DNA of 64,000 nucleotides from positions 64,001 through 128,000 of the IMG/VR virus record IMGVR_UViG_3300045988_145100; one strand, written 5' to 3'. The DNA is from a virus. The notes below the pieces were generated by a model that made no database searches, was not told the origin of the DNA, and worked only from the letters and a program-made list of their open reading frames with translations. Each line of letters begins with the position of its first letter. Positions within the stretch are counted from its first letter, which is position 1. A program made the position numbers and the translations under genes. Shown piece by piece: positions 1-64,000 of the stretch.

Positions 1-480
1 ACTGTAGACCATTCAGAAAAACTATTTGAATTATCTACGAGCCATTGTGCTAGACCAATAGAAGAAGCTGTATAATTCTCCGTTCCGCATAATCGAATTT
101 GAATTTTATAAATCCATCCGGCTGTAAAACCTACACGACCAAGAGCTGTTATGCCTGAAGAAGAATCTTTATCATAATTATTATTTTTTAATTCATTTCC
201 AAATAACTCAACATAATATAAATCATTATCTGCGGCATGGACTTCCGCATTAACTATAATACCAGTATTTCTATATCTATTATTTATTCTCGCTCCAGAA
301 TTTGTTTCAACAACACTAAGTCCGCTCGGTTGTTTAACAACTGAAATATGAGCGGACTTAATATCTGCGGCGGTATTAAATTTAGATAGAGAAAAATATA
401 TTCTGCAAGAATTGCTACTTGCAAGAAAAGCTGGCATATAACTACTTAATGTTGGTGCATATAAAGTATTACTTGCCATC
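1..480 (-). CDS. Structural (tail/baseplate-region) protein, N-terminal part only; gene continues beyond the window start
   Basis: ATG at 478-480 on the minus strand preceded by SD aaaaggagg; open frame runs to the window edge (MASNTLYAPTLSSYMPAFLASS...). Lies downstream of the tail fibre in the late operon. Confidence 0.5.
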
Positions 481-495
481 GAAATATGCCTCCTT

Positions 496-948
496 TTATT
501 TCTCTTGTTCTTGACTATTATTCATTTTTCTAATCCCCTCTACAAGATTATGGATGTATGAATTGCCGCCTTCTTTATCATAACACGCATATCTTTTTTC
601 AATACAATCCATTTCAAACGAGTCTAAGCGTTTTCCTTGTTGACACGCATGATGTTGTTGCACAATCCAACTTCTTATATCTTGTACATCAGAATCAATT
701 AAGTTCTCGATTTTCTTATTTTGCTGTTCATTATTTTCTTGAAGTTGTTTAACCATTATTGTTAATTGGTTTATTTTCTCACTTAAACTATTAAGAGTTT
801 CCTGCTTTTTATACTTCTTATCAAAGTTATCAGAAATTCCTTTTGCAAAATATTGATATAATGAGATAGCTTCCTTTACCGCCAAAGCAAGCACAACTAT
901 GAAGATAAAAATTTCTCCAACAGAATAAGATTTCAATAAAGCTAACAT
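496..948 (-). CDS. Small membrane-anchored coiled-coil protein, one N-terminal TM helix; holin-like or tail accessory role is speculative
   Basis: 150-aa ORF; hydrophobic stretch VGEIFIFIVVLALAV followed by heptad-like, charged sequence; sits in the late operon after the fibre gene. Confidence 0.4.
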   Translation of the reverse strand: MLALLKSYSVGEIFIFIVVLALAVKEAISLYQYFAKGISDNFDKKYKKQETLNSLSEKINQLTIMVKQLQENNEQQNKKIENLIDSDVQDIRSWIVQQHHACQQGKRLDSFEMDCIEKRYACYDKEGGNSYIHNLVEGIRKMNNSQEQEK

Positions 949-1004
949 TTAGATAAGCTACCTCCTATCCTATATTACATTTAAAATCTAAAAAATATAA
1001 ATTA

Positions 1005-1045
1005 CATATTTTAGACCAAAAAAATAAGACCACCATTACTGGTGG
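1005..1045 (-). terminator. Rho-independent terminator for the minus strand
   Basis: Stem agaccacca/tggtggtct at about 1019-1043, followed in the minus direction by a T-run (plus-strand aaaaaaa at 1012-1018). Confidence 0.5.
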
Positions 1046-1214
1046 TCTATATCTTCTTTCTTTTCTTCTGTAGTTTGAGTTTGTTGTGCAAGTTGATATT
1101 TTTGATATGTTTCTTGAGCATCTCTATAAACATCTCTAACTACAAAAACAATTGCTTCAAGCGGAAGTCCGCTTGCATTAATATCTTCTATTAATTTTAA
1201 TCTTAATTTTTCCA
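1038..1214 (-). CDS. Small hypothetical protein, 58 aa
   Basis: ATG at 1212-1214 with SD ggagataaaagga; MEKLRLKLIEDINASGLPLEAIV...; its stop lies in the loop of a terminator hairpin. Below the ORF-track length cut-off. Confidence 0.3.
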
Positions 1215-1234
1215 TTATCCTTTTATCTCCTTTT

Positions 1235-4200
1235 TTAATTACCAGTATCAGGTACTGCTGCTAAGAAGTAATGTTGAGTATTACTTTGAATTACATCAAT
1301 TGTAACATCATGAAAAAGATATGTCCCATCAGCCTGTTTTTCATTAACCTGAATTGTTTTTTGCGTAAAACCAGGTATAAAATAGCTATACCATTCAATA
1401 GCCTTCGTATGCTTTGGACTACTTAATCTTTCTACAGAAAGAGTTCCTGTTGTGATATTGTCTGCATTAATAGTTCCAGCATCAATAACACCTTGACAAT
1501 CTATTTGATTTGCAGTAAGAGTTCCTTTAACATTCGCAGCATTACAATATAGTCTATCAGTATCTATTTCATCAGATGTAATAGTATGTGAAGCAATTTC
1601 ATTTGCAGTAATAGCTCCAGTTCTAATATTTATAGTGTCTACTTTTAAGACACCTTCTTCAATCGTACAACCACCAATAGTTCCACTTGAAGCAGTTATA
1701 TCACCAGATATTGTAGCATTAGTTGAATATAAATGACCATCATATGTAACTCTAAAAGGCGCAGTACTCGAATCTGGACTTCCACCATAAAATGCAGATG
1801 AATTAGTGCCTATACCACACTCATTATCTTCATTTACATTTAAAGCTAACCAACCCGAATCAGAAACATATAGATTACCAACTGTTCCTTCTCCATTTTC
1901 TTTAAATTTAAAATGTTTACCAAGACTAAATCCATCTGAACTTAAATAAAATCCGCCAGATGTTGAATCTAAAGTAGTATGACTACCACTATACATAGAA
2001 GCACTCCTACTATCACAAGATAAACTTTTATCTTCAATACTCCAGCCGCCTATGTGACCTAATGTTGCAGTTAGTTCACCTTCGTTATTAACACTGAATT
2101 TTCGACCTAAAGTGATTGCATCTGTTCCTACATAAACAGAACTACTACTTCCTTTTCTACCGTAACTTAAATAGCTATTATCTGCATCATACTTTAATTC
2201 CCAATGTCTACTACCGCTTCTTAAGCTTCCTAATAATAAAGTATCTTGATTTACTCTAAAACAAGAACCTATACTAATACCATCTGGACCTAAGTAGAAT
2301 CCATCAGTAGTATTGTCAAGAGTAGAGTGACCATGACCATAAATCTTAGTATTTTGAGAATCTAATGTAACATTCCCATCAGAACTTTTTAAAGTTGTAT
2401 TTCCAATTTGCCAACCCGCGATTGAGCCTCCACCTTTTGCAGTTACATGCCCCTCAGGAGTAACTATGAAATTACCAGAACCAAACTCAATTTTAGGTGT
2501 TGTTAAATCAATCTGCATACCTTGATTATTCCTATTTTGAGAAGAATAACCAGTTGGCTTTCCATCTTTACCGAATTCTTTATAAAAATTACCACTGTAT
2601 AACAAGGCTTGTGATGTTAATGGGTCAATAATAATTTGTCCTCTTTTATGAAGACCAAATATTGCAGAACCATCTTCCGCATTTAAGAAAAGTGATTGCG
2701 CGCCGCCACTATATCCAAAAAGACCTACTTGGGTATCTTCTGCGGCAGATGTCTTATTCAAATTTCTAAGTCCCATAACCATACCTGTGAATTTATTATT
2801 ACTATCTTTTTTACCTGCGCCTACTTGCGGAGCTAATAAGAAGCTATCTTCATCACCTGTATATATTTTATTACCATCCCAACCATTAATGTTAGACATA
2901 GCATATCTATTATACAACATAATAATTGGTTTAATATGAATAATTCTATTCATTTCAACACCAATTAATACATCATACGCATTAGCATGAGTTATAGCTG
3001 CCATTTTAGAACTATATAATGATTTTAATTGTTCATTATAATCATTTGTAAGATTTTCTTTAATTTCCATATTCTCTTCTGAATCTGATAATTTTCCATA
3101 ATCTAACAGTGTCTTTTTCATATTTTCAAAAATATCGCTGTATTCAGAATAAGAACTTATCTCTGTGAAATGATTTTGTAATGCGACCAAATTATCATAA
3201 GAATTTTTATATGTTGTTTTAATCTTATCAAAAGTAGAAATCATGCGGGAAACAGGATAGATTCCTCCTGTAATTGCACTAGTAGAATCTCCAGAGCAAA
3301 GATTATAGAGTTTTTCTCTTTTACTTTCATACTTTCTAGCACCGCCTTCTTCTGCGATTAATTGATTCTTATATTGAAGAACTACTTCTACTTTATCATT
3401 ATATATATTTACATAATTTATAAATACATTATAAACAGAAATATCAAGTTTTTCTTTTAACCTAGCAAGCTGTCTATCTGTTAAATCAATTTTTCTAGTT
3501 GAAAAAGAAACTGGCAAAGTTTTACCTAACAATGCATTTGTAACATCTCTATTGATATAGTTATTATAAGTAACAAAATCAATAGTTACAATTCCGCCAA
3601 TTTCAGTATGTTGTTGATAATATTTACTAACATCACTTAAAAGACTTTCACTTTCTCTTAAAGTTCTAATCATATCATTATTAAGAGAAATATAATCTTT
3701 TACTTCTGTTAAAACATTTAACCAAGGTTTATATTGGAAATAGCTTAAAACATTTTTTAAAGTTGAATAATTAGTTGTTAAAGTAGTAATTTGATTTTGA
3801 TAATCTTCTGCTTCTTTATCATATTCTGCTTTTGTTTTAGTTAATCCCTCTTTAGTTTTTGAATCAAGAGTAAGTGTTGTCTTTATATAGTTCTTACTAA
3901 TACCACTATCAAATTTTGAAGTAGGCTCAATTACTTTCTGATTTTCTGGTAAGTCTGCACTTCTATATTCTGAAATGTTTAAGTTTTCTGAAGCCTCCCA
4001 TTCATAATCATAAACATTTGAACTATCTATACTATATAGATTATCTACAACAGTAAAGTTAGAACTATTGTCCCACTTTGGATTTGTACCATCTGAAGCA
4101 AATAAGACTTCTGAATATCCGCCATTAAGCACTGGAACTGCGCATTTCTTATTGCCTTTTTCATCTGTATAAATAACATCTGACTCTTTTGCACAATAAG

Positions 4201-6673
4201 TAATTTCAATAGGATAGTAAGCATAAATTATCCAATTCTTATTAGCAACGCTTGTATCTGTAACAGTTACTTCTGCTTGCAAAATATTACAATATACTTC
4301 TGAAGGGTCAAATATCTTTGATGGAATTAACTGATTTTTTGTACTATCAAAAGTAAAGCAAGGATTAGTTGCTTTATTATCAAACATACTCCATGTTACT
4401 GTATATAAAGTATCATCAGTAATAACTTTACCTTGACTAAATACTCTTACATCAAGAGTCCTTAATGTTGTATCATCAATTAATTGATTATTTTGCATAT
4501 CATATAGCATCCATTTTGCACTATCTGCAAAATAAACATAACAAAGTTTATACACTCCGTTAGTAGTAGGATTCTTTTGTCCATATGCATATCCGTCAAT
4601 GATAATTTCTGCACTATAATTTGTACCATTAGTACCATTTCCGCCATCTTTAACAAAAGTAAATGATGTATTATTTAACATCTCAACTCCCGCAAAAGTG
4701 GTATATAAAGTAATCTCATTATTGCTTTTTGAAGGATTGTATGTAGCATCAATGGTATAAGGAAGATTTCTCTCGCCACGAACATAATAATAATTATCGT
4801 CTTCCTCACTAATTAAAACAGGATTAATATTAATCAAAGACTTCTTTGGTATTCTCCAAATAATATTAACAGCTAAATATTCTGTTTCTGTTAATTCATT
4901 TCCATTTGCTTTATATATCTTAAATGTAATTGGTTCAATTTCATTTAAGTTTACTGTATCTTTATCATAATATTCTGTAAAAGGAGAATCTCCATCTGAA
5001 TCATAATTATATAATCTAGTTGCATTATATAAATAAGTTACATATTCATAACTATCCGCTGCGGCGACAGCTAAATCTGCGCTACCAAGGTTAATGCTCT
5101 CTATACTACCATCCGCGCGTTGTTTTTCTTCAAATACTGTACAAGTAATTAAATTACTATCTTGCATTTTAGAAGTCGGATAAGTACCTTTAGTAATATA
5201 ATGTCCGTTCTCTTTAGCATTTATATCACTAAAAGTTAAGAAGTCACTATCTAAGTAAGTTCCATCTTTTGCGTATCTATCCCAGTAATATTTAAAATTA
5301 CTTGTTGAGTTTTCATTATCTGTAATTCCTGGATAATAAAGGTCTGCCGCAAGACTTACTTTACCTATATTTTTTACAAAATTATTACTTCCTGTTGTTG
5401 AATACAAACTAAACTTAATATCTGAATTAAGATTTACAATTTCTAATTCATCAGAAATTCTTTCTGTATCTTTTGTTAATACACATTTATAAATTAATGA
5501 TGTTTTAACATCTTCTATCTTTACTTGATAACTATATACATTTGTAACATATTGATAAGAAGTATCGCCATTGTCATTTGTATTAACTTTAGTTTTCTCA
5601 TTAAGACACTTCCAACCAAGTCCACCTTTTGTACAATAGTCAGGATTATTAGTTGCATTAACTGAAGCATCTTTTACAAACCAATAGCAATCATAACCAT
5701 TAATATTTTTTTCTTGTCCTTTTATCTTTAAAATTGGCTTTAAAGTTTTCGTTGTTTCAAAGTAGTTCTTTAAAAAGTATTCTCCAGTATCGGATTTTAT
5801 TTTTAAATAGTTACCTTGCATTTCTGTTTCTGTTAAAGCTTGAACAACTAAAAATTGAACATCTTTAATAAAAATATCATTTGTATCAATATTTTCATCT
5901 TGATTAAAGTCTCTCACAAAAGCAGAAATAATAGGGCTTCTGCGGCTATCATAAAATTCTTCATCATTTTCTTCTAATGTAAAGTAATAAGTCTGTTGTG
6001 TCCAAACTTGATAATTATATGGATTACCTAACATCTTATGAATATCAAATGTTAAAGTCTTATCATTAATCATCTTATCATTATCTTCACTATATCTAAA
6101 AAATGGAAGTTGTAATATAATACCATAATCTCCGCCAACTCTTTGACTATCTATTAATGCAGTTTTTACTTTCATAGATAAAGCATAAGTTTTATAATGT
6201 TTTAAGTATTTTGGCATTAAAACTTGGTCTGCGGAATCTACATTACTTGAAAAAACATCTTTCGTTTCTGTATGAAAAGAACAAAGGTTTATAACTTCTT
6301 TTGAGTTAATATCTAAAACATTGTCTGCAATTACAAGATATTGGCTAGCTGTAGAATCTTCCTCTGCAGAAGATGCTGATTCATTAGTATTATGCTTTAT
6401 TAATCCTACAATCATTTTCTTTTTTGAAAAATCATTTTCTGGAACTAAAACATAAACAATATCTTTAATAGAGTAGTCAGCGTTATTAGAGTATACATTA
6501 AATATATTGTTTTGATATTTAACTGTATAAATGCCTGCAGCTCTATCTACGATACCAGTAATTGTACATTCAATAGTAGCAGATGCTTTTACTGACGCGG
6601 CAGTACTTTTACTATAAGTTTCAAATGCCGCTAATAAAGCTGAAGAAATATCTTGACTATTCTTATTTGACAT
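1235..6673 (-). CDS. Large tail fibre / receptor-binding / distal tail protein, 1812 aa
   Basis: Directly downstream of the TMP gene. N-terminus resembles the siphophage distal-tail / minor structural protein N-terminal region. The C-terminal half has Gly/Ser/Thr-rich internal repeats (GSHTTLDSTSGGFYLSSDGFSLG..., GHGHSTLDNTTDGFYLGPDGISIG...) typical of fibre shafts. Confidence 0.6.
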   Translation of the reverse strand: MSNKNSQDISSALLAAFETYSKSTAASVKASATIECTITGIVDRAAGIYTVKYQNNIFNVYSNNADYSIKDIVYVLVPENDFSKKKMIVGLIKHNTNESASSAEEDSTASQYLVIADNVLDINSKEVINLCSFHTETKDVFSSNVDSADQVLMPKYLKHYKTYALSMKVKTALIDSQRVGGDYGIILQLPFFRYSEDNDKMINDKTLTFDIHKMLGNPYNYQVWTQQTYYFTLEENDEEFYDSRRSPIISAFVRDFNQDENIDTNDIFIKDVQFLVVQALTETEMQGNYLKIKSDTGEYFLKNYFETTKTLKPILKIKGQEKNINGYDCYWFVKDASVNATNNPDYCTKGGLGWKCLNEKTKVNTNDNGDTSYQYVTNVYSYQVKIEDVKTSLIYKCVLTKDTERISDELEIVNLNSDIKFSLYSTTGSNNFVKNIGKVSLAADLYYPGITDNENSTSNFKYYWDRYAKDGTYLDSDFLTFSDINAKENGHYITKGTYPTSKMQDSNLITCTVFEEKQRADGSIESINLGSADLAVAAADSYEYVTYLYNATRLYNYDSDGDSPFTEYYDKDTVNLNEIEPITFKIYKANGNELTETEYLAVNIIWRIPKKSLININPVLISEEDDNYYYVRGERNLPYTIDATYNPSKSNNEITLYTTFAGVEMLNNTSFTFVKDGGNGTNGTNYSAEIIIDGYAYGQKNPTTNGVYKLCYVYFADSAKWMLYDMQNNQLIDDTTLRTLDVRVFSQGKVITDDTLYTVTWSMFDNKATNPCFTFDSTKNQLIPSKIFDPSEVYCNILQAEVTVTDTSVANKNWIIYAYYPIEITYCAKESDVIYTDEKGNKKCAVPVLNGGYSEVLFASDGTNPKWDNSSNFTVVDNLYSIDSSNVYDYEWEASENLNISEYRSADLPENQKVIEPTSKFDSGISKNYIKTTLTLDSKTKEGLTKTKAEYDKEAEDYQNQITTLTTNYSTLKNVLSYFQYKPWLNVLTEVKDYISLNNDMIRTLRESESLLSDVSKYYQQHTEIGGIVTIDFVTYNNYINRDVTNALLGKTLPVSFSTRKIDLTDRQLARLKEKLDISVYNVFINYVNIYNDKVEVVLQYKNQLIAEEGGARKYESKREKLYNLCSGDSTSAITGGIYPVSRMISTFDKIKTTYKNSYDNLVALQNHFTEISSYSEYSDIFENMKKTLLDYGKLSDSEENMEIKENLTNDYNEQLKSLYSSKMAAITHANAYDVLIGVEMNRIIHIKPIIMLYNRYAMSNINGWDGNKIYTGDEDSFLLAPQVGAGKKDSNNKFTGMVMGLRNLNKTSAAEDTQVGLFGYSGGAQSLFLNAEDGSAIFGLHKRGQIIIDPLTSQALLYSGNFYKEFGKDGKPTGYSSQNRNNQGMQIDLTTPKIEFGSGNFIVTPEGHVTAKGGGSIAGWQIGNTTLKSSDGNVTLDSQNTKIYGHGHSTLDNTTDGFYLGPDGISIGSCFRVNQDTLLLGSLRSGSRHWELKYDADNSYLSYGRKGSSSSVYVGTDAITLGRKFSVNNEGELTATLGHIGGWSIEDKSLSCDSRSASMYSGSHTTLDSTSGGFYLSSDGFSLGKHFKFKENGEGTVGNLYVSDSGWLALNVNEDNECGIGTNSSAFYGGSPDSSTAPFRVTYDGHLYSTNATISGDITASSGTIGGCTIEEGVLKVDTINIRTGAITANEIASHTITSDEIDTDRLYCNAANVKGTLTANQIDCQGVIDAGTINADNITTGTLSVERLSSPKHTKAIEWYSYFIPGFTQKTIQVNEKQADGTYLFHDVTIDVIQSNTQHYFLAAVPDTGN

Positions 6674-6743
6674 TCTGTAAAACCTCCTTTTAATCTCTTA
6701 CAATAATTAATTTTTCTTTGGGCAAAATTATTTAAAACTGACC

Positions 6744-6775
6744 AAAAAAATATTGGGGCAGTTTCCTGCCCCATT
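6744..6775 (-). terminator. Bidirectional rho-independent terminator downstream of the TMP gene
   Basis: Hairpin ggggcag-tttc-ctgcccc at 6755-6772, with atttttt on the plus side and an A-run (T-run on minus) at 6744-6754. Confidence 0.55.
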
Positions 6776-6777
6776 TT

Positions 6778-9700
6778 TTAAATATTTTTTTCATTAACTT
6801 TTTGACTAACTAAATTAGGTAAACTTAATAAAGCTTCTCTAATATCTTGAACACTCTCTGCATTAGGGAACTCTGCAGTAACATTATAGACATTATTATT
6901 AGAAGCATTACTAACATTAGAAGATAAGTAATCTGCACTAACTGGATGAATACTAGAAGTAGCATTTGTCATTCCCGCAAGTTGAGATAATAATGAAGCT
7001 CCTATAGAGCTTGCAATTCCACGAACAAATTCAACTGCATTAAGAATGTTTTCTGTATCATCTTTATTTAAAACTAGCTCTTTTTGATGCAATACTGCAA
7101 GTCTTCCTGAATTATCCCATTCTCCAGTGTATCCGCCAGTATCGAAAGAATATGTATTTACTCTTGCATTATCTAAATAATATTTGTAACCGCTTGTTTG
7201 AACATTTACATTAGGGTCTAACTCTTCATCATATCCATTATCAGATAAAACTTGATTTATATAATCTCTAGCTTCCCAAACAGAACTAATTCTATGGTCT
7301 CTGTAATCTTTTGGCTCTTCTCCATCTCGTCCTATCGCTTTTTCACTATTTCCCGTTCTTTCATATACTGTTACTACTAAACCATCACCATCTGGTGCGC
7401 TATCTACTGAATAGTAATGAACTGTTTCTTCCGGAGGGTTATTATCTGCAATATCAGTAGAATTTCCACCTACACTACCTCCGCTTGATGGAGCTGCAGC
7501 AGCTGGAGTTTTGACAGTAGAAGCACTCTTTGCTGCTAACTCATATTTCTTCATAGTTTCAATATTTTGTTCAACAATAGCCTTAACTTCTTTCCATTGA
7601 GATTCTAATTCTTTTAAACTATTTATGTAATCATCAATTAATTTTTCTGCATTGTCAATATAATCTTCAGTTGTTCCATCTAAATCATCAATAGCACTAG
7701 ATACATCATCTATCGCACTACCCACATCTGTAAAATCTTCACCTGCGGCTGCGCATCCTGCATCAACATCTGCATTATAATCTCCTAATGCAGATGAGCA
7801 ATCCTTTAAAGCTTCATTAACCTGAGATTTAATACTCATTCCATCATCTGCATTCCATGCATCTGCCATTGCTTGTGCAGTTGTATTCCAATAGTCAAGA
7901 CTTTCATCATTAACTCTTTGACCAGCTTCTTGAATATCTTCATAAGATTTAATAGTTCCGTTCTTTAAACCATCTATTAACTCTTGTTCTGCAGCAGTCA
8001 TAGTAGCATACTTCTCTTGGTCTGATTCGTAAATAGCCCATAATTGTTCTGCTGTAACAAGGTTTAAATCTTGTTGTGTTTGTGCAGAGTCTTGATAAGC
8101 TTGAGTAAGAATACCTTCTTTTCCATAATACATATCATAAAGTTGAGCTATTCTACTTTGTCTTTCTTCATCAGATAAGGAAACATCTTTCATAATCTCC
8201 GCGTATTTATTCCAGAAATCTTCTTCATATTGAAGTAAATCATCTAAAGCTTGTTGATTTGCAGATTTTACATATTCATATTTATCATTAATAGCATCTA
8301 ATAAATCTTGTTGCTTTTCCGCAACATTATCTTCATCTGCTACATATTGATAAGACCAATTACCTTCTGCATTTCTAGTAAGCTTCATACTATCTTTTGA
8401 ATTCTGAGCTTGCTCAAGCGCTATTCTAGCTTGTTCTACCGCAAGTGCTTTTTCCGCGAGACCAATGTCATACTCTGTTAAAGTAGCTTTCTTTTCAAGA
8501 TTAGCTAATTGCTCATCCATAATCTTCTTTAACTTTTCTTGATTTTTAGTTCCTGTAGTATCTGCAATTAATTTATTCCATTTAGATTGTAATGAAGTTA
8601 ATTGATATACTCTTTCAACATCATCATAATTACCTTCTGATTTAGTCTTTGTTAAATCATACATGGTTCTAGCCCAATCAGTGTCAACTCCGCCATTAGT
8701 AGCCATTCTAGCTTTTTTAATGATACTATCAATAGTATTATTATATTTACTTTGAATAGTCTTAATGTAAGTCTCTTCTTCTGAACGAAGGTCTTGCATA
8801 GCTTGTTTTTTCTTTTCAAGCCATTTTTCTGCGGATTTACTATCTTCACCATCTAATTGAACAGCTTTCTCATATTGTGCCTGATAAAAATCTGTCTGTT
8901 GTCTTAAAGATTTTAATTGAGCTAAATTATTTTTCTGTTGAGTATCATATAACTTAGCAAGTTTATCATAAGCTGTATCTCCATATAAAAGACTAATTAA
9001 ATTAGCTTGATGTTCAAGCTCTTCATTTAATTCTTCATATTTCTTATTAATATTATCAAGATGCGTTCCTACATCATCAATATATTCTAAATAAGCGTTC
9101 CAACCTTCTTCATATGTTGAGAATAGCTCCTCAGCATCATCTTGAAGTGTCTTGTTAGCTTCTTTTAAAGCATTTTCTGCTTCTGATAAAGAACTAAATA
9201 AATCACTTGTTCCGCCATTCTTCAATTGGTCTATTTCATAGTTGATATTCTCAACTTTCTGAATATCACTTGCAAGAGTTCCATCATTTAAGTTAAATGT
9301 TTGAGCTTTCTTTAAAGCATATTCAATCTCTTGTCCTGCATCACTAAATGTTGATTTAAAGTTTCTGTTAATCTCTTTTAAGAAATCATTCCAGTCTCTT
9401 TCAGCTTGTTTTAAATCTAAGTTAATTTGGATATCTGTTTCCCAAATCTTAAGATTATTTTCAAGTATCTTCTTAGATTCTTCTACAATCTTATCTGTAG
9501 TATCGACCATTTCAGAATAATAAAGAGTATCATATCTTTCAAGATATTTCTTAAATTCTTCATATGTTTCTGAATCATCAACATTACCATACTGTGCAAA
9601 CATAGATGTCGTAATATCTGCATAGTTTGTAAGACGACCTTCCTCATCAAATAATGCACCATAAGCACTTAATGAGCTTCTTAATTCTTCTGCTTCAACC

Positions 9701-12700
9701 TTTTGTGCTTCATATAAAGCTTCATAATTAGCTTTTTGAGTTACTAATAAATCATTTACTTGATTAAGATTATCAATTAATTCTTGTCCGTACAGATTAT
9801 CTTGTTCATCTTCAAGGCGCTCCATTGCATGAGCAACTTCATCAATAGCCTTCTTAAATTCCCAATATCTATCGAACTCATCTTCAAAGTATTTCTTCTT
9901 TGAAGATGAAGCAGCAGAACTACTACCCATAATCTTATCAAAATGCGCATCAATATTATCATAAACATTGCCTATCGCGGCAATCGCATTTTCCTGCGCA
10001 TCAATATACATTGTAACTTGTTGCATTGCTGCAGCATTGTTCTGAAGCTCTGTGTTTGCAGCAGCTAAACCTCTAGCTTCTGCAATTAAAGTCTCTGCAT
10101 AACTCATTGTCGATGTAGTCAACTTTTGAGTCATCTCTAATTCCATAGCTGCATTAACTACATTATCGCTTGATAAAATAGATTCAACTTTAGCTACAGT
10201 AATTCTTGCTTGACTTACTGCCATATCCGCAAGTTTAGCCTTAGTCATCTCTTTTAAGTCAGCAGTATTTAACTTAAACTGACTTCCATCCCACTCTAAT
10301 GCTGAAAGATATTTAGGTTCAAGTTCAAGGATAGCTTGAAGATTATCCATAGTAAAGTAACCATTAGCATTATAATCCTTCATAGCAGATGTTAGAGTCT
10401 TATACCCAGTTTGAATTTCATCAATAACACTACTATTAGCTTCTTGCGCTTTTTCGCCAGCTTTAACAACCTTGTTCCAATCTTCTGAATCAACGGTAAG
10501 GTCTTTAACTAAATCATCAAGTTTCTCTAACTGGTCTGAATATTTTTTATTACTAAGCTTTTTAAAGAAATTTACAACATCACTATCATCACTGCCATAG
10601 CCTTGATTTTTCATAGCATCTTTTAAATCTCTAATAGTGTCACTATTAAGACCACTTAAATCATTGCCATTAAACTTATCAACTAATTTACCAATATCAT
10701 CTTGAGTGAAATTAGCATCTGAATCTTCTGATAATAATTCTAATTCTTTTTGAGCTTCTTTATAGTCATCTATTTGCTCTTTATATTTTTCTTTATATGT
10801 ATCAGCTTCTAATTGAGCTTCTTCTCTTGCCGCATCACCAGTCTCTTCAATTAACTTTAATTTCTCGCCATAGAAAGATGCCATAAGAGTAGCTTGAGAT
10901 GACCAATCCATATTATTTAAAGTTTTTTCATCAACTGATACACCTTCAGATGTAACACCGGAAAAATCAAGAGTATCAAGAATTTGTTTCTTTTGCTTAT
11001 CTGTTAGTTCTGTTTTATCAGTAATTAAACCATCAACTAAAGTTTGTGCATAATCAGCTTCGCCTTTTTCTGCACTTCCTTTAAATACATTAGGAAGCTT
11101 TTCTGCCAATGAAGATAAAGCTTTTTCTGTATTATTACTATTCTTCTCCATTGCTTCACTAAGCAACTGAGAAAAATTATCACTAAAGAAACTTTGTTCA
11201 TAAGTAGAATAGTTATCTAAAGCTTTCGTCATAGATTCATAATATTGTAAACTATTTAATTCAGAAGCTATTTTTTGACTATCTTTCCATTCTTGAACAG
11301 CATTTTGGTCAACTTCTTTAGTATATATATAATTACCGCCTGCGCCAACTTGATTATAAGACTTATTATGGCTATTGTATTCTTCTTCAGTTATTTCACC
11401 TTTTGCAAAAAGACCCGTACCAAATAAACCTTTATCTTGATAGATATATTTAGCATTATCCCCAACAGCATTAAGATAATCTTCAGTAGTCTTCTTATCA
11501 ATTTCATCTTTCTGTTTTTGAATATCTTTAAATACATCTGTAGAAGTATTAGACATAATAGTGTCAGCAACTGTTGCAGTTTGAGCATATTCTTTTATAC
11601 TATCAATAGCAGACATATACGAATTTGCCCATTTTGAAGCATCCTCAATAGAATCATAAACACCTTTACTTAACGCTTCATGGACCATATTTCTCCATGT
11701 TGTAGTATAGTCTTCAATAGAATTAATCGCATCAAAGTTTTGGGCATCTACAATCATAGTCTTTTGGGCTTCATGCGCAGTATCTATAGATTCTGTTAAA
11801 CCATCAATTTGGTCTTTTGCACTTGATAAATACTGTCTTAATTGTTTTGCTGCAGAAGTATCAGAATCATTTAATACAGATTGAACTGCATCCGCATCTG
11901 TCTTAATTGCAGTAGCTAAACTTTGGAGACTAATTTTATCATTTGTAAGGAATTGAACTCCTAATTCTTGAAGTTGACTAGCTAAATTCTTTTCTTTAGA
12001 ATTTCTTGCAACCATACCTTTTAAGTCAATAGTCTCAGTTCCATTAACAAAATCTCTTCTACCTGAATCTTCTTCTGCACTTGCACTTAATTGGTCTTTA
12101 AGAGCTATTTCATAGTTTTTCTGTTCTTGCTTTGCAGAATTAAGTGTTTTCTCTGTTTTTTTACTCTCAATAGACTTCATAGCTTCTTCGAGACTCTTAT
12201 ATTCTCCACTTAATGCTTTTACTGCAAGCTCTTCTTCACCATATTGCATACAAAGGTCATAGCTTTGTTTCTTTAATGCGGAAGCTGATAATTCTCCATC
12301 ATTATACTTATTATATAATTCATCATAAGCTTTCTTTAATTCACTAACTTTATCTGATTCTTCTTTATACTGCTTTGTTCTTTCTGTTGTATTTTGTGCT
12401 ACTCTAAGACTTTCTTCTGCCTCTTTTTGTAAATTAGCTACAACCGCTTTATGAATAAGGTTATACACGGCATACGCTGCTGTTGCAACCTGAACAGCAA
12501 TACCAATTGCGCCCATTGCCTTTGAAACTTTACTTGCGATTTGAATTCCACGACCTTCAACCGCTTGAGTTGTTGCTACAATATCTTGCTCTTCTTGTGC
12601 GGCAGCTTTTCTCTGCTTTAAACTTTCAGTAAAGTTTGCCCATTCATTATCATTTGTAATAAGACCCTTTGTAATTCCTGTAAGTCTAGAATCTCTAGTT

Positions 12701-15700
12701 CTATATTGCGAATCAATTTTTGCTCCACTTACTTTAGAAAGCCAATCTTTTCTTTCATCAGCACTCATTTTAGATAAATTATCTGGCAAGTCTATTGTTT
12801 GACTTTCACCTATCAAACTTGCAAAATCTGATAATTTCTTTTGTTTACCTTTATCTTTTCCAAATACACTTTTCTTTTCAAGATATTCTTTAAATGAAGC
12901 ATCAATACTATCTTTTGTTTCTGCTAAATTGTATTTTCTGTCTTCTAATGCTTTTTGGTCTTTTAAAGTAGCTCTATTACCAATAGTTCCCGAAAGCATG
13001 TTTGAAAATTGATTAAATGATTTCTTTGTTTGAAGAAAACCAGACACACTAAAGCCCAATTGAGTAAAAAGTCCAATTATAGAACCAATACTTAATTTTA
13101 AATCTCCAGAAAATAATTCTTCTATAGATTCAAAAACAGAATAAGCACTATTAGCAGTCATCGCAAAACTACTCATAGCACTCGCGCCATTAGCAAAATT
13201 CTCGCCAATACTACCTACAGAAAATCCCATCTCATTAATAGAATCAACTACTGATTTAGAATGATTTTGAACATCTAATAAAGATTTTACATAATCTGCT
13301 AAAGACTTATCTGAAGCCTTTATCGCTTTATGTTGTTCATCAAGTGCGTCAGATATCTTTGTAACATCTGTAGCTTCAAAACCGTAATTTTGTAAAACAC
13401 CTCTGAGATTGCCACTAAGAGTATCTCGATTTGTAAGATAACTCGTTCTATTGTTTTCAATCATCTGTAGCATATGAGCATAGTCTGTTTTATCTGCACC
13501 TGCTACATTCTGACCAGTAATAAGCTTTTTAATATTACCTTCTTTTTTATATTCATTTAATTTCATAAGGTCATCAATCATTCGCTTATTTTCATTTGAA
13601 GAATTATAAAGAGTAGATAATGTTTCTTGCATATCTTTTAAAGAAAATTTACCTGATTTAACTTTATTCATATCAAATAAATTTAAAACTTTATTACTAG
13701 TAGAAATATTAGTTTCATTTCCAGCATATGCTAATTCTGCAGCATTATAGTCTTCAAAAAATTGATTCTGAAGAGCTTCCTGTGCTTCTTCATCAAAATT
13801 AGGATTAACCATGCCTTCAGCTAACTTTTTAGTATCTCTATATTTTTCAAGGTATGATTTATATACTGTTTTATTAATATTCGCACTATTTGTTGGTCTT
13901 CGTTCTTTTTCTGAGAATCTATAATTACCATTCTCATCTGCAGGGTCAACTTGATGTATCATATCCCAATAGCGGCTATTTCTTGCTCTGGTTTTTTCTA
14001 TACCTTTATAGTTTTGACTAAGATAATATTCACTAGGTAATTCATCTGCTTCACCTAATAATACTTTCTTTGCATAAAGCTCTTGTAAAGTATTTTCAGG
14101 TAAATTTTTTGCATAATAAGCTTTGTTTACTTCTGAAGTAATTTTTTCACGAATTTTTTTACTGTCTACGTTGTCTAAAGATAAATTAGTGCTTTTAAAT
14201 CTCTGACCAATAGATGAAATATCGTCAGATGCAGCGTGTCTAGCTTTATTTTTAGTATCATAAATCTGAGCTGTAACTTCAGCTTCTTCTGTTAATTGTT
14301 TTAATTGAGCTTTTTCATTAGCTATTTGTTCTATTTGAGATTCAGTTAAATTTGCATTTATTTTAGCTAACTCTTTTTTCTTCTCAAAAATAGCATTTTC
14401 AATATCATAATTTGCTTTCATATTAGCTACTTGCGCACGGTCTTCTGGCGTTCTTATATCCATTCCCGCAATCATAGCTTTATATTCTTTTTGAGCCTTC
14501 TCTCGGGTTGCCTCAATTTCTTTGCCCATAATACCAAATTTAATTTTAAAGTTATCAACAACTTTATCAACATATTTGCTTATTTGAGGACCTTGATTAG
14601 AAATTATAGTATTTGCTAATAAAATAAAAGCAGTTCTAACTCCACCAACAGAATCAACAAAATGACCAAATCCTTCAATAGCTTTACTAAGGAATTTCAT
14701 TAAATCAACCATAGTTTTACTATCAATAAGATTTGAATAAATTTCTTCTAATGAAGTTTTTATTTTCTTAGATGCGGCATCCCATGATTCTGCATAAATA
14801 TCAGCTTGCTGTTGTAAAGAACCTTCTGCACCCTTAGCTATATTTAAGTTCTCTTGGAAGACATCCCATTTATCCATTAAGGCAATTAATTGGCTATACT
14901 GACGAGTACCTGCAACTGCTTGCGCAACTGCAATCTGTGTATCCTTAGAAATGGTTTTCCATTTAGAACCCATATCGTCTAAGATATCATCCATATCACG
15001 AACTTCGCCTTTTGAATCTTTAATATTAACACCAATAGATTCAAGAGCCTTAGAATACTGACCTAATGTTGTTCCATCATCTAAAGTATTACCTAACTCT
15101 AAGTCCTGGATACGTGCGAATAATGTCTTAAATGCAGTACCTACAGTATCTGCGGACTGACGAGTTTCTGCAACAACAGTTGCAAGAGCAGAAGTAGCAT
15201 ATTCGTATGATAAACCTACAGTATTACCAATAGAAGCAAACTTCTCAAGACCTGCTGCGATTTCATCTGTACTAGATGCAGTTGCCGCACCTAATGCAGT
15301 AAGAACATCTGCAAAGTATTCTACGCTTTTTGAACCATCATTAAAGTTATTCCAAATAGCTGTCATATAAGAAGAAACATCCGCCGCAGTCTCTCCTGTA
15401 ACACTTGCCATCTTTGTAACTGCATCAGTACGTTCCTTAACTGCGGCAGTATCCAGACCTTGCTGATAGAAGATTAATGCCGCATTTGTATATGCAGTTG
15501 TTGTTGTATTTAAAGCTTTGGCAGATTCATTTGCTTGTTTAGCAAATTTAGCCATATTATCTGAACTTTCTCCAGATACTATTCTAATTTCATTTAATGA
15601 TTTATCAAGCTTTCTACTATATTCAAAAGCTTTACTAAATTCTGTTTGTACTTGATGAACGGCACCTGAAGCTACAGTCCATTTCGCACTATTTGTAAGA

Positions 15701-16110
15701 GTAGTAGAAAAACTCTTTAAAAGTCCTTCAGACTGTCTTAAAGGAACTTCCGCAGACATAATAGATTGCGCTAAAGATGTAAATGCTTTTTGACCTTGAG
15801 GACCTAATGATTCTAAATTCTTACGAACTTGAGAAATAGTAGTACCAGACTTATTTAAGTTTGTAACAAATTTAGATAAATCAAGGTTATCTCCCTTAAA
15901 AGTCATTGATTGTGATAATATACCATTTAATTTACTAGCTTCTATTACAGCTTTGGAAATATCAGAAGATAAGGTATTAGTTGCTGTATTCTGCTTTGCG
16001 GCAACCGATAAATTAACTATCTGTTTTTGTAAATCTTGAATTTGAGCTTTTGCTCTTGAGGTATCGGTATTGAACCCTATATCAATATCAATTCTTTTTC
16101 TTCCTGCCAT
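6778..16110 (-). CDS. Tail tape measure protein, 3110 aa
   Basis: Giant ORF that is coiled-coil-rich throughout. The N-terminal region contains a TP901-family TMP core-like segment (...TAIWNNFNDGSKSVEYFADVLTALGAATASSTDEIAAGLEKFASIGNTVGLSYEYATSALATV...). Position between tail tube/chaperone genes and the fibre gene fits a TMP. Confidence 0.8.
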   Translation of the reverse strand: MAGRKRIDIDIGFNTDTSRAKAQIQDLQKQIVNLSVAAKQNTATNTLSSDISKAVIEASKLNGILSQSMTFKGDNLDLSKFVTNLNKSGTTISQVRKNLESLGPQGQKAFTSLAQSIMSAEVPLRQSEGLLKSFSTTLTNSAKWTVASGAVHQVQTEFSKAFEYSRKLDKSLNEIRIVSGESSDNMAKFAKQANESAKALNTTTTAYTNAALIFYQQGLDTAAVKERTDAVTKMASVTGETAADVSSYMTAIWNNFNDGSKSVEYFADVLTALGAATASSTDEIAAGLEKFASIGNTVGLSYEYATSALATVVAETRQSADTVGTAFKTLFARIQDLELGNTLDDGTTLGQYSKALESIGVNIKDSKGEVRDMDDILDDMGSKWKTISKDTQIAVAQAVAGTRQYSQLIALMDKWDVFQENLNIAKGAEGSLQQQADIYAESWDAASKKIKTSLEEIYSNLIDSKTMVDLMKFLSKAIEGFGHFVDSVGGVRTAFILLANTIISNQGPQISKYVDKVVDNFKIKFGIMGKEIEATREKAQKEYKAMIAGMDIRTPEDRAQVANMKANYDIENAIFEKKKELAKINANLTESQIEQIANEKAQLKQLTEEAEVTAQIYDTKNKARHAASDDISSIGQRFKSTNLSLDNVDSKKIREKITSEVNKAYYAKNLPENTLQELYAKKVLLGEADELPSEYYLSQNYKGIEKTRARNSRYWDMIHQVDPADENGNYRFSEKERRPTNSANINKTVYKSYLEKYRDTKKLAEGMVNPNFDEEAQEALQNQFFEDYNAAELAYAGNETNISTSNKVLNLFDMNKVKSGKFSLKDMQETLSTLYNSSNENKRMIDDLMKLNEYKKEGNIKKLITGQNVAGADKTDYAHMLQMIENNRTSYLTNRDTLSGNLRGVLQNYGFEATDVTKISDALDEQHKAIKASDKSLADYVKSLLDVQNHSKSVVDSINEMGFSVGSIGENFANGASAMSSFAMTANSAYSVFESIEELFSGDLKLSIGSIIGLFTQLGFSVSGFLQTKKSFNQFSNMLSGTIGNRATLKDQKALEDRKYNLAETKDSIDASFKEYLEKKSVFGKDKGKQKKLSDFASLIGESQTIDLPDNLSKMSADERKDWLSKVSGAKIDSQYRTRDSRLTGITKGLITNDNEWANFTESLKQRKAAAQEEQDIVATTQAVEGRGIQIASKVSKAMGAIGIAVQVATAAYAVYNLIHKAVVANLQKEAEESLRVAQNTTERTKQYKEESDKVSELKKAYDELYNKYNDGELSASALKKQSYDLCMQYGEEELAVKALSGEYKSLEEAMKSIESKKTEKTLNSAKQEQKNYEIALKDQLSASAEEDSGRRDFVNGTETIDLKGMVARNSKEKNLASQLQELGVQFLTNDKISLQSLATAIKTDADAVQSVLNDSDTSAAKQLRQYLSSAKDQIDGLTESIDTAHEAQKTMIVDAQNFDAINSIEDYTTTWRNMVHEALSKGVYDSIEDASKWANSYMSAIDSIKEYAQTATVADTIMSNTSTDVFKDIQKQKDEIDKKTTEDYLNAVGDNAKYIYQDKGLFGTGLFAKGEITEEEYNSHNKSYNQVGAGGNYIYTKEVDQNAVQEWKDSQKIASELNSLQYYESMTKALDNYSTYEQSFFSDNFSQLLSEAMEKNSNNTEKALSSLAEKLPNVFKGSAEKGEADYAQTLVDGLITDKTELTDKQKKQILDTLDFSGVTSEGVSVDEKTLNNMDWSSQATLMASFYGEKLKLIEETGDAAREEAQLEADTYKEKYKEQIDDYKEAQKELELLSEDSDANFTQDDIGKLVDKFNGNDLSGLNSDTIRDLKDAMKNQGYGSDDSDVVNFFKKLSNKKYSDQLEKLDDLVKDLTVDSEDWNKVVKAGEKAQEANSSVIDEIQTGYKTLTSAMKDYNANGYFTMDNLQAILELEPKYLSALEWDGSQFKLNTADLKEMTKAKLADMAVSQARITVAKVESILSSDNVVNAAMELEMTQKLTTSTMSYAETLIAEARGLAAANTELQNNAAAMQQVTMYIDAQENAIAAIGNVYDNIDAHFDKIMGSSSAASSSKKKYFEDEFDRYWEFKKAIDEVAHAMERLEDEQDNLYGQELIDNLNQVNDLLVTQKANYEALYEAQKVEAEELRSSLSAYGALFDEEGRLTNYADITTSMFAQYGNVDDSETYEEFKKYLERYDTLYYSEMVDTTDKIVEESKKILENNLKIWETDIQINLDLKQAERDWNDFLKEINRNFKSTFSDAGQEIEYALKKAQTFNLNDGTLASDIQKVENINYEIDQLKNGGTSDLFSSLSEAENALKEANKTLQDDAEELFSTYEEGWNAYLEYIDDVGTHLDNINKKYEELNEELEHQANLISLLYGDTAYDKLAKLYDTQQKNNLAQLKSLRQQTDFYQAQYEKAVQLDGEDSKSAEKWLEKKKQAMQDLRSEEETYIKTIQSKYNNTIDSIIKKARMATNGGVDTDWARTMYDLTKTKSEGNYDDVERVYQLTSLQSKWNKLIADTTGTKNQEKLKKIMDEQLANLEKKATLTEYDIGLAEKALAVEQARIALEQAQNSKDSMKLTRNAEGNWSYQYVADEDNVAEKQQDLLDAINDKYEYVKSANQQALDDLLQYEEDFWNKYAEIMKDVSLSDEERQSRIAQLYDMYYGKEGILTQAYQDSAQTQQDLNLVTAEQLWAIYESDQEKYATMTAAEQELIDGLKNGTIKSYEDIQEAGQRVNDESLDYWNTTAQAMADAWNADDGMSIKSQVNEALKDCSSALGDYNADVDAGCAAAGEDFTDVGSAIDDVSSAIDDLDGTTEDYIDNAEKLIDDYINSLKELESQWKEVKAIVEQNIETMKKYELAAKSASTVKTPAAAAPSSGGSVGGNSTDIADNNPPEETVHYYSVDSAPDGDGLVVTVYERTGNSEKAIGRDGEEPKDYRDHRISSVWEARDYINQVLSDNGYDEELDPNVNVQTSGYKYYLDNARVNTYSFDTGGYTGEWDNSGRLAVLHQKELVLNKDDTENILNAVEFVRGIASSIGASLLSQLAGMTNATSSIHPVSADYLSSNVSNASNNNVYNVTAEFPNAESVQDIREALLSLPNLVSQKVNEKNI

Positions 16111-16133
16111 TCATTTTTCTCCTTTTTCTCTAT

Positions 16134-16173
16134 ACTAAAAAATGGGAATGCGATATGAATATCACATTCCCAT
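16134..16173 (-). terminator. Rho-independent terminator/attenuator just upstream of the TMP gene
   Basis: Stem tgggaatg/cattccca at 16143-16172, with an A-run at 16136-16142 on plus (T-run in the minus-strand transcript). Confidence 0.45.
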
Positions 16174-16227
16174 TATAATTTTCTTTTTCTAAAATATTTC
16201 GAGAAACCTATGAACCGATAGAACATT

Positions 16228-16755
16228 TTAGCCCAATTTTGTCATAATTTCTTTTAATAATCCTAATGAATTAGGGTCTTCTACTTCCTTAATAATATTG
16301 TCTAAATCTGCCTGTGTAACAGCATAATCTTCATTAACAGCTTCTAAAATACCTAACACAGAATTACGATAAGCATAAAAATTCTTAATTAATTCATCTG
16401 TAGTTGATTTTAAATAATCATATTCATCTTTTGGTATTAATGAAATAACCGCACTTATAACATCATTACTTTCAAGAATGTTATATAAGTTAGTAGGGTC
16501 TTCTTTTTCTTCATCTGTAAAGAAAATATCTGTATAATGATATATAACCTCTAAAGCAAAATAAACAGATACTTTAAAAGGATTGGCAAAACTATTCTTT
16601 TCATCAAAAGAATTTTTTAATACATTTGTCGCAATCTCTATTTTTTCTTCAATAGGGATATATTGCTTTACTTTTATAGGGTGATTATTTATAGTTGCTC
16701 CCTCATAATATAAATCAGAATTTACTGATATATCTAACTCTTTAAAACTTGGCAT
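16228..16755 (-). CDS. Hypothetical protein in the tail-assembly-chaperone position
   Basis: 175-aa acidic ORF immediately upstream of the TMP gene; call is by position only. Confidence 0.35.
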   Translation of the reverse strand: MPSFKELDISVNSDLYYEGATINNHPIKVKQYIPIEEKIEIATNVLKNSFDEKNSFANPFKVSVYFALEVIYHYTDIFFTDEEKEDPTNLYNILESNDVISAVISLIPKDEYDYLKSTTDELIKNFYAYRNSVLGILEAVNEDYAVTQADLDNIIKEVEDPNSLGLLKEIMTKLG

Positions 16756-16816
16756 TATTAGCCCTCCTTTTATTTCTTAATTATAGTATATCATATTTTT
16801 TTTAAATTGTCAATTT

Positions 16817-17992
16817 CTAAGTCTTCTTATTAAAATCATTTAGAACGATATCTAAAGCTTTATCTATCTGAGAATTCATTAATTCTGCACCATTTTTTAA
16901 ATCTTCATATTTTTTTTCTTTAAAATACAACTCTTTTAGAACTTCTCTTTTCTTTAGTTCTTCAGTGTTTGTATTTAGTAATTTGATTAATCTATCTAAA
17001 TTTAACATTATAGTTGAAGTAAGCTGAAGAGAAGCTCCACTATCTTTCATATTCGCTTTAACAGAATAATGATGAAACATATATGTAGAATTATCTCCAC
17101 CTTGAGCTGCTTTAACATTATCTCGTTCAATTTTAATAGCAAAATCGTTTAATGTGAATAATTTTTCGTCTCTTTGTGCCTCACTAAAAGCTGTATCAAA
17201 ACCTTCCGCTACATGTCCAAAATTGAAACTTACTTCTTCCTTTTCTTTCCCTTTTCCTTTTTGGTACTTTGGAAATGGTAATTTTACATAATAAGTTGAA
17301 TTTCCTTCTTTTTTAAGATGCCCACTTTGTAATGCTAAATTGTAATATTTAGAAAGTTGTGCGCCTTGTGAATCTGAAATATTTTGACTATCTATTATTC
17401 TTTGCTTCTCTTCATTAGAAAGTATTCCTTCTTTTTGAACTAACTGTTTTCCTTCCAATCTTTCTTGTCTAATTTGTTCTAATAGCTTACTAGTCACTAT
17501 TTTAATTTCGTTTACTGAGCCAGTTAAAACTCTTAATAGCTCATAATCATTCAAATCTAATAATTTAATATTATTTGTATCATCACCAAAATATATATGA
17601 TAATCAATTATTTGGTCTGTTAAAAATTCTCTAGTTTTCATAATCCATAAATAAACTTCAGCATATAACTGTGTTAAATGATGGTTATATATTTTTATCA
17701 TTTGATTTTTCGTCTGTATATCTTTTGGTTTTAATTCAGTATATCTCTTTGTTATAAAATCTCGCATTTGTTTTACAGTATTTCTTTTATTAGATTCATT
17801 TATAAGGTCTTCTTTTAAGCTTTTTAATTTTGTTAAAATATTGAATAATTTTTCTCTAATATTATCTACTTCTGTAGAATTAAATATTCCTTCTACATTA
17901 GTAATTATCTCTTCAATTTCATTAGCAGTAAATAATGCTGTATCAGTATTTTTATTACTTTTTCTTGACACTGTCTCACCTCCTATAAACAA
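16817..17992 (-). CDS. Hypothetical tail-module protein, 391 aa
   Basis: ORF between the major tail protein terminator and the chaperone-position gene; no recognisable motif. Confidence 0.4.
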   Translation of the reverse strand: MFIGGETVSRKSNKNTDTALFTANEIEEIITNVEGIFNSTEVDNIREKLFNILTKLKSLKEDLINESNKRNTVKQMRDFITKRYTELKPKDIQTKNQMIKIYNHHLTQLYAEVYLWIMKTREFLTDQIIDYHIYFGDDTNNIKLLDLNDYELLRVLTGSVNEIKIVTSKLLEQIRQERLEGKQLVQKEGILSNEEKQRIIDSQNISDSQGAQLSKYYNLALQSGHLKKEGNSTYYVKLPFPKYQKGKGKEKEEVSFNFGHVAEGFDTAFSEAQRDEKLFTLNDFAIKIERDNVKAAQGGDNSTYMFHHYSVKANMKDSGASLQLTSTIMLNLDRLIKLLNTNTEELKKREVLKELYFKEKKYEDLKNGAELMNSQIDKALDIVLNDFNKKT

Positions 17993-18030
17993 AAAAAATG
18001 CGGGGTCGAGTATAATAACCCGACCCCGCT
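17990..18030 (-). terminator. Rho-independent terminator after the major tail protein gene and its extension ORF
   Basis: Stem gcggggtcg (18000-18008) / cgaccccgc (18021-18029); plus-strand A8 at 17991-17998 gives a U8 tract in the minus-strand transcript. Confidence 0.7.
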
Positions 18031-18057
18031 AAAGAAATCCTTGACCGGGATTCCCGC

Positions 18058-18361
18058 TTACGCGATTGTATAAGTTCCAGTAGCTGTCTTAGTATTGTCT
18101 TCTACACACTTAACGACAATCTTAACTTCTTCATCAGTAGTTCCTCCTGCTGCTGTATAGTCAACTGTTACTTTATTTCCTACTACTGTTGTGTTCTCTG
18201 TTGCATCAAGAGCGTTTACAGTAGAGCTTACTAATGCACAAGTTCCTTCTGTTTTTCCGTCTTTCTGAACTGTAACATCCCACGATACTTTTCCTACAAC
18301 ACTACTATCAGGCTCTCCTAATGAAATAGTGTATACCGGCTCTGCCGGCTCTTCTTTAGGG
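18058..18361 (-). other. C-terminal Ig-like (Big_2-type) extension ORF in the +1 frame, candidate product of +1 recoding at CCC_UAA
   Basis: The overlapping ORF (...VYTISLGEPDSSVVGKVSWDVTVQKDGKTEG...VTVDYTAAGGTTDEEVKIVVKCVEDNTKTATGTYTIA) lies in the +1 frame relative to the tail protein ORF. The overlap is GCT ACA CCC TAA A; Pro-tRNA re-pairing CCC to CCU at a stop codon is the classic +1 mechanism. Confidence 0.5.
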
Positions 18362-19321
18362 TGTAGCTTTGTGAGTATCTGCTGGAACATTTTTATGGTA
18401 TGTTTCATCCTCTGTTGTTCCATCTGTACCTACAACCTGGATAGTACACATAACTTTCTTTGTTCTATCAAAGTAAGTATATCCAGGGAATGCATCCATT
18501 GTGAATGTGAATGTACTTGGGTCTCCACTAGAAGCCATTGTAAATGTCATTGCTGACTGTACTTTAGCTTTAGGAATTGTAATTGTAGCTGCCATATCTT
18601 TACCAGTAGCTTCACTTCTGAATAAAGTATCAGCTTCAACATAGTAATATCCACCGAAATCTTCTGGAGCAATAGTAATTTCAGATACACCTTTCTTCAT
18701 TGCTACATAGAAGTCTAACTTAACAACAGTACCCTTAGTAACAGCTAAAGATGCATCATCCTTAATTGTAAATTCAGCATTATCGCTAACTTTTACAAGA
18801 TAATCATTTTCTGTTCCTGTTGCACCTGTAAGTGTAACATCTGAATAATAATCAATACCTGCACCTGAACCATCAAGCTTTGTAGCATATACTGGAATAT
18901 CTCCGCAGATAGTAAGCTCTTCTTCATTTGTACCTAATTCATCATTAAGTTCTGCTAAGCTTATTTCTACCTTACCTTCATCACCAACTGTTGCATCAAT
19001 AGTAACATGAACATGCTGAATTGCGTTTTCACCAGCTTCAAGTAATCCTGCACCTGAAAGTACAGCAAGACCCTGTGGAGAAATTAAAGCATCTTCAACT
19101 GTAAATGTCATAGTCTTTTCACCTTCCCAAGCAATAAGACGAGAGTTACCTTTACCACCTTGAGCATATACTGTTGTTGTAGCCTGCTCTAAAGTAGATG
19201 TTTTTGCACTATCAATGAAAAACGCTGGCTGTCCAGCTTTGAAAGTTTTCTTTCCGATTTTTTGGTTATTTGAAGTAGCTTTAAAAGTTACATCGCATAT
19301 TTCGCGGACACCAAACTTCAT
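18356..19321 (-). CDS. Putative major tail (tube) protein, short form, 321 aa
   Basis: Position between connector genes and the tail chaperone/TMP genes; beta-rich composition; ends CCC-TAA exactly where an overlapping +1-frame Ig-like ORF continues. Confidence 0.5.
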   Translation of the reverse strand: MKFGVREICDVTFKATSNNQKIGKKTFKAGQPAFFIDSAKTSTLEQATTTVYAQGGKGNSRLIAWEGEKTMTFTVEDALISPQGLAVLSGAGLLEAGENAIQHVHVTIDATVGDEGKVEISLAELNDELGTNEEELTICGDIPVYATKLDGSGAGIDYYSDVTLTGATGTENDYLVKVSDNAEFTIKDDASLAVTKGTVVKLDFYVAMKKGVSEITIAPEDFGGYYYVEADTLFRSEATGKDMAATITIPKAKVQSAMTFTMASSGDPSTFTFTMDAFPGYTYFDRTKKVMCTIQVVGTDGTTEDETYHKNVPADTHKATP

Positions 19322-19351
19322 TATATTTTTCCTCCTTAAATAAATAATTTG

Positions 19352-20140
19352 CTATGAATGGATGTCTCCCATCCAATTTTCAACTTCTTCTAAGTCTTTA
19401 GCCCCTGCAATTTTAGCTTGAACATAAGCATCAAAGCTTTGTTTCTTTTGAAAACGAGTAAACTCATCTAATAATTGATAAACTGTATAATTCATAAGCT
19501 CATTAATATCTTTATGATTACCAATAGAAAGAATAGAAATATATCGAACAAAAATTGAAACTTTTTGATTCTCATTTTCTTCCCCATTTTTCTTTTTATC
19601 AAGAGTCTCATGTCTCTTTTTCAATTTCTCAGCTATCTTGCGGGCTTGCTTATCTGCTGGGTCATAGACCGCCGCAGTAGTTGCAACTTTTTTAAGACAA
19701 AATAAATCACTTATTTTATCTCTAAAAGAAATAAAATTATCATTATTTATTTCCATAAAGATTTCTCCATTTTGGTCTTTTAAAATAAGTTTATCTTTAT
19801 CTATCTTTAATTGACAGTTTGGAAATAATAATGCTAATACTAGCATTGCATCAGTTCTATATTCATAGCGCTCATGACTATTCATTACTGACATAAATAT
19901 ATCAAAATCGCTTTTATCCTCTAAATCATTTTTGTCCTTAGAAGATAAAAGTTCTTTAGAAAAATTTAAAAATTGTGTGCCAATATTAAAAGCTCGCTCT
20001 CCTATAAGAGCAATCTCGTTCATTGTTGGATTATGAATAACTGCATGTCCTTCAATAAAAGGAATGTCATTTTTTGATAGTAATAATAACTCATTAATCA
20101 TTATCTTCATCTTCTTCAGGAATTGAATCATCACTTCCAT
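19352..20140 (-). CDS. Hypothetical head-tail joining / structural protein
   Basis: 262-aa ORF in the late operon between connectors and the tail tube gene; true start may be an internal Met near 20101. Confidence 0.35.
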   Translation of the reverse strand: MEVMIQFLKKMKIMINELLLLSKNDIPFIEGHAVIHNPTMNEIALIGERAFNIGTQFLNFSKELLSSKDKNDLEDKSDFDIFMSVMNSHERYEYRTDAMLVLALLFPNCQLKIDKDKLILKDQNGEIFMEINNDNFISFRDKISDLFCLKKVATTAAVYDPADKQARKIAEKLKKRHETLDKKKNGEENENQKVSIFVRYISILSIGNHKDINELMNYTVYQLLDEFTRFQKKQSFDAYVQAKIAGAKDLEEVENWMGDIHS

Positions 20141-20702
20141 GTGTTGCTTGATACATTAAACAATAACCTGATAAATCATTACTTAAAGTTACTTCAGTAC
20201 AACCAAAAAAGTTTAATGTTCCTATTCCCGAAAGTTTTGCTTTATTTAAAATGGCGTCTATATATCCAACAATTTTTATTGGTCTTAATTGATAGTTTTC
20301 CAATTCCCAGTAATCAGTATGACATAAAACATCTATTTCTACTATACAGTCTCTATATTCTGGATTACTAGATTCAGTAAAATTATCAAAATTAATTCTA
20401 ATATATGATTTTACTTCTTCATTTTCTTTTCTTTCAATCTTTGGACTTATTCTGATATATCCATCATCTAATAATTTCTTTATAGATAACTTATTTACTT
20501 TATCTGTGTAAGCAGGATTTGTTTTGTCAATTAAACAATCTGAAGTATTTACTGCAAGTAATCTTTTTAAATAATTACTTACAGTTTTATCTTCTATAAA
20601 AAGCTTACGAATAATTGATTCCAAATCTTTTTCACATGAAAGAAAAGAGGATTTTGGCTCTCCTTGAAGAGTTGAGTTCATTTTCTGACTTCTAACTCCC
20701 AT
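20094..20702 (-). CDS. Hypothetical structural protein (connector region)
   Basis: 202-aa ORF, tightly packed in the late operon. Confidence 0.35.
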   Translation of the reverse strand: MGVRSQKMNSTLQGEPKSSFLSCEKDLESIIRKLFIEDKTVSNYLKRLLAVNTSDCLIDKTNPAYTDKVNKLSIKKLLDDGYIRISPKIERKENEEVKSYIRINFDNFTESSNPEYRDCIVEIDVLCHTDYWELENYQLRPIKIVGYIDAILNKAKLSGIGTLNFFGCTEVTLSNDLSGYCLMYQATHGSDDSIPEEDEDND

Positions 20703-20720
20703 TCTATTCTCCTTTTATCT

Positions 20721-21671
20721 CTATAATGATTTAATTGTTACATTAAGAACAACATCATCTTCTTCTGGCTTCCGATATATAATATCAAATTTTGCAGATT
20801 TTCCTGTTAAAACATTTAATGTTAATGAATTGTCATTCGATTCAACAATTTTAACTTTATTAGAATTAACTATAAATCTTCCACAAACACTATTTTTAAT
20901 AGTATAGACAATATTTTCATCGTAAGGATTTATAAACTGCGGACCATCGATATAAGCTTCTTCAGGAGAGAATTTTTTCTCTTCTTGCTTGACTTTATCT
21001 TCTTCAATTGGGTTATCCGCATATTCATTCAAATACACTTCAATAATATTGTTATTAGAATATTTATCAGTTGCCGCGACTTGCCATCTATGCCATTCTT
21101 CTTGTTTTTCACCATTCTCATCTATATAAGAGAAACTTACCTTAACTACATTAAATCGTGAAAAATAATCTAAAGTCTTCTTATTTTTTGTTATATGCAT
21201 TAACATAGAGTAATTCAAATTATTAAAATATATTCCATGTTTTTGACTCCAAGATATATCTGTTTCTATTGGACCACGAAGATAAACCCAATAATGCTCT
21301 CCATCAATATCAACTTGATAATCACATCTTGTAATATCTCCTCTAAAATAAGCTTCTTCAGTATGTTGCTGTAAATTTACAATCCAATATTTCTCTGTTC
21401 TATCCCAATAGAACACAGTTCCTTCAGTTATACCTTTGTCAAAATCAACAGAAATAACCTTTTTATCAAACTCTTCTGTTAATCTACTAGGATTTATAAG
21501 GCAATGAACTTTTTGTTCATTTTCTTTTCCTTTATTTACTGTTATCCACTCTGACTGATAGGAGTTATTAAGTGCGGCATGAAAAGAATTCAATTTTCCT
21601 TTTACATTACGACCATTAAGAAAACCACCGCGACTATCAAGTCTTTGTTTCATATTGTCTAAGCCAGACAT
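20721..21671 (-). CDS. Hypothetical structural protein (connector region)
   Basis: 316-aa ORF. Confidence 0.35.
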   Translation of the reverse strand: MSGLDNMKQRLDSRGGFLNGRNVKGKLNSFHAALNNSYQSEWITVNKGKENEQKVHCLINPSRLTEEFDKKVISVDFDKGITEGTVFYWDRTEKYWIVNLQQHTEEAYFRGDITRCDYQVDIDGEHYWVYLRGPIETDISWSQKHGIYFNNLNYSMLMHITKNKKTLDYFSRFNVVKVSFSYIDENGEKQEEWHRWQVAATDKYSNNNIIEVYLNEYADNPIEEDKVKQEEKKFSPEEAYIDGPQFINPYDENIVYTIKNSVCGRFIVNSNKVKIVESNDNSLTLNVLTGKSAKFDIIYRKPEEDDVVLNVTIKSL

Positions 21672-21970
21672 TGTTTTATTTTATTTATTAGTCCTAAGCA
21701 TTCAAAAATAGTTGCTCTAAATACTAAAAAATCATTATCTTCAGTTAAGACTAATAATCCTTCTAACTTACATAATAAATGTAATAAATCTGTTTGGTCG
21801 TATAACAGACTTGACATTCCGCCAATTTCTACAATTAAATTTTTTAAAGGAGTTTTCCAATCATCTCCTTCTTCTCTTGAAGGAAGTAGCTTAAAAATAC
21901 GATTTGTAATTCTATCCAGATTCTTTTCAACTGCTTTAATACTAATATCAATGTCGTATTTCATAACCAT
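21659..21970 (-). CDS. Hypothetical small structural protein
   Basis: 103-aa ORF overlapping its neighbours by 13 and 23 nt, consistent with translational coupling. Confidence 0.35.
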   Translation of the reverse strand: MVMKYDIDISIKAVEKNLDRITNRIFKLLPSREEGDDWKTPLKNLIVEIGGMSSLLYDQTDLLHLLCKLEGLLVLTEDNDFLVFRATIFECLGLINKIKQCLA

Positions 21971-22550
21971 TAAAAAACACTCCTTTCATTCGTTCTTCTT
22001 CCGGAGAAGAGAAAGGCATCATTAATGTAGGAATAGTAGTTTTTATAGAACCATCTTTATCAACAATTCTTCTTTTATATAACTTTTGAAGATGATTAGA
22101 CTCCTGTTCATATTTTTCAAGTAAATTTTTAATTTTTGCCATATGATTTGCTTGTGATGTAAATTTAAAATCACTTCCGCTATATTTCATAACAGTATTA
22201 TCTGTTGTTGATAACTGCTGTCCTAACCATTCTATAACCATATCTAATGCAATAATATTAATCTCTTCAAGAGTTAAGTCATTATGAAAAGTGCCTCCGA
22301 CCCATCCAGCCGCAGGCACTTCAATATTATTACTTTCTACTCCTTTATATGTACCTAAACTATCATAATATCCTTCTTCATAATCAAAAATATTAAAGCG
22401 CGGAAACTCAAATCTTGGAATTGATACTGTCAATAAATCTTGTAAATGACTATAAGTATCTAATTCAGTCCATTCCATGTACATATCAGAAGTTACTCTT
22501 GTTAAAAAATTATCATATATGGTAGAGAATGAGGTGTATATTTTGCTCAT
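21948..22550 (-). CDS. Hypothetical structural protein (head completion/adaptor position)
   Basis: 200-aa ORF. Confidence 0.35.
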   Translation of the reverse strand: MSKIYTSFSTIYDNFLTRVTSDMYMEWTELDTYSHLQDLLTVSIPRFEFPRFNIFDYEEGYYDSLGTYKGVESNNIEVPAAGWVGGTFHNDLTLEEINIIALDMVIEWLGQQLSTTDNTVMKYSGSDFKFTSQANHMAKIKNLLEKYEQESNHLQKLYKRRIVDKDGSIKTTIPTLMMPFSSPEEERMKGVFFNGYEIRH

Positions 22551-22578
22551 TGTAAATAAAGCACCTCTCTTTCCTATA

Positions 22579-23172
22579 TTATTTTCCCATTGATGTTACA
22601 ACATACTTAGGTGTTGTTTTTCTCACTGGCGCAGCACTCTTCTTTTCCTCTCCTAATGGAGTTGTTTTTCTTTTTGGAGCTGCAGCTTTTTCTTCTTCAC
22701 TATCATCATCATTCATCATATGATTAATCATAATAGCGTTATCTATATTTAATCCTGTTTTTTCAGAAATCATCTTTCTCTTTCTTGTATCTGGAATTTC
22801 TAACTCAACTGCTAATTTTTGAGCTAAATCAATTCCGCCTGCAGGACTGAAGTTTAAGAAATCTTCAAGTCTATCTAGGCTATCATTATCTACAGATAAA
22901 AGAATATTCTTAATATCTTCTTCTGTATATTTATATTCTGGCTCAACATGCATATTTAATGCATTTAAAGCTTCATCATCTTCAACAATTAAAAGATTCT
23001 CAAGGATATATTCTCCGCCAGGAACATATTGTAAACTCTGTAATTCCGCAAAAGGAATATTTTTTGTTTCTCCTGGTACATTCCAAAGTCTAGTAATGTT
23101 TCTATCTGGAATAGAATATCCTGTAGAACCATTGTTTCTATTTCTAACTGAAATTAACTTATTTCCATCCAT
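22579..23172 (-). CDS. Hypothetical structural protein downstream of the capsid gene
   Basis: 197-aa ORF with a basic Lys/Pro-rich C-terminus (AAPKRKTTP...AAPVRKTTPKY). Confidence 0.35.
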   Translation of the reverse strand: MDGNKLISVRNRNNGSTGYSIPDRNITRLWNVPGETKNIPFAELQSLQYVPGGEYILENLLIVEDDEALNALNMHVEPEYKYTEEDIKNILLSVDNDSLDRLEDFLNFSPAGGIDLAQKLAVELEIPDTRKRKMISEKTGLNIDNAIMINHMMNDDDSEEEKAAAPKRKTTPLGEEKKSAAPVRKTTPKYVVTSMGK

Positions 23173-23244
23173 TATCTTTTTTCTCCTTTTATCTCTAAAA
23201 AAAATGGGGAGATAAAATTAATTATCTCCCCTATTAAATTTTAC

Positions 23245-24279
23245 TTAGGCTGCTGTTCTCTTAAGAGTTGTGTTCTGATATACACAAATTGCATTAGAGA
23301 ATATAGCTCTTACACCGACCTTCTTATAGATATGAATTTCTTCTGAGTTATCATATCCTGTGAAGCTCTTAGCAATTGTACCACCTTCAAATGCAATCTT
23401 AACTGGCTTTTCAGCACCAGTAGGAATAATGAATGCATATGATGGGTCAATAACCTTTGTTGTATTTGTTTCATCTTCAAAAGATTGTGGTAATACAATT
23501 ACTGTATGTCCTTTATAGTTACCAAGGTAACCATTATTCCACTTCTGATTTCTCATTTCATCTGAAATCCAACCTTCTGAAGGAATCATTGTTGCCGCAA
23601 ATTCAAAAGTACAATAAATTGTTGACTTTCCATAAGAATCAGCAATAGAAAGTAATCTATCCATCTGTGATTCATTGAATTTACTATCTGAATGCTTATT
23701 TGCTGCCTGAACATTCTTAGCAGCTCCAATTAACTGCTTCTCAATCTCAACATAGATGCACTCATCAAGACCTTCAAGAACGATATCAAGGACATCTGCC
23801 ATATTTACACGACCATCAAGGAATTCTTCAAAGCCGATTCTAGCAGCGCCACCAATAGCGTTAGTTGTTACTTCGTAAGCACGACCATCAAGTCTGAATG
23901 CCTCGTACATACCATTTAAGCCAACCTTACCAATGAACTGCTTTGCTCTTCTACGAGAAGCTGTTGTAATTCTCTGTAAGAAAATAGGCTTATCTCCTTG
24001 CGCGAATGTCTTAATTTCAGCAAACTGAGAATATTGCTGCATAACTCTCTCTGGTAAAACATCATCGAAAGTTTCTTCTAATAATCTGAATATTGTATTC
24101 TGATTTTCTATATAAGTTCTGTAATCTGGAGCTAAAGCCTGAAACTCTGAACGAAGTGTTTCATGCATATCTTCATAACCAAACTTTTTATCTCCGAAGC
24201 TATAAGCAACAGGAGAAGCTGGATTAGCTTTAGCAACTGTCTTACATAATGCTAACATATCACTATACTGTAATGCCAT
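23245..24279 (-). CDS. Putative major capsid protein
   Basis: 344-aa ORF following the portal and protease/scaffold genes, with a terminator-like hairpin after it. Size and position fit an HK97-fold capsid protein. Confidence 0.5.
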   Translation of the reverse strand: MALQYSDMLALCKTVAKANPASPVAYSFGDKKFGYEDMHETLRSEFQALAPDYRTYIENQNTIFRLLEETFDDVLPERVMQQYSQFAEIKTFAQGDKPIFLQRITTASRRRAKQFIGKVGLNGMYEAFRLDGRAYEVTTNAIGGAARIGFEEFLDGRVNMADVLDIVLEGLDECIYVEIEKQLIGAAKNVQAANKHSDSKFNESQMDRLLSIADSYGKSTIYCTFEFAATMIPSEGWISDEMRNQKWNNGYLGNYKGHTVIVLPQSFEDETNTTKVIDPSYAFIIPTGAEKPVKIAFEGGTIAKSFTGYDNSEEIHIYKKVGVRAIFSNAICVYQNTTLKRTAA

Positions 24280-24297
24280 TATTATCTTTTCCTCCTA

Positions 24298-25005
24298 TTA
24301 CTGTACTCTTTGTAACTTTAATCCAGGCTGTCCGTCTGGCATTGTGTAAACCTTAACAACTGCCCAAGCCATACCCTTAGTAGGTACTGCAGTCTCACCA
24401 TCAGCGTTCTTTGTAAGAACTAAAGTTTTCTGTGTTGTTGTTCCACCATTAGTTAAATCATTAACTGTTGTTTCTGTTACTGTTGGAACTAAAATATTAC
24501 CAACTGCATAATCTACACCTGTAGCTACCATGTTTGTTGTATAAATATCTCCAATATTAGTCTTTACAACTCTTGGAGCTATACCATTCATTCTATAACC
24601 ATACTCTGTATGAGCTGGGTCGATTGTTGCGCTTACAGTTTTTGAACCGCCACCATAAGGATTAGCTGCCCCACCTGTTGCTGGGTCAATAACTACAGAA
24701 GTAATTCTACCGATTGCCGCAGGATTAGTAACATAGTTCTCTCCTACTCTCATCATAGCAAAATCTTTATTTGCAAGGTAATCTTCATAAACCTTAATTT
24801 CATTTAATACTAACATAGGTTCTACGCCCTCAACTTTAGGCTCTGCTGTTACCTTTCCACTTGCGTAATCATAGTACATGAATTCACCATTCTGAAGTAA
24901 CTGTACCGATGTATCAAGAGGTAAACTAGCAAACATCTGACCTGTATGGTAGTAAGACATCTGGTTTTCTTCAACCTGACCAAAACCAATTCTAGTAAAT
25001 GCCAT
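24298..25005 (-). CDS. Putative head decoration / auxiliary capsid protein
   Basis: 235-aa Gly/Thr/Val-rich beta-type protein between the scaffold and capsid genes. Confidence 0.3.
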   Translation of the reverse strand: MAFTRIGFGQVEENQMSYYHTGQMFASLPLDTSVQLLQNGEFMYYDYASGKVTAEPKVEGVEPMLVLNEIKVYEDYLANKDFAMMRVGENYVTNPAAIGRITSVVIDPATGGAANPYGGGSKTVSATIDPAHTEYGYRMNGIAPRVVKTNIGDIYTTNMVATGVDYAVGNILVPTVTETTVNDLTNGGTTTQKTLVLTKNADGETAVPTKGMAWAVVKVYTMPDGQPGLKLQRVQ

Positions 25006-25027
25006 TTTTATGTTCCTCCTATTTTAA

Positions 25028-26377
25028 TTAATGCTTTTTAGCTGTAGACTCTACCGCTTTTAACCAAGCTGGTAAATCACTATCTGATTCTAAAGAATCT
25101 AAATTAAATGTTGTTGAAACATCTTTAGAATCTTCTTTGTCATCATCTAAATTGAAATTAACTTTCTTTCTTACACAGATAACTGAAAGTTCCTTTTCAA
25201 TATCATCTAAACTATAATTAGATTTGTTTTCAATGACATCTTTCTTATCTTCATCGCTAAGCATATAAAAAGACTGAATTAATTCATCTTTTTGCTTATC
25301 TTCGATGCTTTTCTTGAAAGCTACGAGTTCATTATAAGACTCTTCTAATGAAGTATATTTAGCCTGAAGGGCATCAAACTCTGACTGAAGTAATTCAAAA
25401 TTTTCATTTTTCTTTTTATCTTCATCTTCGTTCTTATCTTCACTGTCTTTTTCGTCTTTATTATCAGAAGATTTTTCTTCCTTATTGTCCTTAGATTCAT
25501 CTTCTTTATTGTCAGAAGGTTTCTCTTCTTCATCCTGTTTCTTGAACTCTTCTATTGTATTTTCATTTTTCTTTTGAACAGTTTCATCAGTTTTGTCCTG
25601 TTCTTTTGAAAAATTTTCAACAGAAGTTTCATCAAGCTTAGTCTCTTCGACCATACTCATTGAACTTTGTCCTCCTTCTTTTTGAGTAGTTAATAATTCT
25701 TTTAATTGCTCCATCATAGTAAATAAAGTAGTAACTTTATCTTCTTTACTAAAATTAGCACTTATGTCTGGTTCAGATATATCTGCGCCTTCAAAGCAAG
25801 GCTCAATATCATTTCCTAAAATACATAAGTTCTGAATTATTGCGTCATTTATTATGAAAAATTCAACATTAGAATTTTCCGTTTTTGCCCAATTTCCTTT
25901 TAAACTGTCTTTTTCTAATTTCATAGATTGCGGATTATTATTGTCTAAAGCTTGTTCACATTCTGGATAAGAGCCAGTCCATAAAAAAGCTGTAGTCATT
26001 AAGTATTCTCTTTCCGTTTCTACTCCATTTTCATCAGTATCAATAAATTTCTGAAACCAAATTTTTGCATTTGGAGCTACAAAACCATAAGGTCTTGTTG
26101 CATCACTAAATTTTATCCCATCTCCATCAATAGTAAGAATATCGCCATGGTCAAAAAAATCTTCTTTATCTGCTCTATAATATCCAACAATAGGACAGCC
26201 TGGAAGTGTTTCTGCCATATTTCTAGCAACTTCTTTTGTGATTAAAGATTTATTGCGGTTTTCACCTACATATAAAACCTTTACTTCACATTCGGAGATA
26301 AGAGGATTAATTGAAGTGACATTTATAAATTCTGGCTTATCAATAGTAGCAACACTACGATTAAAAGCTCTTTTCAT
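25028..26377 (-). CDS. Putative prohead protease and/or scaffolding protein
   Basis: 449 aa. Globular N-terminal half, then a very acidic Lys/Glu/Asp-rich low-complexity coiled-coil C-terminal half (...KDNKEDESKDNKEEKSSDNKDEKDSEDKNEDEDKKK...) typical of scaffolds; located right after the portal gene. Confidence 0.45.
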   Translation of the reverse strand: MKRAFNRSVATIDKPEFINVTSINPLISECEVKVLYVGENRNKSLITKEVARNMAETLPGCPIVGYYRADKEDFFDHGDILTIDGDGIKFSDATRPYGFVAPNAKIWFQKFIDTDENGVETEREYLMTTAFLWTGSYPECEQALDNNNPQSMKLEKDSLKGNWAKTENSNVEFFIINDAIIQNLCILGNDIEPCFEGADISEPDISANFSKEDKVTTLFTMMEQLKELLTTQKEGGQSSMSMVEETKLDETSVENFSKEQDKTDETVQKKNENTIEEFKKQDEEEKPSDNKEDESKDNKEEKSSDNKDEKDSEDKNEDEDKKKNENFELLQSEFDALQAKYTSLEESYNELVAFKKSIEDKQKDELIQSFYMLSDEDKKDVIENKSNYSLDDIEKELSVICVRKKVNFNLDDDKEDSKDVSTTFNLDSLESDSDLPAWLKAVESTAKKH

Positions 26378-26389
26378 TATTTAATCCTC

Positions 26390-27994
26390 CTAGCTCATAC
26401 TTTCTTTATTCTGTAAAGTTTTAGTTGATTTTTGGTCATCTTCTTTTTCAGGTCTTCCCGCTTCTTTTTCATCTCCATTTGCAATTTTCTTAGATGTTCT
26501 ATCTAACATATCTGCGTTCATTACGCTACTTTGCATAGGTGGGATGAATAAGCTAACTAAATCAAGAACTTCATTCTCAAAATAAGCAGTAGCTAAAATA
26601 CTACTTTGAGTTTGACCTAAAGCTATCTGCGGCAACATCTTAGAATAACCTAATTGAGTTTGCTCTTTATACGCTTTTGAAAGTTCTTTATAATTATAAA
26701 TAGTTGTAGTTAATAACTGTACTTTATACTGAACTTTCTTAGGGCTTTTATTATATGGCTCTAACAGCTCATTTAAAAAATCTTCAAATTGTAAAAGCAT
26801 ATTATACATTGTAGCTTCATCATTTAAAATAGATTTCTCTAATGCAATATTACCATCTGTATTAAACTGCATTTGAGACACACCTGCTTCATTATATAAT
26901 TGACGCTCAACTCTTTGTAAATCATCTGTTTGCGCAGAAGCATTACTATCAGTCATATCTTCTACACTAACATCCGCGAGTGTTGTTAAAACTTCTAATC
27001 CTAAAGCGTTCTTTAACATCGTAACCGCATTATTATGAAAGGCTCTCATTTCATCAATGTCAAAAATCATTTCCCCATTCTTATCTAAAGGCATTTTTTG
27101 AACAACAAGTTTTAATAATCTTTGTAAAGTTTTCTTTCTATCAAGACCTTGCGCTTCATCTAAGTCTAGTATTAGAGGAATTACAGAAATAAAAGCAGGA
27201 TATTCTTCTCCATTTGCAGTAAATCTAACTGTTTGCTTTGGGTCTAATAAATACCAACCATTTGTGTCACCCGAAAATTGAGGTGGCAGTAAACCTTTTT
27301 TATATTTTACATATCCTTTAGAAAACTCTTTAGGAAATATGTTTAATACCTGTAATCTTTGCTGGATATCTCTAAAATTATCATCAAAAAATTTCATATT
27401 AAATTCAACTGCGGGTTTGCCATTAGCTGAGAATCTACTTCTACAATAATTTGGCGGTAATTCTTGTAATACCGCTCCGCCGTTTTGTTCAACTTTATAT
27501 CCATAATAACATCCATGCCTTAATACTTTTAATGCTATTTCACCTAATGTTTTCTTAACTTTAAAATTATCTAAAGTTGACATTGAATTATAAAAACCTT
27601 TTAAAAGTTTCTCTTTATTCATATTTGAGTCATTAACATAAGGCGTGATAAAATAATCATATCTATACATAAATGCCATATATCGTAATATTCTGGAATA
27701 AATTCCGCTTGTCCGATAAAAGAAATCAGAAATTTCTCTCATTTGTTTTAAATCATATCTATCTATTGCTTGTAAAATAGTATTTTTATCAGCTAATCTT
27801 GGATTTGCTTTCTTTAAATCACTAAGCGTTAAAGTTGCATCATCCAGTTTCTTTTGACCTACTTTTACACTACTAAAATAGATATCTGATTTATCTTCAG
27901 AAAACATATCTTTGTAAAAGGTTGTTGGAGCTGAAGGTTCTTTATTAAACATATCGAAACCTTTTTCTTTAATCTCCTTGGTTTTTTCAGTCAC
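26390..27994 (-). CDS. Putative portal protein
   Basis: 534-aa ORF immediately downstream of the large terminase gene (separated by an inserted endonuclease gene); size and order fit a portal. Confidence 0.55.
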   Translation of the reverse strand: MTEKTKEIKEKGFDMFNKEPSAPTTFYKDMFSEDKSDIYFSSVKVGQKKLDDATLTLSDLKKANPRLADKNTILQAIDRYDLKQMREISDFFYRTSGIYSRILRYMAFMYRYDYFITPYVNDSNMNKEKLLKGFYNSMSTLDNFKVKKTLGEIALKVLRHGCYYGYKVEQNGGAVLQELPPNYCRSRFSANGKPAVEFNMKFFDDNFRDIQQRLQVLNIFPKEFSKGYVKYKKGLLPPQFSGDTNGWYLLDPKQTVRFTANGEEYPAFISVIPLILDLDEAQGLDRKKTLQRLLKLVVQKMPLDKNGEMIFDIDEMRAFHNNAVTMLKNALGLEVLTTLADVSVEDMTDSNASAQTDDLQRVERQLYNEAGVSQMQFNTDGNIALEKSILNDEATMYNMLLQFEDFLNELLEPYNKSPKKVQYKVQLLTTTIYNYKELSKAYKEQTQLGYSKMLPQIALGQTQSSILATAYFENEVLDLVSLFIPPMQSSVMNADMLDRTSKKIANGDEKEAGRPEKEDDQKSTKTLQNKESMS

Positions 27995-28045
27995 TAATCT
28001 TTCGCCCCCTTTACTTTCTTATTATATCAAATTTTTCGTTAAAAG

Positions 28046-28417
28046 TCAATAACCTGCGGCTTTTAATAAATAATCATAATCTACTAATCCCTCTTCCCAA
28101 TAAGGAATAATAACTAAAGTATAATTATGTTGCTGACAATAAATTCTTTTCATCTTATCATTATATTGCTGGCGATATAACCCTTTAGTACCTCCAAATT
28201 TCGACTTGGCCTCGTAGTGTTGAATACCTTGATACTCGATTAAGAAATCTATATCTCCATTGTCATCAAATACACAGAAGTCAAAACGTAATGGTCTTCC
28301 ACTTGAACTTACTAAATCTGGAAAGCTATATTCTTCCTGAAAAGGTAAATTTGCCATTGTTAAAATTTCTTCAATTTTTATTTCTCCGCGAGAACTTCTC
28401 AAATTACTCACCTCCAC
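28046..28417 (-). CDS. PD-(D/E)xK-type (DUF559/Vsr-like) endonuclease, free-standing insertion between terminase and portal genes
   Basis: 123 aa; motif ...PLRFDFCVFDDNGDIDFLIEYQGIQHY... matches the D...(D/E)xK / very-short-patch-repair-like fold. Placement between conserved packaging genes is typical of homing-type endonuclease morons. Confidence 0.5.
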   Translation of the reverse strand: MEVSNLRSSRGEIKIEEILTMANLPFQEEYSFPDLVSSSGRPLRFDFCVFDDNGDIDFLIEYQGIQHYEAKSKFGGTKGLYRQQYNDKMKRIYCQQHNYTLVIIPYWEEGLVDYDYLLKAAGY

Positions 28418-28495
28418 AATGTGTACAATGATGTAATCCTTACTATATTAATTAAAAATAAGTACGGGCAAATTATATAAATCTGCCCGCATTTT

Positions 28496-30238
28496 TTAAC
28501 TGAAAAACATCATTTTTGAAACATCTCTACTATGTCTATCTTTTTTCCTATCTTCTTGCTGCTTTATATAATATAATCCATACTCGAAAGCAGAAAACTT
28601 ATCTTTCTTAATTCCTCTATTAGCTTGCTTAAGAATAATATTTACGCCCTCATTCTCTTCCACTAGATTTAACATCTGTTCCTTCAATATCGTGGTTAAA
28701 GTGAATGGTATCAGCCTTTCCGCACGTTGTTCTGGAGTCATTTCTTGACCAACTTTTGTAGACATTAACTTTATTTTTGCATCTCTTTCATCAATTAAAA
28801 ATTTAATTTTCCCACTAGATATTTGAGTTTGACAATAGCTATGTGCTTCAGTATTAATTGGTGCATTCGCTTTAATTAAATACATTGCATCTCTAACCAT
28901 ATCATCAGTTTTAAATTTCTTATATTGGTCATACCAATCATCAAAAGTTCCGCCTTCAACTCCAAAAGGTGGATAATATTCTCCTGTTTTCGGGTCTTCT
29001 TGACCTATTATCATAAAATCCACAAGTCCAGCACCTAAACCATTAGCATCTATAACCACGGTTCTTGCACGATACTTGTAATAAAGTTTCTTTATATTTA
29101 TAGCTTGAACTCCGAAATGTTCTTCATCATAACTGTAAATATTAACAAGAGTCTTCAATGCTGTTCCTTGCACTTGCGGCGTTACCTTTATAACCATAAC
29201 CTCAGTTGTACAACCAAAACGACCTACATCGACTGATAGTATATAATATGCGTTTTTTGAACTTCTTGAACTAAATTCATATTCTGGCTGAAGTAACTGA
29301 CGATATTTATCAAATAATTCATTTGAGAAGAATGCATTTTCCGCGTCTCCTGACCAAATACTTCGATATTCTCTATCAAATGAAGCATCGTTGAATGTAC
29401 CTTGTAATTTTAACTGGTCTACAAAATCTTCACTCAACAGACCAGCTTCAACTGGAACTTCATATGTTCCACCTAATATCATTACTTCACCAGGGTCTAA
29501 AATTGAATCAATCAACATCTCAATAAGGTGTTCATATGCAAATGAATTCTTCCATCCTGCAGTTGTAATATATACTTGACTTTTATTTACTGTTTCTTTA
29601 GGGTCTCTACTACCATCCGCAAGTCGTCTATCGACATTTGTAGTTGGAATAATGATTTCATTTAAAGCAGTTCCGTCAATAAGTACACACTCTTCCATTG
29701 CTCCACCTGTACGACGCTGACCTCTGGATGATTCCCTTGCCGCAAGAATATCAATAGTAGAACCGTTTTTAAAGATATATTTTACATTATCTTTTGATTT
29801 TTTTGAGGCTCCTCTGTCCCAATTGATTTCTTTGTTTAATGCGGGAATAAGTCGACAAATTTCTTCAATCTTTGCGATTGTAATACTTGCAGCTTGCTCT
29901 TTTCCACCTGTAGTTACAAATAATGCTGCACCTGGATAAAGAATTGCACGCAACATTAAAGCCATCATAGTTAAAAATGATTTACTGTAAGCACGAGGAA
30001 ATACTGCATAGACTCGACGATGCCGCATAACTGACCTTAAAAAGACTCTCTGATAAAAATAAAATTGGAAATTACAATCTGGTCCTTTAATATCATCAAC
30101 AAAAATATCTGGATATTCACGATAAAAAGCAATAGCTTTTCTTAATTCAGGAAGACATTCTCTTAGTCTTTCTTCTGAACAGCCTACCTTTTTATTATCT
30201 CTTTCCGCGGAAAGGTCTAATATACTTTGTAAACTCAT
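28496..30238 (-). CDS. terL: Terminase large subunit
   Basis: 580 aa. N-terminal ATPase-like segment (FYFYQRVFLRS...VFPRAYSKSFLTMM, Walker-A-like), C-terminal acidic nuclease-like segment (VVIDANGLGAGLVDF); sits upstream of the portal gene. Confidence 0.65.
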   Translation of the reverse strand: MSLQSILDLSAERDNKKVGCSEERLRECLPELRKAIAFYREYPDIFVDDIKGPDCNFQFYFYQRVFLRSVMRHRRVYAVFPRAYSKSFLTMMALMLRAILYPGAALFVTTGGKEQAASITIAKIEEICRLIPALNKEINWDRGASKKSKDNVKYIFKNGSTIDILAARESSRGQRRTGGAMEECVLIDGTALNEIIIPTTNVDRRLADGSRDPKETVNKSQVYITTAGWKNSFAYEHLIEMLIDSILDPGEVMILGGTYEVPVEAGLLSEDFVDQLKLQGTFNDASFDREYRSIWSGDAENAFFSNELFDKYRQLLQPEYEFSSRSSKNAYYILSVDVGRFGCTTEVMVIKVTPQVQGTALKTLVNIYSYDEEHFGVQAINIKKLYYKYRARTVVIDANGLGAGLVDFMIIGQEDPKTGEYYPPFGVEGGTFDDWYDQYKKFKTDDMVRDAMYLIKANAPINTEAHSYCQTQISSGKIKFLIDERDAKIKLMSTKVGQEMTPEQRAERLIPFTLTTILKEQMLNLVEENEGVNIILKQANRGIKKDKFSAFEYGLYYIKQQEDRKKDRHSRDVSKMMFFS

Positions 30239-31530
30239 TACTCAACCTCCACACTAAAGAGGCTTCCAAAATTATCTTCATTATCATCTTCCGCAATAAT
30301 ATCTTTTTCTTTTTCTCTTTGTTGATGTTCCATATATTCTTGGATATCTTTATCTGTTAATTCAATTTGTTCTTTGCCTTCTAATTTTGCTTTTTCTTTA
30401 TTTCTCTTCTGTTCTTCAAGGATTTCACGCTTTTTAAGATACTGTTCTATCTGTTGTGCTAATCCAGAATCGCCATCAACAAGAGATTTAACATAAGATT
30501 TCTCATCCGCAATAACAACATCAACTTTATCTTGCGGAGTTTCTGTATAAAATCTTGGAATAAATCCTCCCTCTTTTTCACAGAATTCTACTATGCAACC
30601 AATAGCATCAAAATCATTACTTTTATCTTCTTTGTTCTGTGCTTCTGTAAACTTCGCAGCTTTCATCTGTGCATCATAAACTCTTGATAATTTTTGATAA
30701 GACTCAATATCTCCACTATCAAGAGCCTGATTCATTTTTAATGAAGTCTTACAGATAAAAATTAAAGTATCTATTGTCGCCGCAGAGTGTATATCAAAGG
30801 AATTTGTAAAATCATTATATTTCTTTTCCAAAGTTACCCATTCTTCTGCGGAATAAAATCTACCCCATTTTGTGGCTAAATAAATCTTATCTTCTTGTGT
30901 TAAATCATTTCCTACATCTGGTAAATCAATTTCTTCAAATGGATTATTATTTACAGGATAAACTGATGCTCGCGCAGCAGCTCGATATGCCGGATTAGCT
31001 TGTCCATTTTCATATGGGTTGGGTAAACTCTCTGACTTAGGTATAGGTTTCTCAATCTGCGTTTCCGCATAAGTTTGATATTGAGATTCACTAATTGCGC
31101 CCTCATCCGCGAGTTTCCGCATATTTTCAAGTTTCTCATCTTCTTCTTTTGCCGCTGCCGCTCTATTAGCAAGTTCATCTGCTTCCCGCACCAGCCGCTC
31201 AGTATCAGACCAATGATATTTATTCCATTGATTTAATTTCATTTTTGCGAGATAACGACCAAAAACACTATTTCCAGTCATTTTATAAGGGTCTTTCGCG
31301 TATTGTTTATCTCTAATTTTATCCCATTCCCAAGGAAGGTATGGAACATCAAATTTCTCCAATAGCCATTTGAATGTTTCTGGCTCCCAATTATTAATAT
31401 GCATAGTTAAGCATTGTTTGCATAATTCACTTTTACTACCATCTTTATAGGTAAAGAATTGTACTGCGCCCATTGTCTTACGACATTTCTCACAGTAATA
31501 CTTCCCTGGTTCTACTTCTTGTGCGCCCAT
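30238..31530 (-). CDS. Hypothetical protein with N-terminal zinc ribbon, upstream of terL
   Basis: 430 aa; CEKCRK...CKQC motif, then an acidic coiled-coil C-terminus; ATGA start/stop overlap with terL. Confidence 0.4.
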   Translation of the reverse strand: MGAQEVEPGKYYCEKCRKTMGAVQFFTYKDGSKSELCKQCLTMHINNWEPETFKWLLEKFDVPYLPWEWDKIRDKQYAKDPYKMTGNSVFGRYLAKMKLNQWNKYHWSDTERLVREADELANRAAAAKEEDEKLENMRKLADEGAISESQYQTYAETQIEKPIPKSESLPNPYENGQANPAYRAAARASVYPVNNNPFEEIDLPDVGNDLTQEDKIYLATKWGRFYSAEEWVTLEKKYNDFTNSFDIHSAATIDTLIFICKTSLKMNQALDSGDIESYQKLSRVYDAQMKAAKFTEAQNKEDKSNDFDAIGCIVEFCEKEGGFIPRFYTETPQDKVDVVIADEKSYVKSLVDGDSGLAQQIEQYLKKREILEEQKRNKEKAKLEGKEQIELTDKDIQEYMEHQQREKEKDIIAEDDNEDNFGSLFSVEVE

Positions 31531-31548
31531 TTTGTCAGCTCCTTTATA

Positions 31549-32697
31549 TTATTTTCTTTTATTTCTGCAACATTTACATATACTGTAAAAATGGTCTTTG
31601 CTTGTATTATTTTTTGAAAAGAATCTATTACTAGCTAACTTAATTTGCCCACATCTTGAACATTTTTTCCATTTTCCTTCTGCTTTGTTAGTATAATACC
31701 AAACTAACCATTTCTCTTGTGCCTTTTCCGCAAGTAATTTTGGTATTTTATTTCTCCAAAGAGAAGAAATATATTCAACAGAGTGATTTACATTATATTT
31801 TATTTCTAAATACTCTTGAATTTCTGTATTCTGGTAGCCGCGAATTTTCAAGAGAGTGATATCATAATATATTGGATAATCATATTTTAAAGTTTCATCT
31901 ATAAGATTATCTAAGTCTACAAGAAACCATTTAACATCACTATTTAACTTATCCCAAGTTTGAATTCTTAATTTTTCATAATTACATAATACCGCGCAAA
32001 TATGTCGCGGCACGAGTAAACTTAAAATACCATCAGTATGAATTTCATCATTTTCATCAACAGTTACATGTTCATCTAAATCTAATTTTGCTACACTTTT
32101 AAGGGGATTTATACAATAGATAGGTTTTTTATAAGAATTTTTTATTACATACTGGTCTTGACTTGCTTCTATGATATGTTTTTTTATTTGATATGCTTTT
32201 TTGCCTCTTGCTGTTTTTAACTGTTCTTTTAATTCTTCTATGCCCTTGCGGAGTTCTCTTAGCTCAGGCATTTCCGCGATATCCGCGTCTGTAATTTCAA
32301 ATTTTGGTTTAAATATAATATTTTTGTCATTCGCAATCATATTATATATACCATCTTCACCATTTTCTAATCTACCTACAAGTCCTTCAAAAGATGTCTC
32401 TCTTACATTTACTGTTTGCATATGGTTATCTGTTAAGATTTTGTTTTGTTTTCTTTCTTCTTTATCCATAGCAAAAATTATGTAATTACTTAATTTCTCT
32501 AAGTAAGAATGAGTTAATCTTTCAGGAGGAGTGTTGGCAATAATTTCTTTTACTTTCTCTACTCTTTCCGCAGGTGATTCAATATTAAAATCCATTTTAA
32601 TATAATCACTATTTTCTTTTTGTTGCTCCATTAGTCTTTCCTTATTTCTTATTCTTATAATAATTATACCAAAAAAATTTTCACAAGTCAAGGACAA
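31549..32697 (-). CDS. Hypothetical protein, possible small terminase / DNA-binding protein; true start likely near 32636
   Basis: First gene of the leftward module. Internal Met (MEQQKENSDY...) with a better SD; C-terminal Cys cluster CSRCGQ...CKCCRNKRK. Confidence 0.35.
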   Translation of the reverse strand: MSLTCENFFGIIIIRIRNKERLMEQQKENSDYIKMDFNIESPAERVEKVKEIIANTPPERLTHSYLEKLSNYIIFAMDKEERKQNKILTDNHMQTVNVRETSFEGLVGRLENGEDGIYNMIANDKNIIFKPKFEITDADIAEMPELRELRKGIEELKEQLKTARGKKAYQIKKHIIEASQDQYVIKNSYKKPIYCINPLKSVAKLDLDEHVTVDENDEIHTDGILSLLVPRHICAVLCNYEKLRIQTWDKLNSDVKWFLVDLDNLIDETLKYDYPIYYDITLLKIRGYQNTEIQEYLEIKYNVNHSVEYISSLWRNKIPKLLAEKAQEKWLVWYYTNKAEGKWKKCSRCGQIKLASNRFFSKNNTSKDHFYSICKCCRNKRK

Positions 32698-32714
32698 AAG
32701 TAGATAATTTGAAA

Positions 32715-32745
32715 AGAAAAAAAATTTTTGATATAATTATTATAA
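32715..32745 (+). promoter_or_regulatory. Promoter for the first rightward gene, in a divergent switch region
   Basis: ttgaaa ... tttttgatataat gives TGnTATAAT, with an SD and ATG at 32760 downstream. Confidence 0.45.
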
Positions 32746-32759
32746 AGGAGTGAATAAAA

Positions 32760-33065
32760 ATGATAGTCGCGGCGATTGGTTTTAATAAAATTGAAGATAT
32801 TGATGCGGAAATGCAGAAGTTAATTGCGGAAAGTCAATGCTATTTATTTTATATGCTAGTAACAAATAAAGATAGCATTGCCGCAAAATGGGCTGATTCG
32901 GTTGGCGCGCCGACCCGCTATATAAAAAATGCGGAAACTTCAGATATTATAAAAAATTGTGATTTCCTATTAATTAACTTAGGGGATGGAAATAATACTA
33001 AATTAAATAATCTGTTTATGGCATATAAGCAAACAGGGAAACATGGAAGAGTTGTTCGGAATTAA
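32760..33065 (+). CDS. Hypothetical protein, 101 aa
   Basis: First plus-strand ORF after the strand switch; good SD (aaaggagtgaataaaaATG). Confidence 0.45.
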   Translation: MIVAAIGFNKIEDIDAEMQKLIAESQCYLFYMLVTNKDSIAAKWADSVGAPTRYIKNAETSDIIKNCDFLLINLGDGNNTKLNNLFMAYKQTGKHGRVVRN

Positions 33066-33669
33066 TCTCGTATTTTAAAAAACGAAAAAATTTTTGGTGT
33101 GTGAATCGTTTTTTAAATTTCAAAAAATTTGGGGTGTGTGAATGTACCAGCTAAATATGATTTCATCGAATTAATTTTTCATTTTCCCATAATATATCCC
33201 CGGGTAAAAAGAGAAAATTTTTTTATTTTAAACTGATGACCACCTTTTATGTATGGTCTGTAGTTTTATCAAAAAATAATCAGCATACACTGAGACTGTA
33301 GTCCCGTACATTTTCAAATCATCGGCGCGCTTCCTCCCATAAAGCGCTCCGCATTTTACTATATTTCTAGTCATTTAAACATTTCAAATTCTAAAAGTCT
33401 AATCAAGTAGTCAAATAAAAATTCCCACAACTCATGCGTCTAAAAAACTAAACTATTCTCGGAGCTGACTAAAGCGGTGAACAAATGTTCGGTACTTCCA
33501 TCTTGGTGCATTCTCTTTTGTACAAATTGCACAAAAACATCTGTCAAACTTTGTGCATTTTGCATATTGCAATGAGTGCGCGGTGGGTGTACTATAATGG
33601 TGTCGCAAGGCAATGGCGGCAAAATAAATTAGATAGCCCTTGAGAAGCAAGGGCGGAAAGAGGTATATT

Positions 33670-34155
33670 ATGATAAAAGGAAACAAGCTGATTGCAACAA
33701 TGAGGTCAATAATAGGTAAAGAAGTTAAAGAGGGCAACTGGCTCTGTGTTGATACAGTAGCAGATAATGCTCTTATGATAATCAATACAATCCACAGTGT
33801 AGTTAATGCTGTAGATTGCAAGATAATCCTCAAGGGGTTTATTTATGAGGATTCAGCAGAGTGTTGGGCAAAGTTAGAGATGGAACTTGACTGTCTCACT
33901 CAAGGCAATCAGCTTCAGGAGCTTTTCGGTGGAGCATTACTTAAGGAAATGCAGAATCAAGTAAACTCCGCAATCGCGGAGTTTGAACTCCAGGAAGTAA
34001 CCTACGGAGTTTATAATGGCAACACTCCAATCTTTACAGGGATTGAAAGTTATGGCACAGCATTATCAGTATTCTATAATACAGCTAAAGCTTGCAAAAT
34101 ACTAGGTCTTAGATGTAGCTTAGTAAATGAAAAAACTGGGGAGGTGGTAGAATGA
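33670..34155 (+). CDS. Hypothetical protein
   Basis: ORF-track frame 33640-34155. Preferred start is ATG 33670, which has SD gaaagaggt. Confidence 0.45.
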   Translation: MIKGNKLIATMRSIIGKEVKEGNWLCVDTVADNALMIINTIHSVVNAVDCKIILKGFIYEDSAECWAKLEMELDCLTQGNQLQELFGGALLKEMQNQVNSAIAEFELQEVTYGVYNGNTPIFTGIESYGTALSVFYNTAKACKILGLRCSLVNEKTGEVVE

Positions 34156-34329
34156 GTTTTTTAGAAGCTATAGTGATGGTGGAGCAATGCTCCACTGTCA
34201 CAGAAGTCAATCAGAAAGTTGACTTTGTGCTTACGCACATAGTCATATCTGATGACGAACTTCTTAGTCTTATGGAGTTCATCATCGGCTTCATGTCTAG
34301 TCTATTAGATGAGTGCGGAAACCGCTAAT
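34153..34329 (+). CDS. Small hypothetical ORF, 58 aa
   Basis: ATGA overlap with the upstream gene; stop lies in the loop of a 13-bp hairpin at 34300-34334. Confidence 0.25.
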
Positions 34330-34480
34330 CCGCACTCATCTAGTTTAGGAAAGACTAACTTGAGTTAGTCAAGCTTAATGCTTGTTAATTCAAACTAACT
34401 CTAGTTAGTCTTCCCGAAATCTAATTAGTTTAGTCTAACTATTGTTAGGCTTGACTAACTTTGGTTAGTTATTTTGAACG
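34330..34480. repeat. Cluster of palindromic iterons (A)CTAACT-N2-3-AGTTAG(T), locus 1
   Basis: At least four copies, e.g. actaacttgagttagt, actaactctagttagt, ctaactattgttag, actaactttggttagt. Confidence 0.55.
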
Positions 34481-34837
34481 GCACGCTTCCTCCCATAAAG
34501 CGTGTCGCATTTTGCCTATTTGACTAGTTATTTAAACTTTTCAAATCGACATTGAGTGTGACTACAAGACTAATCATATCCCATAATTGATGACTATTTG
34601 ACTACAAAAGTAAACACATCGTCACTATTGCTGACTAAAAAAGTAGTCACATCATCGTCTGGTGCATGTGTTTGGGTGCGTGAAAAGCCTTGAAAATAGG
34701 GCATAAAAAAATTTTTAAAAATTTTTGAAAAAAGTGTTGACATTGAAAACGGGGTATGATATTATAATGGTGCGGTGAACGAAAACCGTAAAATAAAATT
34801 GATAGTCTTTCAAGAGAGAGACAGAAAAGAGGTTACT

Positions 34838-35104
34838 ATGAAGAAATTAAATATGTATACAAAAGAGAAGTTCTCAATGAGATTTGCAAACTATGAGGAC
34901 ACAACTTATATATACGAAGATGTGAACATCTTCCATGCAGTCAATGCAATTAAAGCGTGTCCGCAGGTGTACATCATAAAGGTTGAGGGTGTAGAACTTC
35001 CGCCTATCGACTTTACACTTGAGAGGTTTAGAAAGATGACAAACAAGCAGTTTGTAGCAGTTCTGAACTCTTACATAGACAAGTTAATAAGTCTCGGCTA
35101 CTAA
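34838..35104 (+). CDS. Hypothetical protein
   Basis: Start ATG 34838 with SD aaaagaggt (the track ORF begins at 34775). Confidence 0.45.
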   Translation: MKKLNMYTKEKFSMRFANYEDTTYIYEDVNIFHAVNAIKACPQVYIIKVEGVELPPIDFTLERFRKMTNKQFVAVLNSYIDKLISLGY

Positions 35105-35146
35105 GCCGGGACTATCCAAGAGAAAAGAAAGTGAGGTATTATAAGT

Positions 35147-35455
35147 ATGATAAACATTAGGACAATAAGAAAGATTGAGGAGTGTGGCGGTTTAACACTC
35201 AAGAATGGTAAGATAATCACATACAAGAGTGGTTATCAAGTAGCCACCGAGGGAGTAATGGTTACAACTCCCGAGGAAGCAATTAAAGCCGTTAGAGCAT
35301 ACGGTGGTAATTGCGGACTTTGGCTTGAGAATGGCGTTTATTTTGTAGACAAGAGCCACAGAGTGTCTACAAAAAGAGACGCTTTGGCACTTGGTAGACA
35401 ATGCGCACAGATATCTATTCTCAAGTGGGCAGACATGAGTTTGATATATTGTTAA
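35147..35455 (+). CDS. Hypothetical protein
   Basis: 102-aa ORF. Confidence 0.4.
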   Translation: MINIRTIRKIEECGGLTLKNGKIITYKSGYQVATEGVMVTTPEEAIKAVRAYGGNCGLWLENGVYFVDKSHRVSTKRDALALGRQCAQISILKWADMSLIYC

Positions 35456-35516
35456 TGATTAGGGCTTGGGAAGCCAAGCCCACATATAAAAATAAAAATG
35501 AAATGAGGTATTTAAA

Positions 35517-35801
35517 ATGAGAAAAAACAATAGTAAAGCAATAGTTAAAAGAATAGCCCTGGGTTTAGTTTTAGGAATATTATTCTTAGGCGCGATATAC
35601 CTTGAGGGTCACTGTACAAGAGAGGGTAAGGTAATCAGCAATGATAATGGATTTGTGCGGATTGCTGATAGGGCAGGCGATATCTGGGAATATGATGGCT
35701 GTGATATCGCGGAGGGTCAAAATGTCAAGATGTTATTTGACATTAATGACCAGTCGTCTAAATATGACGACATAATATTAAAGGTTTGGGTTGCCAAGTA
35801 G
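35517..35801 (+). CDS. Small membrane-anchored or secreted protein
   Basis: N-terminal hydrophobic segment IALGLVLGILFLGAIYL; SD aaatgaggt. Confidence 0.45.
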   Translation: MRKNNSKAIVKRIALGLVLGILFLGAIYLEGHCTREGKVISNDNGFVRIADRAGDIWEYDGCDIAEGQNVKMLFDINDQSSKYDDIILKVWVAK

Positions 35802-35889
35802 CGGCAACCCTCCAAAATTCGATTTGCGTTCTCTAATTTTAATTAGCTACAAATATCTGTAATTAGCTGTATAAAATTAAAGTTAGAGA

Positions 35890-36062
35890 AGACGAATTGA
35901 AGTTCGTTTTATAAAAGTAAAGTTAGCAATTTTTAACAGTTGTTAATTCAAACTAACTCTAGTTAGATTAAGCTAATCCTTGTTAATTCAAACTAACTGT
36001 AGTTAGATTAAGCTAACTTAAGTTAGACTTATAAAACACTTGTTAGTTCAAACTAATTTAAG
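35890..36062. repeat. Cluster of palindromic iterons plus 35-bp direct repeats ttgttaattcaaactaactNtagttagattaagctaa, locus 2
   Basis: Two near-perfect 40-bp tandem copies and a third degenerate copy; the agttag/ctaact half-sites recur throughout. Confidence 0.55.
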
Positions 36063-36113
36063 TTAGAATAATCGCACCGGGCGGAGCACGTCCGGCCCCG
36101 CCGGAATTTGCCT

Positions 36114-36142
36114 ATTATACCACCTTTTAGGATTTTTGTCAA
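36114..36142 (-). promoter_or_regulatory. Leftward sigma70 consensus promoter (TTGACA-N17-TATAAT on the minus strand) abutting a GC hairpin terminator, module A
   Basis: Plus strand: attata at 36114-36119 and tgtcaa at 36137-36142, 17-nt spacer. Confidence 0.5.
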
Positions 36143-36347
36143 GGGAAAAAAGTTGACATATTGCACAAACATTATCCCAAAATCTTGTGCAGTTTTGACT
36201 ATTGCAATTTTGGGGCAATCTGCTATAATGATACTTGTAAGGGAGATAACAAATGAGATTGCTAAACAACCCGAACAAAAAAAAAGAAGTGCTTGACAAA
36301 TAGATACCTAAGTGATATAATAAGGGTATAGAAAGGAAGTAATGGTT

Positions 36348-36632
36348 ATGGGAACAGAGACTAAGCATGTACCAAGAAAAACAGAGACTAAGTATGTCTT
36401 AAAAGTAATGAGATACTTAGATTGCATGGGAACGCAAGTTGCTTATGTTATAGATGGTGTATTTGAAGATTGTCAGAGTGCAGTCCATGCCGCAGAGAGA
36501 CTACCACGCCGCCATGAACACAACAAGTTTGAAACTGGCTGTTGGAAGATAGTCAGAGCCACTATTCATTTAGATACTTTAGAAGTGGTAGAAAAGGAAA
36601 TAGCCGGAATGACATTATTTATGCTTGACTAG
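36348..36632 (+). CDS. Hypothetical protein
   Basis: Start ATG 36348, spaced 8 nt from SD gaaaggaag. Confidence 0.45.
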   Translation: MGTETKHVPRKTETKYVLKVMRYLDCMGTQVAYVIDGVFEDCQSAVHAAERLPRRHEHNKFETGCWKIVRATIHLDTLEVVEKEIAGMTLFMLD

Positions 36633-36744
36633 CGCAATAAAATGTGCTATCATATATATGTGGAAAGGAAAGGGAGCCATCAATCGACCACATTAAAAAA
36701 TAAAAATCAGCTTCAAATATTATATAAAAGCGAGGTATTGCATT

Positions 36745-37122
36745 ATGGAAAAGAAGATTACAAAGTTACAGGTTATCGAGGCTATGCTTGGAGAAGAGTT
36801 CGTACAGGACAATGAGATGTATAAGACTTATCTTATGCACGAAAAGGAACTCCTTGAGAAGAAGAAAGCTAAGGCTAAGGCTGGTTCTGATAAGAAAGCT
36901 AAGGCTAATGAAGCACTGGTTGAGAAGCTCAAGGTTGTCCTTGACGGTTTCAAGGGTACTTCTACTCAGATTATGCTCAAGGCTATGAAAGACTTCCCTG
37001 CTGATGAAGCGGTTCAGGCGCTTTCTAATCAGAAAGTAGTTGCACTTCTCAAGATTATGGTTGCCAATGGCACAGCAAAGAGAGAAGAGGAAAAGGACAA
37101 GGCAATCTTCTCACTTGTCTAA
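36745..37122 (+). CDS. Putative winged-helix DNA-binding protein, paralog A1
   Basis: 125 aa; N-terminus MEKKITKLQVIEAML is identical to the paralog at 41656. C-terminus ...QKVVALLKIMVANGTAKREEEKDKAIFSL has a wing-like pattern. Confidence 0.45.
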   Translation: MEKKITKLQVIEAMLGEEFVQDNEMYKTYLMHEKELLEKKKAKAKAGSDKKAKANEALVEKLKVVLDGFKGTSTQIMLKAMKDFPADEAVQALSNQKVVALLKIMVANGTAKREEEKDKAIFSLV

Positions 37123-37178
37123 TCTGCGGACGGGCGGTTGAAATACACCGCCCAATTTAAAAGAAAGAGGTATAGGGC

Positions 37179-37544
37179 ATGGATAGTAAAAAAGAAGCCT
37201 TAGAGAAGTTAGCTTTAAAGATTTTCAAGGAATGTGAAGCAGACGGAGAACCAGTCACAAAAGAAGAAGCTATGGAAATGGCGGAAATGGAAATCAAAGC
37301 TAAGGGAATAAAAAACTATGTTAAGGGTGCGGAAGCTGAAAAGAAACCGCGGAAGCCACGAGAAGTAAAACTCGATGATGAAAAGGTTGATTTTATCGGG
37401 TGTTTAAAAACTCTACTTGGAGGAATGGTACTTAATGGCAAGATTAGTAATGTTCAGATAGCCAATCCGCAGAAAGAGTTGACCTTTAACATCGGCGAGA
37501 ATGAATACTCACTGTCGCTGATAAAGCATAGAAAGAAAAAGTAG
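37179..37544 (+). CDS. Hypothetical Lys/Glu-rich protein, paralog B1
   Basis: 121 aa; C-terminal segment resembles the gene at 42081. Confidence 0.4.
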   Translation: MDSKKEALEKLALKIFKECEADGEPVTKEEAMEMAEMEIKAKGIKNYVKGAEAEKKPRKPREVKLDDEKVDFIGCLKTLLGGMVLNGKISNVQIANPQKELTFNIGENEYSLSLIKHRKKK

Positions 37545-37550
37545 CTGTAA

Positions 37551-37584
37551 GCTGATGACTAAACTAATAGTCATCAGCTTTTTA
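37551..37584 (+). terminator. Rho-independent terminator
   Basis: 11-bp stem gctgatgacta/tagtcatcagc followed by ttttt. Confidence 0.65.
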
Positions 37585-37588
37585 TGCT

Positions 37589-37632
37589 CAAAAAAGACCG
37601 CCCTGTGGGCGTCCGGCTTCGCCGGTATTTTG
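37589..37632. terminator. Bidirectional double-hairpin terminator, module B
   Basis: cgccc-tgt-gggcg and ccggc-ttc-gccgg, flanked by aaaaaag on the left and tatttt on the right. Confidence 0.6.
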
Positions 37633-37634
37633 AT

Positions 37635-37663
37635 ATTATATCACATTTTGGCATTTTTGTCAA
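37635..37663 (-). promoter_or_regulatory. Leftward sigma70 consensus promoter, module B
   Basis: Minus strand reads TTGACA-N17-TGa-TATAAT (plus strand attata 37635-37640, tgtcaa 37658-37663). Confidence 0.5.
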
Positions 37664-37742
37664 GAGAAAAATCAAAATAAAAAATTTTTTTATTTTCCCA
37701 AAACTGCTTGACATTTGCTTATAATCTGTTATAATTATAATT

Positions 37743-37780
37743 GTTCAAGGGAACAGATAACAAATAAGATTGAAAACAAG
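37743..37780 (+). promoter_or_regulatory. Conserved roughly 40-nt leader element GTTCAAGGGAACAGATAACAAATAAGATTGAAAACAAG, one of four copies
   Basis: Near-identical copies at about 36233-36270, 37743-37780, 39080-39128 and 40921-40966, each between an upstream TTGACA..TATAAT promoter and a downstream cTTGACAaa promoter. Confidence 0.4.
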
Positions 37781-37822
37781 TATCCTTGACAAAAACATAG
37801 AATAGAAATGAGGTATTCAATT

Positions 37823-38029
37823 ATGAAAGATGAATATGATGTAAGTATTAAGAAATTAGACCTTGAGGGCAATTATGATGATGAAGATAATCTGCCAACA
37901 TATTTACACATAACAGGAGAACAGTTAGTTCTTTTGAGATGGCTTGAGCGACATTGTTGGTTAGACCTTACAGAAGCAGATGTACCACCTGAACCAGTTG
38001 ATTTAGTAAGAGAAGTAAAAGAATATTAA
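37823..38029 (+). CDS. Small hypothetical protein
   Basis: Start ATG 37823 after SD tgaggt. Confidence 0.4.
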   Translation: MKDEYDVSIKKLDLEGNYDDEDNLPTYLHITGEQLVLLRWLERHCWLDLTEADVPPEPVDLVREVKEY

Positions 38030-38046
38030 GAAAAGAGGTATTAATT

Positions 38047-38517
38047 ATGAATTTATTAGTTTTATTTATTATTCTTAACATTGTAAATGTTATTATTCAG
38101 ACAGCAAAATCTTTAGTAACTGTCAAGTGTGGAAAAGGAGCTGCCGCCGCAATCAACGCATTAGCCTATGGTTTGTATACTATTGTAGTAATATACATGA
38201 TGTGCGACCTTCCGCTTCTCTTAAAGGCTTTCATAATAGCTATGTGTAATCTTATCGGAGTTTACATTGTAAAGCTGATTGAAGAAAAGAGTACAAGAGA
38301 TAAACTATGGAAAGTGGAAATGACAGTGAAGCCACATTATGCTAAAGAGTTAATGGAAACTTTAGACACTTTAAGGATTCCATATAGCTACATAGATATT
38401 GAGAAGTATATGTTATTCAATGTCTATTGTGAGACACAAAAGCAAAGCACTGTTGTAAAGGCTATTGTAGAAAAATATCATGCGAAGTATTTCGTCGCAG
38501 AGTGTAAAACATTATAA
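38047..38517 (+). CDS. Membrane protein with a soluble C-terminal domain
   Basis: Two or three predicted TM helices at the N-terminus, then a soluble C-terminal domain. Confidence 0.4.
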   Translation: MNLLVLFIILNIVNVIIQTAKSLVTVKCGKGAAAAINALAYGLYTIVVIYMMCDLPLLLKAFIIAMCNLIGVYIVKLIEEKSTRDKLWKVEMTVKPHYAKELMETLDTLRIPYSYIDIEKYMLFNVYCETQKQSTVVKAIVEKYHAKYFVAECKTL

Positions 38518-38555
38518 AGGATTGGGGCTATACAGCCCCAAGAAAGGGGTAAAAT

Positions 38556-38900
38556 ATGTTTAGAAATATCGTTATGTTTTGTTTAATGTTTCTTATTTGT
38601 TCATTCTTCGGTATAATAATAATTAGTAATATGAATACTAAAAAGAAATGGTTAAAAATATTAGTATTTATTATAACTACAAGTATAATTGCGGGTTTAT
38701 TCTCTTTTGGTCTTATACAAGAGGCAGATAGCGATATAAAAACATGGAATAATGGAATTTGTACAGAATGCGAAAATGGACATTATGAATTTGTTAGTGC
38801 TTCCAGTCGCGGAAGAGGTGTAGGAGGTACTAACTATTATTATTATAAATGTGATAGTTGCGGAAATGTAATAGAAGTAAAAAATTTGTATCAGAATTAG
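38556..38900 (+). CDS. Membrane protein with a C-terminal zinc ribbon
   Basis: Two TM segments; CTEC...(20)...CDSC. Confidence 0.4.
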   Translation: MFRNIVMFCLMFLICSFFGIIIISNMNTKKKWLKILVFIITTSIIAGLFSFGLIQEADSDIKTWNNGICTECENGHYEFVSASSRGRGVGGTNYYYYKCDSCGNVIEVKNLYQN

Positions 38901-38922
38901 TGCGGAAATCCGCACTTTTTCT
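38900..38922 (+). terminator. Rho-independent terminator
   Basis: gtgcgga-aa-tccgcac followed by ttttt. Confidence 0.6.
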
Positions 38923-38969
38923 TTACATTTTCACCGCGCTCTGCGCGACCGGCTTTGCCGGAATTTTGC

Positions 38970-38998
38970 ATTGTAGCATACTTTCGGTAATTTGTCAA
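38970..38998 (-). promoter_or_regulatory. Leftward sigma70 promoter, module C
   Basis: Minus strand TTGACA-N17-TACAAT. Confidence 0.45.
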
Positions 38999-39214
38999 GC
39001 GATTTTATGTACTAAAATAAAAACAATTTTTTCCTAAAAAATGCTTGACATTCTCTTGTAGTAGGTCTATAATTATAATTGTTCAAGGGGAACAGAGAAA
39101 AACAGATAACAACCGAGATTGAAAACAAGTTTTTTAAAAAACCACTTGACAAAATAATAAAAAGGGTGTTATAATAAACACATAGAAATCAAAGAAAAGA
39201 GGTATCATTTAGAA

Positions 39215-40186
39215 ATGAAAAAGAAGTATTATTTAACATTGGACACGGAGACTGCTACACTACCTTTTGCAAATGAGATTGCAAAGAATCCGAAACAGAA
39301 ACAGAAGATTGCTATTGCCAAGCCACTTGTTTATGATATAGGCTGGGTAATAACAGACAGATTGGGCAATAGAGTAAAGAGAGTTAATTATCTTATTCAG
39401 GAAACTTTCTTTGTACCGGCTATCTTTAATACAGCCTATTACCGCAATAAGCGCCCTATTTATGAACAGCTTCTCGCAGAGGGTAAGATAGGTGTTCGCA
39501 ACTGGAATGATATGGTTGCAGAATTGCTTGAAGATTTGGAAATGTGTACTTGCACATGTGCATACAATGCCGCATTTGATTACAAGAAAGCAATTCCTTT
39601 TACAGAACAGTACATCGCACACCTTTACGCACCAGGCTATCAGTACTGGGAAGATAAGCAGAGAATGAGTTGTGAGAAGATTGTTAGGGGATATAAAGAT
39701 GATAGAGAGAGTAATCCAGAGTATCTTAAACCAGTATTTAAGTTAAGAGATTTTGAGTTTCCTATCGTGGACTTATGGGCAGTAGCTTGTGAGAGATTAA
39801 TAAATATTGATAAGTACAGAAACTTCTGTCTTGACAATAGCTTAATCACTAACAGCGGAGAGTTCTTTAAATCTTCAGCAGAAACTAGCTTCCAGTATCT
39901 TAATAAGAGATACGATTTTACTGAGGACCATACCGCATTAAGTGATAGTGAGATAGAAGCTGATATTCTCACAAAGGCATTAAAGAAAGGCAAGATTGAA
40001 CCAATACTCAAGGCTTTTCCTTTCAGAGAACTGGGTACAACTTACGATTATGCTATTAACAAGAGACCGAAAGCCATTCCAGTAGTTATTGAAGCATTTA
40101 ACAACTATCTTAGCCAGCAGACAACGCATAATTCTTATGTAAGTAAGATTGAGGGCTTAATGTTAATGCTTGAGGGATATTGCTAA
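39215..40186 (+). CDS. DEDDh-family (DnaQ/RNase T-like) 3'-5' exonuclease
   Basis: Motif I TLDTETAT, motif II AYNAAFDY, motif III HTALSDSEIEADIL; 323 aa. Confidence 0.6.
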   Translation: MKKKYYLTLDTETATLPFANEIAKNPKQKQKIAIAKPLVYDIGWVITDRLGNRVKRVNYLIQETFFVPAIFNTAYYRNKRPIYEQLLAEGKIGVRNWNDMVAELLEDLEMCTCTCAYNAAFDYKKAIPFTEQYIAHLYAPGYQYWEDKQRMSCEKIVRGYKDDRESNPEYLKPVFKLRDFEFPIVDLWAVACERLINIDKYRNFCLDNSLITNSGEFFKSSAETSFQYLNKRYDFTEDHTALSDSEIEADILTKALKKGKIEPILKAFPFRELGTTYDYAINKRPKAIPVVIEAFNNYLSQQTTHNSYVSKIEGLMLMLEGYC

Positions 40187-40242
40187 TAATAAGTTGGGGC
40201 TGAAAAGCCCCGACAATCTAAAAAAGAAAAGAGGTATATAAT

Positions 40243-40692
40243 ATGAATAAAATTTTAGTTTTTGATATGGACGGAACAATAGCAGATTTCTATGGAGTTG
40301 AGGGTTGGCTTGAAGATTTAAAGAATTGTAGCACTCGCCCTTATGAGATAGCACAGCCAGTTTATGAGCCTACAATGTTAAACGATTTGATTAATACACT
40401 CAAGATTAATGGTTGGAAGATTGTTATTGTAAGTTGGTTAAGCAAGGAAAGCAATAAAAAATATGACGCGGCTGTTCGCAGTGCTAAGAGAGCATGGCTT
40501 GAGCAGATAGGTTTCCCTTATGATGAAGTACATCTTGTCAAGTATGGCACAACGAAAGCCAATTGTACTAGACATTTAGGCGGATTTCAGATATTAGTTG
40601 ATGATAATGAAAAGGTAAGACGCGGTTGGTCGCAGGGTTGCACGATAGACGCGAGACAGGACATTATTGAAAGACTTAAAGATTTAATATAA
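40243..40692 (+). CDS. HAD-superfamily 5'(3')-deoxyribonucleotidase-like phosphatase
   Basis: N-terminal motif VFDMDGTIADF (DxDGT), with a later K and DD motifs; 149 aa. Resembles the NT5C/YjjG class and T5 dmp-type dNMPases. Confidence 0.55.
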   Translation: MNKILVFDMDGTIADFYGVEGWLEDLKNCSTRPYEIAQPVYEPTMLNDLINTLKINGWKIVIVSWLSKESNKKYDAAVRSAKRAWLEQIGFPYDEVHLVKYGTTKANCTRHLGGFQILVDDNEKVRRGWSQGCTIDARQDIIERLKDLI

Positions 40693-40796
40693 TAGTCAGT
40701 TGCGGGTAGGCAGAAATGCCTACCTTTTTAGTTATGACTAAAATTTTCGTCAGAAAATCATCGCCTGGAAGGCGTCCGGCTTCGCCGGTATTTACC

Positions 40797-40825
40797 ATTA
40801 TACCATACTTTTGATATTTTGTCAA
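40797..40825 (-). promoter_or_regulatory. Leftward sigma70 consensus promoter, module D
   Basis: Minus strand TTGACA-N17-TATAAT, 10 bp from the ccggc-ttc-gccgg hairpin. Confidence 0.5.
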
Positions 40826-41158
40826 GCGAAATCCGCACATAAAACTGCACAAATATTTTCCCATAACTTTGTGCATATTGTCTATTGCAATATCTGCCTC
40901 AAAGTATTATACTATTCAATGTAAGGAACAGAGAAAAGCAGATAACAAATGAGATTGAAAACAAAGTTTTTCAGAAAGTTCTTGACAAATAAGTTACAAA
41001 ATGTTATAATAACAATGTAGAAAGGAGTTGACAATTATAAAAAAATATGTTATCATATAAATATAGAAAGGGGTTGAGTTTTATGATTGTTACAATTGTT
41101 TTGGTAATTATTTGTTTCGGCGCATGTTCGCCAAGAGTTTAGAAAGTGAGGTAGCTGT

Positions 41159-41299
41159 ATGATTAAAGTTTATACAAGAGTAAAAGGATTAATGTATGCG
41201 GAAACGCTTGAAGAAGCAAATAAGTTGATTGTAAAGTATGGCGGATTTAAGGTTCTTCCTAGCTTGGTACAGACAGTTTGGGGAAAGAAAGTGAGGTAA
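41159..41299 (+). CDS. Small ORF, 46 aa
   Basis: SD aaagtgaggt; MIKVYTRVKGLMYAETLEEANKLIVKYGGFKVL... Confidence 0.25.
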   Translation: MIKVYTRVKGLMYAETLEEANKLIVKYGGFKVLPSLVQTVWGKKVR

Positions 41300-41350
41300 T
41301 AATATGATAGTAGATGTAAATACAACAATTGCCGCAAGAGGTATGATAAT

Positions 41351-41512
41351 ATGAAAGTAAATAAATCAAAAGAACATGCAACAGTAAGTATTAGAAATCT
41401 TTTTGTAGGACAGACTTTTACTGCTCCAAGAAAAGAATATGGATATCTAAAAACTGGTGGTGAGATTGGATACTATATGAAAGTAGACCAGTCAAGCGGA
41501 TGGATTAACTAA
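41351..41512 (+). CDS. Small ORF, 53 aa
   Basis: SD gcaagaggt; MKVNKSKEHATVSIRNLFVGQTF... Confidence 0.25.
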   Translation: MKVNKSKEHATVSIRNLFVGQTFTAPRKEYGYLKTGGEIGYYMKVDQSSGWIN

Positions 41513-41655
41513 TAGCTTAAAACAGAGTGAAGATTTAGCTGTTAATCTTGAGACCGGACAGCTCCGCAAGTTTGATAAGGATTATCGAGTTACAGAAGTA
41601 TCAACAGAGTGCAATGTTGTAGATGATTAATTAAGAAAGAAAGAGGTAAAAAATT

Positions 41656-42036
41656 ATGGAAAAGAAGATTACTAAATTACAGGTTATTGAAGCAATGTTA
41701 AATGAGGAATTTATTCAGGATAATGAGATGTATAAGACATATCTCACACATGAGAAAGAGTTGCTCCTTAACAAGAGGAATAAGAACAGCAAGGATAATG
41801 AGAAGAAGTCTGCTGCGAATAAGGCTCTGACAGAGAAGCTGTTGGAAGTAATGAAAGATGTAAGCGGAACTGCTACCCAGTTGACTTTCACACTGATGAA
41901 AGTTTACCCAGATGACGCAGATGTTATGGCATTAACTAATCAGAAAGTTACTTATCTCTTAAAGGAACTCGCGCAGGCTGGTACTATCAAGAGAGAAGAA
42001 ATTAAGGGTAAGCCTATCTACTCTTTAATTGAATAA
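41656..42036 (+). CDS. Putative winged-helix DNA-binding protein, paralog A2
   Basis: Shares its N-terminus and overall architecture with the gene at 36745. Confidence 0.45.
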   Translation: MEKKITKLQVIEAMLNEEFIQDNEMYKTYLTHEKELLLNKRNKNSKDNEKKSAANKALTEKLLEVMKDVSGTATQLTFTLMKVYPDDADVMALTNQKVTYLLKELAQAGTIKREEIKGKPIYSLIE

Positions 42037-42080
42037 TTGCGGGCGGGGTAATGCTCCGCTCCCTTAAAAGGGGTGTTTAA

Positions 42081-42419
42081 ATGAAAAATGAATTTTGCGA
42101 GGATTGCGCAGATAAAAATATTTGTAATGGAGATTGTCCATATTTTGAAGAAGAACAGAAAGAACTTGAGGAAAAAGCTAAGAAAATTAAGATAGACCAC
42201 GGCGCAAAGGCAGAAAAGTCTGAGAAAAAAGAGAAAAAACCTAAAACTGTTAAGGTTTCTGATGAAAAAAAGGAACTTTTTGATATGATTTATGGCGGTT
42301 TGATTGATAATTATGGCGAAAATGTGGAAATTCTAAAAGAAAATAAGCTAATCCAGGTTAAAATTAATGAAAAAATCTTCAAAGTGGATTTAATTGAACA
42401 GAGAATGAAGAAGTCCTAG
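42081..42419 (+). CDS. Hypothetical Lys/Glu-rich protein with an N-terminal Cys cluster, paralog B2
   Basis: CEDCADKNICNGDCPYF; C-terminus similar to the gene at 37179. Confidence 0.4.
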   Translation: MKNEFCEDCADKNICNGDCPYFEEEQKELEEKAKKIKIDHGAKAEKSEKKEKKPKTVKVSDEKKELFDMIYGGLIDNYGENVEILKENKLIQVKINEKIFKVDLIEQRMKKS

Positions 42420-42464
42420 TGGCTTCTTCTTTTGTGATGTCATGTGACTATTAAATTAGATATG

Positions 42465-42525
42465 TAAAAGAACGGGCTGTGCCCGACCGACAAAGTCGGA
42501 ATTTTACCACCTTCTACCCTTAGGG
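42465..42525. terminator. Bidirectional terminator between convergent genes
   Basis: Hairpins cgggctgtgcccg and ccgac-aaa-gtcgg, with T-runs on both sides. Confidence 0.5.
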
Positions 42526-42629
42526 CAATTTTCCGAGGGAAAAAGTCATTATCTCACTTTTTCCCATGTTCCCGAAACCCGCATATACTCTTTAGGGCTT
42601 GATTGTGAAGGAAAAAGCGACCTTGCCGC

Positions 42630-43283
42630 TTAATCCTTGTTAGCTCTCCACTCTTTTACTAATATAGGCATTGTATTATATTTCGCTTTAAATCTCTCAA
42701 GTGCGCACTTATAGAAGCTTTTTTCTTGAGAAATATCTTCTCCCTGTTGTTCACGATAGAATGCTTTGGCAGCAGCCGCTTCATCTATTCTTTCTTCTTT
42801 CAGTATATTGCGCCAATCAGTGAGGACTTCCGCAGATAATGGTTTATATGTTTTATAATCTACCCATACCTGGTGATTATTAGTTACGCCATATTTATCA
42901 AACGGTTCCTTTACATATCTCTCTGTTACAGAGCGCTGAGAATAATGACCATATCTCTCTCTACCGAAAGAAGAAATAGCTTCGCGCGCAATTTTAGATT
43001 TACTATTAGGTTTAAATTCTGTACCTAAAGCTTTAATAGTAAAATCTTCATAATCTTTCTTCTTTTGTTCTAAGTTACACTTGCGAGGTAATTTTGGAAT
43101 AGATTCGGGCATCTCTCCTTTTATCTCATAAGTGTAACGACCTCTTTCAGATTTTATTTCTTTAATATCCATAAAATCTTGGAGATGATTTAATAAATCA
43201 TCATGTCTTCTTTTCCAAAGCTCTAAGGTTATAGAAGGATATTTTTCTTCTAATTCCCTTCTTGTAAAATAACGAATTTCCAT
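42630..43283 (-). CDS. Hypothetical regulator-like protein on the opposite strand to its neighbours
   Basis: Start ATG 43281-43283 with SD aaggag (the track ORF extends to 43397). Its upstream region carries large inverted and direct repeats. Confidence 0.45.
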   Translation of the reverse strand: MEIRYFTRRELEEKYPSITLELWKRRHDDLLNHLQDFMDIKEIKSERGRYTYEIKGEMPESIPKLPRKCNLEQKKKDYEDFTIKALGTEFKPNSKSKIAREAISSFGRERYGHYSQRSVTERYVKEPFDKYGVTNNHQVWVDYKTYKPLSAEVLTDWRNILKEERIDEAAAAKAFYREQQGEDISQEKSFYKCALERFKAKYNTMPILVKEWRANKD

Positions 43284-43379
43284 TTTTATTTTCTCCTTTC
43301 TTTTATATCCGTCAATATTATTCCTTTTTTGTAAAAGAGACCTTATCTTCTTTTGCCCAAAAAATTTTGTTTTTAGGTA

Positions 43380-43560
43380 AAAGTGGTTTTGGGGCAATTT
43401 TTGTGTATATCTATATAATTAACCACCTACACAAAAATTGCCCCAAAAATGCGAGTGAGAGAACTACAAGATACCTGTATTTTCCCGAATTTTTGTCCTA
43501 GTCCTTAATTAACCACCTACACAGAAATCAGGGAAAATACAGGCCTCCCAAGAGAGAAAA
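43380..43560. repeat. Two large inverted repeats (17-bp and 13-bp perfect arms), each enclosing the direct repeat TTAATTAACCACCTACACA
   Basis: ggggcaatttttgtgta/tacacaaaaattgcccc and cctgtattttccc/gggaaaatacagg; the direct repeat sits at 43418-43436 and 43503-43521. Confidence 0.55.
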
Positions 43561-43693
43561 ACAAGTATATAACTTTTTAAACATAGCTTGACAAAAATAA
43601 CATAACTTTTTATATCTCACAAAAGCAATCGTATTGCGGGGATATGAAGGACCCTCCGCATCTATTAAATTTTATATCGCGCGATTGCCGCGT

Positions 43694-43722
43694 TTGATAT
43701 TTATAAAAATTTATGTTATAAT
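43694..43722 (+). promoter_or_regulatory. Consensus sigma70 extended -10 promoter
   Basis: ttgata-N17-TGt-tataat. Confidence 0.6.
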
Positions 43723-43752
43723 ATATATATAAAAGAAAAGGAGATAAAAAGT

Positions 43753-44082
43753 ATGAGTAGTAAAACTATTGAAGAGATGTTAGATGCAGGTATGAGTATT
43801 TCAGACATTATGAGAAAGGCTACAGAGATTAAGAAGAAGAAGGATGCGGAGATTGACAGGTTTAAGACAGAAAGAGATAATCTTATCAATTCTATCGTTG
43901 CATACTTTGAGGTTGTTACAGGTAAGAAGGATATGGTTAGTTCTGCTAATATCGTTGAGTTAAGAAATACATTAATTGAAGGTGAGAAGCTTCTTGCTTC
44001 ATTAGACAGCGTTAAGGCAGTAAAGAAATCTTCAGATTTAGATGATGATGCAATTAGAAATTTTCTTAGGGGAGTTATGTAA
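43753..44082 (+). CDS. Hypothetical protein, 109 aa
   Basis: SD aaaggagat. Confidence 0.45.
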   Translation: MSSKTIEEMLDAGMSISDIMRKATEIKKKKDAEIDRFKTERDNLINSIVAYFEVVTGKKDMVSSANIVELRNTLIEGEKLLASLDSVKAVKKSSDLDDDAIRNFLRGVM

Positions 44083-44159
44083 TATACCCTCCCCGGGATA
44101 GACGATATTCGTCTTCTTAGAATTTCAATCGAATAATAAAAAGTTATATGGGAGATAGG

Positions 44160-44335
44160 GGTTGCACACTACACAACCTCTATTTTTATTGTATTTTAAT
44201 ATATTTTTATTATTACACAACCTCTATTTTTGTTATTTTTATTGTATTTTAATATATTTTTATTATTGCACAACCCCTATTTTATTACATTTTAATTAAA
44301 AAAATATAAACAAATACAATCCCTATTTTTTTAAA
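44160..44335. repeat. Three tandem copies of an AT-rich repeat of about 53 bp
   Basis: (t)tgcacaacctctatttttattgtattttaatatatttttattat repeated with minor variation. Confidence 0.6.
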
Positions 44336-44384
44336 ATGTGTAACACTTTAAAAATATCACATTTATCTAAAATCCCAACAGATT

Positions 44385-44478
44385 CATTCATTTTTTATAT
44401 TTTAACTTACCAATATATATATACTTATATATAGGTAAGTTAAAATTCATTTTCTAGGTAAATCTGTTGGGATTTCAT
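44385..44478. repeat. Imperfect palindrome of about 95 bp centred on (AT)n
   Basis: cccaacagatt...ttttaacttacc-aatatatatatacttatatata-ggtaagttaaaa...aatctgttggg, with outer 11-bp and inner 12-bp perfect arms. Confidence 0.55.
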
Positions 44479-45198
44479 TCAAATAACCGTTAGGTTATTT
44501 GATACTAACTTAAATTCATTTCTTGTAACAAGAGTTCCCTTAACAATTTGACAACCTAATTTCTCTTGTAGCTCTCCTAAAAATAACATAAAATTATTAC
44601 CTTTCATATTAGTTAATTCACTTAATACTTCCCATGCATCTTCTTTTCTAATCTCTCCAGATTCAACCATTCCCGCAACTAAAATCTGTTTTTCATCAGC
44701 ATTTCCAAAATATTTCTTAATCAAATTCTTTTTAATATTCTCTTCTTCTTCTGACAATAGCTCATACTTTCCATCATCTCTTTTTTTACACCAAACATAA
44801 ACGCAACTGCCGATTTCCCCTTCTCCACAGAAAGGTCTTCCATATAATTCATTTCTTCCTTTAGTTGTATAAACATATGCGGTTGATGGTTTTACTGGAA
44901 GTTCTTCTCCATAAAAACTAACTATTTGATTACTAACATTCTTACAAGAGTCCAATCCATTTTTACTCCAAAAGTCATTAATCTTTTCTTTAATCATATC
45001 GTAAGGTCTAACTCCTTTCTTATATATAGGATTAATTATTTCATCTATAAAAACTCTTTTTCCTTCTAAATGATATTTAAAATAATTATTATCTAATTCT
45101 TTTAAATATTCTTTCTTTCTAGTATTAAAACCTCTTTCAGACATTCCCATCCATGCGGCAATCTCTTTATTTGTCATTTTACCTAATTTTAATTCCAT
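44479..45198 (-). CDS. HTH-containing protein, candidate regulator or iteron-binding protein
   Basis: N-terminus MTNKEIAAWMGMSERGF is HTH-like; 239 aa; adjacent to AT-rich tandem repeats and a palindrome. Confidence 0.4.
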   Translation of the reverse strand: MELKLGKMTNKEIAAWMGMSERGFNTRKKEYLKELDNNYFKYHLEGKRVFIDEIINPIYKKGVRPYDMIKEKINDFWSKNGLDSCKNVSNQIVSFYGEELPVKPSTAYVYTTKGRNELYGRPFCGEGEIGSCVYVWCKKRDDGKYELLSEEEENIKKNLIKKYFGNADEKQILVAGMVESGEIRKEDAWEVLSELTNMKGNNFMLFLGELQEKLGCQIVKGTLVTRNEFKLVSNNLTVI

Positions 45199-45545
45199 TT
45201 TACAAGAACCTCCGTATTCTAATATAAATTTTTATAAAAAGAGTCACAAACTTTTAAACTATTATATATCTAGAAAGTTAAAAATTTGTGACTCTTTTTA
45301 TACTTTTCTACTTTTACATTTATATTAGAATATTCTTATATATAAATATGACACTTTTGCCCAAATTTATAAAAAGAGTCACAATTTTATTTTAATAAAG
45401 TCTTATTTTAATAAAGTCGATGCGAACAAGTTCGCATCTCTAAGTTTTGAATTTTAAAATGAGAATTCGGGATTAAAAGATTTCCGCTTCGCTCCAATCT
45501 TATTAATCCTCTCATTCTCTTTAAAAATTCAAAGTAATATCTTCT

Positions 45546-45788
45546 TTAATTAGGTAAAAACTTAATATAAGTTCCTCTCATTCCCGCGCTTTTAACTTCA
45601 AAAACTCCAATCAAATCTAATTTTTTTAACATACTACTAATACTTGTGCGGGAAAGGTGTATTTCATCTGCAAAATGTGAAACATTTACACAAGTTTGTT
45701 CTCCTTGAACAAGTTTCTTTAAAATTGCTTCATATGCCATATATTCATTAGGAGTTAATATCTCCTTTACTGTTCTTTTGTTACTCAT
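45546..45788 (-). CDS. Winged-helix transcriptional regulator
   Basis: 80 aa; ...IHLSRTSISSMLKKLDLIGVFEVKSAGMRGTYIKF, a MarR/Crp-like recognition helix and wing. Confidence 0.5.
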   Translation of the reverse strand: MSNKRTVKEILTPNEYMAYEAILKKLVQGEQTCVNVSHFADEIHLSRTSISSMLKKLDLIGVFEVKSAGMRGTYIKFLPN

Positions 45789-45802
45789 TTATTTTTCTCC
45801 TT

Positions 45803-46006
45803 TTATTCAAAATCATCTGGGTCAAGATGTTCATATCTAATTTCACTATCATACCATGTTTTTATACCATATTCCGCGGAAGCTGCTCTTCCTACTTTTT
45901 CAATAATTATACCTATCTTTTCTCTATTCTTTTTAACATCTTGAAATCTTTTTTTTAAATAATTAGGTTTCACACCTAATTCTTCTGCTAATTCTTCTAA
46001 TGTCAC
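45803..46006 (-). CDS. Small HTH DNA-binding protein
   Basis: 67 aa; MTLEELAEELGVKPNYLKKR. Confidence 0.45.
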   Translation of the reverse strand: MTLEELAEELGVKPNYLKKRFQDVKKNREKIGIIIEKVGRAASAEYGIKTWYDSEIRYEHLDPDDFE

Positions 46007-46405
46007 GCGGAAACCCTCCTTTAAGTTTCTTCAGTCAAGATTAAAGTTTCGCCAATCTGCGGTTTCCGCTCAATCTTCTCTGTTGGTTTATACATTTCAT
46101 TACAAATGCATCTATTATCTATATGAACAATGTCTTTTGTACAAAAGCCATTGGAACTTCTATATTTACAATTTATATCACAAGCAATTATCATTCTTTA
46201 TTTCCTCCTTATAATAATATTATATCAAATTTTTTCTTTTTTTTCAAGTGGATTTCTACATTTTCACTTGCAGATAATCGTCTTTGTCCGAAATTAAAAA
46301 ATCCTTCGTTTTCCCTAATTAACCTTTATTTTTCTTGCTGCGGCTGTTGGGTCTATAAAATTCATGATAGACCCCTATAAGTTTCTTTAAAGAGCGCTTC
46401 TCCGC

Positions 46406-46434
46406 TTGATTTTTATAAAAAAATATGATATAAT
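46406..46434 (+). promoter_or_regulatory. Consensus sigma70 extended -10 promoter
   Basis: ttgatt-N17-TGa-tataat. Confidence 0.6.
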
Positions 46435-46465
46435 TTATGTAGAAAAGTAAAAGGAGGACATATTT

Positions 46466-47011
46466 ATGCAGGCAAATGAAAAAGAAATGTGTAAAAAGGC
46501 TAAAGAATTATTCACAAAGAAACATAAGCCAACTATTGATGAAGCATTTAACAATGCCGCAGAAAGTTTTGATGTACTCAAAGATAAAATCACAGAAATG
46601 CGCGATTCTTTGAAAAATTTAGATGAAGAACTTTATAAAAATAAAGAAGTAAAAAAGTTAAAAGAAGACCTCCTTCAGACACAGGCGGAATTAGCAGAGT
46701 ATAAAGAGCGTTATTACAATAGCTTCTCCATTACAACATATGAAAATTATGGTTTAGAAGAATGGTGGCAGCATCATAGAGCGGAAGCACATATACAGGA
46801 ACGTGGAGAATCAACTTTAAAACCAAAAGATAGATTCTTTGTATTTAAACCAGGTATTAATGGAACCGTAGCTACTTGCTATTGTGCTAAATGCGCAAAG
46901 ATATTATATTATAACCATAGAGATTTAAACTATGATGAACTTTTAGAATTAATGCGACAAAAGGGTGTTTCATACAGAATAACTAAATATCCTTGGGAAG
47001 GAGAAAATTAA
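46466..47011 (+). CDS. Coiled-coil / zinc-binding protein, tandem paralog 1
   Basis: 181 aa; C-terminal CYCAKCAK cluster. Confidence 0.45.
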   Translation: MQANEKEMCKKAKELFTKKHKPTIDEAFNNAAESFDVLKDKITEMRDSLKNLDEELYKNKEVKKLKEDLLQTQAELAEYKERYYNSFSITTYENYGLEEWWQHHRAEAHIQERGESTLKPKDRFFVFKPGINGTVATCYCAKCAKILYYNHRDLNYDELLELMRQKGVSYRITKYPWEGEN

Positions 47012-47508
47012 TGTCAGGAACCTGTTTTATTAATAATAACCCCACTAAAGTTATATATACAGAAAAAGAAGTAGATGAATCTCTTTTTCAGCTTGAGTGG
47101 AATATGAAGAGACTTTTAAAAGAAAATAATGAACTAAATGCAGAAAATGAGTCTCTTAAAAGTGAGCAATATAAAGACGCGGAACTCTCTAAATTGAAAA
47201 GTGAAATAGATAGATTGAGAAGAATCTTAAATCAGTCTTTTCCAGTAAATGAAAGAGAAAAAGAATCAATAAAAGAATGGTATAAGGAACATAGCGATAA
47301 GATGCATAATGGAAGAGATTTTAATTATGTATATGAATTTACTCCAACAGCAATAGCTACTTTTGGAGATTGTATTTGTACCACTTGCCGCGGAAAAGCT
47401 AGACAGAAAGCTATTATAAACGATAAAAATGGTTTAAGGATAGAACCAAATATAATAAAAGATTATCTTGATAGAAGTGGCGGAGACTTTCAATTTAAGA
47501 TAGAATAA
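46993..47508 (+). CDS. Coiled-coil / zinc-binding protein, tandem paralog 2
   Basis: 171 aa; C-terminal CICTTCRGK cluster; overlaps paralog 1 by 19 nt. Confidence 0.45.
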   Translation: MGRRKLMSGTCFINNNPTKVIYTEKEVDESLFQLEWNMKRLLKENNELNAENESLKSEQYKDAELSKLKSEIDRLRRILNQSFPVNEREKESIKEWYKEHSDKMHNGRDFNYVYEFTPTAIATFGDCICTTCRGKARQKAIINDKNGLRIEPNIIKDYLDRSGGDFQFKIE

Positions 47509-47536
47509 GCGGGGTCTTATACTCCGCTTTATTTTT
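47509..47536 (+). terminator. Rho-independent terminator
   Basis: gcgggg-tcttata-ctccgc followed by tttattttt. Confidence 0.55.
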
Positions 47537-47590
47537 GTAAAAATTTATGTTATAATATTTATATAAGAAAAGGAAAAGAGGTATATAAAT

Positions 47591-48294
47591 ATGACAACAT
47601 TATTAGTAGAGGATAAATTAACAAAAGTATTTAATGAAATTGTAAAAAAGTTCCTGAGAAATTTGGTTGGGATGAGTATAACACAGAAGAAGAGAATACA
47701 GCAGTAATTTCAGAAGCTTTAAGAGATGCTAAAGTTGCGGGAGGCGCATATCGTGGTGCAACTAAAGCTGTTGCTGTTGTTTCAGGTTGTAGTTCTGTTC
47801 TTAAAGTTCCTTATTCTGGTAAATGGGACTATGATGAATCAGTAGACTGTGATTATTTTACAAGATTTGAAGGTGCAGATAATTCTGAAGACCATAACTG
47901 GGACTATTGTTTAACAGAATATGAAGTTTATGAAGCTGCAAAGGAAAATGGATTAGATATATTTTTCCCAAAGACAGAAATCATGGGAGAATGTGAATCT
48001 GGCACGATTATTAAGCAGGAAAGGGTATTAGACTTTTATGAATACTGCCCTATTTCAGAAGATGAAACAATAGAATTTGTTAATTCAGATATAAAATATT
48101 ATGGTTTTGCAGATTCTCAGTGGGTTGCCGTAGCTATTGAAAGATATGGAAAAGCTATGGTTGATAAACTCATTGACTTTTTAGAAAATAATTTTCCTAT
48201 TGTAGTTAAAGATTTACATAATGGAAATATTGGTTTTAGAAAGAATGGTGAGCCAATTATCCTTGATTTTTCGGGCTGGAATGAAGACTGTTAA
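47591..48294 (+). CDS. Hypothetical protein that needs a -1 frameshift at A_AAA_AAG (47644-47650) to be made full length; the zero-frame product ends at 47707
   Basis: ATG 47591 has a good SD. The zero frame stops after 38 codons. The -1 frame is open and coding-like from 47649 to 48294, and has no start with an SD of its own before ATG 47983. Confidence 0.45.
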
Positions 48295-48333
48295 TTTTAA
48301 AAATTATGATATAGGAGGCTATAAAGATATATA

Positions 48334-48507
48334 TGGTCAATACAGTATTAGGTATAGGTATAATAGTTAGTGCTATTATGTTATTAATCTGTTATATTAT
48401 AAGCTGTATAACAACAAATGAAATTATATATAAAGTTTCAACTGGTTTAGCTGTAGCTTCATTAATGTTTATAATGGGCTTTAGTTTAAGTTACGCTGGA
48501 AATTAAA
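48334..48507 (+). CDS. Small membrane protein, 57 aa
   Basis: SD ataggaggc; two hydrophobic helices. Confidence 0.35.
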
Positions 48508-48535
48508 ATTAAAAAGGAGTAGTGTATAAAAATAT

Positions 48536-48910
48536 ATGAATGATAGTACTTTATTAGCGATAATAATTTTGATTACTATGATTATAATAGTAACAATTTT
48601 AAAGTCTGAAGGAAGAAGAATATTTGATTTCTTATGGGCTGTTTGGATTATTTTTGTAGGATTCTTAATTTCATTGGACTTTGTAAAAGGAGAATATTCA
48701 TTAATATTAGAAGTTATTTTCTGGATTGCTGCAATCTTAATCTTATGTTTTGTATTAGCGGCTATTATTTTTTTAATATTATCTTTTATTTATGGTAAAA
48801 AGAAAGATGAGAAAAAGGAACATAAAAGCATAAAGATATTTTATCTATCTTTAATTATTGCTGTTTTATTAAATATCATACTACAGATATTAGGAATATT
48901 TATTAAATAA
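48536..48910 (+). CDS. Multi-pass small membrane protein
   Basis: 124 aa with four hydrophobic segments. Confidence 0.45.
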   Translation: MNDSTLLAIIILITMIIIVTILKSEGRRIFDFLWAVWIIFVGFLISLDFVKGEYSLILEVIFWIAAILILCFVLAAIIFLILSFIYGKKKDEKKEHKSIKIFYLSLIIAVLLNIILQILGIFIK

Positions 48911-48922
48911 AGTGTGCGGAAA

Positions 48923-48950
48923 GGAGGCTCTTATGCCTCCTTTATTTTTA
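48923..48950 (+). terminator. Rho-independent terminator
   Basis: ggaggc-tcttat-gcctcc followed by tttattttta. Confidence 0.6.
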
Positions 48951-48996
48951 TAAAAAAATATGATATAATATTTATATAGAAAAGAGAAAGAGGTGA

Positions 48997-49446
48997 ATGA
49001 ATATGATATCATTACATACTGCACAAAGATTATCTCGAGAGAGTAGTGAGATAACTCTTACAAGAGCAGATAAGCATTTCTTAAAGAAATGTGAAAAAGA
49101 AATAGATAGTGAAATTCTTGCAGCTTGTGATATCAATGAACAAAGATTGTTTATTAAAAGTCTTCTGGTAATTGATAAAGGCTGCTCAGATAGTACAACT
49201 ACAAGTTCTAAAAAGTATTTAAAATACAAAAAACGATTTGAATTATTTCTAACTTTATTAGATAAATATAAAATACAAGGATATAAGATATCTTATACAG
49301 GAGCAACTTATGAGAAATATTATGATTATGATTTTCTATGGGATTCATATCGTTTAAAAGGAATAATTACTAATTTTGAGATTAAATGGGATAAAGACTA
49401 TAATCCTATATTATCTGATAATTTGATAGAAAAATATGAAAAGTGA
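48997..49446 (+). CDS. Hypothetical protein
   Basis: 149-aa ORF downstream of a consensus promoter. Confidence 0.45.
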   Translation: MNMISLHTAQRLSRESSEITLTRADKHFLKKCEKEIDSEILAACDINEQRLFIKSLLVIDKGCSDSTTTSSKKYLKYKKRFELFLTLLDKYKIQGYKISYTGATYEKYYDYDFLWDSYRLKGIITNFEIKWDKDYNPILSDNLIEKYEK

Positions 49447-49456
49447 GGTAGTTAAA

Positions 49457-49654
49457 ATGGCAAGAGATAGAGAGATAGTATGTCAGTATTATATCTGTGA
49501 AGGTCAATGCTCAAAAGGTAGAGAAGGAACATTTAGAAAAGCTTGTCAACATTGCGGCAAGTATTTACCTAAGCGTGGAACTGCACCTGCAAGGGTAGAC
49601 AATCGCCGCAGAAAACTTGAAAAATATTCTAAACACGAAAGGAATGATTATTAA
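49457..49654 (+). CDS. Small Cys-rich protein
   Basis: Start ATG 49457 with SD gtgaggt; CQYYICEGQC...CQHCGK. Confidence 0.4.
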   Translation: MARDREIVCQYYICEGQCSKGREGTFRKACQHCGKYLPKRGTAPARVDNRRRKLEKYSKHERNDY

Positions 49655-49902
49655 TGGAAGAAAATAAAGTAATTACATTATCTTCTCTTGTGGAGTATAT
49701 TATGTCCACAGTACAAGTTTCAGATATGCACATTTGTTTTGTATCAATTAAAACAGATAGAATGTGTAGTCTTGGTTCAGTTAAGAAAGAAGGGTCCAAG
49801 ATTAAATATACATTGCCGCAGTATATAGAAAATGAAAATGCATTTTTGGTTGCTGCATGGTCGTATAATGCATCAACTAACATTCTTACTGTGCGCTATT
49901 GA
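49654..49902 (+). CDS. Hypothetical protein
   Basis: 82-aa ORF with an ATGA overlap. Confidence 0.4.
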   Translation: MEENKVITLSSLVEYIMSTVQVSDMHICFVSIKTDRMCSLGSVKKEGSKIKYTLPQYIENENAFLVAAWSYNASTNILTVRY

Positions 49903-49961
49903 TATTTTTTAAATTTTTTGATATAATATATATAGAAAATAAGAAAAGAGAGGTAACGCAT

Positions 49962-50159
49962 ATGGTATTTGAATACACTTTAGTAAATGGTAATGGAGCA
50001 AGACATACTTTAATTACAGATAAGTTTTTTGAACCAGGTCAGTATGTAAGTCATTTGGGCGAAGTTTGCTATGTTGAAGACTTAGCTGTTGGAACTTCTG
50101 TATCATGTGCAGAAATTCATGAGCAGTCAGCTCTTGATTCAATGATGATTATGTGTTAG
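49962..50159 (+). CDS. Small hypothetical protein
   Basis: Start ATG 49962 after SD aagagaggt. Confidence 0.4.
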   Translation: MVFEYTLVNGNGARHTLITDKFFEPGQYVSHLGEVCYVEDLAVGTSVSCAEIHEQSALDSMMIMC

Positions 50160-50170
50160 GAGGTATAACT

Positions 50171-50392
50171 ATGGAAGACATAGAAGCAAAAAGAATTAGT
50201 GAATATCCTAAGAGACCACCTGAAGATATAGAACAAGGTAAAACTTGTGCAGAACAGACTAACTGTTTAAATTGTCCATGGATATCTGAATGCTATTATG
50301 AAGATTATGATGATGAGGATTATATGGTTTATGGATATTATGATGAAGATGGATTCTATGATGAGGATTATTATGATGGATTTGATGATTAA
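50171..50392 (+). CDS. Small protein with a CxxC pair and an extremely acidic Asp/Glu/Tyr-rich tail; possible DNA mimic
   Basis: SD ttaggaggt; ...CLNCPWISECYYEDYDDEDYMVYGYYDEDGFYDEDYYDGFDD. Confidence 0.4.
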   Translation: MEDIEAKRISEYPKRPPEDIEQGKTCAEQTNCLNCPWISECYYEDYDDEDYMVYGYYDEDGFYDEDYYDGFDD

Positions 50393-50477
50393 AGCTGGGT
50401 AATTTAGCTCAGCTTTATTTCTTTTAAAAAATTTGATATAATATATATATAGAAAATAAGAAAAGAGGTATAGTTTT

Positions 50478-50837
50478 ATGAAAGTATTTATTTATGCAAC
50501 TGAAGGAATGTATCAGGGCTTACATGGCATTGAGGACATGTGCGTAACTGAAATCAATTCTATTGATGAAGGTAATGCTATGGGTAAAGAAATGGCATAT
50601 GACCTTATTACTAATTACGGTCTCGAAGATGAATATGCAATGTCTCAGTCAGATTATGATGAAGAGTCAGGAGAATTTCCAGAGTGGAATGGAGAAGCTG
50701 AAGAGCTATATTGGAATATCTATGAAATTAAAGATGAGTATAAGGATATGGAAACTCGTGAATTAGACAGTATTGTTTGCAATCTTGGACATGAGAGCTT
50801 CATTAAAGAGTATTGCGGAAAGGAGCTTGGTGTATGA
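50478..50837 (+). CDS. Acidic hypothetical protein
   Basis: 119 aa with a high Asp/Glu content. Confidence 0.4.
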   Translation: MKVFIYATEGMYQGLHGIEDMCVTEINSIDEGNAMGKEMAYDLITNYGLEDEYAMSQSDYDEESGEFPEWNGEAEELYWNIYEIKDEYKDMETRELDSIVCNLGHESFIKEYCGKELGV

Positions 50838-51046
50838 GTATGTTCGGAATGGGAGATGCCTTTGATTATATGATTATGCAGAGTGATGATGATGCAAATG
50901 AAATAATGCGTCAATGTAAGCAAGCACTGGAAGCAGGACGAGACCCGCAGCTTTTAATTGAAGAAATAGTAGATAATCAGGCTTATATTAATTTAATGGA
51001 AAATGATAAGGTTAGAATTGTTAATTTGATAAGGAGCTATATGTAG
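50834..51046 (+). CDS. Small hypothetical protein
   Basis: Start ATG 50834 (ATGA overlap) with SD ggaaaggag. Confidence 0.4.
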   Translation: MSMFGMGDAFDYMIMQSDDDANEIMRQCKQALEAGRDPQLLIEEIVDNQAYINLMENDKVRIVNLIRSYM

Positions 51047-51047
51047 T

Positions 51048-53018
51048 ATGGAAAGAATAGATTTATATGAAAAATTAGGTGAGGAAGATATTAAGAAGAT
51101 TTCGGATTATTACCATAGATGGGGTATTCTTGGCATTAATCAGTGGTCAGATGAAATAAATGACTACATTGCCGCGCCAGTAAAAGAAGATATGTATATA
51201 CCTGTAAAAGATTTTCTTGAGAAATGGAGTATTTGTAAAAATACTTTATATAAGTTACTTGGAAATCAGATGATTTATAAAGCTCCATTTACTTATGAAA
51301 AGCCAGAGGATAATGTCTGGAATGAATGTAAAGATTATTTAAGCTCAGTAGATGCTTTACAAATTTTAAAAGGGTGTATCATGGATGGAGGATATTATAT
51401 TCCATCATTTCTTAATTACATCTTTTCAAGAGACGCAATAATTAATAATTTAACTTCATATACTATACTTTTAAGTCCACACCCTGGTAATGTTGATACC
51501 TTAAAGGAAAGAAAGATACCTTCAGGAACGAAAGTGTTCAGAGCTATTGGTAAAATATTAAAATATTGTAATGCGGATAAGTCAACAATTGATTTTTTTG
51601 AGAAGGTCCGTATTAAGATTTCTCTTATCTTAAATGATAAGAATATTACAGGCAATCTTTGTTTCTCAATTCACCCATTAGATTTCATGACTATGAGTGA
51701 TAATAATAGTGATTGGTCCTCTTGTATGTCATGGAAGCGTAGTGGCTGTTATAGAGTAGGTTCATATGAAATGATGAACTCTAATAATGTAATTTGTTGC
51801 TATATTGAAAGTAGCAATAGAATGATGGGATTAAGCTATAATAATGTAGATGCTAAAGAGCATCCATTTTGGAATGATAAAAAATGGAGAAGTTTACTTT
51901 TTGTTAATAAAGATATCATTGTATCAGGTAAATCTTATCCTTATAAGAATGATGATTTTAGTAAAAAGTTACTTGAAGTTGTTCGTGAACTAGCAGAAAA
52001 GAATCTCGGCTGGACTTATAAATTTGGTATTGAACCATATAAAGATATGCTTAATATTAATTCTCTTGATGATTATGCAATTGATAGAGATTTGGAAAAT
52101 AGCAAGGATAGGGATAACTTTATCCCAAAAAAGATTTATTTTACCAATAATGCCATGTATAATGATATGTGTAATGACAATTATTATGGATATTGGTGTC
52201 TCCGTAATCCAATTCATCACACTAGAAAGATTAATATATCTGGACCTGTTGTTTGTATTAGTTGCGGCAAGCCTTTACTTCAGCCTAATGATGATTGTAG
52301 TTATGATGAACCAGAGTGGAATGATAGGTATGAAGATACAGAGAATTTAATCTGTAAAGAATGTGCCAGCACTAAGAAATGTGAACAATGTGGTGATTTT
52401 GTAGGTTCTAAGAATTTATTCACTTTTGATATATCTACCTATGATTCTTGGAATGAAGATTATGACAACGATATGACTATTACTAGATGTAAGAATTGTA
52501 TTAAAGGATACTATATTTGTCCTTGTTGCGGAAAACCTTTTGTTTTAGGTGAGAAGCCTTTTGATATAGAATCAAATATTCTTGCCTTTTATTTAAAAGA
52601 TGATGATGCTAAGAAGTATAAACTTACACAGGAAGAAGCTGAACAGCGAGCATATAATACTAGTTTTTGGAGAGATGAAAAAAAAGTTTCTTATGAATAT
52701 GAAAATCGTTTTAAAGATTTAAAGTATTGTTATGAGAACTTAAAGCCAGAGCATATTAAGGATAATCCAAGAGCTTATGATGTTACAATACCAAAAGGTG
52801 GCAATGCAGAACCTTTATTTATGTGTTCTGCATGTTATCGCTATCTTAAAGCTCATGAGGAAAGAATGTTTATCAAAGGTTATGTATATAGCTATGTTTA
52901 CATGAGCGATATGTTCAATAGTTCTAGAATTACACAGCTTACTTTTGTTAATGATGAGGTAAATGAAAAAGAAGTTGAAAAATATTTCTTTAAGAACTTA
53001 AAAAAATTTGAAGTTTAA
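51048..53018 (+). CDS. Large protein with multiple zinc ribbons, 656 aa, function unknown
   Basis: At least five CxxC pairs (CISCGK...CKECAS...CEQCGD...CKNCIK...CPCCGK...CSACYR). Confidence 0.45.
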   Translation: MERIDLYEKLGEEDIKKISDYYHRWGILGINQWSDEINDYIAAPVKEDMYIPVKDFLEKWSICKNTLYKLLGNQMIYKAPFTYEKPEDNVWNECKDYLSSVDALQILKGCIMDGGYYIPSFLNYIFSRDAIINNLTSYTILLSPHPGNVDTLKERKIPSGTKVFRAIGKILKYCNADKSTIDFFEKVRIKISLILNDKNITGNLCFSIHPLDFMTMSDNNSDWSSCMSWKRSGCYRVGSYEMMNSNNVICCYIESSNRMMGLSYNNVDAKEHPFWNDKKWRSLLFVNKDIIVSGKSYPYKNDDFSKKLLEVVRELAEKNLGWTYKFGIEPYKDMLNINSLDDYAIDRDLENSKDRDNFIPKKIYFTNNAMYNDMCNDNYYGYWCLRNPIHHTRKINISGPVVCISCGKPLLQPNDDCSYDEPEWNDRYEDTENLICKECASTKKCEQCGDFVGSKNLFTFDISTYDSWNEDYDNDMTITRCKNCIKGYYICPCCGKPFVLGEKPFDIESNILAFYLKDDDAKKYKLTQEEAEQRAYNTSFWRDEKKVSYEYENRFKDLKYCYENLKPEHIKDNPRAYDVTIPKGGNAEPLFMCSACYRYLKAHEERMFIKGYVYSYVYMSDMFNSSRITQLTFVNDEVNEKEVEKYFFKNLKKFEV

Positions 53019-53163
53019 AAAAATTTATGGTATAATATATATGTAAGAAAGATAGAAAGCTTCTTTCTTACATATATAGAACTTTTAAGAATAATTGATT
53101 TCTTAAAAATTTTATGATATAATATATATGTAATAAAGATAAAGATAAGAAAAAAAGGAGATA

Positions 53164-53595
53164 ATGATTATGGCAGAGACAGTTAAGATTACAAAGACAA
53201 TGGTTCTTGAGACAATTAAGGCTAATATTGGAAATATGATTTTTGATGGTGATGTTCAGGATTCTGATGTGATTGGATATGTTGACAGCGCAATTGCTCA
53301 GCTTGAAGCTAAGAAGGAAAGAGCTAGAGAGAAGGCAGCAGAAAAGGCGGCTGAGGGAGATGCCCTTAGAGAAGTTGTAAAGAATATTTTAACAGAGAAG
53401 CTTCAGACAAGAGATGAAATTTTTGAACAGATTCCAGATTCAACAGGTGAACTTACAGTAGCTAAGGTTGGTGCTAGACTTTCACAGCTTGTTCAGATAG
53501 GTGAAGCTCGTAAAGAGCAGGTAAAGCGTGATACTCGTAGAGTTATGGGATATGCACTTGCAGCTGAAGCGTCTGAAGAGACTGACGCAGAGTAA
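53164..53595 (+). CDS. Hypothetical acidic coiled-coil protein
   Basis: 143-aa ORF downstream of two tandem consensus promoters. Confidence 0.4.
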   Translation: MIMAETVKITKTMVLETIKANIGNMIFDGDVQDSDVIGYVDSAIAQLEAKKERAREKAAEKAAEGDALREVVKNILTEKLQTRDEIFEQIPDSTGELTVAKVGARLSQLVQIGEARKEQVKRDTRRVMGYALAAEASEETDAE

Positions 53596-53669
53596 TATAA
53601 TATTTTAGTTCTGAGGGAAGGAAGCAGAAATGTTTTCTTCCCTATTTTAGCTTAAAGGAGATGTAATAG

Positions 53670-54545
53670 ATGAATTATGCTATAAATTGGTTTAAAGGTT
53701 TTGCATATGAAGATGAAGTGCAAGAAGTTATTATTAGATATGACCCTTATGAATATGACGCCCTTGTAAGTTCTCCTTCTATACTTATAGATTTTGTAAA
53801 AAGTAAAAGAGAGGATTTAAGAATTGTTGTAGATATAGCGAATATAAGTATTTCAAGTTTTAATACAACAGTGGATATCTTTAAAACATGCTATAAGATA
53901 CACTCTAATATAGCTTTTATGATATCAAGAATAACTAATGGTATTCATCCGGATATGAGAATAATGAAGAAAAATAAACTTCCTTTCTTTTATCACGAAA
54001 AAGTAAATACAATAGATACACTAAATCAGTACATATCTGAAGGCGTTACAGATGTATATATAACTGATGAACTTGCTTTTTCTCTATCTGATATTAGATA
54101 TAATATATGCAAGAATAAAGTTAAAATTAGAGTATTCCCTAATGTTGCACAGAGTAGTGTTAACCGCGCGGATAGTATTAAATCAATTACTAAATTTTTC
54201 ATTAGACCAGAGGATGTTAAGTATTATGAAGATTGTGTTGATGTTATGGAGTTTTTTGGTCCCGTGGATAAACAGAATACTTTATATAAGATATATAAAG
54301 AACAGAAATGGAAAGGTCCTCTAAATTTAATTATCAGTGGCTACAATCCTGAGGACAATATAGAAATAAACTCTTCAATCATACCTACTTTTGGACAGGT
54401 TAGAAAAAATTGCCATAAAAAATGTGGATATACTTCTTCAGGATGTCAGATATGCATTGCCGCAGAACATGTTGCAAGGTCACTTGCGGAAAAGGGATTA
54501 GAATATAAAGAAAAAAGAAAAGAGGATATAGATGACAAAAAATAG
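53670..54545 (+). CDS. Hypothetical protein
   Basis: 291-aa ORF with SD aaaggagat. Confidence 0.45.
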   Translation: MNYAINWFKGFAYEDEVQEVIIRYDPYEYDALVSSPSILIDFVKSKREDLRIVVDIANISISSFNTTVDIFKTCYKIHSNIAFMISRITNGIHPDMRIMKKNKLPFFYHEKVNTIDTLNQYISEGVTDVYITDELAFSLSDIRYNICKNKVKIRVFPNVAQSSVNRADSIKSITKFFIRPEDVKYYEDCVDVMEFFGPVDKQNTLYKIYKEQKWKGPLNLIISGYNPEDNIEINSSIIPTFGQVRKNCHKKCGYTSSGCQICIAAEHVARSLAEKGLEYKEKRKEDIDDKK

Positions 54546-55530
54546 GCTAGAATGGGCATATAACAAATATATAGAAATAGAAAAGAATAAAGATGATTTT
54601 AAAATTAAGACTTTTGTAGACTTACTCTGCTTAAAAGAATATGAATTGCATGATTTACTTGTTGTTTTTTTAAAAGGGTATAAATATAAGGTGGTAGAAA
54701 CAGAGAATTATATATATGCTAAAACTAATAATCCTAAGAGAAGTCATATTGGATTATTAGCACATTTAGATACTGTTTTTGAATTGCCGCCAACAAGAGA
54801 AAGTATGTTTTATGATAGAAGTAAGTCAACAATTATAGGAACTTGCGGTTTAGGTGCAGATGATAGAGCAGGTGTTTATAGTATCATCAGTATCTTGCAG
54901 GCAGGTCTTTTACCTGCAGTTATTATCTTTACACATGATGAAGAGTATGGCGGAAGTGGGGCATCTGCATTTATAGAAGATTATCCAAAAGCAGATAAAG
55001 ATTGTGATTATCTTATTCAATTAGATAGAAGAGGAGAAAAAGATTCCGTCTTTTACAGCTGTGATAATAAATTATTTGAAGAGTATGTTAATTCATTTGG
55101 TTGGGAGACTGATACAGGAACCTTTTCAGATATAAGTACAATAGCTCCAGTATGGGGCATTGCCGCAGTTAATCTTTCTGTTGGGTATTTTGATGAACAT
55201 ATGGACATGGAAAGAATTAATCTAAATTTTTTATCGGACTCTATTGAAAGAGTTAAGACTATGCTGGAAGATAATCAGAGGCTTCGCAGACATGAAGCTT
55301 ATGAATATATTCCAAAGGAATATGAAAAGTTTAATCCAAACAATTATAAAAGTAATTCATATGTTCCAAAACCATTAAAAATGGAAGATGTAACAGAATG
55401 TTACTATTGTGGTCGTATCTTTAAAGCGGGTGATAATAGATATTGGATTGAAGGAATGAATCATGTCTATATGCTTTGCGGAAATTGTAAAATCAAACAT
55501 CATCCGAAATCAACACGCTCATATTTGTAA
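54532..55530 (+). CDS. M20/M42-family metallopeptidase-like protein with a C-terminal zinc ribbon
   Basis: Metal-ligand motifs LLAHLDTV and GLGADDRAGV are characteristic of the M20/M28/M42 clan; C-terminus CYYCGR...CGNCK. Confidence 0.45.
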   Translation: MTKNRLEWAYNKYIEIEKNKDDFKIKTFVDLLCLKEYELHDLLVVFLKGYKYKVVETENYIYAKTNNPKRSHIGLLAHLDTVFELPPTRESMFYDRSKSTIIGTCGLGADDRAGVYSIISILQAGLLPAVIIFTHDEEYGGSGASAFIEDYPKADKDCDYLIQLDRRGEKDSVFYSCDNKLFEEYVNSFGWETDTGTFSDISTIAPVWGIAAVNLSVGYFDEHMDMERINLNFLSDSIERVKTMLEDNQRLRRHEAYEYIPKEYEKFNPNNYKSNSYVPKPLKMEDVTECYYCGRIFKAGDNRYWIEGMNHVYMLCGNCKIKHHPKSTRSYL

Positions 55531-55593
55531 TTGATTTTTATAAAATTTTATGATATAATATATATGTAATAAAGATAAGGAGATAAAAAAGAT

Positions 55594-55911
55594 ATGGCTA
55601 AAGGTGCAAGTAGCAAGGCATATATTGAAGAGAAGTTGTTATCAACTTTCGATAATTCTTTTAGATATGGCAAGGAGATAAGAATTCCTTTAATTGAAGA
55701 TGGTTCTGAAGTACAGATTAAAGTAACTTTAACTTGTGCAAAGACTAATGTTGAGCCAGGAGAAGATACTGCTATTCCAGGCGCAGCAGTTAATATCTCA
55801 GGAGTTCAGACTTCAGCTTTTCCAACAGTAGGAGAACAGAAAATTGAAGCAACAGAAGCGGAAAAAGAAGCAGTTAAAAAGCTCGCTGCAGAGTTACATT
55901 TAGATTTTTAA
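55594..55911 (+). CDS. Hypothetical protein
   Basis: 105-aa ORF with SD aaggagat and its own promoter copy. Confidence 0.45.
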   Translation: MAKGASSKAYIEEKLLSTFDNSFRYGKEIRIPLIEDGSEVQIKVTLTCAKTNVEPGEDTAIPGAAVNISGVQTSAFPTVGEQKIEATEAEKEAVKKLAAELHLDF

Positions 55912-55928
55912 TTTAAGGAGGTGCGGGA

Positions 55929-56213
55929 ATGTTATATCGTTTAGAAGAATGGCAAGGTGCGAGTGGTGTTTGGTACTGTGAGCATACTAGTAGTTTCCCT
56001 GCTAATGTAGAAAAATGGGTGATTCCCGCACGAGTACTTAATATGTCAGTAGATGATTTTCTAAGAATGTTAATAAAAGATTTTAAACCAGATATTGTAA
56101 CTATTAAGAATGATGGTTCTTTTGTTTCATGGGGTTGGAAATCTTTAACCGCAATGAGAAAATATAAGAACTGGATGAATGCGAAATCAAGAGCAGTAAA
56201 TTTTCAGATATGA
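55929..56213 (+). CDS. Hypothetical protein
   Basis: 94-aa ORF with SD aaggaggtg. Confidence 0.4.
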   Translation: MLYRLEEWQGASGVWYCEHTSSFPANVEKWVIPARVLNMSVDDFLRMLIKDFKPDIVTIKNDGSFVSWGWKSLTAMRKYKNWMNAKSRAVNFQI

Positions 56214-56881
56214 AGAGGTGTTACTTAATGTATAGTGGTATGCGTTTGCATGAATATAATATAATGAGATATATAACAAGTCTTGGTTATACTGTTATAT
56301 CTCGAGAGAAAGTAGATTTAGACAGAAGGAAAGTAATTCTTGCATTAGACCAGAATGATTTTGGTCAAAAGAATGATTGTACTCTTGTTAGTGCAACAGC
56401 TTTAATTAAAGAGGTTGCGCAAATAAGGCATCTTTCTACAGAAGGACTTTACTCAATAATCGAGGAAATTGCGGAAAAGTACTATAATTATGATGGAAAG
56501 TTAAAAGGTACTAATCCTCTTGTGATATCTGCATTATTACAGAGGTCTTTAGAAAAGTTTACGCCAAATACGCAGTATAAAGCTAAAAGTAAATTTTTAA
56601 AAAGTGTTCCAATTATAGGTTTTAATTTTGAAAAGATTAAAAGTTATATCAAGAATATGCAGTATCCAATGATTTTAAATCTTCTTACAGATGGTCGAAA
56701 TTATTATAAAGACCATTCTGTTTTAATAGTAGGCGTAGAGACTTTTAAAGTTAAGAATAATAAAACTGGGAAGAAGAAAGATTTAAAATTTTTAAGAGTT
56801 TATGATAATTGGAATACTTCTGTTTCATATATTAATTATGAACTTTTGGGTGTTTCATCAATTAACTATTTTGATATTTAA
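56210..56881 (+). CDS. Hypothetical protein
   Basis: 223-aa ORF with an ATGA overlap. Confidence 0.45.
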   Translation: MKRCYLMYSGMRLHEYNIMRYITSLGYTVISREKVDLDRRKVILALDQNDFGQKNDCTLVSATALIKEVAQIRHLSTEGLYSIIEEIAEKYYNYDGKLKGTNPLVISALLQRSLEKFTPNTQYKAKSKFLKSVPIIGFNFEKIKSYIKNMQYPMILNLLTDGRNYYKDHSVLIVGVETFKVKNNKTGKKKDLKFLRVYDNWNTSVSYINYELLGVSSINYFDI

Positions 56882-56999
56882 TTGATATTTATAAAAATTT
56901 ATGTTATAATATTTATATAATAAATAAGACACAAACAGCAATTTTTTAGCTTATAAGAAAGCACTACTCTGTTAAAGTAGATAACTGTGTCTTGTGTTT

Positions 57000-57073
57000 G
57001 GTCCTTTAGCTCAGCTGGTTAGAGCGCTCGTCTCATAAGCGAATGGTCCTGGGTTCGAGTCCCAGAAGGTCCA
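57000..57073 (+). tRNA. tRNA with anticodon CAT (Met / fMet / Ile-lysidine class)
   Basis: Hand-folded cloverleaf: acceptor ggtcctt/aaggtcc (one T-T mismatch), D-arm gctc-agctggtta-gagc, anticodon loop ctCATaa, T-arm ctggg-ttcgagt-cccag. Confidence 0.6.
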
Positions 57074-57582
57074 TTTAAGAATTTATCAGTTCTTAATGCG
57101 TGCATACAGTATTAGATATGTTGACTTGCTTATCAAATAGTTATAAGTCGTGAGTTACTGCGTTAAAGATGACAAGTTGTATGATAATAGTTTTCTTAAA
57201 GCTTTTATTAGGGCGGCAACCTGCCGATAACAAATAGCCATTTTTTAAAAATTTTTGGACAAAGTAATTTAAGTATTATAAAATATTTTTTATATAAAAT
57301 ACAAACTTGAAAAATATAAAAAAATATGATATAATATTTATATAAAGAAAAGAGGTAAGTTACTACCCATGCTTCTCCTCTATAAAAAAGAAGGTATGCA
57401 GGGTGAGGTTGACGGAGAGCGACTAAGGCTGCGGTTTACCCAAGAGAATAAAATCTCCTACTAGCGAAATCTAGTTAAAACTACCAAATTACTCATAGTC
57501 GTATAACAGTAATTTGATTTTTATAAAAATTTATGTTATAATATTTATATAAGATAAAGAAAAAAATATTTTTCCTCTCTCA

Positions 57583-57653
57583 TTCAAAGGTAGGATGCAC
57601 GCCTGTTAAGCGTAGAATCTGGGTTCGAATCCCAGGGGAGGAGCTTCCAGTTG
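57583..57653 (+). tRNA. tRNA-Asn (GTT)
   Basis: Acceptor tcctctc/gggagga, anticodon stem (c)acgc/gcgt(a) with loop ctGTTaa, T-arm ctggg-ttcgaat-cccag. Confidence 0.55.
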
Positions 57654-57915
57654 CGGAACTGGTTAAATAAAACCGAGTAGTCAGTTGTCAGTAACCTTGT
57701 TAAAACTGTCAATGTTCATATCCGAAGAGATTTCAGTGTTCGGTAGAGGTTATGAATGAAGAATGTAGTGAGTTCGATTCTTGCTTGTCCGCCGTAGTTG
57801 GACACATGGTGGCATTTGAAGTATTCCTTGTTGGTTGATTAAATGAAACATGTTGCCGCATGTGGATTAAAATACCAAAATACCTTGACTATAATGACGG
57901 CAATCATTATAGAAA

Positions 57916-57989
57916 TGCTTGTTAGTTTAAATTAATTGGAAAAACACTCCGGGAAGGGGAGATGTTGGGTTCGAATCCCACACAAGTGA
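57916..57989 (+). pseudogene. Degenerate tRNA-like element: canonical T-arm but aberrant D and anticodon arms
   Basis: ttggg-ttcgaat-cccac T-arm and a pairable acceptor, but a 13-nt D-loop, a 4-bp anticodon stem and loop gggaagg with purines at positions 32/33. Confidence 0.25.
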
Positions 57990-58264
57990 TTTTGTCAAAG
58001 CAAAGACATTAAAACTCGCTGATTATTAGGTGTGAATAATAGTCGTTGGCTACATGCGTAAGAAAAATAGTTCGAGAGAGCTATCGGAGCCGTAGAGGAG
58101 AAAGATATCGGCATATGGATAACACACTCCTAGATGCGAGAAATCAAATTAAAGGAAGATGGTATATGCAGCTAATAGAGAGAGTAAAGAGCGCTAGCTT
58201 GTAGCGAAACAACCTGCCAAAAGTAAGTTTATTGGTTTATCTTACATTGGTGAAAAACCTTTTA

Positions 58265-58335
58265 ATTTTATAATCTGGTTTAGTTTAATGGTAGAACCCT
58301 GGCTTTGTAACCCAGTAACGAGAGTTCGACTCTCT
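58265..58335 (+). tRNA. tRNA-Thr (TGT)
   Basis: Acceptor tctggtt/aaccaga, D-arm gttt-aatggta-gaac, anticodon stem ctggc/cccag (C31-C39 mismatch) with loop ttTGTaa, T-arm gagag-ttcgact-ctctc. Confidence 0.55.
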
Positions 58336-58373
58336 CAACCAGAATTAGTACTTTAGTACTAGAAAGGAATGTT

Positions 58374-58652
58374 ATGAAAATATGGCTTGATGATTTAAGA
58401 AAAGCACCTTGCGGATATGTGTGGTGTCATTCAGTTAATGAGACTATATTATTTATTGAGAAGAATAAAAGTGATATAGAATTAATTGATTTAGACCATG
58501 ATTTAGGTGATTTCGCTAAAGATGGCGGCGATGCTATTTATTTAATGGATTATTTAATAGAAAAGAAGTTATTCTATAAGCTAAATTTTCATACTGCAAA
58601 TCCAGTAGGCTTAGCAAATATGTTAAGATTGTATGATAGATACTGGGTATAA
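58374..58652 (+). CDS. Small hypothetical protein embedded in the tRNA array
   Basis: 92-aa ORF (MKIWLDDLRKAPCGYVWCH...) with SD aaaggaatgtt, lying between tRNA-Thr and tRNA-Ala. Confidence 0.4.
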   Translation: MKIWLDDLRKAPCGYVWCHSVNETILFIEKNKSDIELIDLDHDLGDFAKDGGDAIYLMDYLIEKKLFYKLNFHTANPVGLANMLRLYDRYWV

Positions 58653-58725
58653 GGGGCTGTAGCTCAGTTGGGAGAGCATTCGTTTTGCAAGCGAAAGGTC
58701 GTGGGTTCGAACCCCACTAGCTCCA
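58653..58725 (+). tRNA. tRNA-Ala (TGC)
   Basis: Acceptor ggggctg/tagctcc (two G-U pairs), D-arm gctc-agttggga-gagc, anticodon stem ttcgt/gcgaa with loop ttTGCaa, T-arm gtggg-ttcgaac-cccac. Confidence 0.6.
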
Positions 58726-58735
58726 TTAATCATAT

Positions 58736-58764
58736 TTGATTTTTATAAAAAAATATGATATAAT
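58736..58764 (+). promoter_or_regulatory. Consensus promoter copy inside the tRNA array
   Basis: ttgatt-N17-TGa-tataat. Confidence 0.6.
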
Positions 58765-58929
58765 ATTTATATAAGATATGAAAAAAGAAAAAATGTGAAA
58801 AAGATTTTGTAGTAGCATTAAAAATGACAATATACTAATCAGAAAATCTTTATGCGGAAACGCTCTGTAATTAGTATTTCAAGTTTAAATTAGATTGTTT
58901 GGCGTTAACAATAAAATAAAACGCCACTT

Positions 58930-59010
58930 GCGGGATTGGTGAAATTGGCAAACACATACGATTTAAGCTCGTACGCTTTAAGCTTGTGAGTTCGAGTCTC
59001 ACATCCCGCA
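58930..59010 (+). tRNA. tRNA-Leu (TAA), type II
   Basis: Acceptor gcgggat/atcccgc, TG-gtg-aaattggcaaa-cac D-arm as in bacterial tRNA-Leu, anticodon stem tacga/tcgta with loop ttTAAgc, 12-nt variable arm, T-arm gtgag-ttcgagt-ctcac. Confidence 0.65.
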
Positions 59011-59135
59011 CTAACCTAAGAAATTAAATTGTGGTATAAAGACATGATAACTAAGTCTTGTAAGAGATTATTTTATCTTTTATAAAAGTTTTCTTCTCTA
59101 CTAGTGAGTAACAAGCTTTTGAAGTTATCTTATAT

Positions 59136-59205
59136 GTATCATTCGTATAATGGTTTGTACGCTGGGTATTCCCTAGAAGAGTGAGTTCGAATCTTACATG
59201 ATACT
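59136..59205 (+). pseudogene. tRNA-like pseudogene with a 5-nt anticodon loop
   Basis: Perfect acceptor gtatcat/atgatac, normal D-arm and T-arm (gtgag-ttcgaat-cttac), but an anticodon arm ctggg-tattc-cctag. Total length 70 nt. Confidence 0.35.
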
Positions 59206-59313
59206 TTTTAGGCACTAACAGCGAATTTGATGATTCTAACAAACAAAAATATTTGTATGTAAAATGCTAAAGGCTTTATATCCTTTAATTAATCAATAGT
59301 GTCTAGTTTTTCT

Positions 59314-59385
59314 TGAGAGATAATATAATGGTTAGTATGCCTCTCTGATACGGAGGTCATCCGAGTTCAACTCTCGGTCTCTCAA
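59314..59385 (+). tRNA. tRNA-Ile (GAT)
   Basis: Acceptor tgagaga/tctctca, anticodon stem cctct/ggagg with loop ctGATac, T-arm ccgag-ttcaact-ctcgg. Confidence 0.6.
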
Positions 59386-59586
59386 TTTAACACTAGTCTG
59401 AATGGCGTGTCGCGGCGATAGGTCAGACGAAGATTATAGGAAAGTCTCCTGGCACATAATGAGATACTGCCTATATCAGACAGAAGCGAACTGTCTTTAA
59501 ATCAAATGATTAACTCTTACAGCAAAATATGTAGACAACACTATTTTTAAATAGTTTTCATAATACATACCCGAGTTTAGAAATAT

Positions 59587-59615
59587 TTGATTTTTATAAA
59601 AAAATATGTTATAAT
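59587..59615 (+). promoter_or_regulatory. Consensus promoter copy inside the tRNA array
   Basis: ttgatt-N17-TGt-tataat. Confidence 0.6.
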
Positions 59616-59765
59616 ATTTATATAAGATATGGGTTTATAAGTGGCTAGTAACTTCCGTCTAACTTACCCAGACATAGAGTTACCTTTTATCAAGAAAGTA
59701 AATCTTGGTCGTGCGACTACGAGAAGTTACTCTTTGCCAACTAGAGTATAATATAAGTTGGATTT

Positions 59766-59839
59766 GGCTTCTTCTTCTAATCGGTTTAGGAATCTAGGTT
59801 CTCATCCTAGGAATGTCAGTTCGAATCTGGCAGAAGTCA
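59766..59839 (+). tRNA. tRNA with anticodon CTC (Glu by the genetic code); identity is tentative
   Basis: Acceptor ggcttct/agaagtc, anticodon stem ctagg/cctag (perfect) with loop ttCTCat, T-arm gtcag-ttcgaat-ctggc. Confidence 0.45.
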
Positions 59840-59903
59840 TTCAGATGCGAAGTTTTGATAAGTTACCTCTTTTCTATATGCTAGGATTTTCTCCTAGCAG
59901 CTT

Positions 59904-59975
59904 GGCTCTTTCGTCTAGCGGTTAGGACAGCGCCCTTTCACGGCGCAGACCCGAGTTCGAATCTCGGAAGAGTCA
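59904..59975 (+). tRNA. tRNA-Glu (TTC)
   Basis: Acceptor ggctctt/aagagtc, D-arm gtct-agcggtta-ggac, anticodon stem gcgcc/ggcgc with loop ctTTCac, T-arm ccgag-ttcgaat-ctcgg. Matches the classic bacterial tRNA-Glu pattern. Confidence 0.65.
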
Positions 59976-60031
59976 TTTAATCAAAAATTTTTAAATTTTT
60001 GATATAAAGGTTTTGGTGGATAATTACCACC

Positions 60032-60066
60032 CTCCTTTACTTAAAGATATACTATAAAGTAAGGAG
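60032..60066 (+). promoter_or_regulatory. RNA hairpin that sequesters the ribosome-binding site of the GIY-YIG endonuclease gene
   Basis: 5' arm c032-t042 (ctcctttactt) pairs with 3' arm a057-g066 (aagtaaggag). The SD aaggag at 60061-60066 lies entirely inside the 3' arm, 6 nt before ATG 60073. Confidence 0.5.
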
Positions 60067-60072
60067 TATTTA

Positions 60073-60699
60073 ATGAGTTATATTTATAAAATTGTTAATT
60101 CTATTAACAATAAAATGTATATTGGTAAAACATCATTTCCAATAGAAAAAAGATTTCAAGAACATATTTCAGCTAGTAAAAAAGAAAGATGTGAAAAGCG
60201 TCCTTTATATGATGCAATGAATAAATATGGAATAGAAAATTTTTTCATAGAACAAATTGAAGAAGTTGAAAATGATGATATTGCTTGTCAAAGAGAACAA
60301 TACTGGATAAAGAAATTAAGAACATATGTAGGCTATGAAGATTGCGTAGGTTATAATGCTACTTTAGGTGGTGACTCAAGAAGATTATATGATTATGAAG
60401 AAATTTCTAAAAAGTATATTGAGTTACAATCAGTTAAAGAAACTTGTAAATTCTTCAATTGCGATAAGTTAGTTGTTAATTTAGCTTGTAAAGAAAATAA
60501 TGTAACAATTCTTGATGGTAGGCAAAGAAAACAAGTTAGGAGATACAATATAGATAAGACTGAATATAAAGATTATCCTTCAATAACAGAAGCTGCTAAA
60601 GATATCCCTAATAAACCAATAGAAACAGCAAGAAAAAATATCTCAAGAGCAATAAATAAAGGTTTAGTTGCTTATGGATATTATTGGAAAAGAATTTAG
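60073..60699 (+). CDS. GIY-YIG homing endonuclease (SegB-like, free-standing, inside the tRNA array)
   Basis: N-terminal YIYKIVNSINNKMYIGKT...R...EH...N GIY-YIG catalytic motifs; C-terminal basic DNA-binding region (AYGYYWKRI, NUMOD-like); 208 aa. Confidence 0.75.
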   Translation: MSYIYKIVNSINNKMYIGKTSFPIEKRFQEHISASKKERCEKRPLYDAMNKYGIENFFIEQIEEVENDDIACQREQYWIKKLRTYVGYEDCVGYNATLGGDSRRLYDYEEISKKYIELQSVKETCKFFNCDKLVVNLACKENNVTILDGRQRKQVRRYNIDKTEYKDYPSITEAAKDIPNKPIETARKNISRAINKGLVAYGYYWKRI

Positions 60700-60702
60700 T
60701 GC

Positions 60703-60776
60703 CGCGGGTTGGAGAAGTCAGAATCTCGTCGGACTCATTATCCGAAGAACGCTGGGGCAGAGCCAGCACCCGCTAC
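60703..60776 (+). pseudogene. Possible degenerate tRNA-like remnant (CAT-type anticodon loop) immediately after the endonuclease gene
   Basis: gcgggt...acccgc acceptor-like helix, anticodon-like arm tcgga-ctCATta-tccga, atypical T-loop ggcagag. Confidence 0.2.
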
Positions 60777-60901
60777 TTGGTTTTTCTGAATTTCTTCCTT
60801 TAAAAATTCAGTTCATATAAATTTCCTTTCTGTTAGCGGATTGGTTGACAATAATGTCAACCTTACCCGCTTGATATAAACAAAAGGAAATAAAAATCTA
60901 T

Positions 60902-60930
60902 TTGATATTATATAAAATTTATGATATAAT
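60902..60930 (+). promoter_or_regulatory. Consensus promoter copy
   Basis: ttgata-N17-TGa-tataat. Confidence 0.6.
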
Positions 60931-60973
60931 ATATATGTAACAAAGAAAAGGAAAAGAAAAGGAGATTTATATT

Positions 60974-61294
60974 ATGGCAGGACAGAATAAGAGAGTATCA
61001 AGAGTATCAAATGGTGGTAGAACAAAGGCTCATAAAGCTCAGGAAGCTAAGCGTCAGGCAAAGTTTGCTGCAAAGCGTGAAGCTGGAAAAGCTTATGTAT
61101 ATAAGGCAAATCCTTACAAGCCTTACACAAAGAAGTGGTGGATTGAAAAGGACAAGAGGGCGGAGAAAGCTAAGTCATCAAGAGTTCCTTATGCAATCGT
61201 AACATCAATCTTTGCTAAGCTTGATAATAAGATTGCTAAAGAGAAAGAAGCTGCAGCTAAGGCAAAAGCTAAGAAGGCTGCGGCAACCGCTTAA
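60974..61294 (+). CDS. Highly basic Lys/Ala-rich protein (histone H1-like / nucleic-acid-binding) inside the tRNA array
   Basis: 106 aa: ...AKRQAKFAAKREAGKAYVYKANPYKPYTKKWW...AKEKEAAAKAKAKKAAATA; SD aaaaggagat. Confidence 0.45.
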   Translation: MAGQNKRVSRVSNGGRTKAHKAQEAKRQAKFAAKREAGKAYVYKANPYKPYTKKWWIEKDKRAEKAKSSRVPYAIVTSIFAKLDNKIAKEKEAAAKAKAKKAAATA

Positions 61295-61306
61295 TAAAAT
61301 AAGCGT

Positions 61307-61380
61307 GCTAGAATAGCTCAAATGGTTAGAGCAGGCGTTTCATAAGCGTCAGGTTGCTAGTTCGATTCTAGCTTCTAGTA
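61307..61380 (+). tRNA. tRNA with anticodon CAT, second copy (Met / fMet / Ile-lysidine class)
   Basis: Acceptor gctagaa/ttctagt (G1-U72), D-arm gctc-aaatggtta-gagc, anticodon stem ggcgt/gcgtc with loop ttCATaa, T-arm gctag-ttcgatt-ctagc. Confidence 0.55.
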
Positions 61381-61385
61381 TTTAT

Positions 61386-61469
61386 AGGGGAGCGCCGAAG
61401 TTGGAGAGTCGGGGCGGTCTGTAAAACCGTTGCCTTCGGGCTGAGTGAGTTCGAATCTCACCTCCCCTA
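61386..61469 (+). tRNA. tRNA-Tyr (GTA), type II
   Basis: Acceptor aggggag/ctcccct, anticodon stem gcggt/accgt with loop ctGTAaa, long variable arm tgccttcgggc, T-arm gtgag-ttcgaat-ctcac. Confidence 0.6.
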
Positions 61470-61908
61470 CTAGGTTGGAGATTACCTAAAAATCTTCTGT
61501 TAAGCTTTTCTTAATTTTTTATATAAGGATTTTATAATACCTAATATAAAAGATTATTGTTTTCCATAAAAGTTAATACTGAAAACAAAGATGTTTTGTA
61601 CAAACACCATATGTAAGTAGAGCTTCCGAGCTGCGATACTTCATTAAAGCCCATACCGCAATATTACTTTTAATAGATAGAAAATAATGCTCAAATGTAT
61701 TTTTTTGGTTTTAAAAGAGTTTATTAATGCGGGCTTTGTAATTAAACATTAGTAAACAAAATATAGTCCATACAGCAAATGTTCAAGAATATCAGATGAT
61801 TTTATTACTTATTAATTCTTACAGCTGTAAATTACACTGATGACTTATTAAATACTAAAACTTAGGACTTAGAAAATAATAGTTTTAATATAATGATAAG
61901 TCATTTTT

Positions 61909-61980
61909 GCTTCTATCGTTCATCGGTTAGGACAATGTCCTGTCACGGCATAGAGGTGGGTCCGACTCCCACTAGAAGCG
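61909..61980 (+). tRNA. tRNA-Asp (GTC)
   Basis: Acceptor gcttcta/tagaagc, D-arm gttc-atcggtta-ggac, anticodon stem atgtc/ggcat with loop ctGTCac, T-arm gtggg-tccgact-cccac (atypical C55). Confidence 0.55.
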
Positions 61981-62435
61981 TTCACCATAGTTTAAGTATA
62001 ATGAGTTTTAATTAGTAAGTACATGACGATGTTACTGAAGATTAATACATAGTTATACATCAAATTAATTCTTGACTATAGCAGGGGTGATTTGTAGAAC
62101 AGTCTGCCAGTAGCAGAAAGATTCAGTAGAAGTCTGAGGGTGACTTTAATGTTTTTGTGCTAAGCACAGTATTCTAATTTTACTAAACAAAATTTTAAGT
62201 ACAAGAATTGGTTTAGTGCTGCAGTATTTATCAGTATTGTAGCTATGCTGTTGATGATACAGCCGAGGTTAAAGAGCGTTAGTGACCAGTGGTGGTGTTA
62301 TGCTTTGTAATGAAGCATGTTAAGCTAATGACACACGGTTAGGTTTGAGATGTAGAGAGCAAGTCTCAGAAGGCAAGACCTATCAGAATAACAAGCATCT
62401 TAGGGTTGCAACCTCATGATAGGAAATAGCTAAAT

Positions 62436-62507
62436 GCAGGTGTAGTACATCGGCTAGTGCGCCAGACTTCCAATCTGGATAGACGGGTTCGATTCCCGTT
62501 ACCTGCT
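62436..62507 (+). tRNA. tRNA-Gly (TCC)
   Basis: Acceptor gcaggtg/tacctgc, anticodon stem ccaga/tctgg with loop ctTCCaa, T-arm acggg-ttcgatt-cccgt. Confidence 0.6.
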
Positions 62508-62622
62508 TTATCGTAGGGGTTTGGAATCCCCTAAATGAGGCAACCGCCGCGATAATACAAAATTCTTGCAAGAAACAAAATATTATACAATAGAATTCTT
62601 ATTGGTTGTAGGTTCTATTGTT

Positions 62623-62696
62623 TGTGGTGTAGCTCAATCAGGTAGAGCGTTAGCGGCTGGAGCTAAAGGTTAGAGGTTCAAATCCTTTCACCACAA
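62623..62696 (+). tRNA. tRNA-like gene with a non-canonical anticodon loop ggCTGga (G at position 33); possibly Gln-CTG, or a pseudo-tRNA
   Basis: Perfect acceptor tgtggtg/caccaca, D-arm gctc-aatcaggta-gagc, perfect 5-bp anticodon stem ttagc/gctaa, T-arm agagg-ttcaaat-ccttt. Confidence 0.35.
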
Positions 62697-62809
62697 TTCT
62701 GTAGTCGGCATTGGTAAACATAGGAAACTAGATGTCGATGGTTATGAATAAGGATAAAAGTTGCAACAAAACTTGTTCAGATTATGCGGAATTGCAACAC
62801 CGCATTTTC

Positions 62810-62883
62810 GGGGAATTAGCTCATATGTGGCAGAGCACTCGGTTGAAGCCCGAGGCGGAGAGGCTCGATACCTCTACTCCCCA
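62810..62883 (+). tRNA. tRNA-Phe (GAA)
   Basis: Acceptor ggggaat/actcccc (one A-C mismatch), D-arm gctc-atatgtggca-gagc, perfect anticodon stem ctcgg/ccgag with loop ttGAAgc, T-arm agagg-ctcgata-cctct (atypical T-loop). Confidence 0.5.
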
Positions 62884-63029
62884 TTTTATTAAAGGCTTAA
62901 ACAGCAATTCAGTGTAAGTACTGGTTGAGAAAAACAAATATTAAAATATTAAAGTTATTAAATAACGAGCCTAGCATAATAGATTATTTCTTAATTTTAA
63001 TATAAAGTAGCTTTATAGTTACTCTTATT

Positions 63030-63103
63030 GCGCCTATAGCTCAGTTGGCTAGAGCATCAAACTTTTAATTTGAGGGTCCCGAGTTCGAGTCTCGGTGGGC
63101 GTA
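63030..63103 (+). tRNA. tRNA-Lys (TTT)
   Basis: Acceptor gcgccta/tgggcgt, D-arm gctc-agttggcta-gagc, anticodon stem tcaaa/tttga with loop ctTTTaa, T-arm ccgag-ttcgagt-ctcgg. Confidence 0.6.
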
Positions 63104-63408
63104 TTAAAATATTAGTGCCTTAACTGAGAGTCAGGATTCAAAGGTTAAATGAGGTAATCAGTCCATAAATCAGCTAATACTTTTAATGTAAGATAAAAGA
63201 AGAAAAAGGGTTTAGGACTTCTTTTGTAACGATACACAAACCAGCAACCCTGAGCTTTATATTAGCAACAGTCCACGAAGTAATTTTCTAGGAGTGCTGT
63301 TTAGGTGGTTATCTCTTACAAAAATAAACAGTAGAAAGGAGATAAATATGAGAAAGGATATTCATACAGCTTTTCACCTATAAGTTCTTTTTAAAGGAGG
63401 AATTATAA

Positions 63409-63684
63409 GTGAGTAGAAGTTATAAAAAACATAATTGGTATTGTGACCACAAAGGAAAAGAGAAAAAAAGAACTGCTAATTCAGTAGTCCGTATGTGGTT
63501 AAAAGACCATCCAGATGAAGTTATCAAAAGGAGTAGTTATAAAAAAATTTATGAAAAGTATGATATTTGTGACTGCAAAATTTTTGCTTCTTGGGAAGCT
63601 TATTATTTAAGCTGTTTAAGATGGGGCGATACTGATTATAAGAGAATTTATCGAACATGGCTTCAGGTTTATAGAAATAAATAA
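63409..63684 (+). CDS. Small basic hypothetical protein (GTG start) inside the tRNA array
   Basis: SD aaaggagg 8 nt upstream of GTG 63409; 91 aa rich in Lys, Arg, Tyr and Cys. Confidence 0.4.
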   Translation: MSRSYKKHNWYCDHKGKEKKRTANSVVRMWLKDHPDEVIKRSSYKKIYEKYDICDCKIFASWEAYYLSCLRWGDTDYKRIYRTWLQVYRNK

Positions 63685-63686
63685 TT

Positions 63687-63771
63687 GCGGGTATGGCGTA
63701 AAGGTATCGCAGAGCATTGCTAATGCTTCCACCTCATGCGGGGTGTCTAAGTTCGAATCTTAGTGCCCGCG
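63687..63771 (+). tRNA. tRNA-Ser (GCT), type II
   Basis: Acceptor gcgggta/tgcccgc, TG-gcg...cgc D-arm, anticodon stem gagca/tgctt with loop ttGCTaa, long variable arm, T-arm ctaag-ttcgaat-cttag. Confidence 0.6.
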
Positions 63772-63774
63772 TTT

Positions 63775-63846
63775 GCGGGAATACGCTAATGGATAGACGA
63801 AGTGGCTACGAACCACTCAGTTGGAGTTCGAGTCTCCATTTCCGCA
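63775..63846 (+). tRNA. tRNA-Arg (ACG)
   Basis: Acceptor gcgggaa/tttccgc (one G-U), perfect anticodon stem agtgg/ccact with loop ctACGaa, T-arm tggag-ttcgagt-ctcca. Confidence 0.6.
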
Positions 63847-63852
63847 CTTATT

Positions 63853-63938
63853 GCCGCGTTGGCTCAACTGGTACAGCACGGGTCTTGAAAACCCGCATCT
63901 TCGTAAGGGGTATCTGAGTTCGAATCTCAGGCGCGGCG
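63853..63938 (+). tRNA. tRNA-Ser (TGA), type II
   Basis: Acceptor gccgcgt/gcgcggc, anticodon stem cgggt/acccg with loop ctTGAaa, long variable arm, T-arm ctgag-ttcgaat-ctcag. Confidence 0.6.
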
Positions 63939-64000
63939 CTGTAGATGATGACGACATCTACACGGCAGGATTCGTCACCTGCCGTGGATACACGCCTGTC

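Follow-up and report, generated by a model that had tools for sequence, protein, structure and literature searches.

An array of tRNA genes in a large gut phage as a probable landing pad for a GIY-YIG homing cassette with a variant initiator-type tRNA

The DNA site cut by a GIY-YIG enzyme may lie some way from the site it binds. The homing endonuclease SegB of phage T4 recognises the motif GGTTCRANTCC (PMC2330249), and the cREC domain, predicted to process 2',3'-cyclic phosphates or cADPr, is linked to RNA ligases (PMC7824862). We compare with these systems a tRNA gene array at the end of a 64,000-nt stretch of viral DNA (the window), which comes from a siphovirus of ~145–150 kb, probably with a Firmicutes host and probably from the human gut. 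The terminase shows 45% identity to those of Enterococcus phage H1/EF1 and Geobacillus E3 and 73% to that of a human faecal phage contig; the structural module lies on the − strand, and the GC content is 32%. The array is a genuine cluster of tRNA genes, a feature of a known kind in which some members are notable variants. Syntenic arrays are present in 12 close genomes and extend to Trp and Arg(TCT). The array and its decoding tRNAs are as follows (ARAGORN and Rfam, unless stated otherwise):

56999–63939 and past the window end, + strand: tRNA gene array
56999..57074, + strand: tRNA(CAT), probably tRNA-Ile2 (Rfam 63.4 bits)
57573..57644, + strand: tRNA-Asn(GTT)
58274..58344, + strand: tRNA-Thr(TGT)
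58653..58725, + strand: tRNA-Ala(TGC)
58930..59011, + strand: tRNA-Leu(TAA), type II
59313..59386, + strand: tRNA-Ile(GAT)
59765..59840, + strand: tRNA-Glu(CTC)
59903..59976, + strand: tRNA-Glu(TTC)
61306..61381, + strand: tRNA-Met(CAT), elongator type
61386..61470, + strand: tRNA-Tyr(GTA), type II (ARAGORN, permissive Rfam scan)
61908..61981, + strand: tRNA-Asp(GTC), T-loop TCCGACT (C55)
62436..62507, + strand: tRNA-Gly(TCC)
62810..62883, + strand: tRNA-Phe(GAA), T-loop CTCGATA (C54)
63029..63104, + strand: tRNA-Lys(TTT)
63686..63772, + strand: tRNA-Ser(GCT), type II
63775..63847, + strand: tRNA-Arg(ACG)
63853..63939, + strand: tRNA-Ser(TGA), type II
63992..64000, + strand: first bases of tRNA-Trp(CCA), cut by the window end (from the order in relatives)

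ARAGORN finds 19 tRNA genes between 56999 and 63939, all on the + strand, in agreement with the genes and anticodons folded by hand in the initial annotation, and the Rfam tRNA model gives 17 matches at the gathering score, with Tyr added in a permissive scan (42.5 bits). No non-tRNA Rfam family is significant within 56500–64000 (E ≤ 5). The large array with aberrant tRNA-like members and interspersed ORFs described in that annotation is there, as are its three CAT tRNAs (56999, 60703 and 61306), the long variable arms of Leu, Tyr and both Ser, and the non-standard T-loops of Phe and Asp; the Phe T-loop in relatives is TTCGATA. Trp(CCA), starting ACGCCTGTC, comes after Ser(TGA) in all relatives and is followed by Arg(TCT) in most. 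The A/U-ending codons are those that the phage prefers: TTA makes up 60% of Leu codons, ATA 30% of Ile, AGA 69% of Arg, GAA 78% of Glu and AAA 68% of Lys. AUA is decoded by tRNA-Ile2, which is made by lysidine modification. The CAT gene at 56999 is probably such a tRNA; it has C4:G69 and C5:G68, which we take to be TilS determinants, and the syntenic first array slot in genome L033 is occupied by Ile(TAT).

Most of the seemingly broken tRNAs of the array do not represent decay. Besides the CAT-loop element at 60703, treated below, the aberrant tRNA-like elements are:

57767..57785, + strand: T-arm-like hairpin AGTGAG-TTCGATT-CTTGCT, inside the ARAGORN -ps80 candidate 57706–57793
57916..57989, + strand: tRNA-like element with a hypervariable, non-U33 "anticodon" loop (covariation in relatives)
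59136..59205, + strand: inactivated tRNA-Gly(TCC) paralogue, ARAGORN "Asn-ATT" (ARAGORN; orthologue in relative B)
62622..62697, + strand: tRNA with loop GGCTGGA (G32 G33), ARAGORN "Gln-CTG" (ARAGORN; Rfam 59.3 bits)

The first is a tRNA relic whose stem covaries (GGCAAG/CTTGCC in relatives A and B). The other three had been described as defective, to differing effect. Element 57916, missed by default ARAGORN and by Rfam and called only at an 80% threshold in another fold ("Val-AAC"), does have a 7-bp acceptor, a T-arm and an aberrant loop (GGGAAGG on the hand-made fold), and its stems are maintained by covariation while the loop varies (GGGAAGG, GACAAGG or GATAAGG). Five alleles are known; that of L001 differs in the T-stem by two double compensatory changes and a gained pair, and all five transitions in the acceptor preserve pairing. 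We read the element as tRNA-like but not a decoder. The defect at 59136, which has no Rfam match in the gathering or permissive scan, is real: the 5-nt loop of its anticodon arm is TATTC, or GTATTCC if the stem is drawn with 4 bp, the orthologue in relative B is an intact Gly-TCC, and the 2-nt anticodon-loop deletion makes it look like an inactivated paralogue. The array has a second Gly-TCC at 62436. At 62622 the G33 loop stands, but "defective" is not the best reading, because the gene is kept in 11 of the 11 close genomes covering the site and its homologue in the sister lineage L033 has an 8-nt loop, ATAGTGGA, with compensated stems. Its nearest body matches are phage tRNA-Pro genes.

Between the tRNAs, apart from the endonuclease gene, lie the Lys/Ala-rich ORF and the two small ORFs noted initially, all confirmed:

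58374..58652, + strand: cREC_REC protein, 92 aa (PF20274, E 2.7e-21)
60974..61294, + strand: Lys/Ala-rich basic protein, 106 aa (ORF; homologues in related arrays)
63409..63684, + strand: 91-aa ORF (ORF list)

The stop codon of the cREC_REC gene directly abuts tRNA-Ala, and no RNA ligase or kinase partner is found among the window ORFs scanned. Family searches gave no match for the other two. The Lys/Ala-rich protein has 27 homologues (50–94% identity) and is conserved in arrays of related lineages; a homologue of the 91-aa ORF, 46% identical, lies beside tRNAs on L018, a phage contig that is unrelated.

tRNA-Met at 61306 has the same sequence in 13 of 13 close genomes, and tRNA-Ala of relatives A and B carries C33 (loop CCTGCAA). 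tRNA-Leu(TAA) shares just 77% identity with the A/B allele, its D-loop and its anticodon and variable arms being replaced between flanks of 95–97% identity, and tRNA-Glu(TTC) shows 74–75% identity, with anticodon and T arms replaced. Pair 27:43 in the anticodon stem of tRNA-Asn is A-T, C-G or T-A in three genomes, and tRNA-Glu(CTC) has three anticodon-stem alleles, each compensated. Across 13 genomes, anticodon stems show 0.079 substitutions per site versus 0.015 in other stems (p 4.9e-5); spacers, at 0.078, match the anticodon stems, and other stems are about 5-fold slower. With the replaced alleles included, the anticodon-stem rate is 0.163 (p 1.8e-4 versus spacers). There are ten double compensatory and six wobble changes, and no broken anticodon-stem pair outside the misaligned Leu family. 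Anticodon stems thus turn over at the neutral rate, always compensated. Instead of nuclease selection, weaker sequence constraint combined with gene conversion, among alleles or among paralogues, could account for this; the Glu-TTC gene of L024 is a recombinant of the window-type and A/B alleles, and the A/B Glu-TTC arms are similar to those of the adjacent Glu-CTC. Stem turnover, the conserved non-U33 tRNA and the cREC protein are also compatible with, though no proof of, a further arms race against host nucleases whose target is the anticodon arm.

The array genes are grouped in at least six units, each headed by a near-identical extended −10 promoter of predicted strong sigma-A type (TATGWTATAATATWTATRTAA; 14 near-identical copies within 43.7–61 kb, with none expected from shuffles):

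56882..56910, + strand: promoter P1, TTGATA-17-TGnTATAAT, ahead of the first CAT tRNA
57307..57335, + strand: promoter P2, driving a 171-nt unit (57343–57513)
57514..57542, + strand: promoter P3 (promoter copy search)
58736..58764, + strand: promoter P4 (promoter copy search)
59587..59615, + strand: promoter P5, with a 142-nt leader (59623–59764)
60902..60930, + strand: promoter P6 (promoter copy search)

The unit behind P2 contains no ORF and no tRNA. Its diversity is low (0.047 substitutions per site versus a spacer mean of 0.078), its folding z is just −1.05, and it has neither covariation nor a sister-lineage homologue. One more promoter with a ~190-nt unit, kept in A, B and L025, has been lost from the window.

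The most unusual part of the array is the region around its GIY-YIG gene:

59982..60775, + strand: mobile cassette, GIY-YIG gene plus variant initiator-type tRNA (comparison with relatives)
60073..60699, + strand: GIY-YIG homing endonuclease, 208 aa (Pfam PF01541, E 3.4e-10)
60703..60775, + strand: variant initiator-type tRNA(CAT), T-loop GGCAGAG, D-loop AGTCAGAA (complete cloverleaf)
60786..60871, + strand: two conserved hairpins, 60786–60811 and 60835–60871 (z −6.7)

The Pfam match bears out the endonuclease read initially from the ORF; the protein also has a weak NUMOD1 match and falls in PHROG homing endonuclease families, and its gene is present in some genomes and absent from others. The CAT-loop element at 60703 exists but is not the remnant it was taken for, as its cloverleaf is complete. 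The cloverleaf is its MFE structure (about −27 kcal/mol), with 100% of cells paired (reached by 0 of 500 shuffles) and seven pairs changed on both sides, spread over all four helices. The C1×U72 mismatch and A11:U24 are retained. The element is the GIY-YIG-linked allele of an initiator-type tRNA. The hairpins that follow occupy the sole spacer conserved in the lineage whose ORF106 is 72% identical, with three compensatory pairs, and are probably a terminator or processing site.

Comparison with L032/L034 brings out the structure of the cassette and its horizontal transfer: 205 of 209 GIY-YIG residues and all 73 nt of the variant tRNA are identical, and ORF106 beside the cassette is just 72% identical. 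The right cassette junction is the 3' end of the variant tRNA, and the cassette is missing from endonuclease-free relatives. The resident initiator gene of L032/L034 breaks off after position 37, a homing footprint; in the endonuclease-free sisters L033/L035 it is intact. All three states of the homing cycle are seen among 16 genomes, namely GIY-YIG plus variant (7), variant alone in the native spacer (2) and canonical gene (7), and the GIY-YIG gene occurs with an intact canonical initiator gene in 0 of 16, an association that is statistically weak because no more than two independent lineages are represented. The variant is probably the cut-proof target of a selfish endonuclease gene. It could instead be the donor lineage's diverged allele, brought along by co-conversion without selection for immunity. 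It may be non-functional in translation, since its T-loop (G54 G55 C56 A57 G58) and GG-less D-loop depart from features found in nearly all tRNAs. Two more endonuclease genes adjoin a rewritten T-arm in relatives, at Tyr (B) and Ala (L025); in B, tRNA-Tyr is split by a cassette of promoter, variant tRNA-Tyr and endonuclease-like ORF, and tRNA-Asp has an HNH endonuclease gene inserted at the anticodon.

The proposal that long structured spacers resemble the stable RNAs of T4 finds no support in folding energy, Rfam, covariation or conservation beyond the immediate lineage. Stretches 57090–57480, 58000–58260 and 59400–59760 are no more structured than shuffles (z −0.3 to −1.4); among the proposed stretches just two parts, 61471–61907 (z −3.1, both strands) and 61982–62435 (z −2.3), exceed shuffled sequence. 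The stretches are gained and lost between close relatives, and relative B is without segment 61982–62485.

We consider the following explanation of array and cassette, as a whole, very probable. The array would be expressed early, its promoters yielding short multi-tRNA precursors from which RNase P and the 3' processing enzymes of the host would release about 21 decoding tRNAs over the full genome. This set, made up of three CAT species (of Ile2, elongator Met and initiator type) and tRNAs that mainly read A/U-ending codons, would let the phage translate its AT-rich genes and probably sustain translation should host tRNAs be depleted. Homing endonuclease genes also use the array as a landing pad, and they would account for much of its oddness. 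In the most likely order of events, the endonuclease would cut a co-infecting relative's canonical initiator-tRNA gene, the target to which the footprint points, in its 3' half and most likely near the T-arm; repair would then copy in the endonuclease gene and, along with it, a tRNA allele altered in T-loop and stems but still able to fold, which would resist cutting and stand in for the lost gene. Where the enzyme cuts, whether the variant is immune and whether it functions are what we infer from sequence. The GIY-YIG enzyme of the cassette is no close relative of T4 SegB and the variant tRNA lacks SegB's recognition motif, but the T-arm-proximal cutting proposed here would be as in SegB.

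The array contains 19 tRNA genes, all on the + strand between 56999 and 63939 (ARAGORN, whole window), and these match the coordinates and anticodons that the initial annotation had derived by hand. Seventeen are recovered above the gathering threshold of the Rfam model RF00005 (29 bits) with scores of 42–68 bits, and a permissive scan adds tRNA-Tyr at 42.5 bits; the permissive scan finds no non-tRNA RNA family in 56500–64000 at E ≤ 5. The ARAGORN drawings also bear out the type II tRNAs (Leu, Tyr and two Ser), the loop GGCTGGA (G32 G33) of the gene at 62622, the anticodon arm of 59136, which closes to a loop of 5 nt, and the non-standard T-loops TCCGACT (Asp) and CTCGATA (Phe). The interspersed ORFs are present as described, and the GIY-YIG assignment of one of them is solid. 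The description of the array and its tRNAs is therefore real, whereas the accompanying readings of 'degenerate copies' and 'stable RNAs' are largely unsupported. Additional ARAGORN candidates at -ps80 (59966–60040, 62095–62177 and the minus strand) were judged spurious, since they have poor stems or overlap with real tRNAs. The spacers contain no group I intron or other Rfam match at E ≤ 5, and the intron mode of ARAGORN returns implausible calls only.

In seventeen genes the anticodon loop has 7 nt, with U33 and a purine at 37. The exceptions are 62622 (G32 G33), 59136 (5-nt loop or C37) and a tRNA-like element at 57916 (G33); G33 and a pyrimidine at 37 break near-universal rules for decoding tRNAs. 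Most genes of the array carry the T-loop U54-U55-C56-R57-A58 and the D-loop G18 G19, from which tRNA-Asp (TCCGACT, C55), tRNA-Phe (CTCGATA, C54) and the gene at 60703 (T-loop GGCAGAG, D-loop AGTCAGAA) deviate. The three CAT tRNAs form the classical trio of an Ile2-like tRNA (56999), an elongator tRNA-Met (61306) and an initiator-type tRNA (60703). The first has C4:G69 and C5:G68, which we take to be the determinants of an Ile2-type tRNA, and the syntenic slot of a sister lineage holds tRNA-Ile(TAT). The array itself is ordinary, as tRNA clusters with homing endonucleases are frequent in large phages. Its interest lies in an endonuclease-linked tRNA that has been rewritten with its structure preserved, in the compensated turnover of anticodon stems, and in a hint of a class of phage tRNAs with an alternative elbow.

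The structural module of the phage is on the - strand (1–32.7 kb) and contains the terminase gene (28496–30238); the early genes are on the + strand. Two very large ORFs of 1812 and 3110 aa lie in the structural module (1235–16110, - strand). The terminase shares 73% identity with that of a human faecal phage contig and ~45% with its counterparts in Firmicutes siphoviruses of ~140 kb (Enterococcus phages H1 and EF1, Geobacillus E3 and gut phage Phass-1). The phage has 32% GC and strongly prefers A/U-ending codons, which its tRNA set fits. A 21-nt extended -10 promoter, TATGWTATAATATWTATRTAA, with TTGAT at -35, occurs in 14 near-identical copies on the + strand between 43712 and 60940, against an expectation of 0 from shuffles. 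The array includes six of the copies and is thus split into several short early transcription units. Recombination between copies accounts for at least one deletion by which the window differs from its relatives A and B.

Relatives come from IMG/VR and from exact-protein look-ups. Genomes A (L001, 147 kb) and B (L002, 150 kb) from IMG/VR are syntenic with the window and 89–98% identical in blocks. Look-ups with ORF106, the Lys/Ala-rich basic protein encoded at 60974–61294, give ten more population variants (L022–L031) and the sister lineage L032–L035, in which the ORF106 homologue is 72% identical. An ORF106 query of metagenome contigs found no relative, and megablast of the array against 50,697 phage records gave no match. 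In the relatives the array extends past the window end, which falls in the first bases of a Trp gene: tRNA-Trp(CCA) is present in all of them and tRNA-Arg(TCT) in most. ORF106 and the 91-aa ORF at 63409–63684 have no family matches, and PADLOC detects no defence system among the array ORFs. A 46%-identical homologue of the 91-aa ORF adjoins tRNAs in an unrelated phage contig (L018, 7187–9567); among them are an amber-reading tRNA (CTA) and one called with a 4-nt anticodon. In L036, a more remote relative, a Cas12f1-like/TnpB-family protein (PF07282; 6458–8020) is encoded a few kb upstream of a 56%-identical ORF106 homologue.

Divergence between close genomes is far higher in several tRNA genes than in their flanks (Leu 77%, Glu(TTC) 74–75% and Glu(CTC) 85% identity versus 95–100%). 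Alleles differ by replacement of whole arms or by compensatory changes, with the anticodon and acceptor retained, and L024 carries a recombinant Glu(TTC) allele. Substitution rates were obtained by aligning 19 tRNAs from 13 genomes feature by feature, with alleles restricted to those of at least 90% identity. These alignments replaced a global multi-genome alignment of the array, which was dropped because it forced non-homologous insertions together.

Substitutions per site in tRNA stems and spacers of the array
Anticodon stem: 0.079
Acceptor stem: 0.023
D stem: 0.007
T stem: 0.011
Spacers: 0.078

Anticodon stems are the fastest tRNA region (p = 4.9e-5 versus other stems), and their pairing is always kept: when the misaligned Leu family is set aside, they show ten double compensatory and six wobble changes and zero broken pairs. 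When replaced alleles are counted in, the anticodon-stem rate rises to 0.163 (p = 1.8e-4 versus spacers); once these are left out, it equals the spacer rate with no excess. Loop positions 32, 33, 37 and 38 vary around fixed anticodons. The loop of tRNA-Ala(TGC) is TTTGCAA (normal) in the window, CTTGCAA in L023, and CCTGCAA, with C33, in both A (L001, 12685–12757) and B (L002, 12377–12451), so that positions 32 and 33 are polymorphic within the population.

The ORF at 58374–58652 encodes a 92-aa protein with a cREC_REC domain (PF20274, E = 2.7e-21, 76.5 bits versus a cut-off of 27), residues 1–88 of which cover positions 1–87 of the 88-position profile. Comparative genomics defined this domain as a probable processor of 2',3'-cyclic phosphate or cADPr with links to RNA ligases (PMC7824862). 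Its stop codon abuts the tRNA-Ala gene, which suggests a possible role in the healing of tRNA ends. A scan of 10 early ORFs reveals no ligase. ORF 40243–40692 has a match to the Pfam family HAD_PNKP (the phosphatase domain of polynucleotide kinase-phosphatase) that lies below the cut-off (E = 3.6e-4). The adjoining 39215–40186 shows a weak sub-threshold match to a DEDDh exonuclease (PADLOC, E = 1.3e-4). In L025, the segment that follows the array (6466–14058) contains genes matching Thg1, YqeY, an AAA ATPase, DUF2828 and a metallophosphatase. Thg1 functions in tRNA 5'-end repair or G-1 addition, and these genes are possibly a tRNA or RNA repair module, which the window lacks.

The turnover of stems would fit escape from nucleases that attack the anticodon arm, and fits escape from DNA endonucleases equally well; relaxed constraint with exchange of alleles fits too. 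We therefore put forward anticodon-nuclease escape only tentatively. The broader proposition, that the turnover of anticodon stems and loops, the non-U33 tRNAs and cREC act mainly against host anticodon nucleases and that the array is a counter-defence island rather than a source of codon supply, is likewise possible and falls short of probable. It draws on the speed and unbroken pairing of the anticodon stems, the variable loop positions, C33 in the tRNA-Ala of A and B, G33 in 62622, the predicted processing by cREC of the 2',3'-cyclic phosphate ends that such nucleases leave, and published work, both hypothesis and experiment, on other phages (PMC10264068, PMC11555353). It is weakened by the equality of the anticodon-stem and spacer rates, by the evident recombination between alleles, and by the lack of an RNA ligase or kinase partner for cREC among the ORFs scanned. 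Moreover, the tRNA set matches the codon usage of the phage so well that codon supply alone could explain the existence of the array. The compensated stem turnover, the conserved G33 tRNA and the cREC protein inside the array give the idea of counter-defence by phage tRNAs concrete material.

The gene at 60703 had been taken for a remnant with a CAT loop. Its minimum-energy fold is a complete cloverleaf in which every stem is kept, and it is invisible to ARAGORN and Rfam because of its T-loop GGCAGAG and D-loop AGTCAGAA. In relatives that lack the endonuclease gene, an intact initiator-type tRNA occupies the same slot; its 5' end is CGCGGGG, it is mismatched at 1:72 and it carries A11:U24. The two alleles differ at ~24 of 73 positions, whereas their flanks are 98% identical. 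Seven pairs have changed on both sides, across all four helices, and 100% of the cells are paired in the five alleles; none of 500 shuffles reaches this result, and slid registers give ~50% pairing. A mismatch at 1:72 is the defining feature of bacterial initiator tRNA. Here it is C1xU72 in the window variant, A, L025 and L033 and C1xA72 in B, the 5' acceptor strand being CGCGGG(G/T), and the purine11:pyrimidine24 pair is A11:U24 in all initiator-type alleles. At the base of the anticodon stem, where bacterial initiator tRNAs have three G-C pairs, two of three pairs of the window variant are G-C (G29:C41, G30:C40, A31:U39), compared to one of three in the canonical alleles of the relatives. 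Every initiator-type allele, canonical or variant, has U37 (loop NUCAUUA), and a pyrimidine at this position is unusual for any tRNA.

The adjoining ORF (60073–60699) matches the GIY-YIG family (PF01541, E = 3.4e-10) and homing-endonuclease families of PHROG (E = 5e-24); a weak NUMOD1 match (E = 0.006) is below the cut-off. It has the make-up of a free-standing GIY-YIG homing endonuclease, with a catalytic domain and a C-terminal DNA-binding module, and it behaves like one: it is variably present among relatives, its flanks are co-converted, it has spread horizontally and a footprint is seen at the target. The window and the sister-lineage genomes L032 and L034 share the GIY-YIG protein (205 of 209 aa) and the 60703 tRNA (73 of 73 nt), and directly 3' of the tRNA the similarity changes to lineage-specific sequence. 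In L032 and L034, the resident canonical initiator gene is cut off after position 37 and is followed by the cassette, the left end of which is a window-type tRNA-Glu(TTC) trailer with the microhomology GA[G/C]TCATT. The endonuclease-free sisters L033 and L035 have an intact initiator gene at the same spot. Among 16 genomes, seven contain the GIY-YIG gene together with the variant, seven contain the canonical gene only, and two (L024 and L030) contain the variant alone in the native spacer, as the sole initiator-type gene. The GIY-YIG gene does not co-occur with an intact canonical initiator gene in any of the 16. These genome comparisons show the endonuclease gene and the 60703 tRNA to be a mobile cassette with a homing footprint, and all three states of the homing cycle are present.

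The 60703 variant does not contain the motif GGTTCRANTCC of the T4 enzyme SegB. The endonuclease would cut the canonical gene in its T-arm, the variant would be immune to this cutting, and the variant may function as a tRNA. The enzyme may work like SegB without being a close relative of it: in a tblastn search of 50,697 phage records the best match is 42% identical and belongs to a human faecal phage, with no T-even phage among the matches listed.

Other endonuclease genes in the relatives show similar associations. In B (L002, 15026–16053), the resident tRNA-Tyr is split by a cassette consisting of its own TGnTATAAT promoter, a variant tRNA-Tyr with the T-loop AGCATTA, and a 231-aa endonuclease-like ORF, which shares its C-terminal region with the HNH endonucleases and differs from them in its N-terminal domain. 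In L025, the rewriting of tRNA-Ala is confined to the T-arm (GAGGG-AGCATAA-CCCTC), and an HNH gene lies directly downstream. Elsewhere in B (L002, 16569–17438), a 247-aa HNH gene interrupts tRNA-Asp precisely at its anticodon, with a junction equivalent to window 61942/61943. A group I intron would need more noncoding sequence than the insert contains, and the tRNA therefore seems to be simply disrupted. Genome A carries another HNH gene in the slot upstream of the initiator gene. These insertions make the array a hot-spot of homing endonucleases, which may plausibly account for some of its non-standard T-loops.

The 60703 variant might alternatively be the donor's diverged allele, co-converted because it lies beside the GIY-YIG gene, neither selected for resistance to cutting nor necessarily the target. 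Co-conversion of flanking markers is normal for free-standing homing endonucleases, and SegB takes adjacent tRNA genes along (PMC2330249). Likewise, the nearby Glu(TTC) and Leu genes have undergone whole-arm allele replacement with no adjoining endonuclease gene. This explanation does not account well for the footprint in L032 and L034, where the replaced tract lies exactly inside the resident initiator gene (position 38 to the 3' end), for the persistence of the variant in L024 and L030, which lack the endonuclease gene, for the absence of genomes with GIY-YIG beside an intact canonical gene, or for the rewritten T-arms that adjoin two other endonuclease genes. We regard it as rather unlikely, with some weight left to it. 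A cassette that carries a resistant allele of its own target would be a natural example of a selfish endonuclease that targets an RNA gene yet leaves the phage a usable copy. The linked allele still folds despite changes at seven base pairs and two loops, and the whole homing cycle is visible in metagenomes.

The rewritten T-arm RGGGAGCATWACCCTC has 39 exact matches in IMG/VR (loci L038–L076), about half of them in loci with 6–24 tRNAs. At least 22 are complete 71–72-nt cloverleaves with an exact T-arm GRGGG-AGCATWA-CCCTC. They occur in unrelated large phages, represent eight isotypes (His, Ala, Gly, Asp, Lys, Ile-UAU, Gln and Glu) and have a 7-nt D-loop (about AAWAGUA) devoid of GG. ARAGORN calls just four of them. 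Two examples are:

L055, 9055–9125: tRNA with an AGCATWA T-loop
L045, 3055–3125: tRNA with an AGCATWA T-loop

That this T-arm is a mere flank of endonuclease genes was considered and rejected, as related endonuclease genes are found in 5 of the 39 loci and sometimes not beside the tRNA. All variant T-loops found (GGCAGAG, AGCATAA, AGCATTA and TGCAACT) have G55-C56-A57 in common. The G33 anticodon arm and the GGCAGAG T-arm were not found as tRNAs in other IMG/VR phages, and a narrow full-text search of the literature returned no description of such a non-canonical class of T-loop, D-loop or elbow in phage tRNAs. The AGCATWA tRNAs may constitute an under-counted alternative-elbow class: since gene finders miss tRNAs that depart from the near-universal elbow, the tRNA content of phages may be under-counted.

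Taking the GGCAGAG initiator allele, the AGCATAA and AGCATTA alleles beside endonuclease genes of the relatives and the at least 22 AGCATWA cloverleaves together, we cautiously suggest, as a reading with a reasonable if lesser chance of being right, that phage arrays hold working tRNAs with a rebuilt elbow (G55-C56-A57 T-loops and GG-less D-loops). Such tRNAs would be hidden from homing endonucleases directed at the T-arm, perhaps from T-arm-directed host enzymes and largely from tRNA finders, and cassettes would spread with a cut-proof replacement of the gene that they destroy. The recognition of tRNA by RNase P, the CCA-adding enzyme and the ribosome may then be looser than assumed.

Read as the degenerate tRNA-like copies of the initial annotation, 59136, 60703, 62622 and 57916 would be functionless, decaying duplication pseudogenes of an eroding array. 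For one of them this is likely. The element at 59136 is the orthologue of an intact tRNA-Gly(TCC) of B with a 2-nt deletion in the anticodon loop; it is redundant with a second Gly(TCC) at 62436, which is found in the window lineage and is absent from B, and is most likely an inactivated paralogue, even as two double changes relative to the allele of B leave its acceptor stem paired. A general decay could also be read from the lack of RF00005 matches for 59136, 60703 and 57916 at E ≤ 5, from the failure of default ARAGORN to detect the latter two, and from G33 and the pyrimidine at 37, which contravene the rules for decoding tRNAs. It is at odds with the seven double compensatory changes that keep all stems of 60703, with the identity of 60703 in two lineages and with its place as the only initiator-type gene of L024 and L030.

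The evidence at 62622 and 57916 also argues against decay. The gene at 62622 scores 59 bits against the tRNA model and is present in all 11 close genomes that cover the locus, in four alleles that all have GGCTGG(A/G). Its body resembles phage tRNA-Pro genes, not Gln, and has a homologue with compensated stems and an 8-nt loop, ATAGTGGA, in L033 (11570–11645). The same 8-nt loop is carried by a different tRNA body in L032 (7202–7277); it resembles a His-GTG loop with one extra base. Further calls in L032 and L033 are Cys(ACA), Ile(TAT) and one with a 2-nt 'anticodon'. The 62622 tRNA is a maintained gene whose loop is unorthodox. The element at 57916, which ARAGORN calls at a relaxed threshold only, has five alleles whose acceptor and T stems covary and remain paired around the loop GGGAAGG, GACAAGG or GATAAGG, and in L001 its T stem has two double changes and one gained pair. 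It is tRNA-like and not a decoder. A T-arm-like hairpin at 57767–57785 also keeps its stem paired across alleles. For the four elements as a group, decay is thus an unlikely explanation.

The claim that the stretches 57090–57480, 58000–58260, 59400–59760 and 61480–62430 are stable structured RNAs like species 1 and 2 of T4 is improbable: in its favour are a full-consensus promoter, P2 (57307–57335), that leads into a 171-nt unit (57343–57513) with no ORF or tRNA, one more such cassette in A, B and L025, substitution rates of 0.047 in the P2 unit and 0.042 in the leader of promoter P5 (59623–59764) versus the spacer average of 0.078, and a fold z of -2.3 for 61982–62435 on the + strand only; against it are fold z of -0.3 to -1.4 in three of the four stretches, no Rfam match at E ≤ 5, no homologue either in the sister lineage with 72% ORF106 identity or among 50,697 phage records, and variable presence among close relatives.

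In detail, the fold z is unremarkable for 57075–57306, 57343–57513, 57990–58273, 59387–59586 and 59623–59764. Consensus folds of five to seven alleles contain essentially zero double compensatory changes, whereas the tRNA-Glu(CTC) embedded in the same alignment shows four; the small divergence available gives these tests of structure and conservation low power. The likeness to T4 stable RNAs thus comes with neither a family match nor covariation nor conservation beyond the close lineage. Sensitive blastn of 61982–62435 against phage records gives no match, that of 57075–57572 matches the shared promoter consensus only, and apart from this consensus the spacers have no homologues in the sister lineage or annotated phages. 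B lacks 57084–57243 and 61982–62485, and the window has lost a promoter with a ~190-nt unit that A, B and L025 keep. The spacers were rejected as decayed endonuclease genes, since tblastn of the window with the four endonuclease proteins of the lineage finds only the GIY-YIG gene itself. Two short ORFs were rejected as coding: 57369–57464 has two nonsynonymous versus one synonymous change, and 58046–58204 is frameshifted in relatives by a 1-nt indel. The only spacer with real evidence of structure is 60786–60871, whose two hairpins (z = -6.7) show conservation and covariation in the sister lineage; this spacer probably acts in termination or RNA processing. Since diversity in the P2 unit and the P5 leader is somewhat lower than in other spacers, a small RNA could be encoded there.

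Similar to the region of the T4 species 1 and 2 RNAs, the array has noncoding DNA between tRNA genes and one unit with its own promoter; unlike those RNAs, its stretches lack structural support, wider conservation and a family match. It resembles the arrays of phage T5, which has F-Tfl endonucleases (PMC2330249), and of other large phages in its ~twenty tRNA genes in the early region, the small ORFs and homing endonuclease genes between them and the divergent tRNA sequences. It differs from them in its division into at least six units by near-identical strong promoters, in a cloverleaf that ARAGORN does not see, in a conserved G33 tRNA and in cREC. Phage tRNAs have been proposed to evade host anticodon nucleases by changes in the anticodon loop (van den Berg et al. 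2023, PMC10264068; Azam et al. 2024, PMC11555353). Here too, the anticodon is constant and the loop positions on either side of it vary, and the array could replace cut host tRNAs. Unlike in those systems, the signal is variation among near-identical phages and is strongest, and compensatory, in the anticodon stem, so that membership in this group is only hypothetical.

The closest parallel is T4 SegB, a GIY-YIG enzyme encoded within the T4 tRNA cluster, whose recognition motif GGTTCRANTCC lies at the 3' end of tRNA genes and which spreads with neighbouring tRNAs (PMC2330249); the association of SegB with tRNAs extends to many phages (PMC13096335). For the self-protection of T4, low expression of SegB was proposed, not an immune tRNA allele (PMC2330249). 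As in T4, the endonuclease gene described here is free-standing in a phage tRNA cluster, variably present and co-inherited with neighbouring tRNA genes, and the initiator tRNA gene carries the footprint in its 3' half, in keeping with the T-arm motif targeted by SegB. Unlike in T4, the endonuclease gene is tied to a rewritten tRNA allele (seven compensated pairs, GGCAGAG) that also circulates alone. The homing cycle, which Goddard and Burt are said to have described in 1999, passes through empty-sensitive, occupied and empty-resistant sites, and the same three states are found here at one site within one phage population. Unlike in the general model, the site is an RNA gene, and resistance would therefore be gained through structure-preserving changes of the RNA and not through synonymous codon changes.

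Follow-up and report, generated by a model that had tools for sequence, protein, structure and literature searches.

In the tRNA region of phage T5, and for other free-standing endonuclease genes, different nuclease families compete for one intergenic slot, which they occupy in sibling genomes. The endonuclease SegB of phage T4 recognises a T-arm motif and cleaves tRNA genes; the motif that it reads is GGTTCRANTCC, and it cuts near the tRNA 3' end (PMC2330249). The T-loop is part of this cleavage motif, and segB/tRNA junctions are sites of rearrangement at microhomologies (PMC13096335). In a 2026 survey, SegB homologues were widely associated with tRNA genes. Since SegB-type endonucleases in phage tRNA clusters are already established, a further gene of this type adds little in itself. 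We are therefore concerned here mainly with the tRNA gene beside it and with the allelic states of the locus.

The window, i.e., the whole stretch of 64,000 nucleotides that was analyzed, derives from a ~145-kb uncultured gut phage and contains an array of 19 tRNA genes, all on the + strand (ARAGORN, Rfam). The lineage that carries the array is a Bacillota-type gut phage, which is one difference from the T4 setting. Within the array lies an open reading frame (ORF) that the initial annotation assigned to the GIY-YIG homing endonucleases, and HMMs, alignment and predicted fold agree on this assignment. The Pfam model PF01541 matches the ORF with 40.5 bits (E 3.4e-10; cut-off 22.6), the NCBIfam model TIGR01453 with 74.6 bits (cut-off 56.05), and PHROG homing-endonuclease families also match. 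The I-TevI catalytic domain (1mk0/1ln0) aligns by sequence (E 5e-8), and the predicted fold of the ORF (AF2, pLDDT 89) matches 1mk0 in Foldseek with a TM of 0.85 and an rmsd of 1.9 A. I-TevI is the best match to residues 2-88 both in sequence and in structure, and the model has the alpha/beta fold of its catalytic domain.

In I-TevI numbering, the catalytic residues of this family are the tyrosines of the GIY and YIG motifs together with Arg27, Glu75 and Asn90. Residues Y5, Y16, R27, H31, E75 and N95 of the ORF align with I-TevI and are invariant in 42 homologues (55-97% identity), so that the catalytic set is present in both alignments. The R, E and N residues and the Tyr of YIG that had been annotated are thus conserved; the first motif, by contrast, reads YIY, and the annotated GIY is absent. 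Like I-TevI, the ORF appears to combine a catalytic domain, a linker and a small DNA-binding domain, but it is not intron-encoded and lacks the four-cysteine zinc finger, with just C130 and C139 conserved among its cysteines. In the C-terminal domain, NUMOD1 scores 17-18.5 bits, below its cut-off of 22.8, while some homologues carry PF07453; I-HmuI (1u3e) is a further but weak match in Foldseek, with a probability of 0.84. As judged from these alignments and the model, the gene is shown to be an I-TevI/SegB-type GIY-YIG homing endonuclease gene that has kept its catalytic residues.

The location had been said to mirror that of T4 segB, and this proved correct. The order in the window is tRNA-Glu, 96 nt, ORF, 3 nt and tRNA-like element, and in T4 it is tRNA-Ile, 41 nt, segB, 5 nt and tRNA-Arg. 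Both genes encode a GIY-YIG domain, have a tRNA gene on either side and the same orientation as the tRNAs, are polymorphic in presence and absence, and have tRNA genes as likely targets. About 100 of 134 surveyed homologue loci are also inside tRNA arrays, on the tRNA strand, so the family is not one of unrelated loci that lack a tRNA context. On the other hand, T4 SegB is only 33% identical to the ORF, over residues 3-102 alone (BLASTP), and with C-terminal similarity undetectable the two do not qualify as orthologues. A reshaped, non-canonical neighbouring tRNA, as found in the window, has not been described for segB. The features of the locus are collected in Table 1.

Table 1. Features of the endonuclease locus, in window coordinates
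Feature	Position	Strand	Details
Strong array promoter	59587-59615		
tRNA-Glu(UUC), resident, left border of the slot	59903..59976	+	ARAGORN; Rfam tRNA 62.8 bits
AGAGTCATTTAAT, tRNA-Glu 3' end and trailer	59969..59981	+	Microhomology/direct-repeat site, shared with the anticodon loop of tRNA-Met (GAGAGTCATT)
Perfect palindrome ATCAAAAATTTTTAAATTTTTGAT, 3' of tRNA-Glu	59980..60003	+	From sequence; fold -6.3 kcal/mol
Extended -10-like TGATATAAA, overlapped by the palindrome	60000-60008	+	From sequence
Hairpin 1, GGTGG-ATAATTA-CCACC, 5-bp stem, 7-nt loop	60015..60031	+	-6.0 kcal/mol
Hairpin 2, CUCCUU(U)ACUU paired with AAGUAAGGAG	60032..60066	+	-7.1 kcal/mol; Shine-Dalgarno (SD) AAGGAG at 60061-60066 in 3' arm
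GIY-YIG homing endonuclease gene	60073..60699	+	208 aa, ATG start; residues 1-100 catalytic, C-terminal half putatively helix-turn-helix-type DNA-binding
Non-canonical tRNA-Met(CAU)-like cloverleaf	60703..60775	+	Replaces the initiator-like tRNA-Met of L042 and L043
Structured spacer, resident right flank, outside the cassette	60779..60898	+	MFE -34.6 kcal/mol, z -6.2

Close relatives were located via a neighbouring 106-aa gene and a large protein collection. A 2.2 kb DNA query against INPHARED returned just tRNA matches and ~70% matches to the 5' half of the ORF, the phage itself being absent, and a protein search of IMG/VR with the ORF returned only homologues at 55% identity or less. We define the slot as the interval between tRNA-Glu(UUC) and the initiator-like tRNA-Met, and compare three states of it in genomes that are otherwise 89-98% identical. 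In one relative (L042), the slot is empty, and a 35-nt spacer leads to an intact tRNA-Met. In another (L043), an HNH-like ORF precedes an intact tRNA-Met. The GIY-YIG cassette fills the slot in the window as well as in 21 further contigs. The slot is therefore polymorphic among near-identical phages, and with a GIY-YIG gene and an HNH-like ORF at the same intergenic site it may resemble the slots competed for in the T5 tRNA region. Neighbouring slots of the array are likewise polymorphic (a PDDEXK_5 ORF), and paralogues at 62-69% identity occupy the same Glu/Met locus. The locus is also rich in partial tRNA-Met copies and in mosaic tRNA-Glu alleles (L164-L166, L174).

Comparison with these relatives lacking the ORF defines the borders of the insertion. 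Homology of the window to both stops at 59981, and restarts at 60689 in the relative with the HNH-like ORF and at 60773 in the one with the empty slot. Presence and absence at one site, with sharp borders, is what is expected of a free-standing gene, and models of group I and group II introns found no match, which places the ORF outside any intron or intein. The structured spacer to the right is 97-98% identical in both relatives. At the left border, the palindrome and the extended -10-like element that it overlaps may have a promoter role, which we infer from the sequence only. In the relative with the empty slot, another palindrome occupies the corresponding position after tRNA-Glu. The segment at 59622-59764, from the array promoter to tRNA-Glu(CUC), folds no better than shuffled sequences (z -0.14).

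The cassette itself, at 59982-60775, consists of the two-hairpin leader, the ORF and the linked tRNA-Met-like element. One contig (L045) is 97-100% identical to the window over 59977-60776 but has different flanks, and the cassette is found in at least three flank contexts in total. These sequence comparisons show that the whole cassette is mobile as one block and has entered different flanking sequences. Four contigs have the cassette joined, at the anticodon loop, to the 5' half of a resident tRNA-Met. In three of these, from three samples (L174, L177 and L178), the 5' half is of the tRNA-Met type found in the empty-slot relative, and the junction reads ...GAGAGTCAT followed by TTAATC. L045 has the same junction with a different tRNA-Met, i.e., ...CTAGACTCAT followed by TTAATC. 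In L174, L177 and L178, moreover, the 13-mer AGAGTCATTTAAT occurs twice, flanking a spacer and the tRNA-Met 5' half, 73 nt in total, that are missing in the window. We read the half-tRNA fusions as footprints of break repair. It could equally be that the half-tRNA state is the primary state of insertion, and that a deletion from one 13-nt repeat to the other then produced the state of the window. The initial annotation had guessed at an insertion of the endonuclease into, or beside, a tRNA-Met-like target, and the empty slot, the HNH-like occupant and the four fusions together strongly support this.

On the other side of the ORF, comparison with the two relatives shows that the adjacent tRNA-Met has been replaced by a divergent cloverleaf. 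At -27.0 kcal/mol, the MFE structure of the element is a perfect cloverleaf, which has the four stems and the 7-nt anticodon loop of a tRNA and CAU as its anticodon. Nevertheless, ARAGORN does not call it on the + strand, even at a 60% threshold, and the Rfam tRNA model (RF00005) does not match it at E<=10. The D-loop, AGTCAGAA, is without GG and the T-loop, GGCAGAG, without TTCRA, and the element thereby loses the G18-G19 and T54-Psi55-C56 elbow that is expected of a tRNA. Two T-arm alleles can be distinguished, GGGTTCAAGTCCC and GGGGCAGAGCC, the latter being the copy in the window, in which the T-arm motif is lost.

The divergence is confined to a patch. Against L043, 22 of 60 bases differ over 60709-60768, compared to 1.2% in the flanks; put differently, this patch holds 22 of the 62 differences found over 3.3 kb. 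Relative to L042 and L043, seven stem pairs have changed in a compensatory manner and none is broken, and all 60 cells of the comparison (20 pairs in three sequences) are standard pairs. The annotation had described a tRNA-like remnant. The CAU-type cloverleaf is real, but it is a full cloverleaf with compensatory changes rather than a decayed fragment.

Each of the 21 further contigs with the ORF has an identical copy of the element, whereas L042 and L043 have canonical genes. Beside the more distant paralogues of L049-L056, the tRNA-Met-like copies are defective in other ways; in L049 and L055, a 5' acceptor strand of a split gene was sought upstream of the ORF and none was found. A canonical tRNA-Met adjoins the 69% identical paralogue of L048, and many homologues at 40% identity also adjoin canonical tRNAs, so that loss of the T-loop cannot be a general requirement. 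A pattern scan of IMG/VR with CGCGGGT..ACTCAT..ACCCGC recovered canonical phage tRNA-fMet genes and did not find the GGCAGAG variant.

The leader of the ORF was annotated as carrying two hairpins, the second burying the SD. Both hairpins are present and the SD is paired, within a 10-bp stem that has it in the 3' arm as ribosome-binding-site sequestration demands. The structures are weak, however. The joint fold of the two hairpins is only modestly better than that of shuffled sequences (z -1.78; 12/200), and hairpin 2 is far weaker than the comparable SD-sequestering hairpin predicted for T4 segB (-7.1 versus about 20 kcal/mol; PMC2330249). The hairpin was not found in the leaders of the 62-69% identical paralogues. 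The predicted probability that the SD is unpaired is 0.06, the fifth lowest among 48 SD-bearing ORFs of the window (median 0.70); in four other ORFs, accessibility is lower still. The translation of I-TevI is also controlled by sequestration of its ribosome-binding site (PMC2988022), as proposed for the ORF. The annotated T4-style silencing is thus in line with the modeled pairing of the SD, but the internal late-type promoter that would complete the resemblance is represented just by a 9/12 sigma-70-like match, TTACCA-18-TATACT, at 60024-60053, inside the hairpin and at chance density.

Variation in the leader bears on both hairpins. At the second pair of hairpin 1, the window has G-C, L179 has G·U, and L171 and L172 have A-U; this series was read directly from the sequences and folds, as MAFFT put a 1-nt indel in the 3' arm. 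Hairpin 2 has one change, C to U in L175 and L176, which keeps a G·U pair, and is otherwise invariant in 20 contigs. In L054, L048 and L055, a tRNA or tRNA-like element stands upstream of the ORF, and hairpin 1 matches the T-arm of this element in aligned position. We considered whether hairpin 1 is an I-TevI-style operator resembling the T-arm of tRNA-Met, and rejected this idea, as the sequence similarity is too weak and the resemblance is positional or geometric at most.

The explanation that we consider probable as a whole is that of a SegB-type cassette that homes, carries a cleavage-immune tRNA-Met and has damped translation. In a mixed infection, the enzyme would cut genomes that lack the endonuclease gene, either within the 3' half of their tRNA-Met gene or beside it, and recombinational repair of the break would give these genomes a copy of the cassette. 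The genome that already carries the cassette would be protected, its own tRNA-Met copy being without the T-arm motif (GGGGCAGAGCC) while every stem is kept. The ORF would probably be transcribed by read-through from the array promoter, and its translation would be damped by the pairing of the SD in hairpin 2. Because T4 SegB reads a tRNA T-arm motif, immunity to cleavage is a plausible property of the reshaped tRNA allele. That tRNA-Met rather than tRNA-Glu is the target, and that the T-loop has a role, we likewise infer by analogy with SegB, to which the ORF is only 33% identical in the catalytic domain.

A more specific version of this proposal, to be taken as tentative, is that the cassette carries its own immunity allele, in which the stems were kept through the seven compensatory pairs, the T-/D-loop elbow was erased and the SegB-like T-arm motif was removed, while its RNA might go on acting as an RNase P/Z processing signal, or even as a working tRNA. 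Hairpin 1, with its T-arm geometry and its covariation at the RNA level, could be a second such relic that now regulates the gene.

Several other explanations need to be considered. It is possible, although we think it rather unlikely, that the element is kept for an RNA function, either as an RNase P/Z signal that trims the endonuclease mRNA from the tRNA precursor or as an initiator tRNA that works despite its atypical elbow. The preserved stems and the cloverleaf MFE structure speak for this function, as do the 3-nt distance from the stop codon (5 nt for T4 segB and 0-25 nt for many homologues) and the fact that, in genomes of the L174 type, the element is the only complete copy of tRNA-Met. 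However, the nucleotides of the elbow are gone and the tRNA models miss the element, and the compensatory pairs may have arisen before the loops changed, given that functional relatives like L141 exist. This RNA function is compatible with immunity.

That the ORF is an inactive or domesticated passenger, and the tRNA-like element a decaying pseudogene or foreign allele with no link to immunity, seems to us improbable. In its favour, about half of the nucleotide changes among close variants of the ORF are non-synonymous (in L045, 12 nucleotide changes give 6 amino acid changes), and a foreign origin of the allele is plausible because L141, an IMG/VR phage tRNA-fMet recovered by the above scan, has the same D-stem and variable region as the element. 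Yet the catalytic residues are invariant among homologues as little as 55% identical, full-length intact ORFs are present in at least 18 contigs, and the linkage of element and ORF is complete despite the multiple flank contexts. In addition, a sharp-bordered patch in which stem changes are exclusively compensatory is unlike a pattern of decay.

We are similarly doubtful that the endonuclease, apart from spreading itself, benefits the phage in the manner of T6 SegB, where breaks in the array would drive duplication and shuffling of tRNAs against host defences that target tRNA. This analogy has the T6 precedent behind it (PMC13096335), and the partial tRNA-Met copies, mosaic tRNA-Glu alleles and polymorphic neighbouring slots are consistent with it, but tandem amplification was seen in no contig. 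Finally, that the ORF is encoded by a group I intron in the tRNA-Met anticodon loop, as in cyanobacterial tRNA-fMet, is highly improbable: although the junctions of L174 and L045 directly follow the CAU anticodon and TIGR01453 is named 'group I intron endonuclease', Rfam models of group I introns are unmatched in the window and in eight related loci, the stretch upstream of the ORF is only 96 nt long and a complete cloverleaf stands downstream of it, no 3' exon complements the 5' half in L045- and L174-type loci, and the window lacks any 5' half.

Under the preferred explanation of a homing cassette with a cleavage-immune tRNA-Met, an empty site, a rival HNH-like occupant, a cassette beside its target and a cassette in its target form a natural allele series in uncultured gut phages, and this series is an unusually clear record of how an ordinary element moves. 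The series predicts that the cleavage target is the 3' half of the initiator-like tRNA-Met and that the determinant of resistance is the T-arm. If, on the more tentative version, the cassette carries its own immunity allele, a single mobile unit combines an endonuclease with a reshaped structural-RNA gene. The case also shows how homing endonucleases may give rise to non-canonical "tRNA-like" genes in phage arrays, which escape tRNA finders.

The ORF within the tRNA array encodes a 208-aa protein that, as the initial annotation proposed, is a GIY-YIG homing endonuclease. It matches the Pfam GIY-YIG model at 40.5 bits (cut-off 22.6), TIGR01453 at 74.6 bits (cut-off 56.05) and PHROG homing-endonuclease families. 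Residues 2-88 align with the I-TevI catalytic domain, the AlphaFold model (pLDDT 89) superposes on 1mk0 with a TM of 0.85 and an rmsd of 1.9 Å, and residues Y5, Y16, R27, H31, E75 and N95 do not vary across 42 aligned homologues (55-97% identity). The C-terminal half is predicted to be helical with small beta hairpins; its NUMOD1 scores are sub-threshold only, and its predicted fold weakly resembles the part of I-HmuI that binds DNA.

A cut-off of E<=1e-10 places 3216 proteins in this large family, and we surveyed the context of 134 loci carrying a homologue. Because about 100 of these lie inside tRNA arrays, with the ORF on the strand of the tRNAs, homologues are not generally found at unrelated loci lacking tRNA genes, and the proposed tRNA context stands. 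Typically, the upstream tRNA ends 20-90 nt before the ORF, and the downstream tRNA often begins 0-25 nt past the stop codon. T4 segB has a matching layout (tRNA-Ile, 41 nt, segB, 5 nt, tRNA-Arg), and our counts agree with a 2026 survey in which SegB homologues were significantly associated with tRNA genes (PMC13096335). A separate observation concerns homologues of ~40% identity in 140-190-kb IMG/VR phages (loci L004, L009-L013, L015, L021, L022 and L025), which share a leader element about 40-80 nt upstream of the ORF. It consists of a hairpin with AACCTCCACGTGGT in its loop, combining an anti-SD-like CCUCC and the palindrome CCACGTGG, and then GGGTAAYGCTAAT; an element of this type is absent from the window.

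Coordinates of features in the window and in related loci
Feature	Sequence	Coordinates	Strand
19 tRNA genes	window	56999-63939	+
Array promoters	window	56882, 57307, 57514, 58736, 59587, 60902	
Promoter modules (~50 nt)	window	57511-57563, 59581-59629, other sites	
cREC_REC ORF	window	58374-58652	
tRNA-Asn(ATT)	window	59136-59205	
tRNA-Glu(UUC)	window	59903-59976	+
Extended -10-like site	window	60000-60008	
Hairpin 1	window	60015-60031	
Hairpin 2	window	60032-60066	
SD AAGGAG	window	60061-60066	
GIY-YIG ORF	window	60073-60699	+
tRNA-like element	window	60703-60775	
Divergent patch	window	60709-60768	
Structured spacer	window	60779-60898	
106-aa protein gene	window	60974-61294	
HNH ORF	L043	2790-3518	
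Interrupted tRNA-like sequence	L042	3585-3800	
ROOL RNA	L048	1928-2562	
tRNA-Glu(UUC) with insertion	L048	2577-2716	
tRNA-Glu(UUC) with insertion	L055	about 1838-1965	
PF11645 ORF	L166	1803-2267	
PF11645 ORF	L167	1799-2263	
PF11645 ORF	L174	3864-4280	
PF11645 ORF	L175	3675-4091	

Close relatives differ at the site of the ORF. L042 and L043, two IMG/VR phages with 89-98% DNA identity to the window across the array, lose homology to it at 59981 and regain it at 60773 and 60689, respectively. In the window, the GIY-YIG cassette fills the slot that separates tRNA-Glu(UUC) from the next gene. The L042 slot is empty, consisting of a 35-nt spacer followed by an intact tRNA-Met(CAU) that is initiator-like, judging from its C1xA72 mismatch. 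In L043 it is occupied by a 242-aa ORF that contains an HNH motif (DHINGINNDDRLENLRWVCPNCN; Pfam HNH 21.2 bits, cut-off 21.4), and about 200 nt of other sequence separate this ORF from a tRNA-Met that is likewise intact. A single intergenic site that is empty or held by two nuclease families in siblings is the classic mark of free-standing homing endonuclease genes, and these slot states carry that signature. The comparison bears out the suggestion that the gene was inserted beside a tRNA-Met-like target, and we consider it very probable that this is a mobile free-standing GIY-YIG cassette. In L042, tRNA-like ends (GGTTGTA ... GTCGGGTTCAAATCCCGACTACAAC) also enclose some 150 nt of additional sequence; this stretch replaces the window's tRNA-like element and precedes the shared flank.

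The tRNA-like element occupies the place of the L042/L043 tRNA-Met. The window and L043 differ at 62 positions over 3.3 kb, of which 22 fall within one patch of the element; divergence is 37% in this patch and 1.2% elsewhere, with sharp borders. Despite this local hyper-divergence, structure is intact: the MFE structure is a cloverleaf (-27.0 kcal/mol), and in a three-sequence alignment all 20 pairs are standard in every sequence, with 7 changed on both sides, a result that no shuffled or slid control approached. The elbow, however, is gone. The D-loop, AGTCAGAA, lacks G18-G19, and the T-loop, GGCAGAG, lacks TTCRA; of the 19 array tRNAs, 17 have GTTCRA. The element is recognised neither by Rfam (E<=10) nor by ARAGORN at relaxed thresholds. 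A tRNA-fMet of another IMG/VR phage (L141) has the same acceptor stem, D-stem and variable loop, with canonical loops. Given the compensatory stems, the sharply bounded patch and the likeness to L141, the allele looks to be of foreign origin, with its elbow stripped later. The intact pairs, the two-sided changes and the sharp borders do not fit a randomly decaying tRNA copy. The initial annotation was thus correct in placing a tRNA-like element with a CAT-type loop 3' of the gene, but "remnant" is not an apt description of a full cloverleaf.

The ORF recurs at 97-100% identity in 21 other contigs from about 20 samples, all with an identical tRNA-like element and most with the window's arrangement. 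The cassette is a unit that has moved as a block. In L164-L166, which have the window's arrangement, the L042/L043-type tRNA-Glu allele extends right up to the junction, forming a mosaic boundary. In L174, L177 and L178, tRNA-Glu is followed first by an L042-like spacer and then by an L042-type tRNA-Met 5' half, which ends ...GAGAGTCAT and leads directly into TTAATCAAAAA... and the cassette. L045 has the same junction after a different tRNA-Met 5' half (...CTAGACTCAT joined to TTAATC), and both of its flanks differ too. Two histories fit these arrangements. In the first, the window type is the donor, and L174 and L045 are repair products in which a broken tRNA-Met was resected to the anticodon loop and annealed via microhomology to the donor's tRNA-Glu trailer; in its favour, a cassette-borne palindrome after TTTAAT parallels the L042 trailer palindrome. 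In the second, the window derives from the L174 type by repeat-mediated deletion: the L174 type has two copies of the 13-mer AGAGTCATTTAAT, one at the tRNA-Glu trailer and the other at the junction, and the window sequence is reproduced exactly if a single copy is removed along with the 73 nt that lie between them. Either way, a resident tRNA-Met had its 3' half destroyed and replaced by the cassette.

More distant phages carry homologues of 62-69% identity (L048, L049-L053, L054 and L055/L056) at the same tRNA-Glu(CUC) - tRNA-Glu(UUC) - tRNA-Met locus, before or after tRNA-Met. The L054 copy forms a full cloverleaf whose T-loop is GTCAGCA, while the tRNA-Met-like copies of L049-L053 and L055/L056 have a canonical T-loop and a 5' acceptor strand unable to pair; Rfam at E<=0.1 detects none of these adjacent copies in L049-L053, L054 or L055/L056. 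Only L048 retains a canonical tRNA-Met. An impaired tRNA-Met is thus a common, though not universal, companion of this endonuclease subfamily. In related phages (L048 and L055), tRNA-Glu(UUC) has a conserved 70-90-nt anticodon-loop insertion (start GTTAWTTTAGTTTAA, end AAGTGCAAGACT..TAGC), much too small to be a group I intron; the L048 gene is still scored as tRNA by Rfam (48.7 bits). Just upstream of the L048 locus, in the tRNA array, lies a ROOL RNA (RF03087, 258 bits); Rfam detects none in window positions 56000-64000.

The closest characterised system is T4 SegB, whose alignment with the window enzyme is limited to the catalytic domain (33% identity). SegB has a 27-bp recognition site with the T-arm motif GGTTCRANTCC as its conserved core, and its cut falls close to the 3' end of the tRNA (PMC2330249). 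SITE-seq recovers the same T-loop motif, and SegB-dependent rearrangements involve microhomology between tRNA and segB ends (PMC13096335). By analogy, the neighbouring tRNA-Met gene is probably the target, although we hold this with much less assurance than the mobility of the cassette. The enzyme would cut an endonuclease-free tRNA-Met gene in its 3' half, and repair would then copy the cassette into the cut genome. The carrier would be immune because its own T-arm reads GGGGCAGAGCC instead of GGGTTCAAGTCC; that this change is the immunity determinant is a tentative proposal.

The initial annotation also described two leader hairpins, the second of which buries the SD in the manner by which T4 endonuclease genes silence translation. 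Both exist. Hairpin 1 (GGTGG-ATAATTA-CCACC; 5-bp stem, 7-nt loop, -6.0 kcal/mol) is supported at the RNA level by its second pair, which varies from G-C (window) through G·U (L179) to A-U (L171/L172). From its geometry and its positional alignment with the T-arm of the tRNA or tRNA-like element preceding the ORF in L054, L048 and L055, it may be a relic T-arm, which we offer only as a lead. In hairpin 2, CUCCUU(U)ACUU pairs with AAGUAAGGAG (-7.1 kcal/mol), and a C-to-U change in L175/L176 keeps the pairing. The predicted unpaired probability of the SD is 0.06, the fifth lowest of 48 ORFs (median 0.70). However, the joint fold differs from shuffles by a z of only -1.78, and hairpin 2 is missing from the leaders of the 62-69% paralogues. 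The T4 analogy is fair, since I-TevI, I-TevII, I-TevIII and mobE have a documented sequestration of the RBS and segB is predicted to have one (PMC2988022), but hairpin 2 is much weaker than the predicted segB hairpin (~20 kcal/mol). Transcripts from the extended -10-like TGATATAAA would start at about 60015 and include both hairpins. The sole promoter-like site inside hairpin 2 is a 9/12 match at chance density. The arrangement is best regarded as plausibly damping the translation of messages read through from the array promoter (59587-59615), rather than as an established early/late switch. The earlier reading is supported except for hairpin-based regulation, for which evidence is weak.

The surrounding array is real: ARAGORN finds 19 tRNA genes in the window's last 7 kb, and Rfam confirms 18. 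Strong sigma-70-type promoters (TTGAyw-17-TGnTATAAT) punctuate it, and near-identical modules with promoter TTGATT-17-TGTTATAAT recur through it, as well as in L042 and L043. Elsewhere, the window codes for a portal protein, large terminase and very large structural proteins. Since the portal shares 33% identity with its counterparts in ~140-kb Enterococcus phages and the window sequence occurs identically on a 145-kb human-gut metagenome contig, the source is an uncultured phage with a genome of about 145 kb and, probably, a Bacillota host.

Several other array elements deserve mention. The tRNA-Asn with the unusual anticodon ATT (ARAGORN) is unreported by the Rfam tRNA model at E<=1; L043 shares it and L042 has tRNA-Gly(TCC) at that position. 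Possibly this is a second tRNA of the array that is non-canonical or has been replaced. A 92-aa ORF conserved in relatives matches cREC_REC (PF20274, E 2.7e-21), a cyclic-phosphate-processing receiver domain. A strongly structured spacer (MFE -34.6 kcal/mol, z -6.2, 0/200 shuffles as stable) separates the tRNA-like element from the promoter at 60902 and is 97-98% conserved in L042 and L043; both hairpins of its L045 equivalent differ in sequence with pairing kept, and no Rfam family matches it. Immediately downstream lies the gene that was used as the anchor to find relatives. Its 106-aa product is basic and Lys/Ala-rich, matches no Pfam or PHROG family, and is 98-99% conserved in L042 and L043. 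Shortly past this gene, some otherwise near-identical contigs carry a PD-(D/E)XK-type ORF (PF11645, 138-154 aa), placed in L174 after the next tRNA-Met and absent from the window (equivalent position: after 61381). It marks a further nuclease slot of this array that is polymorphic.

The case stands out for its natural allele series and for a rewritten tRNA-Met linked to the endonuclease gene, which together yield a directly testable prediction of both the target and the immunity determinant.
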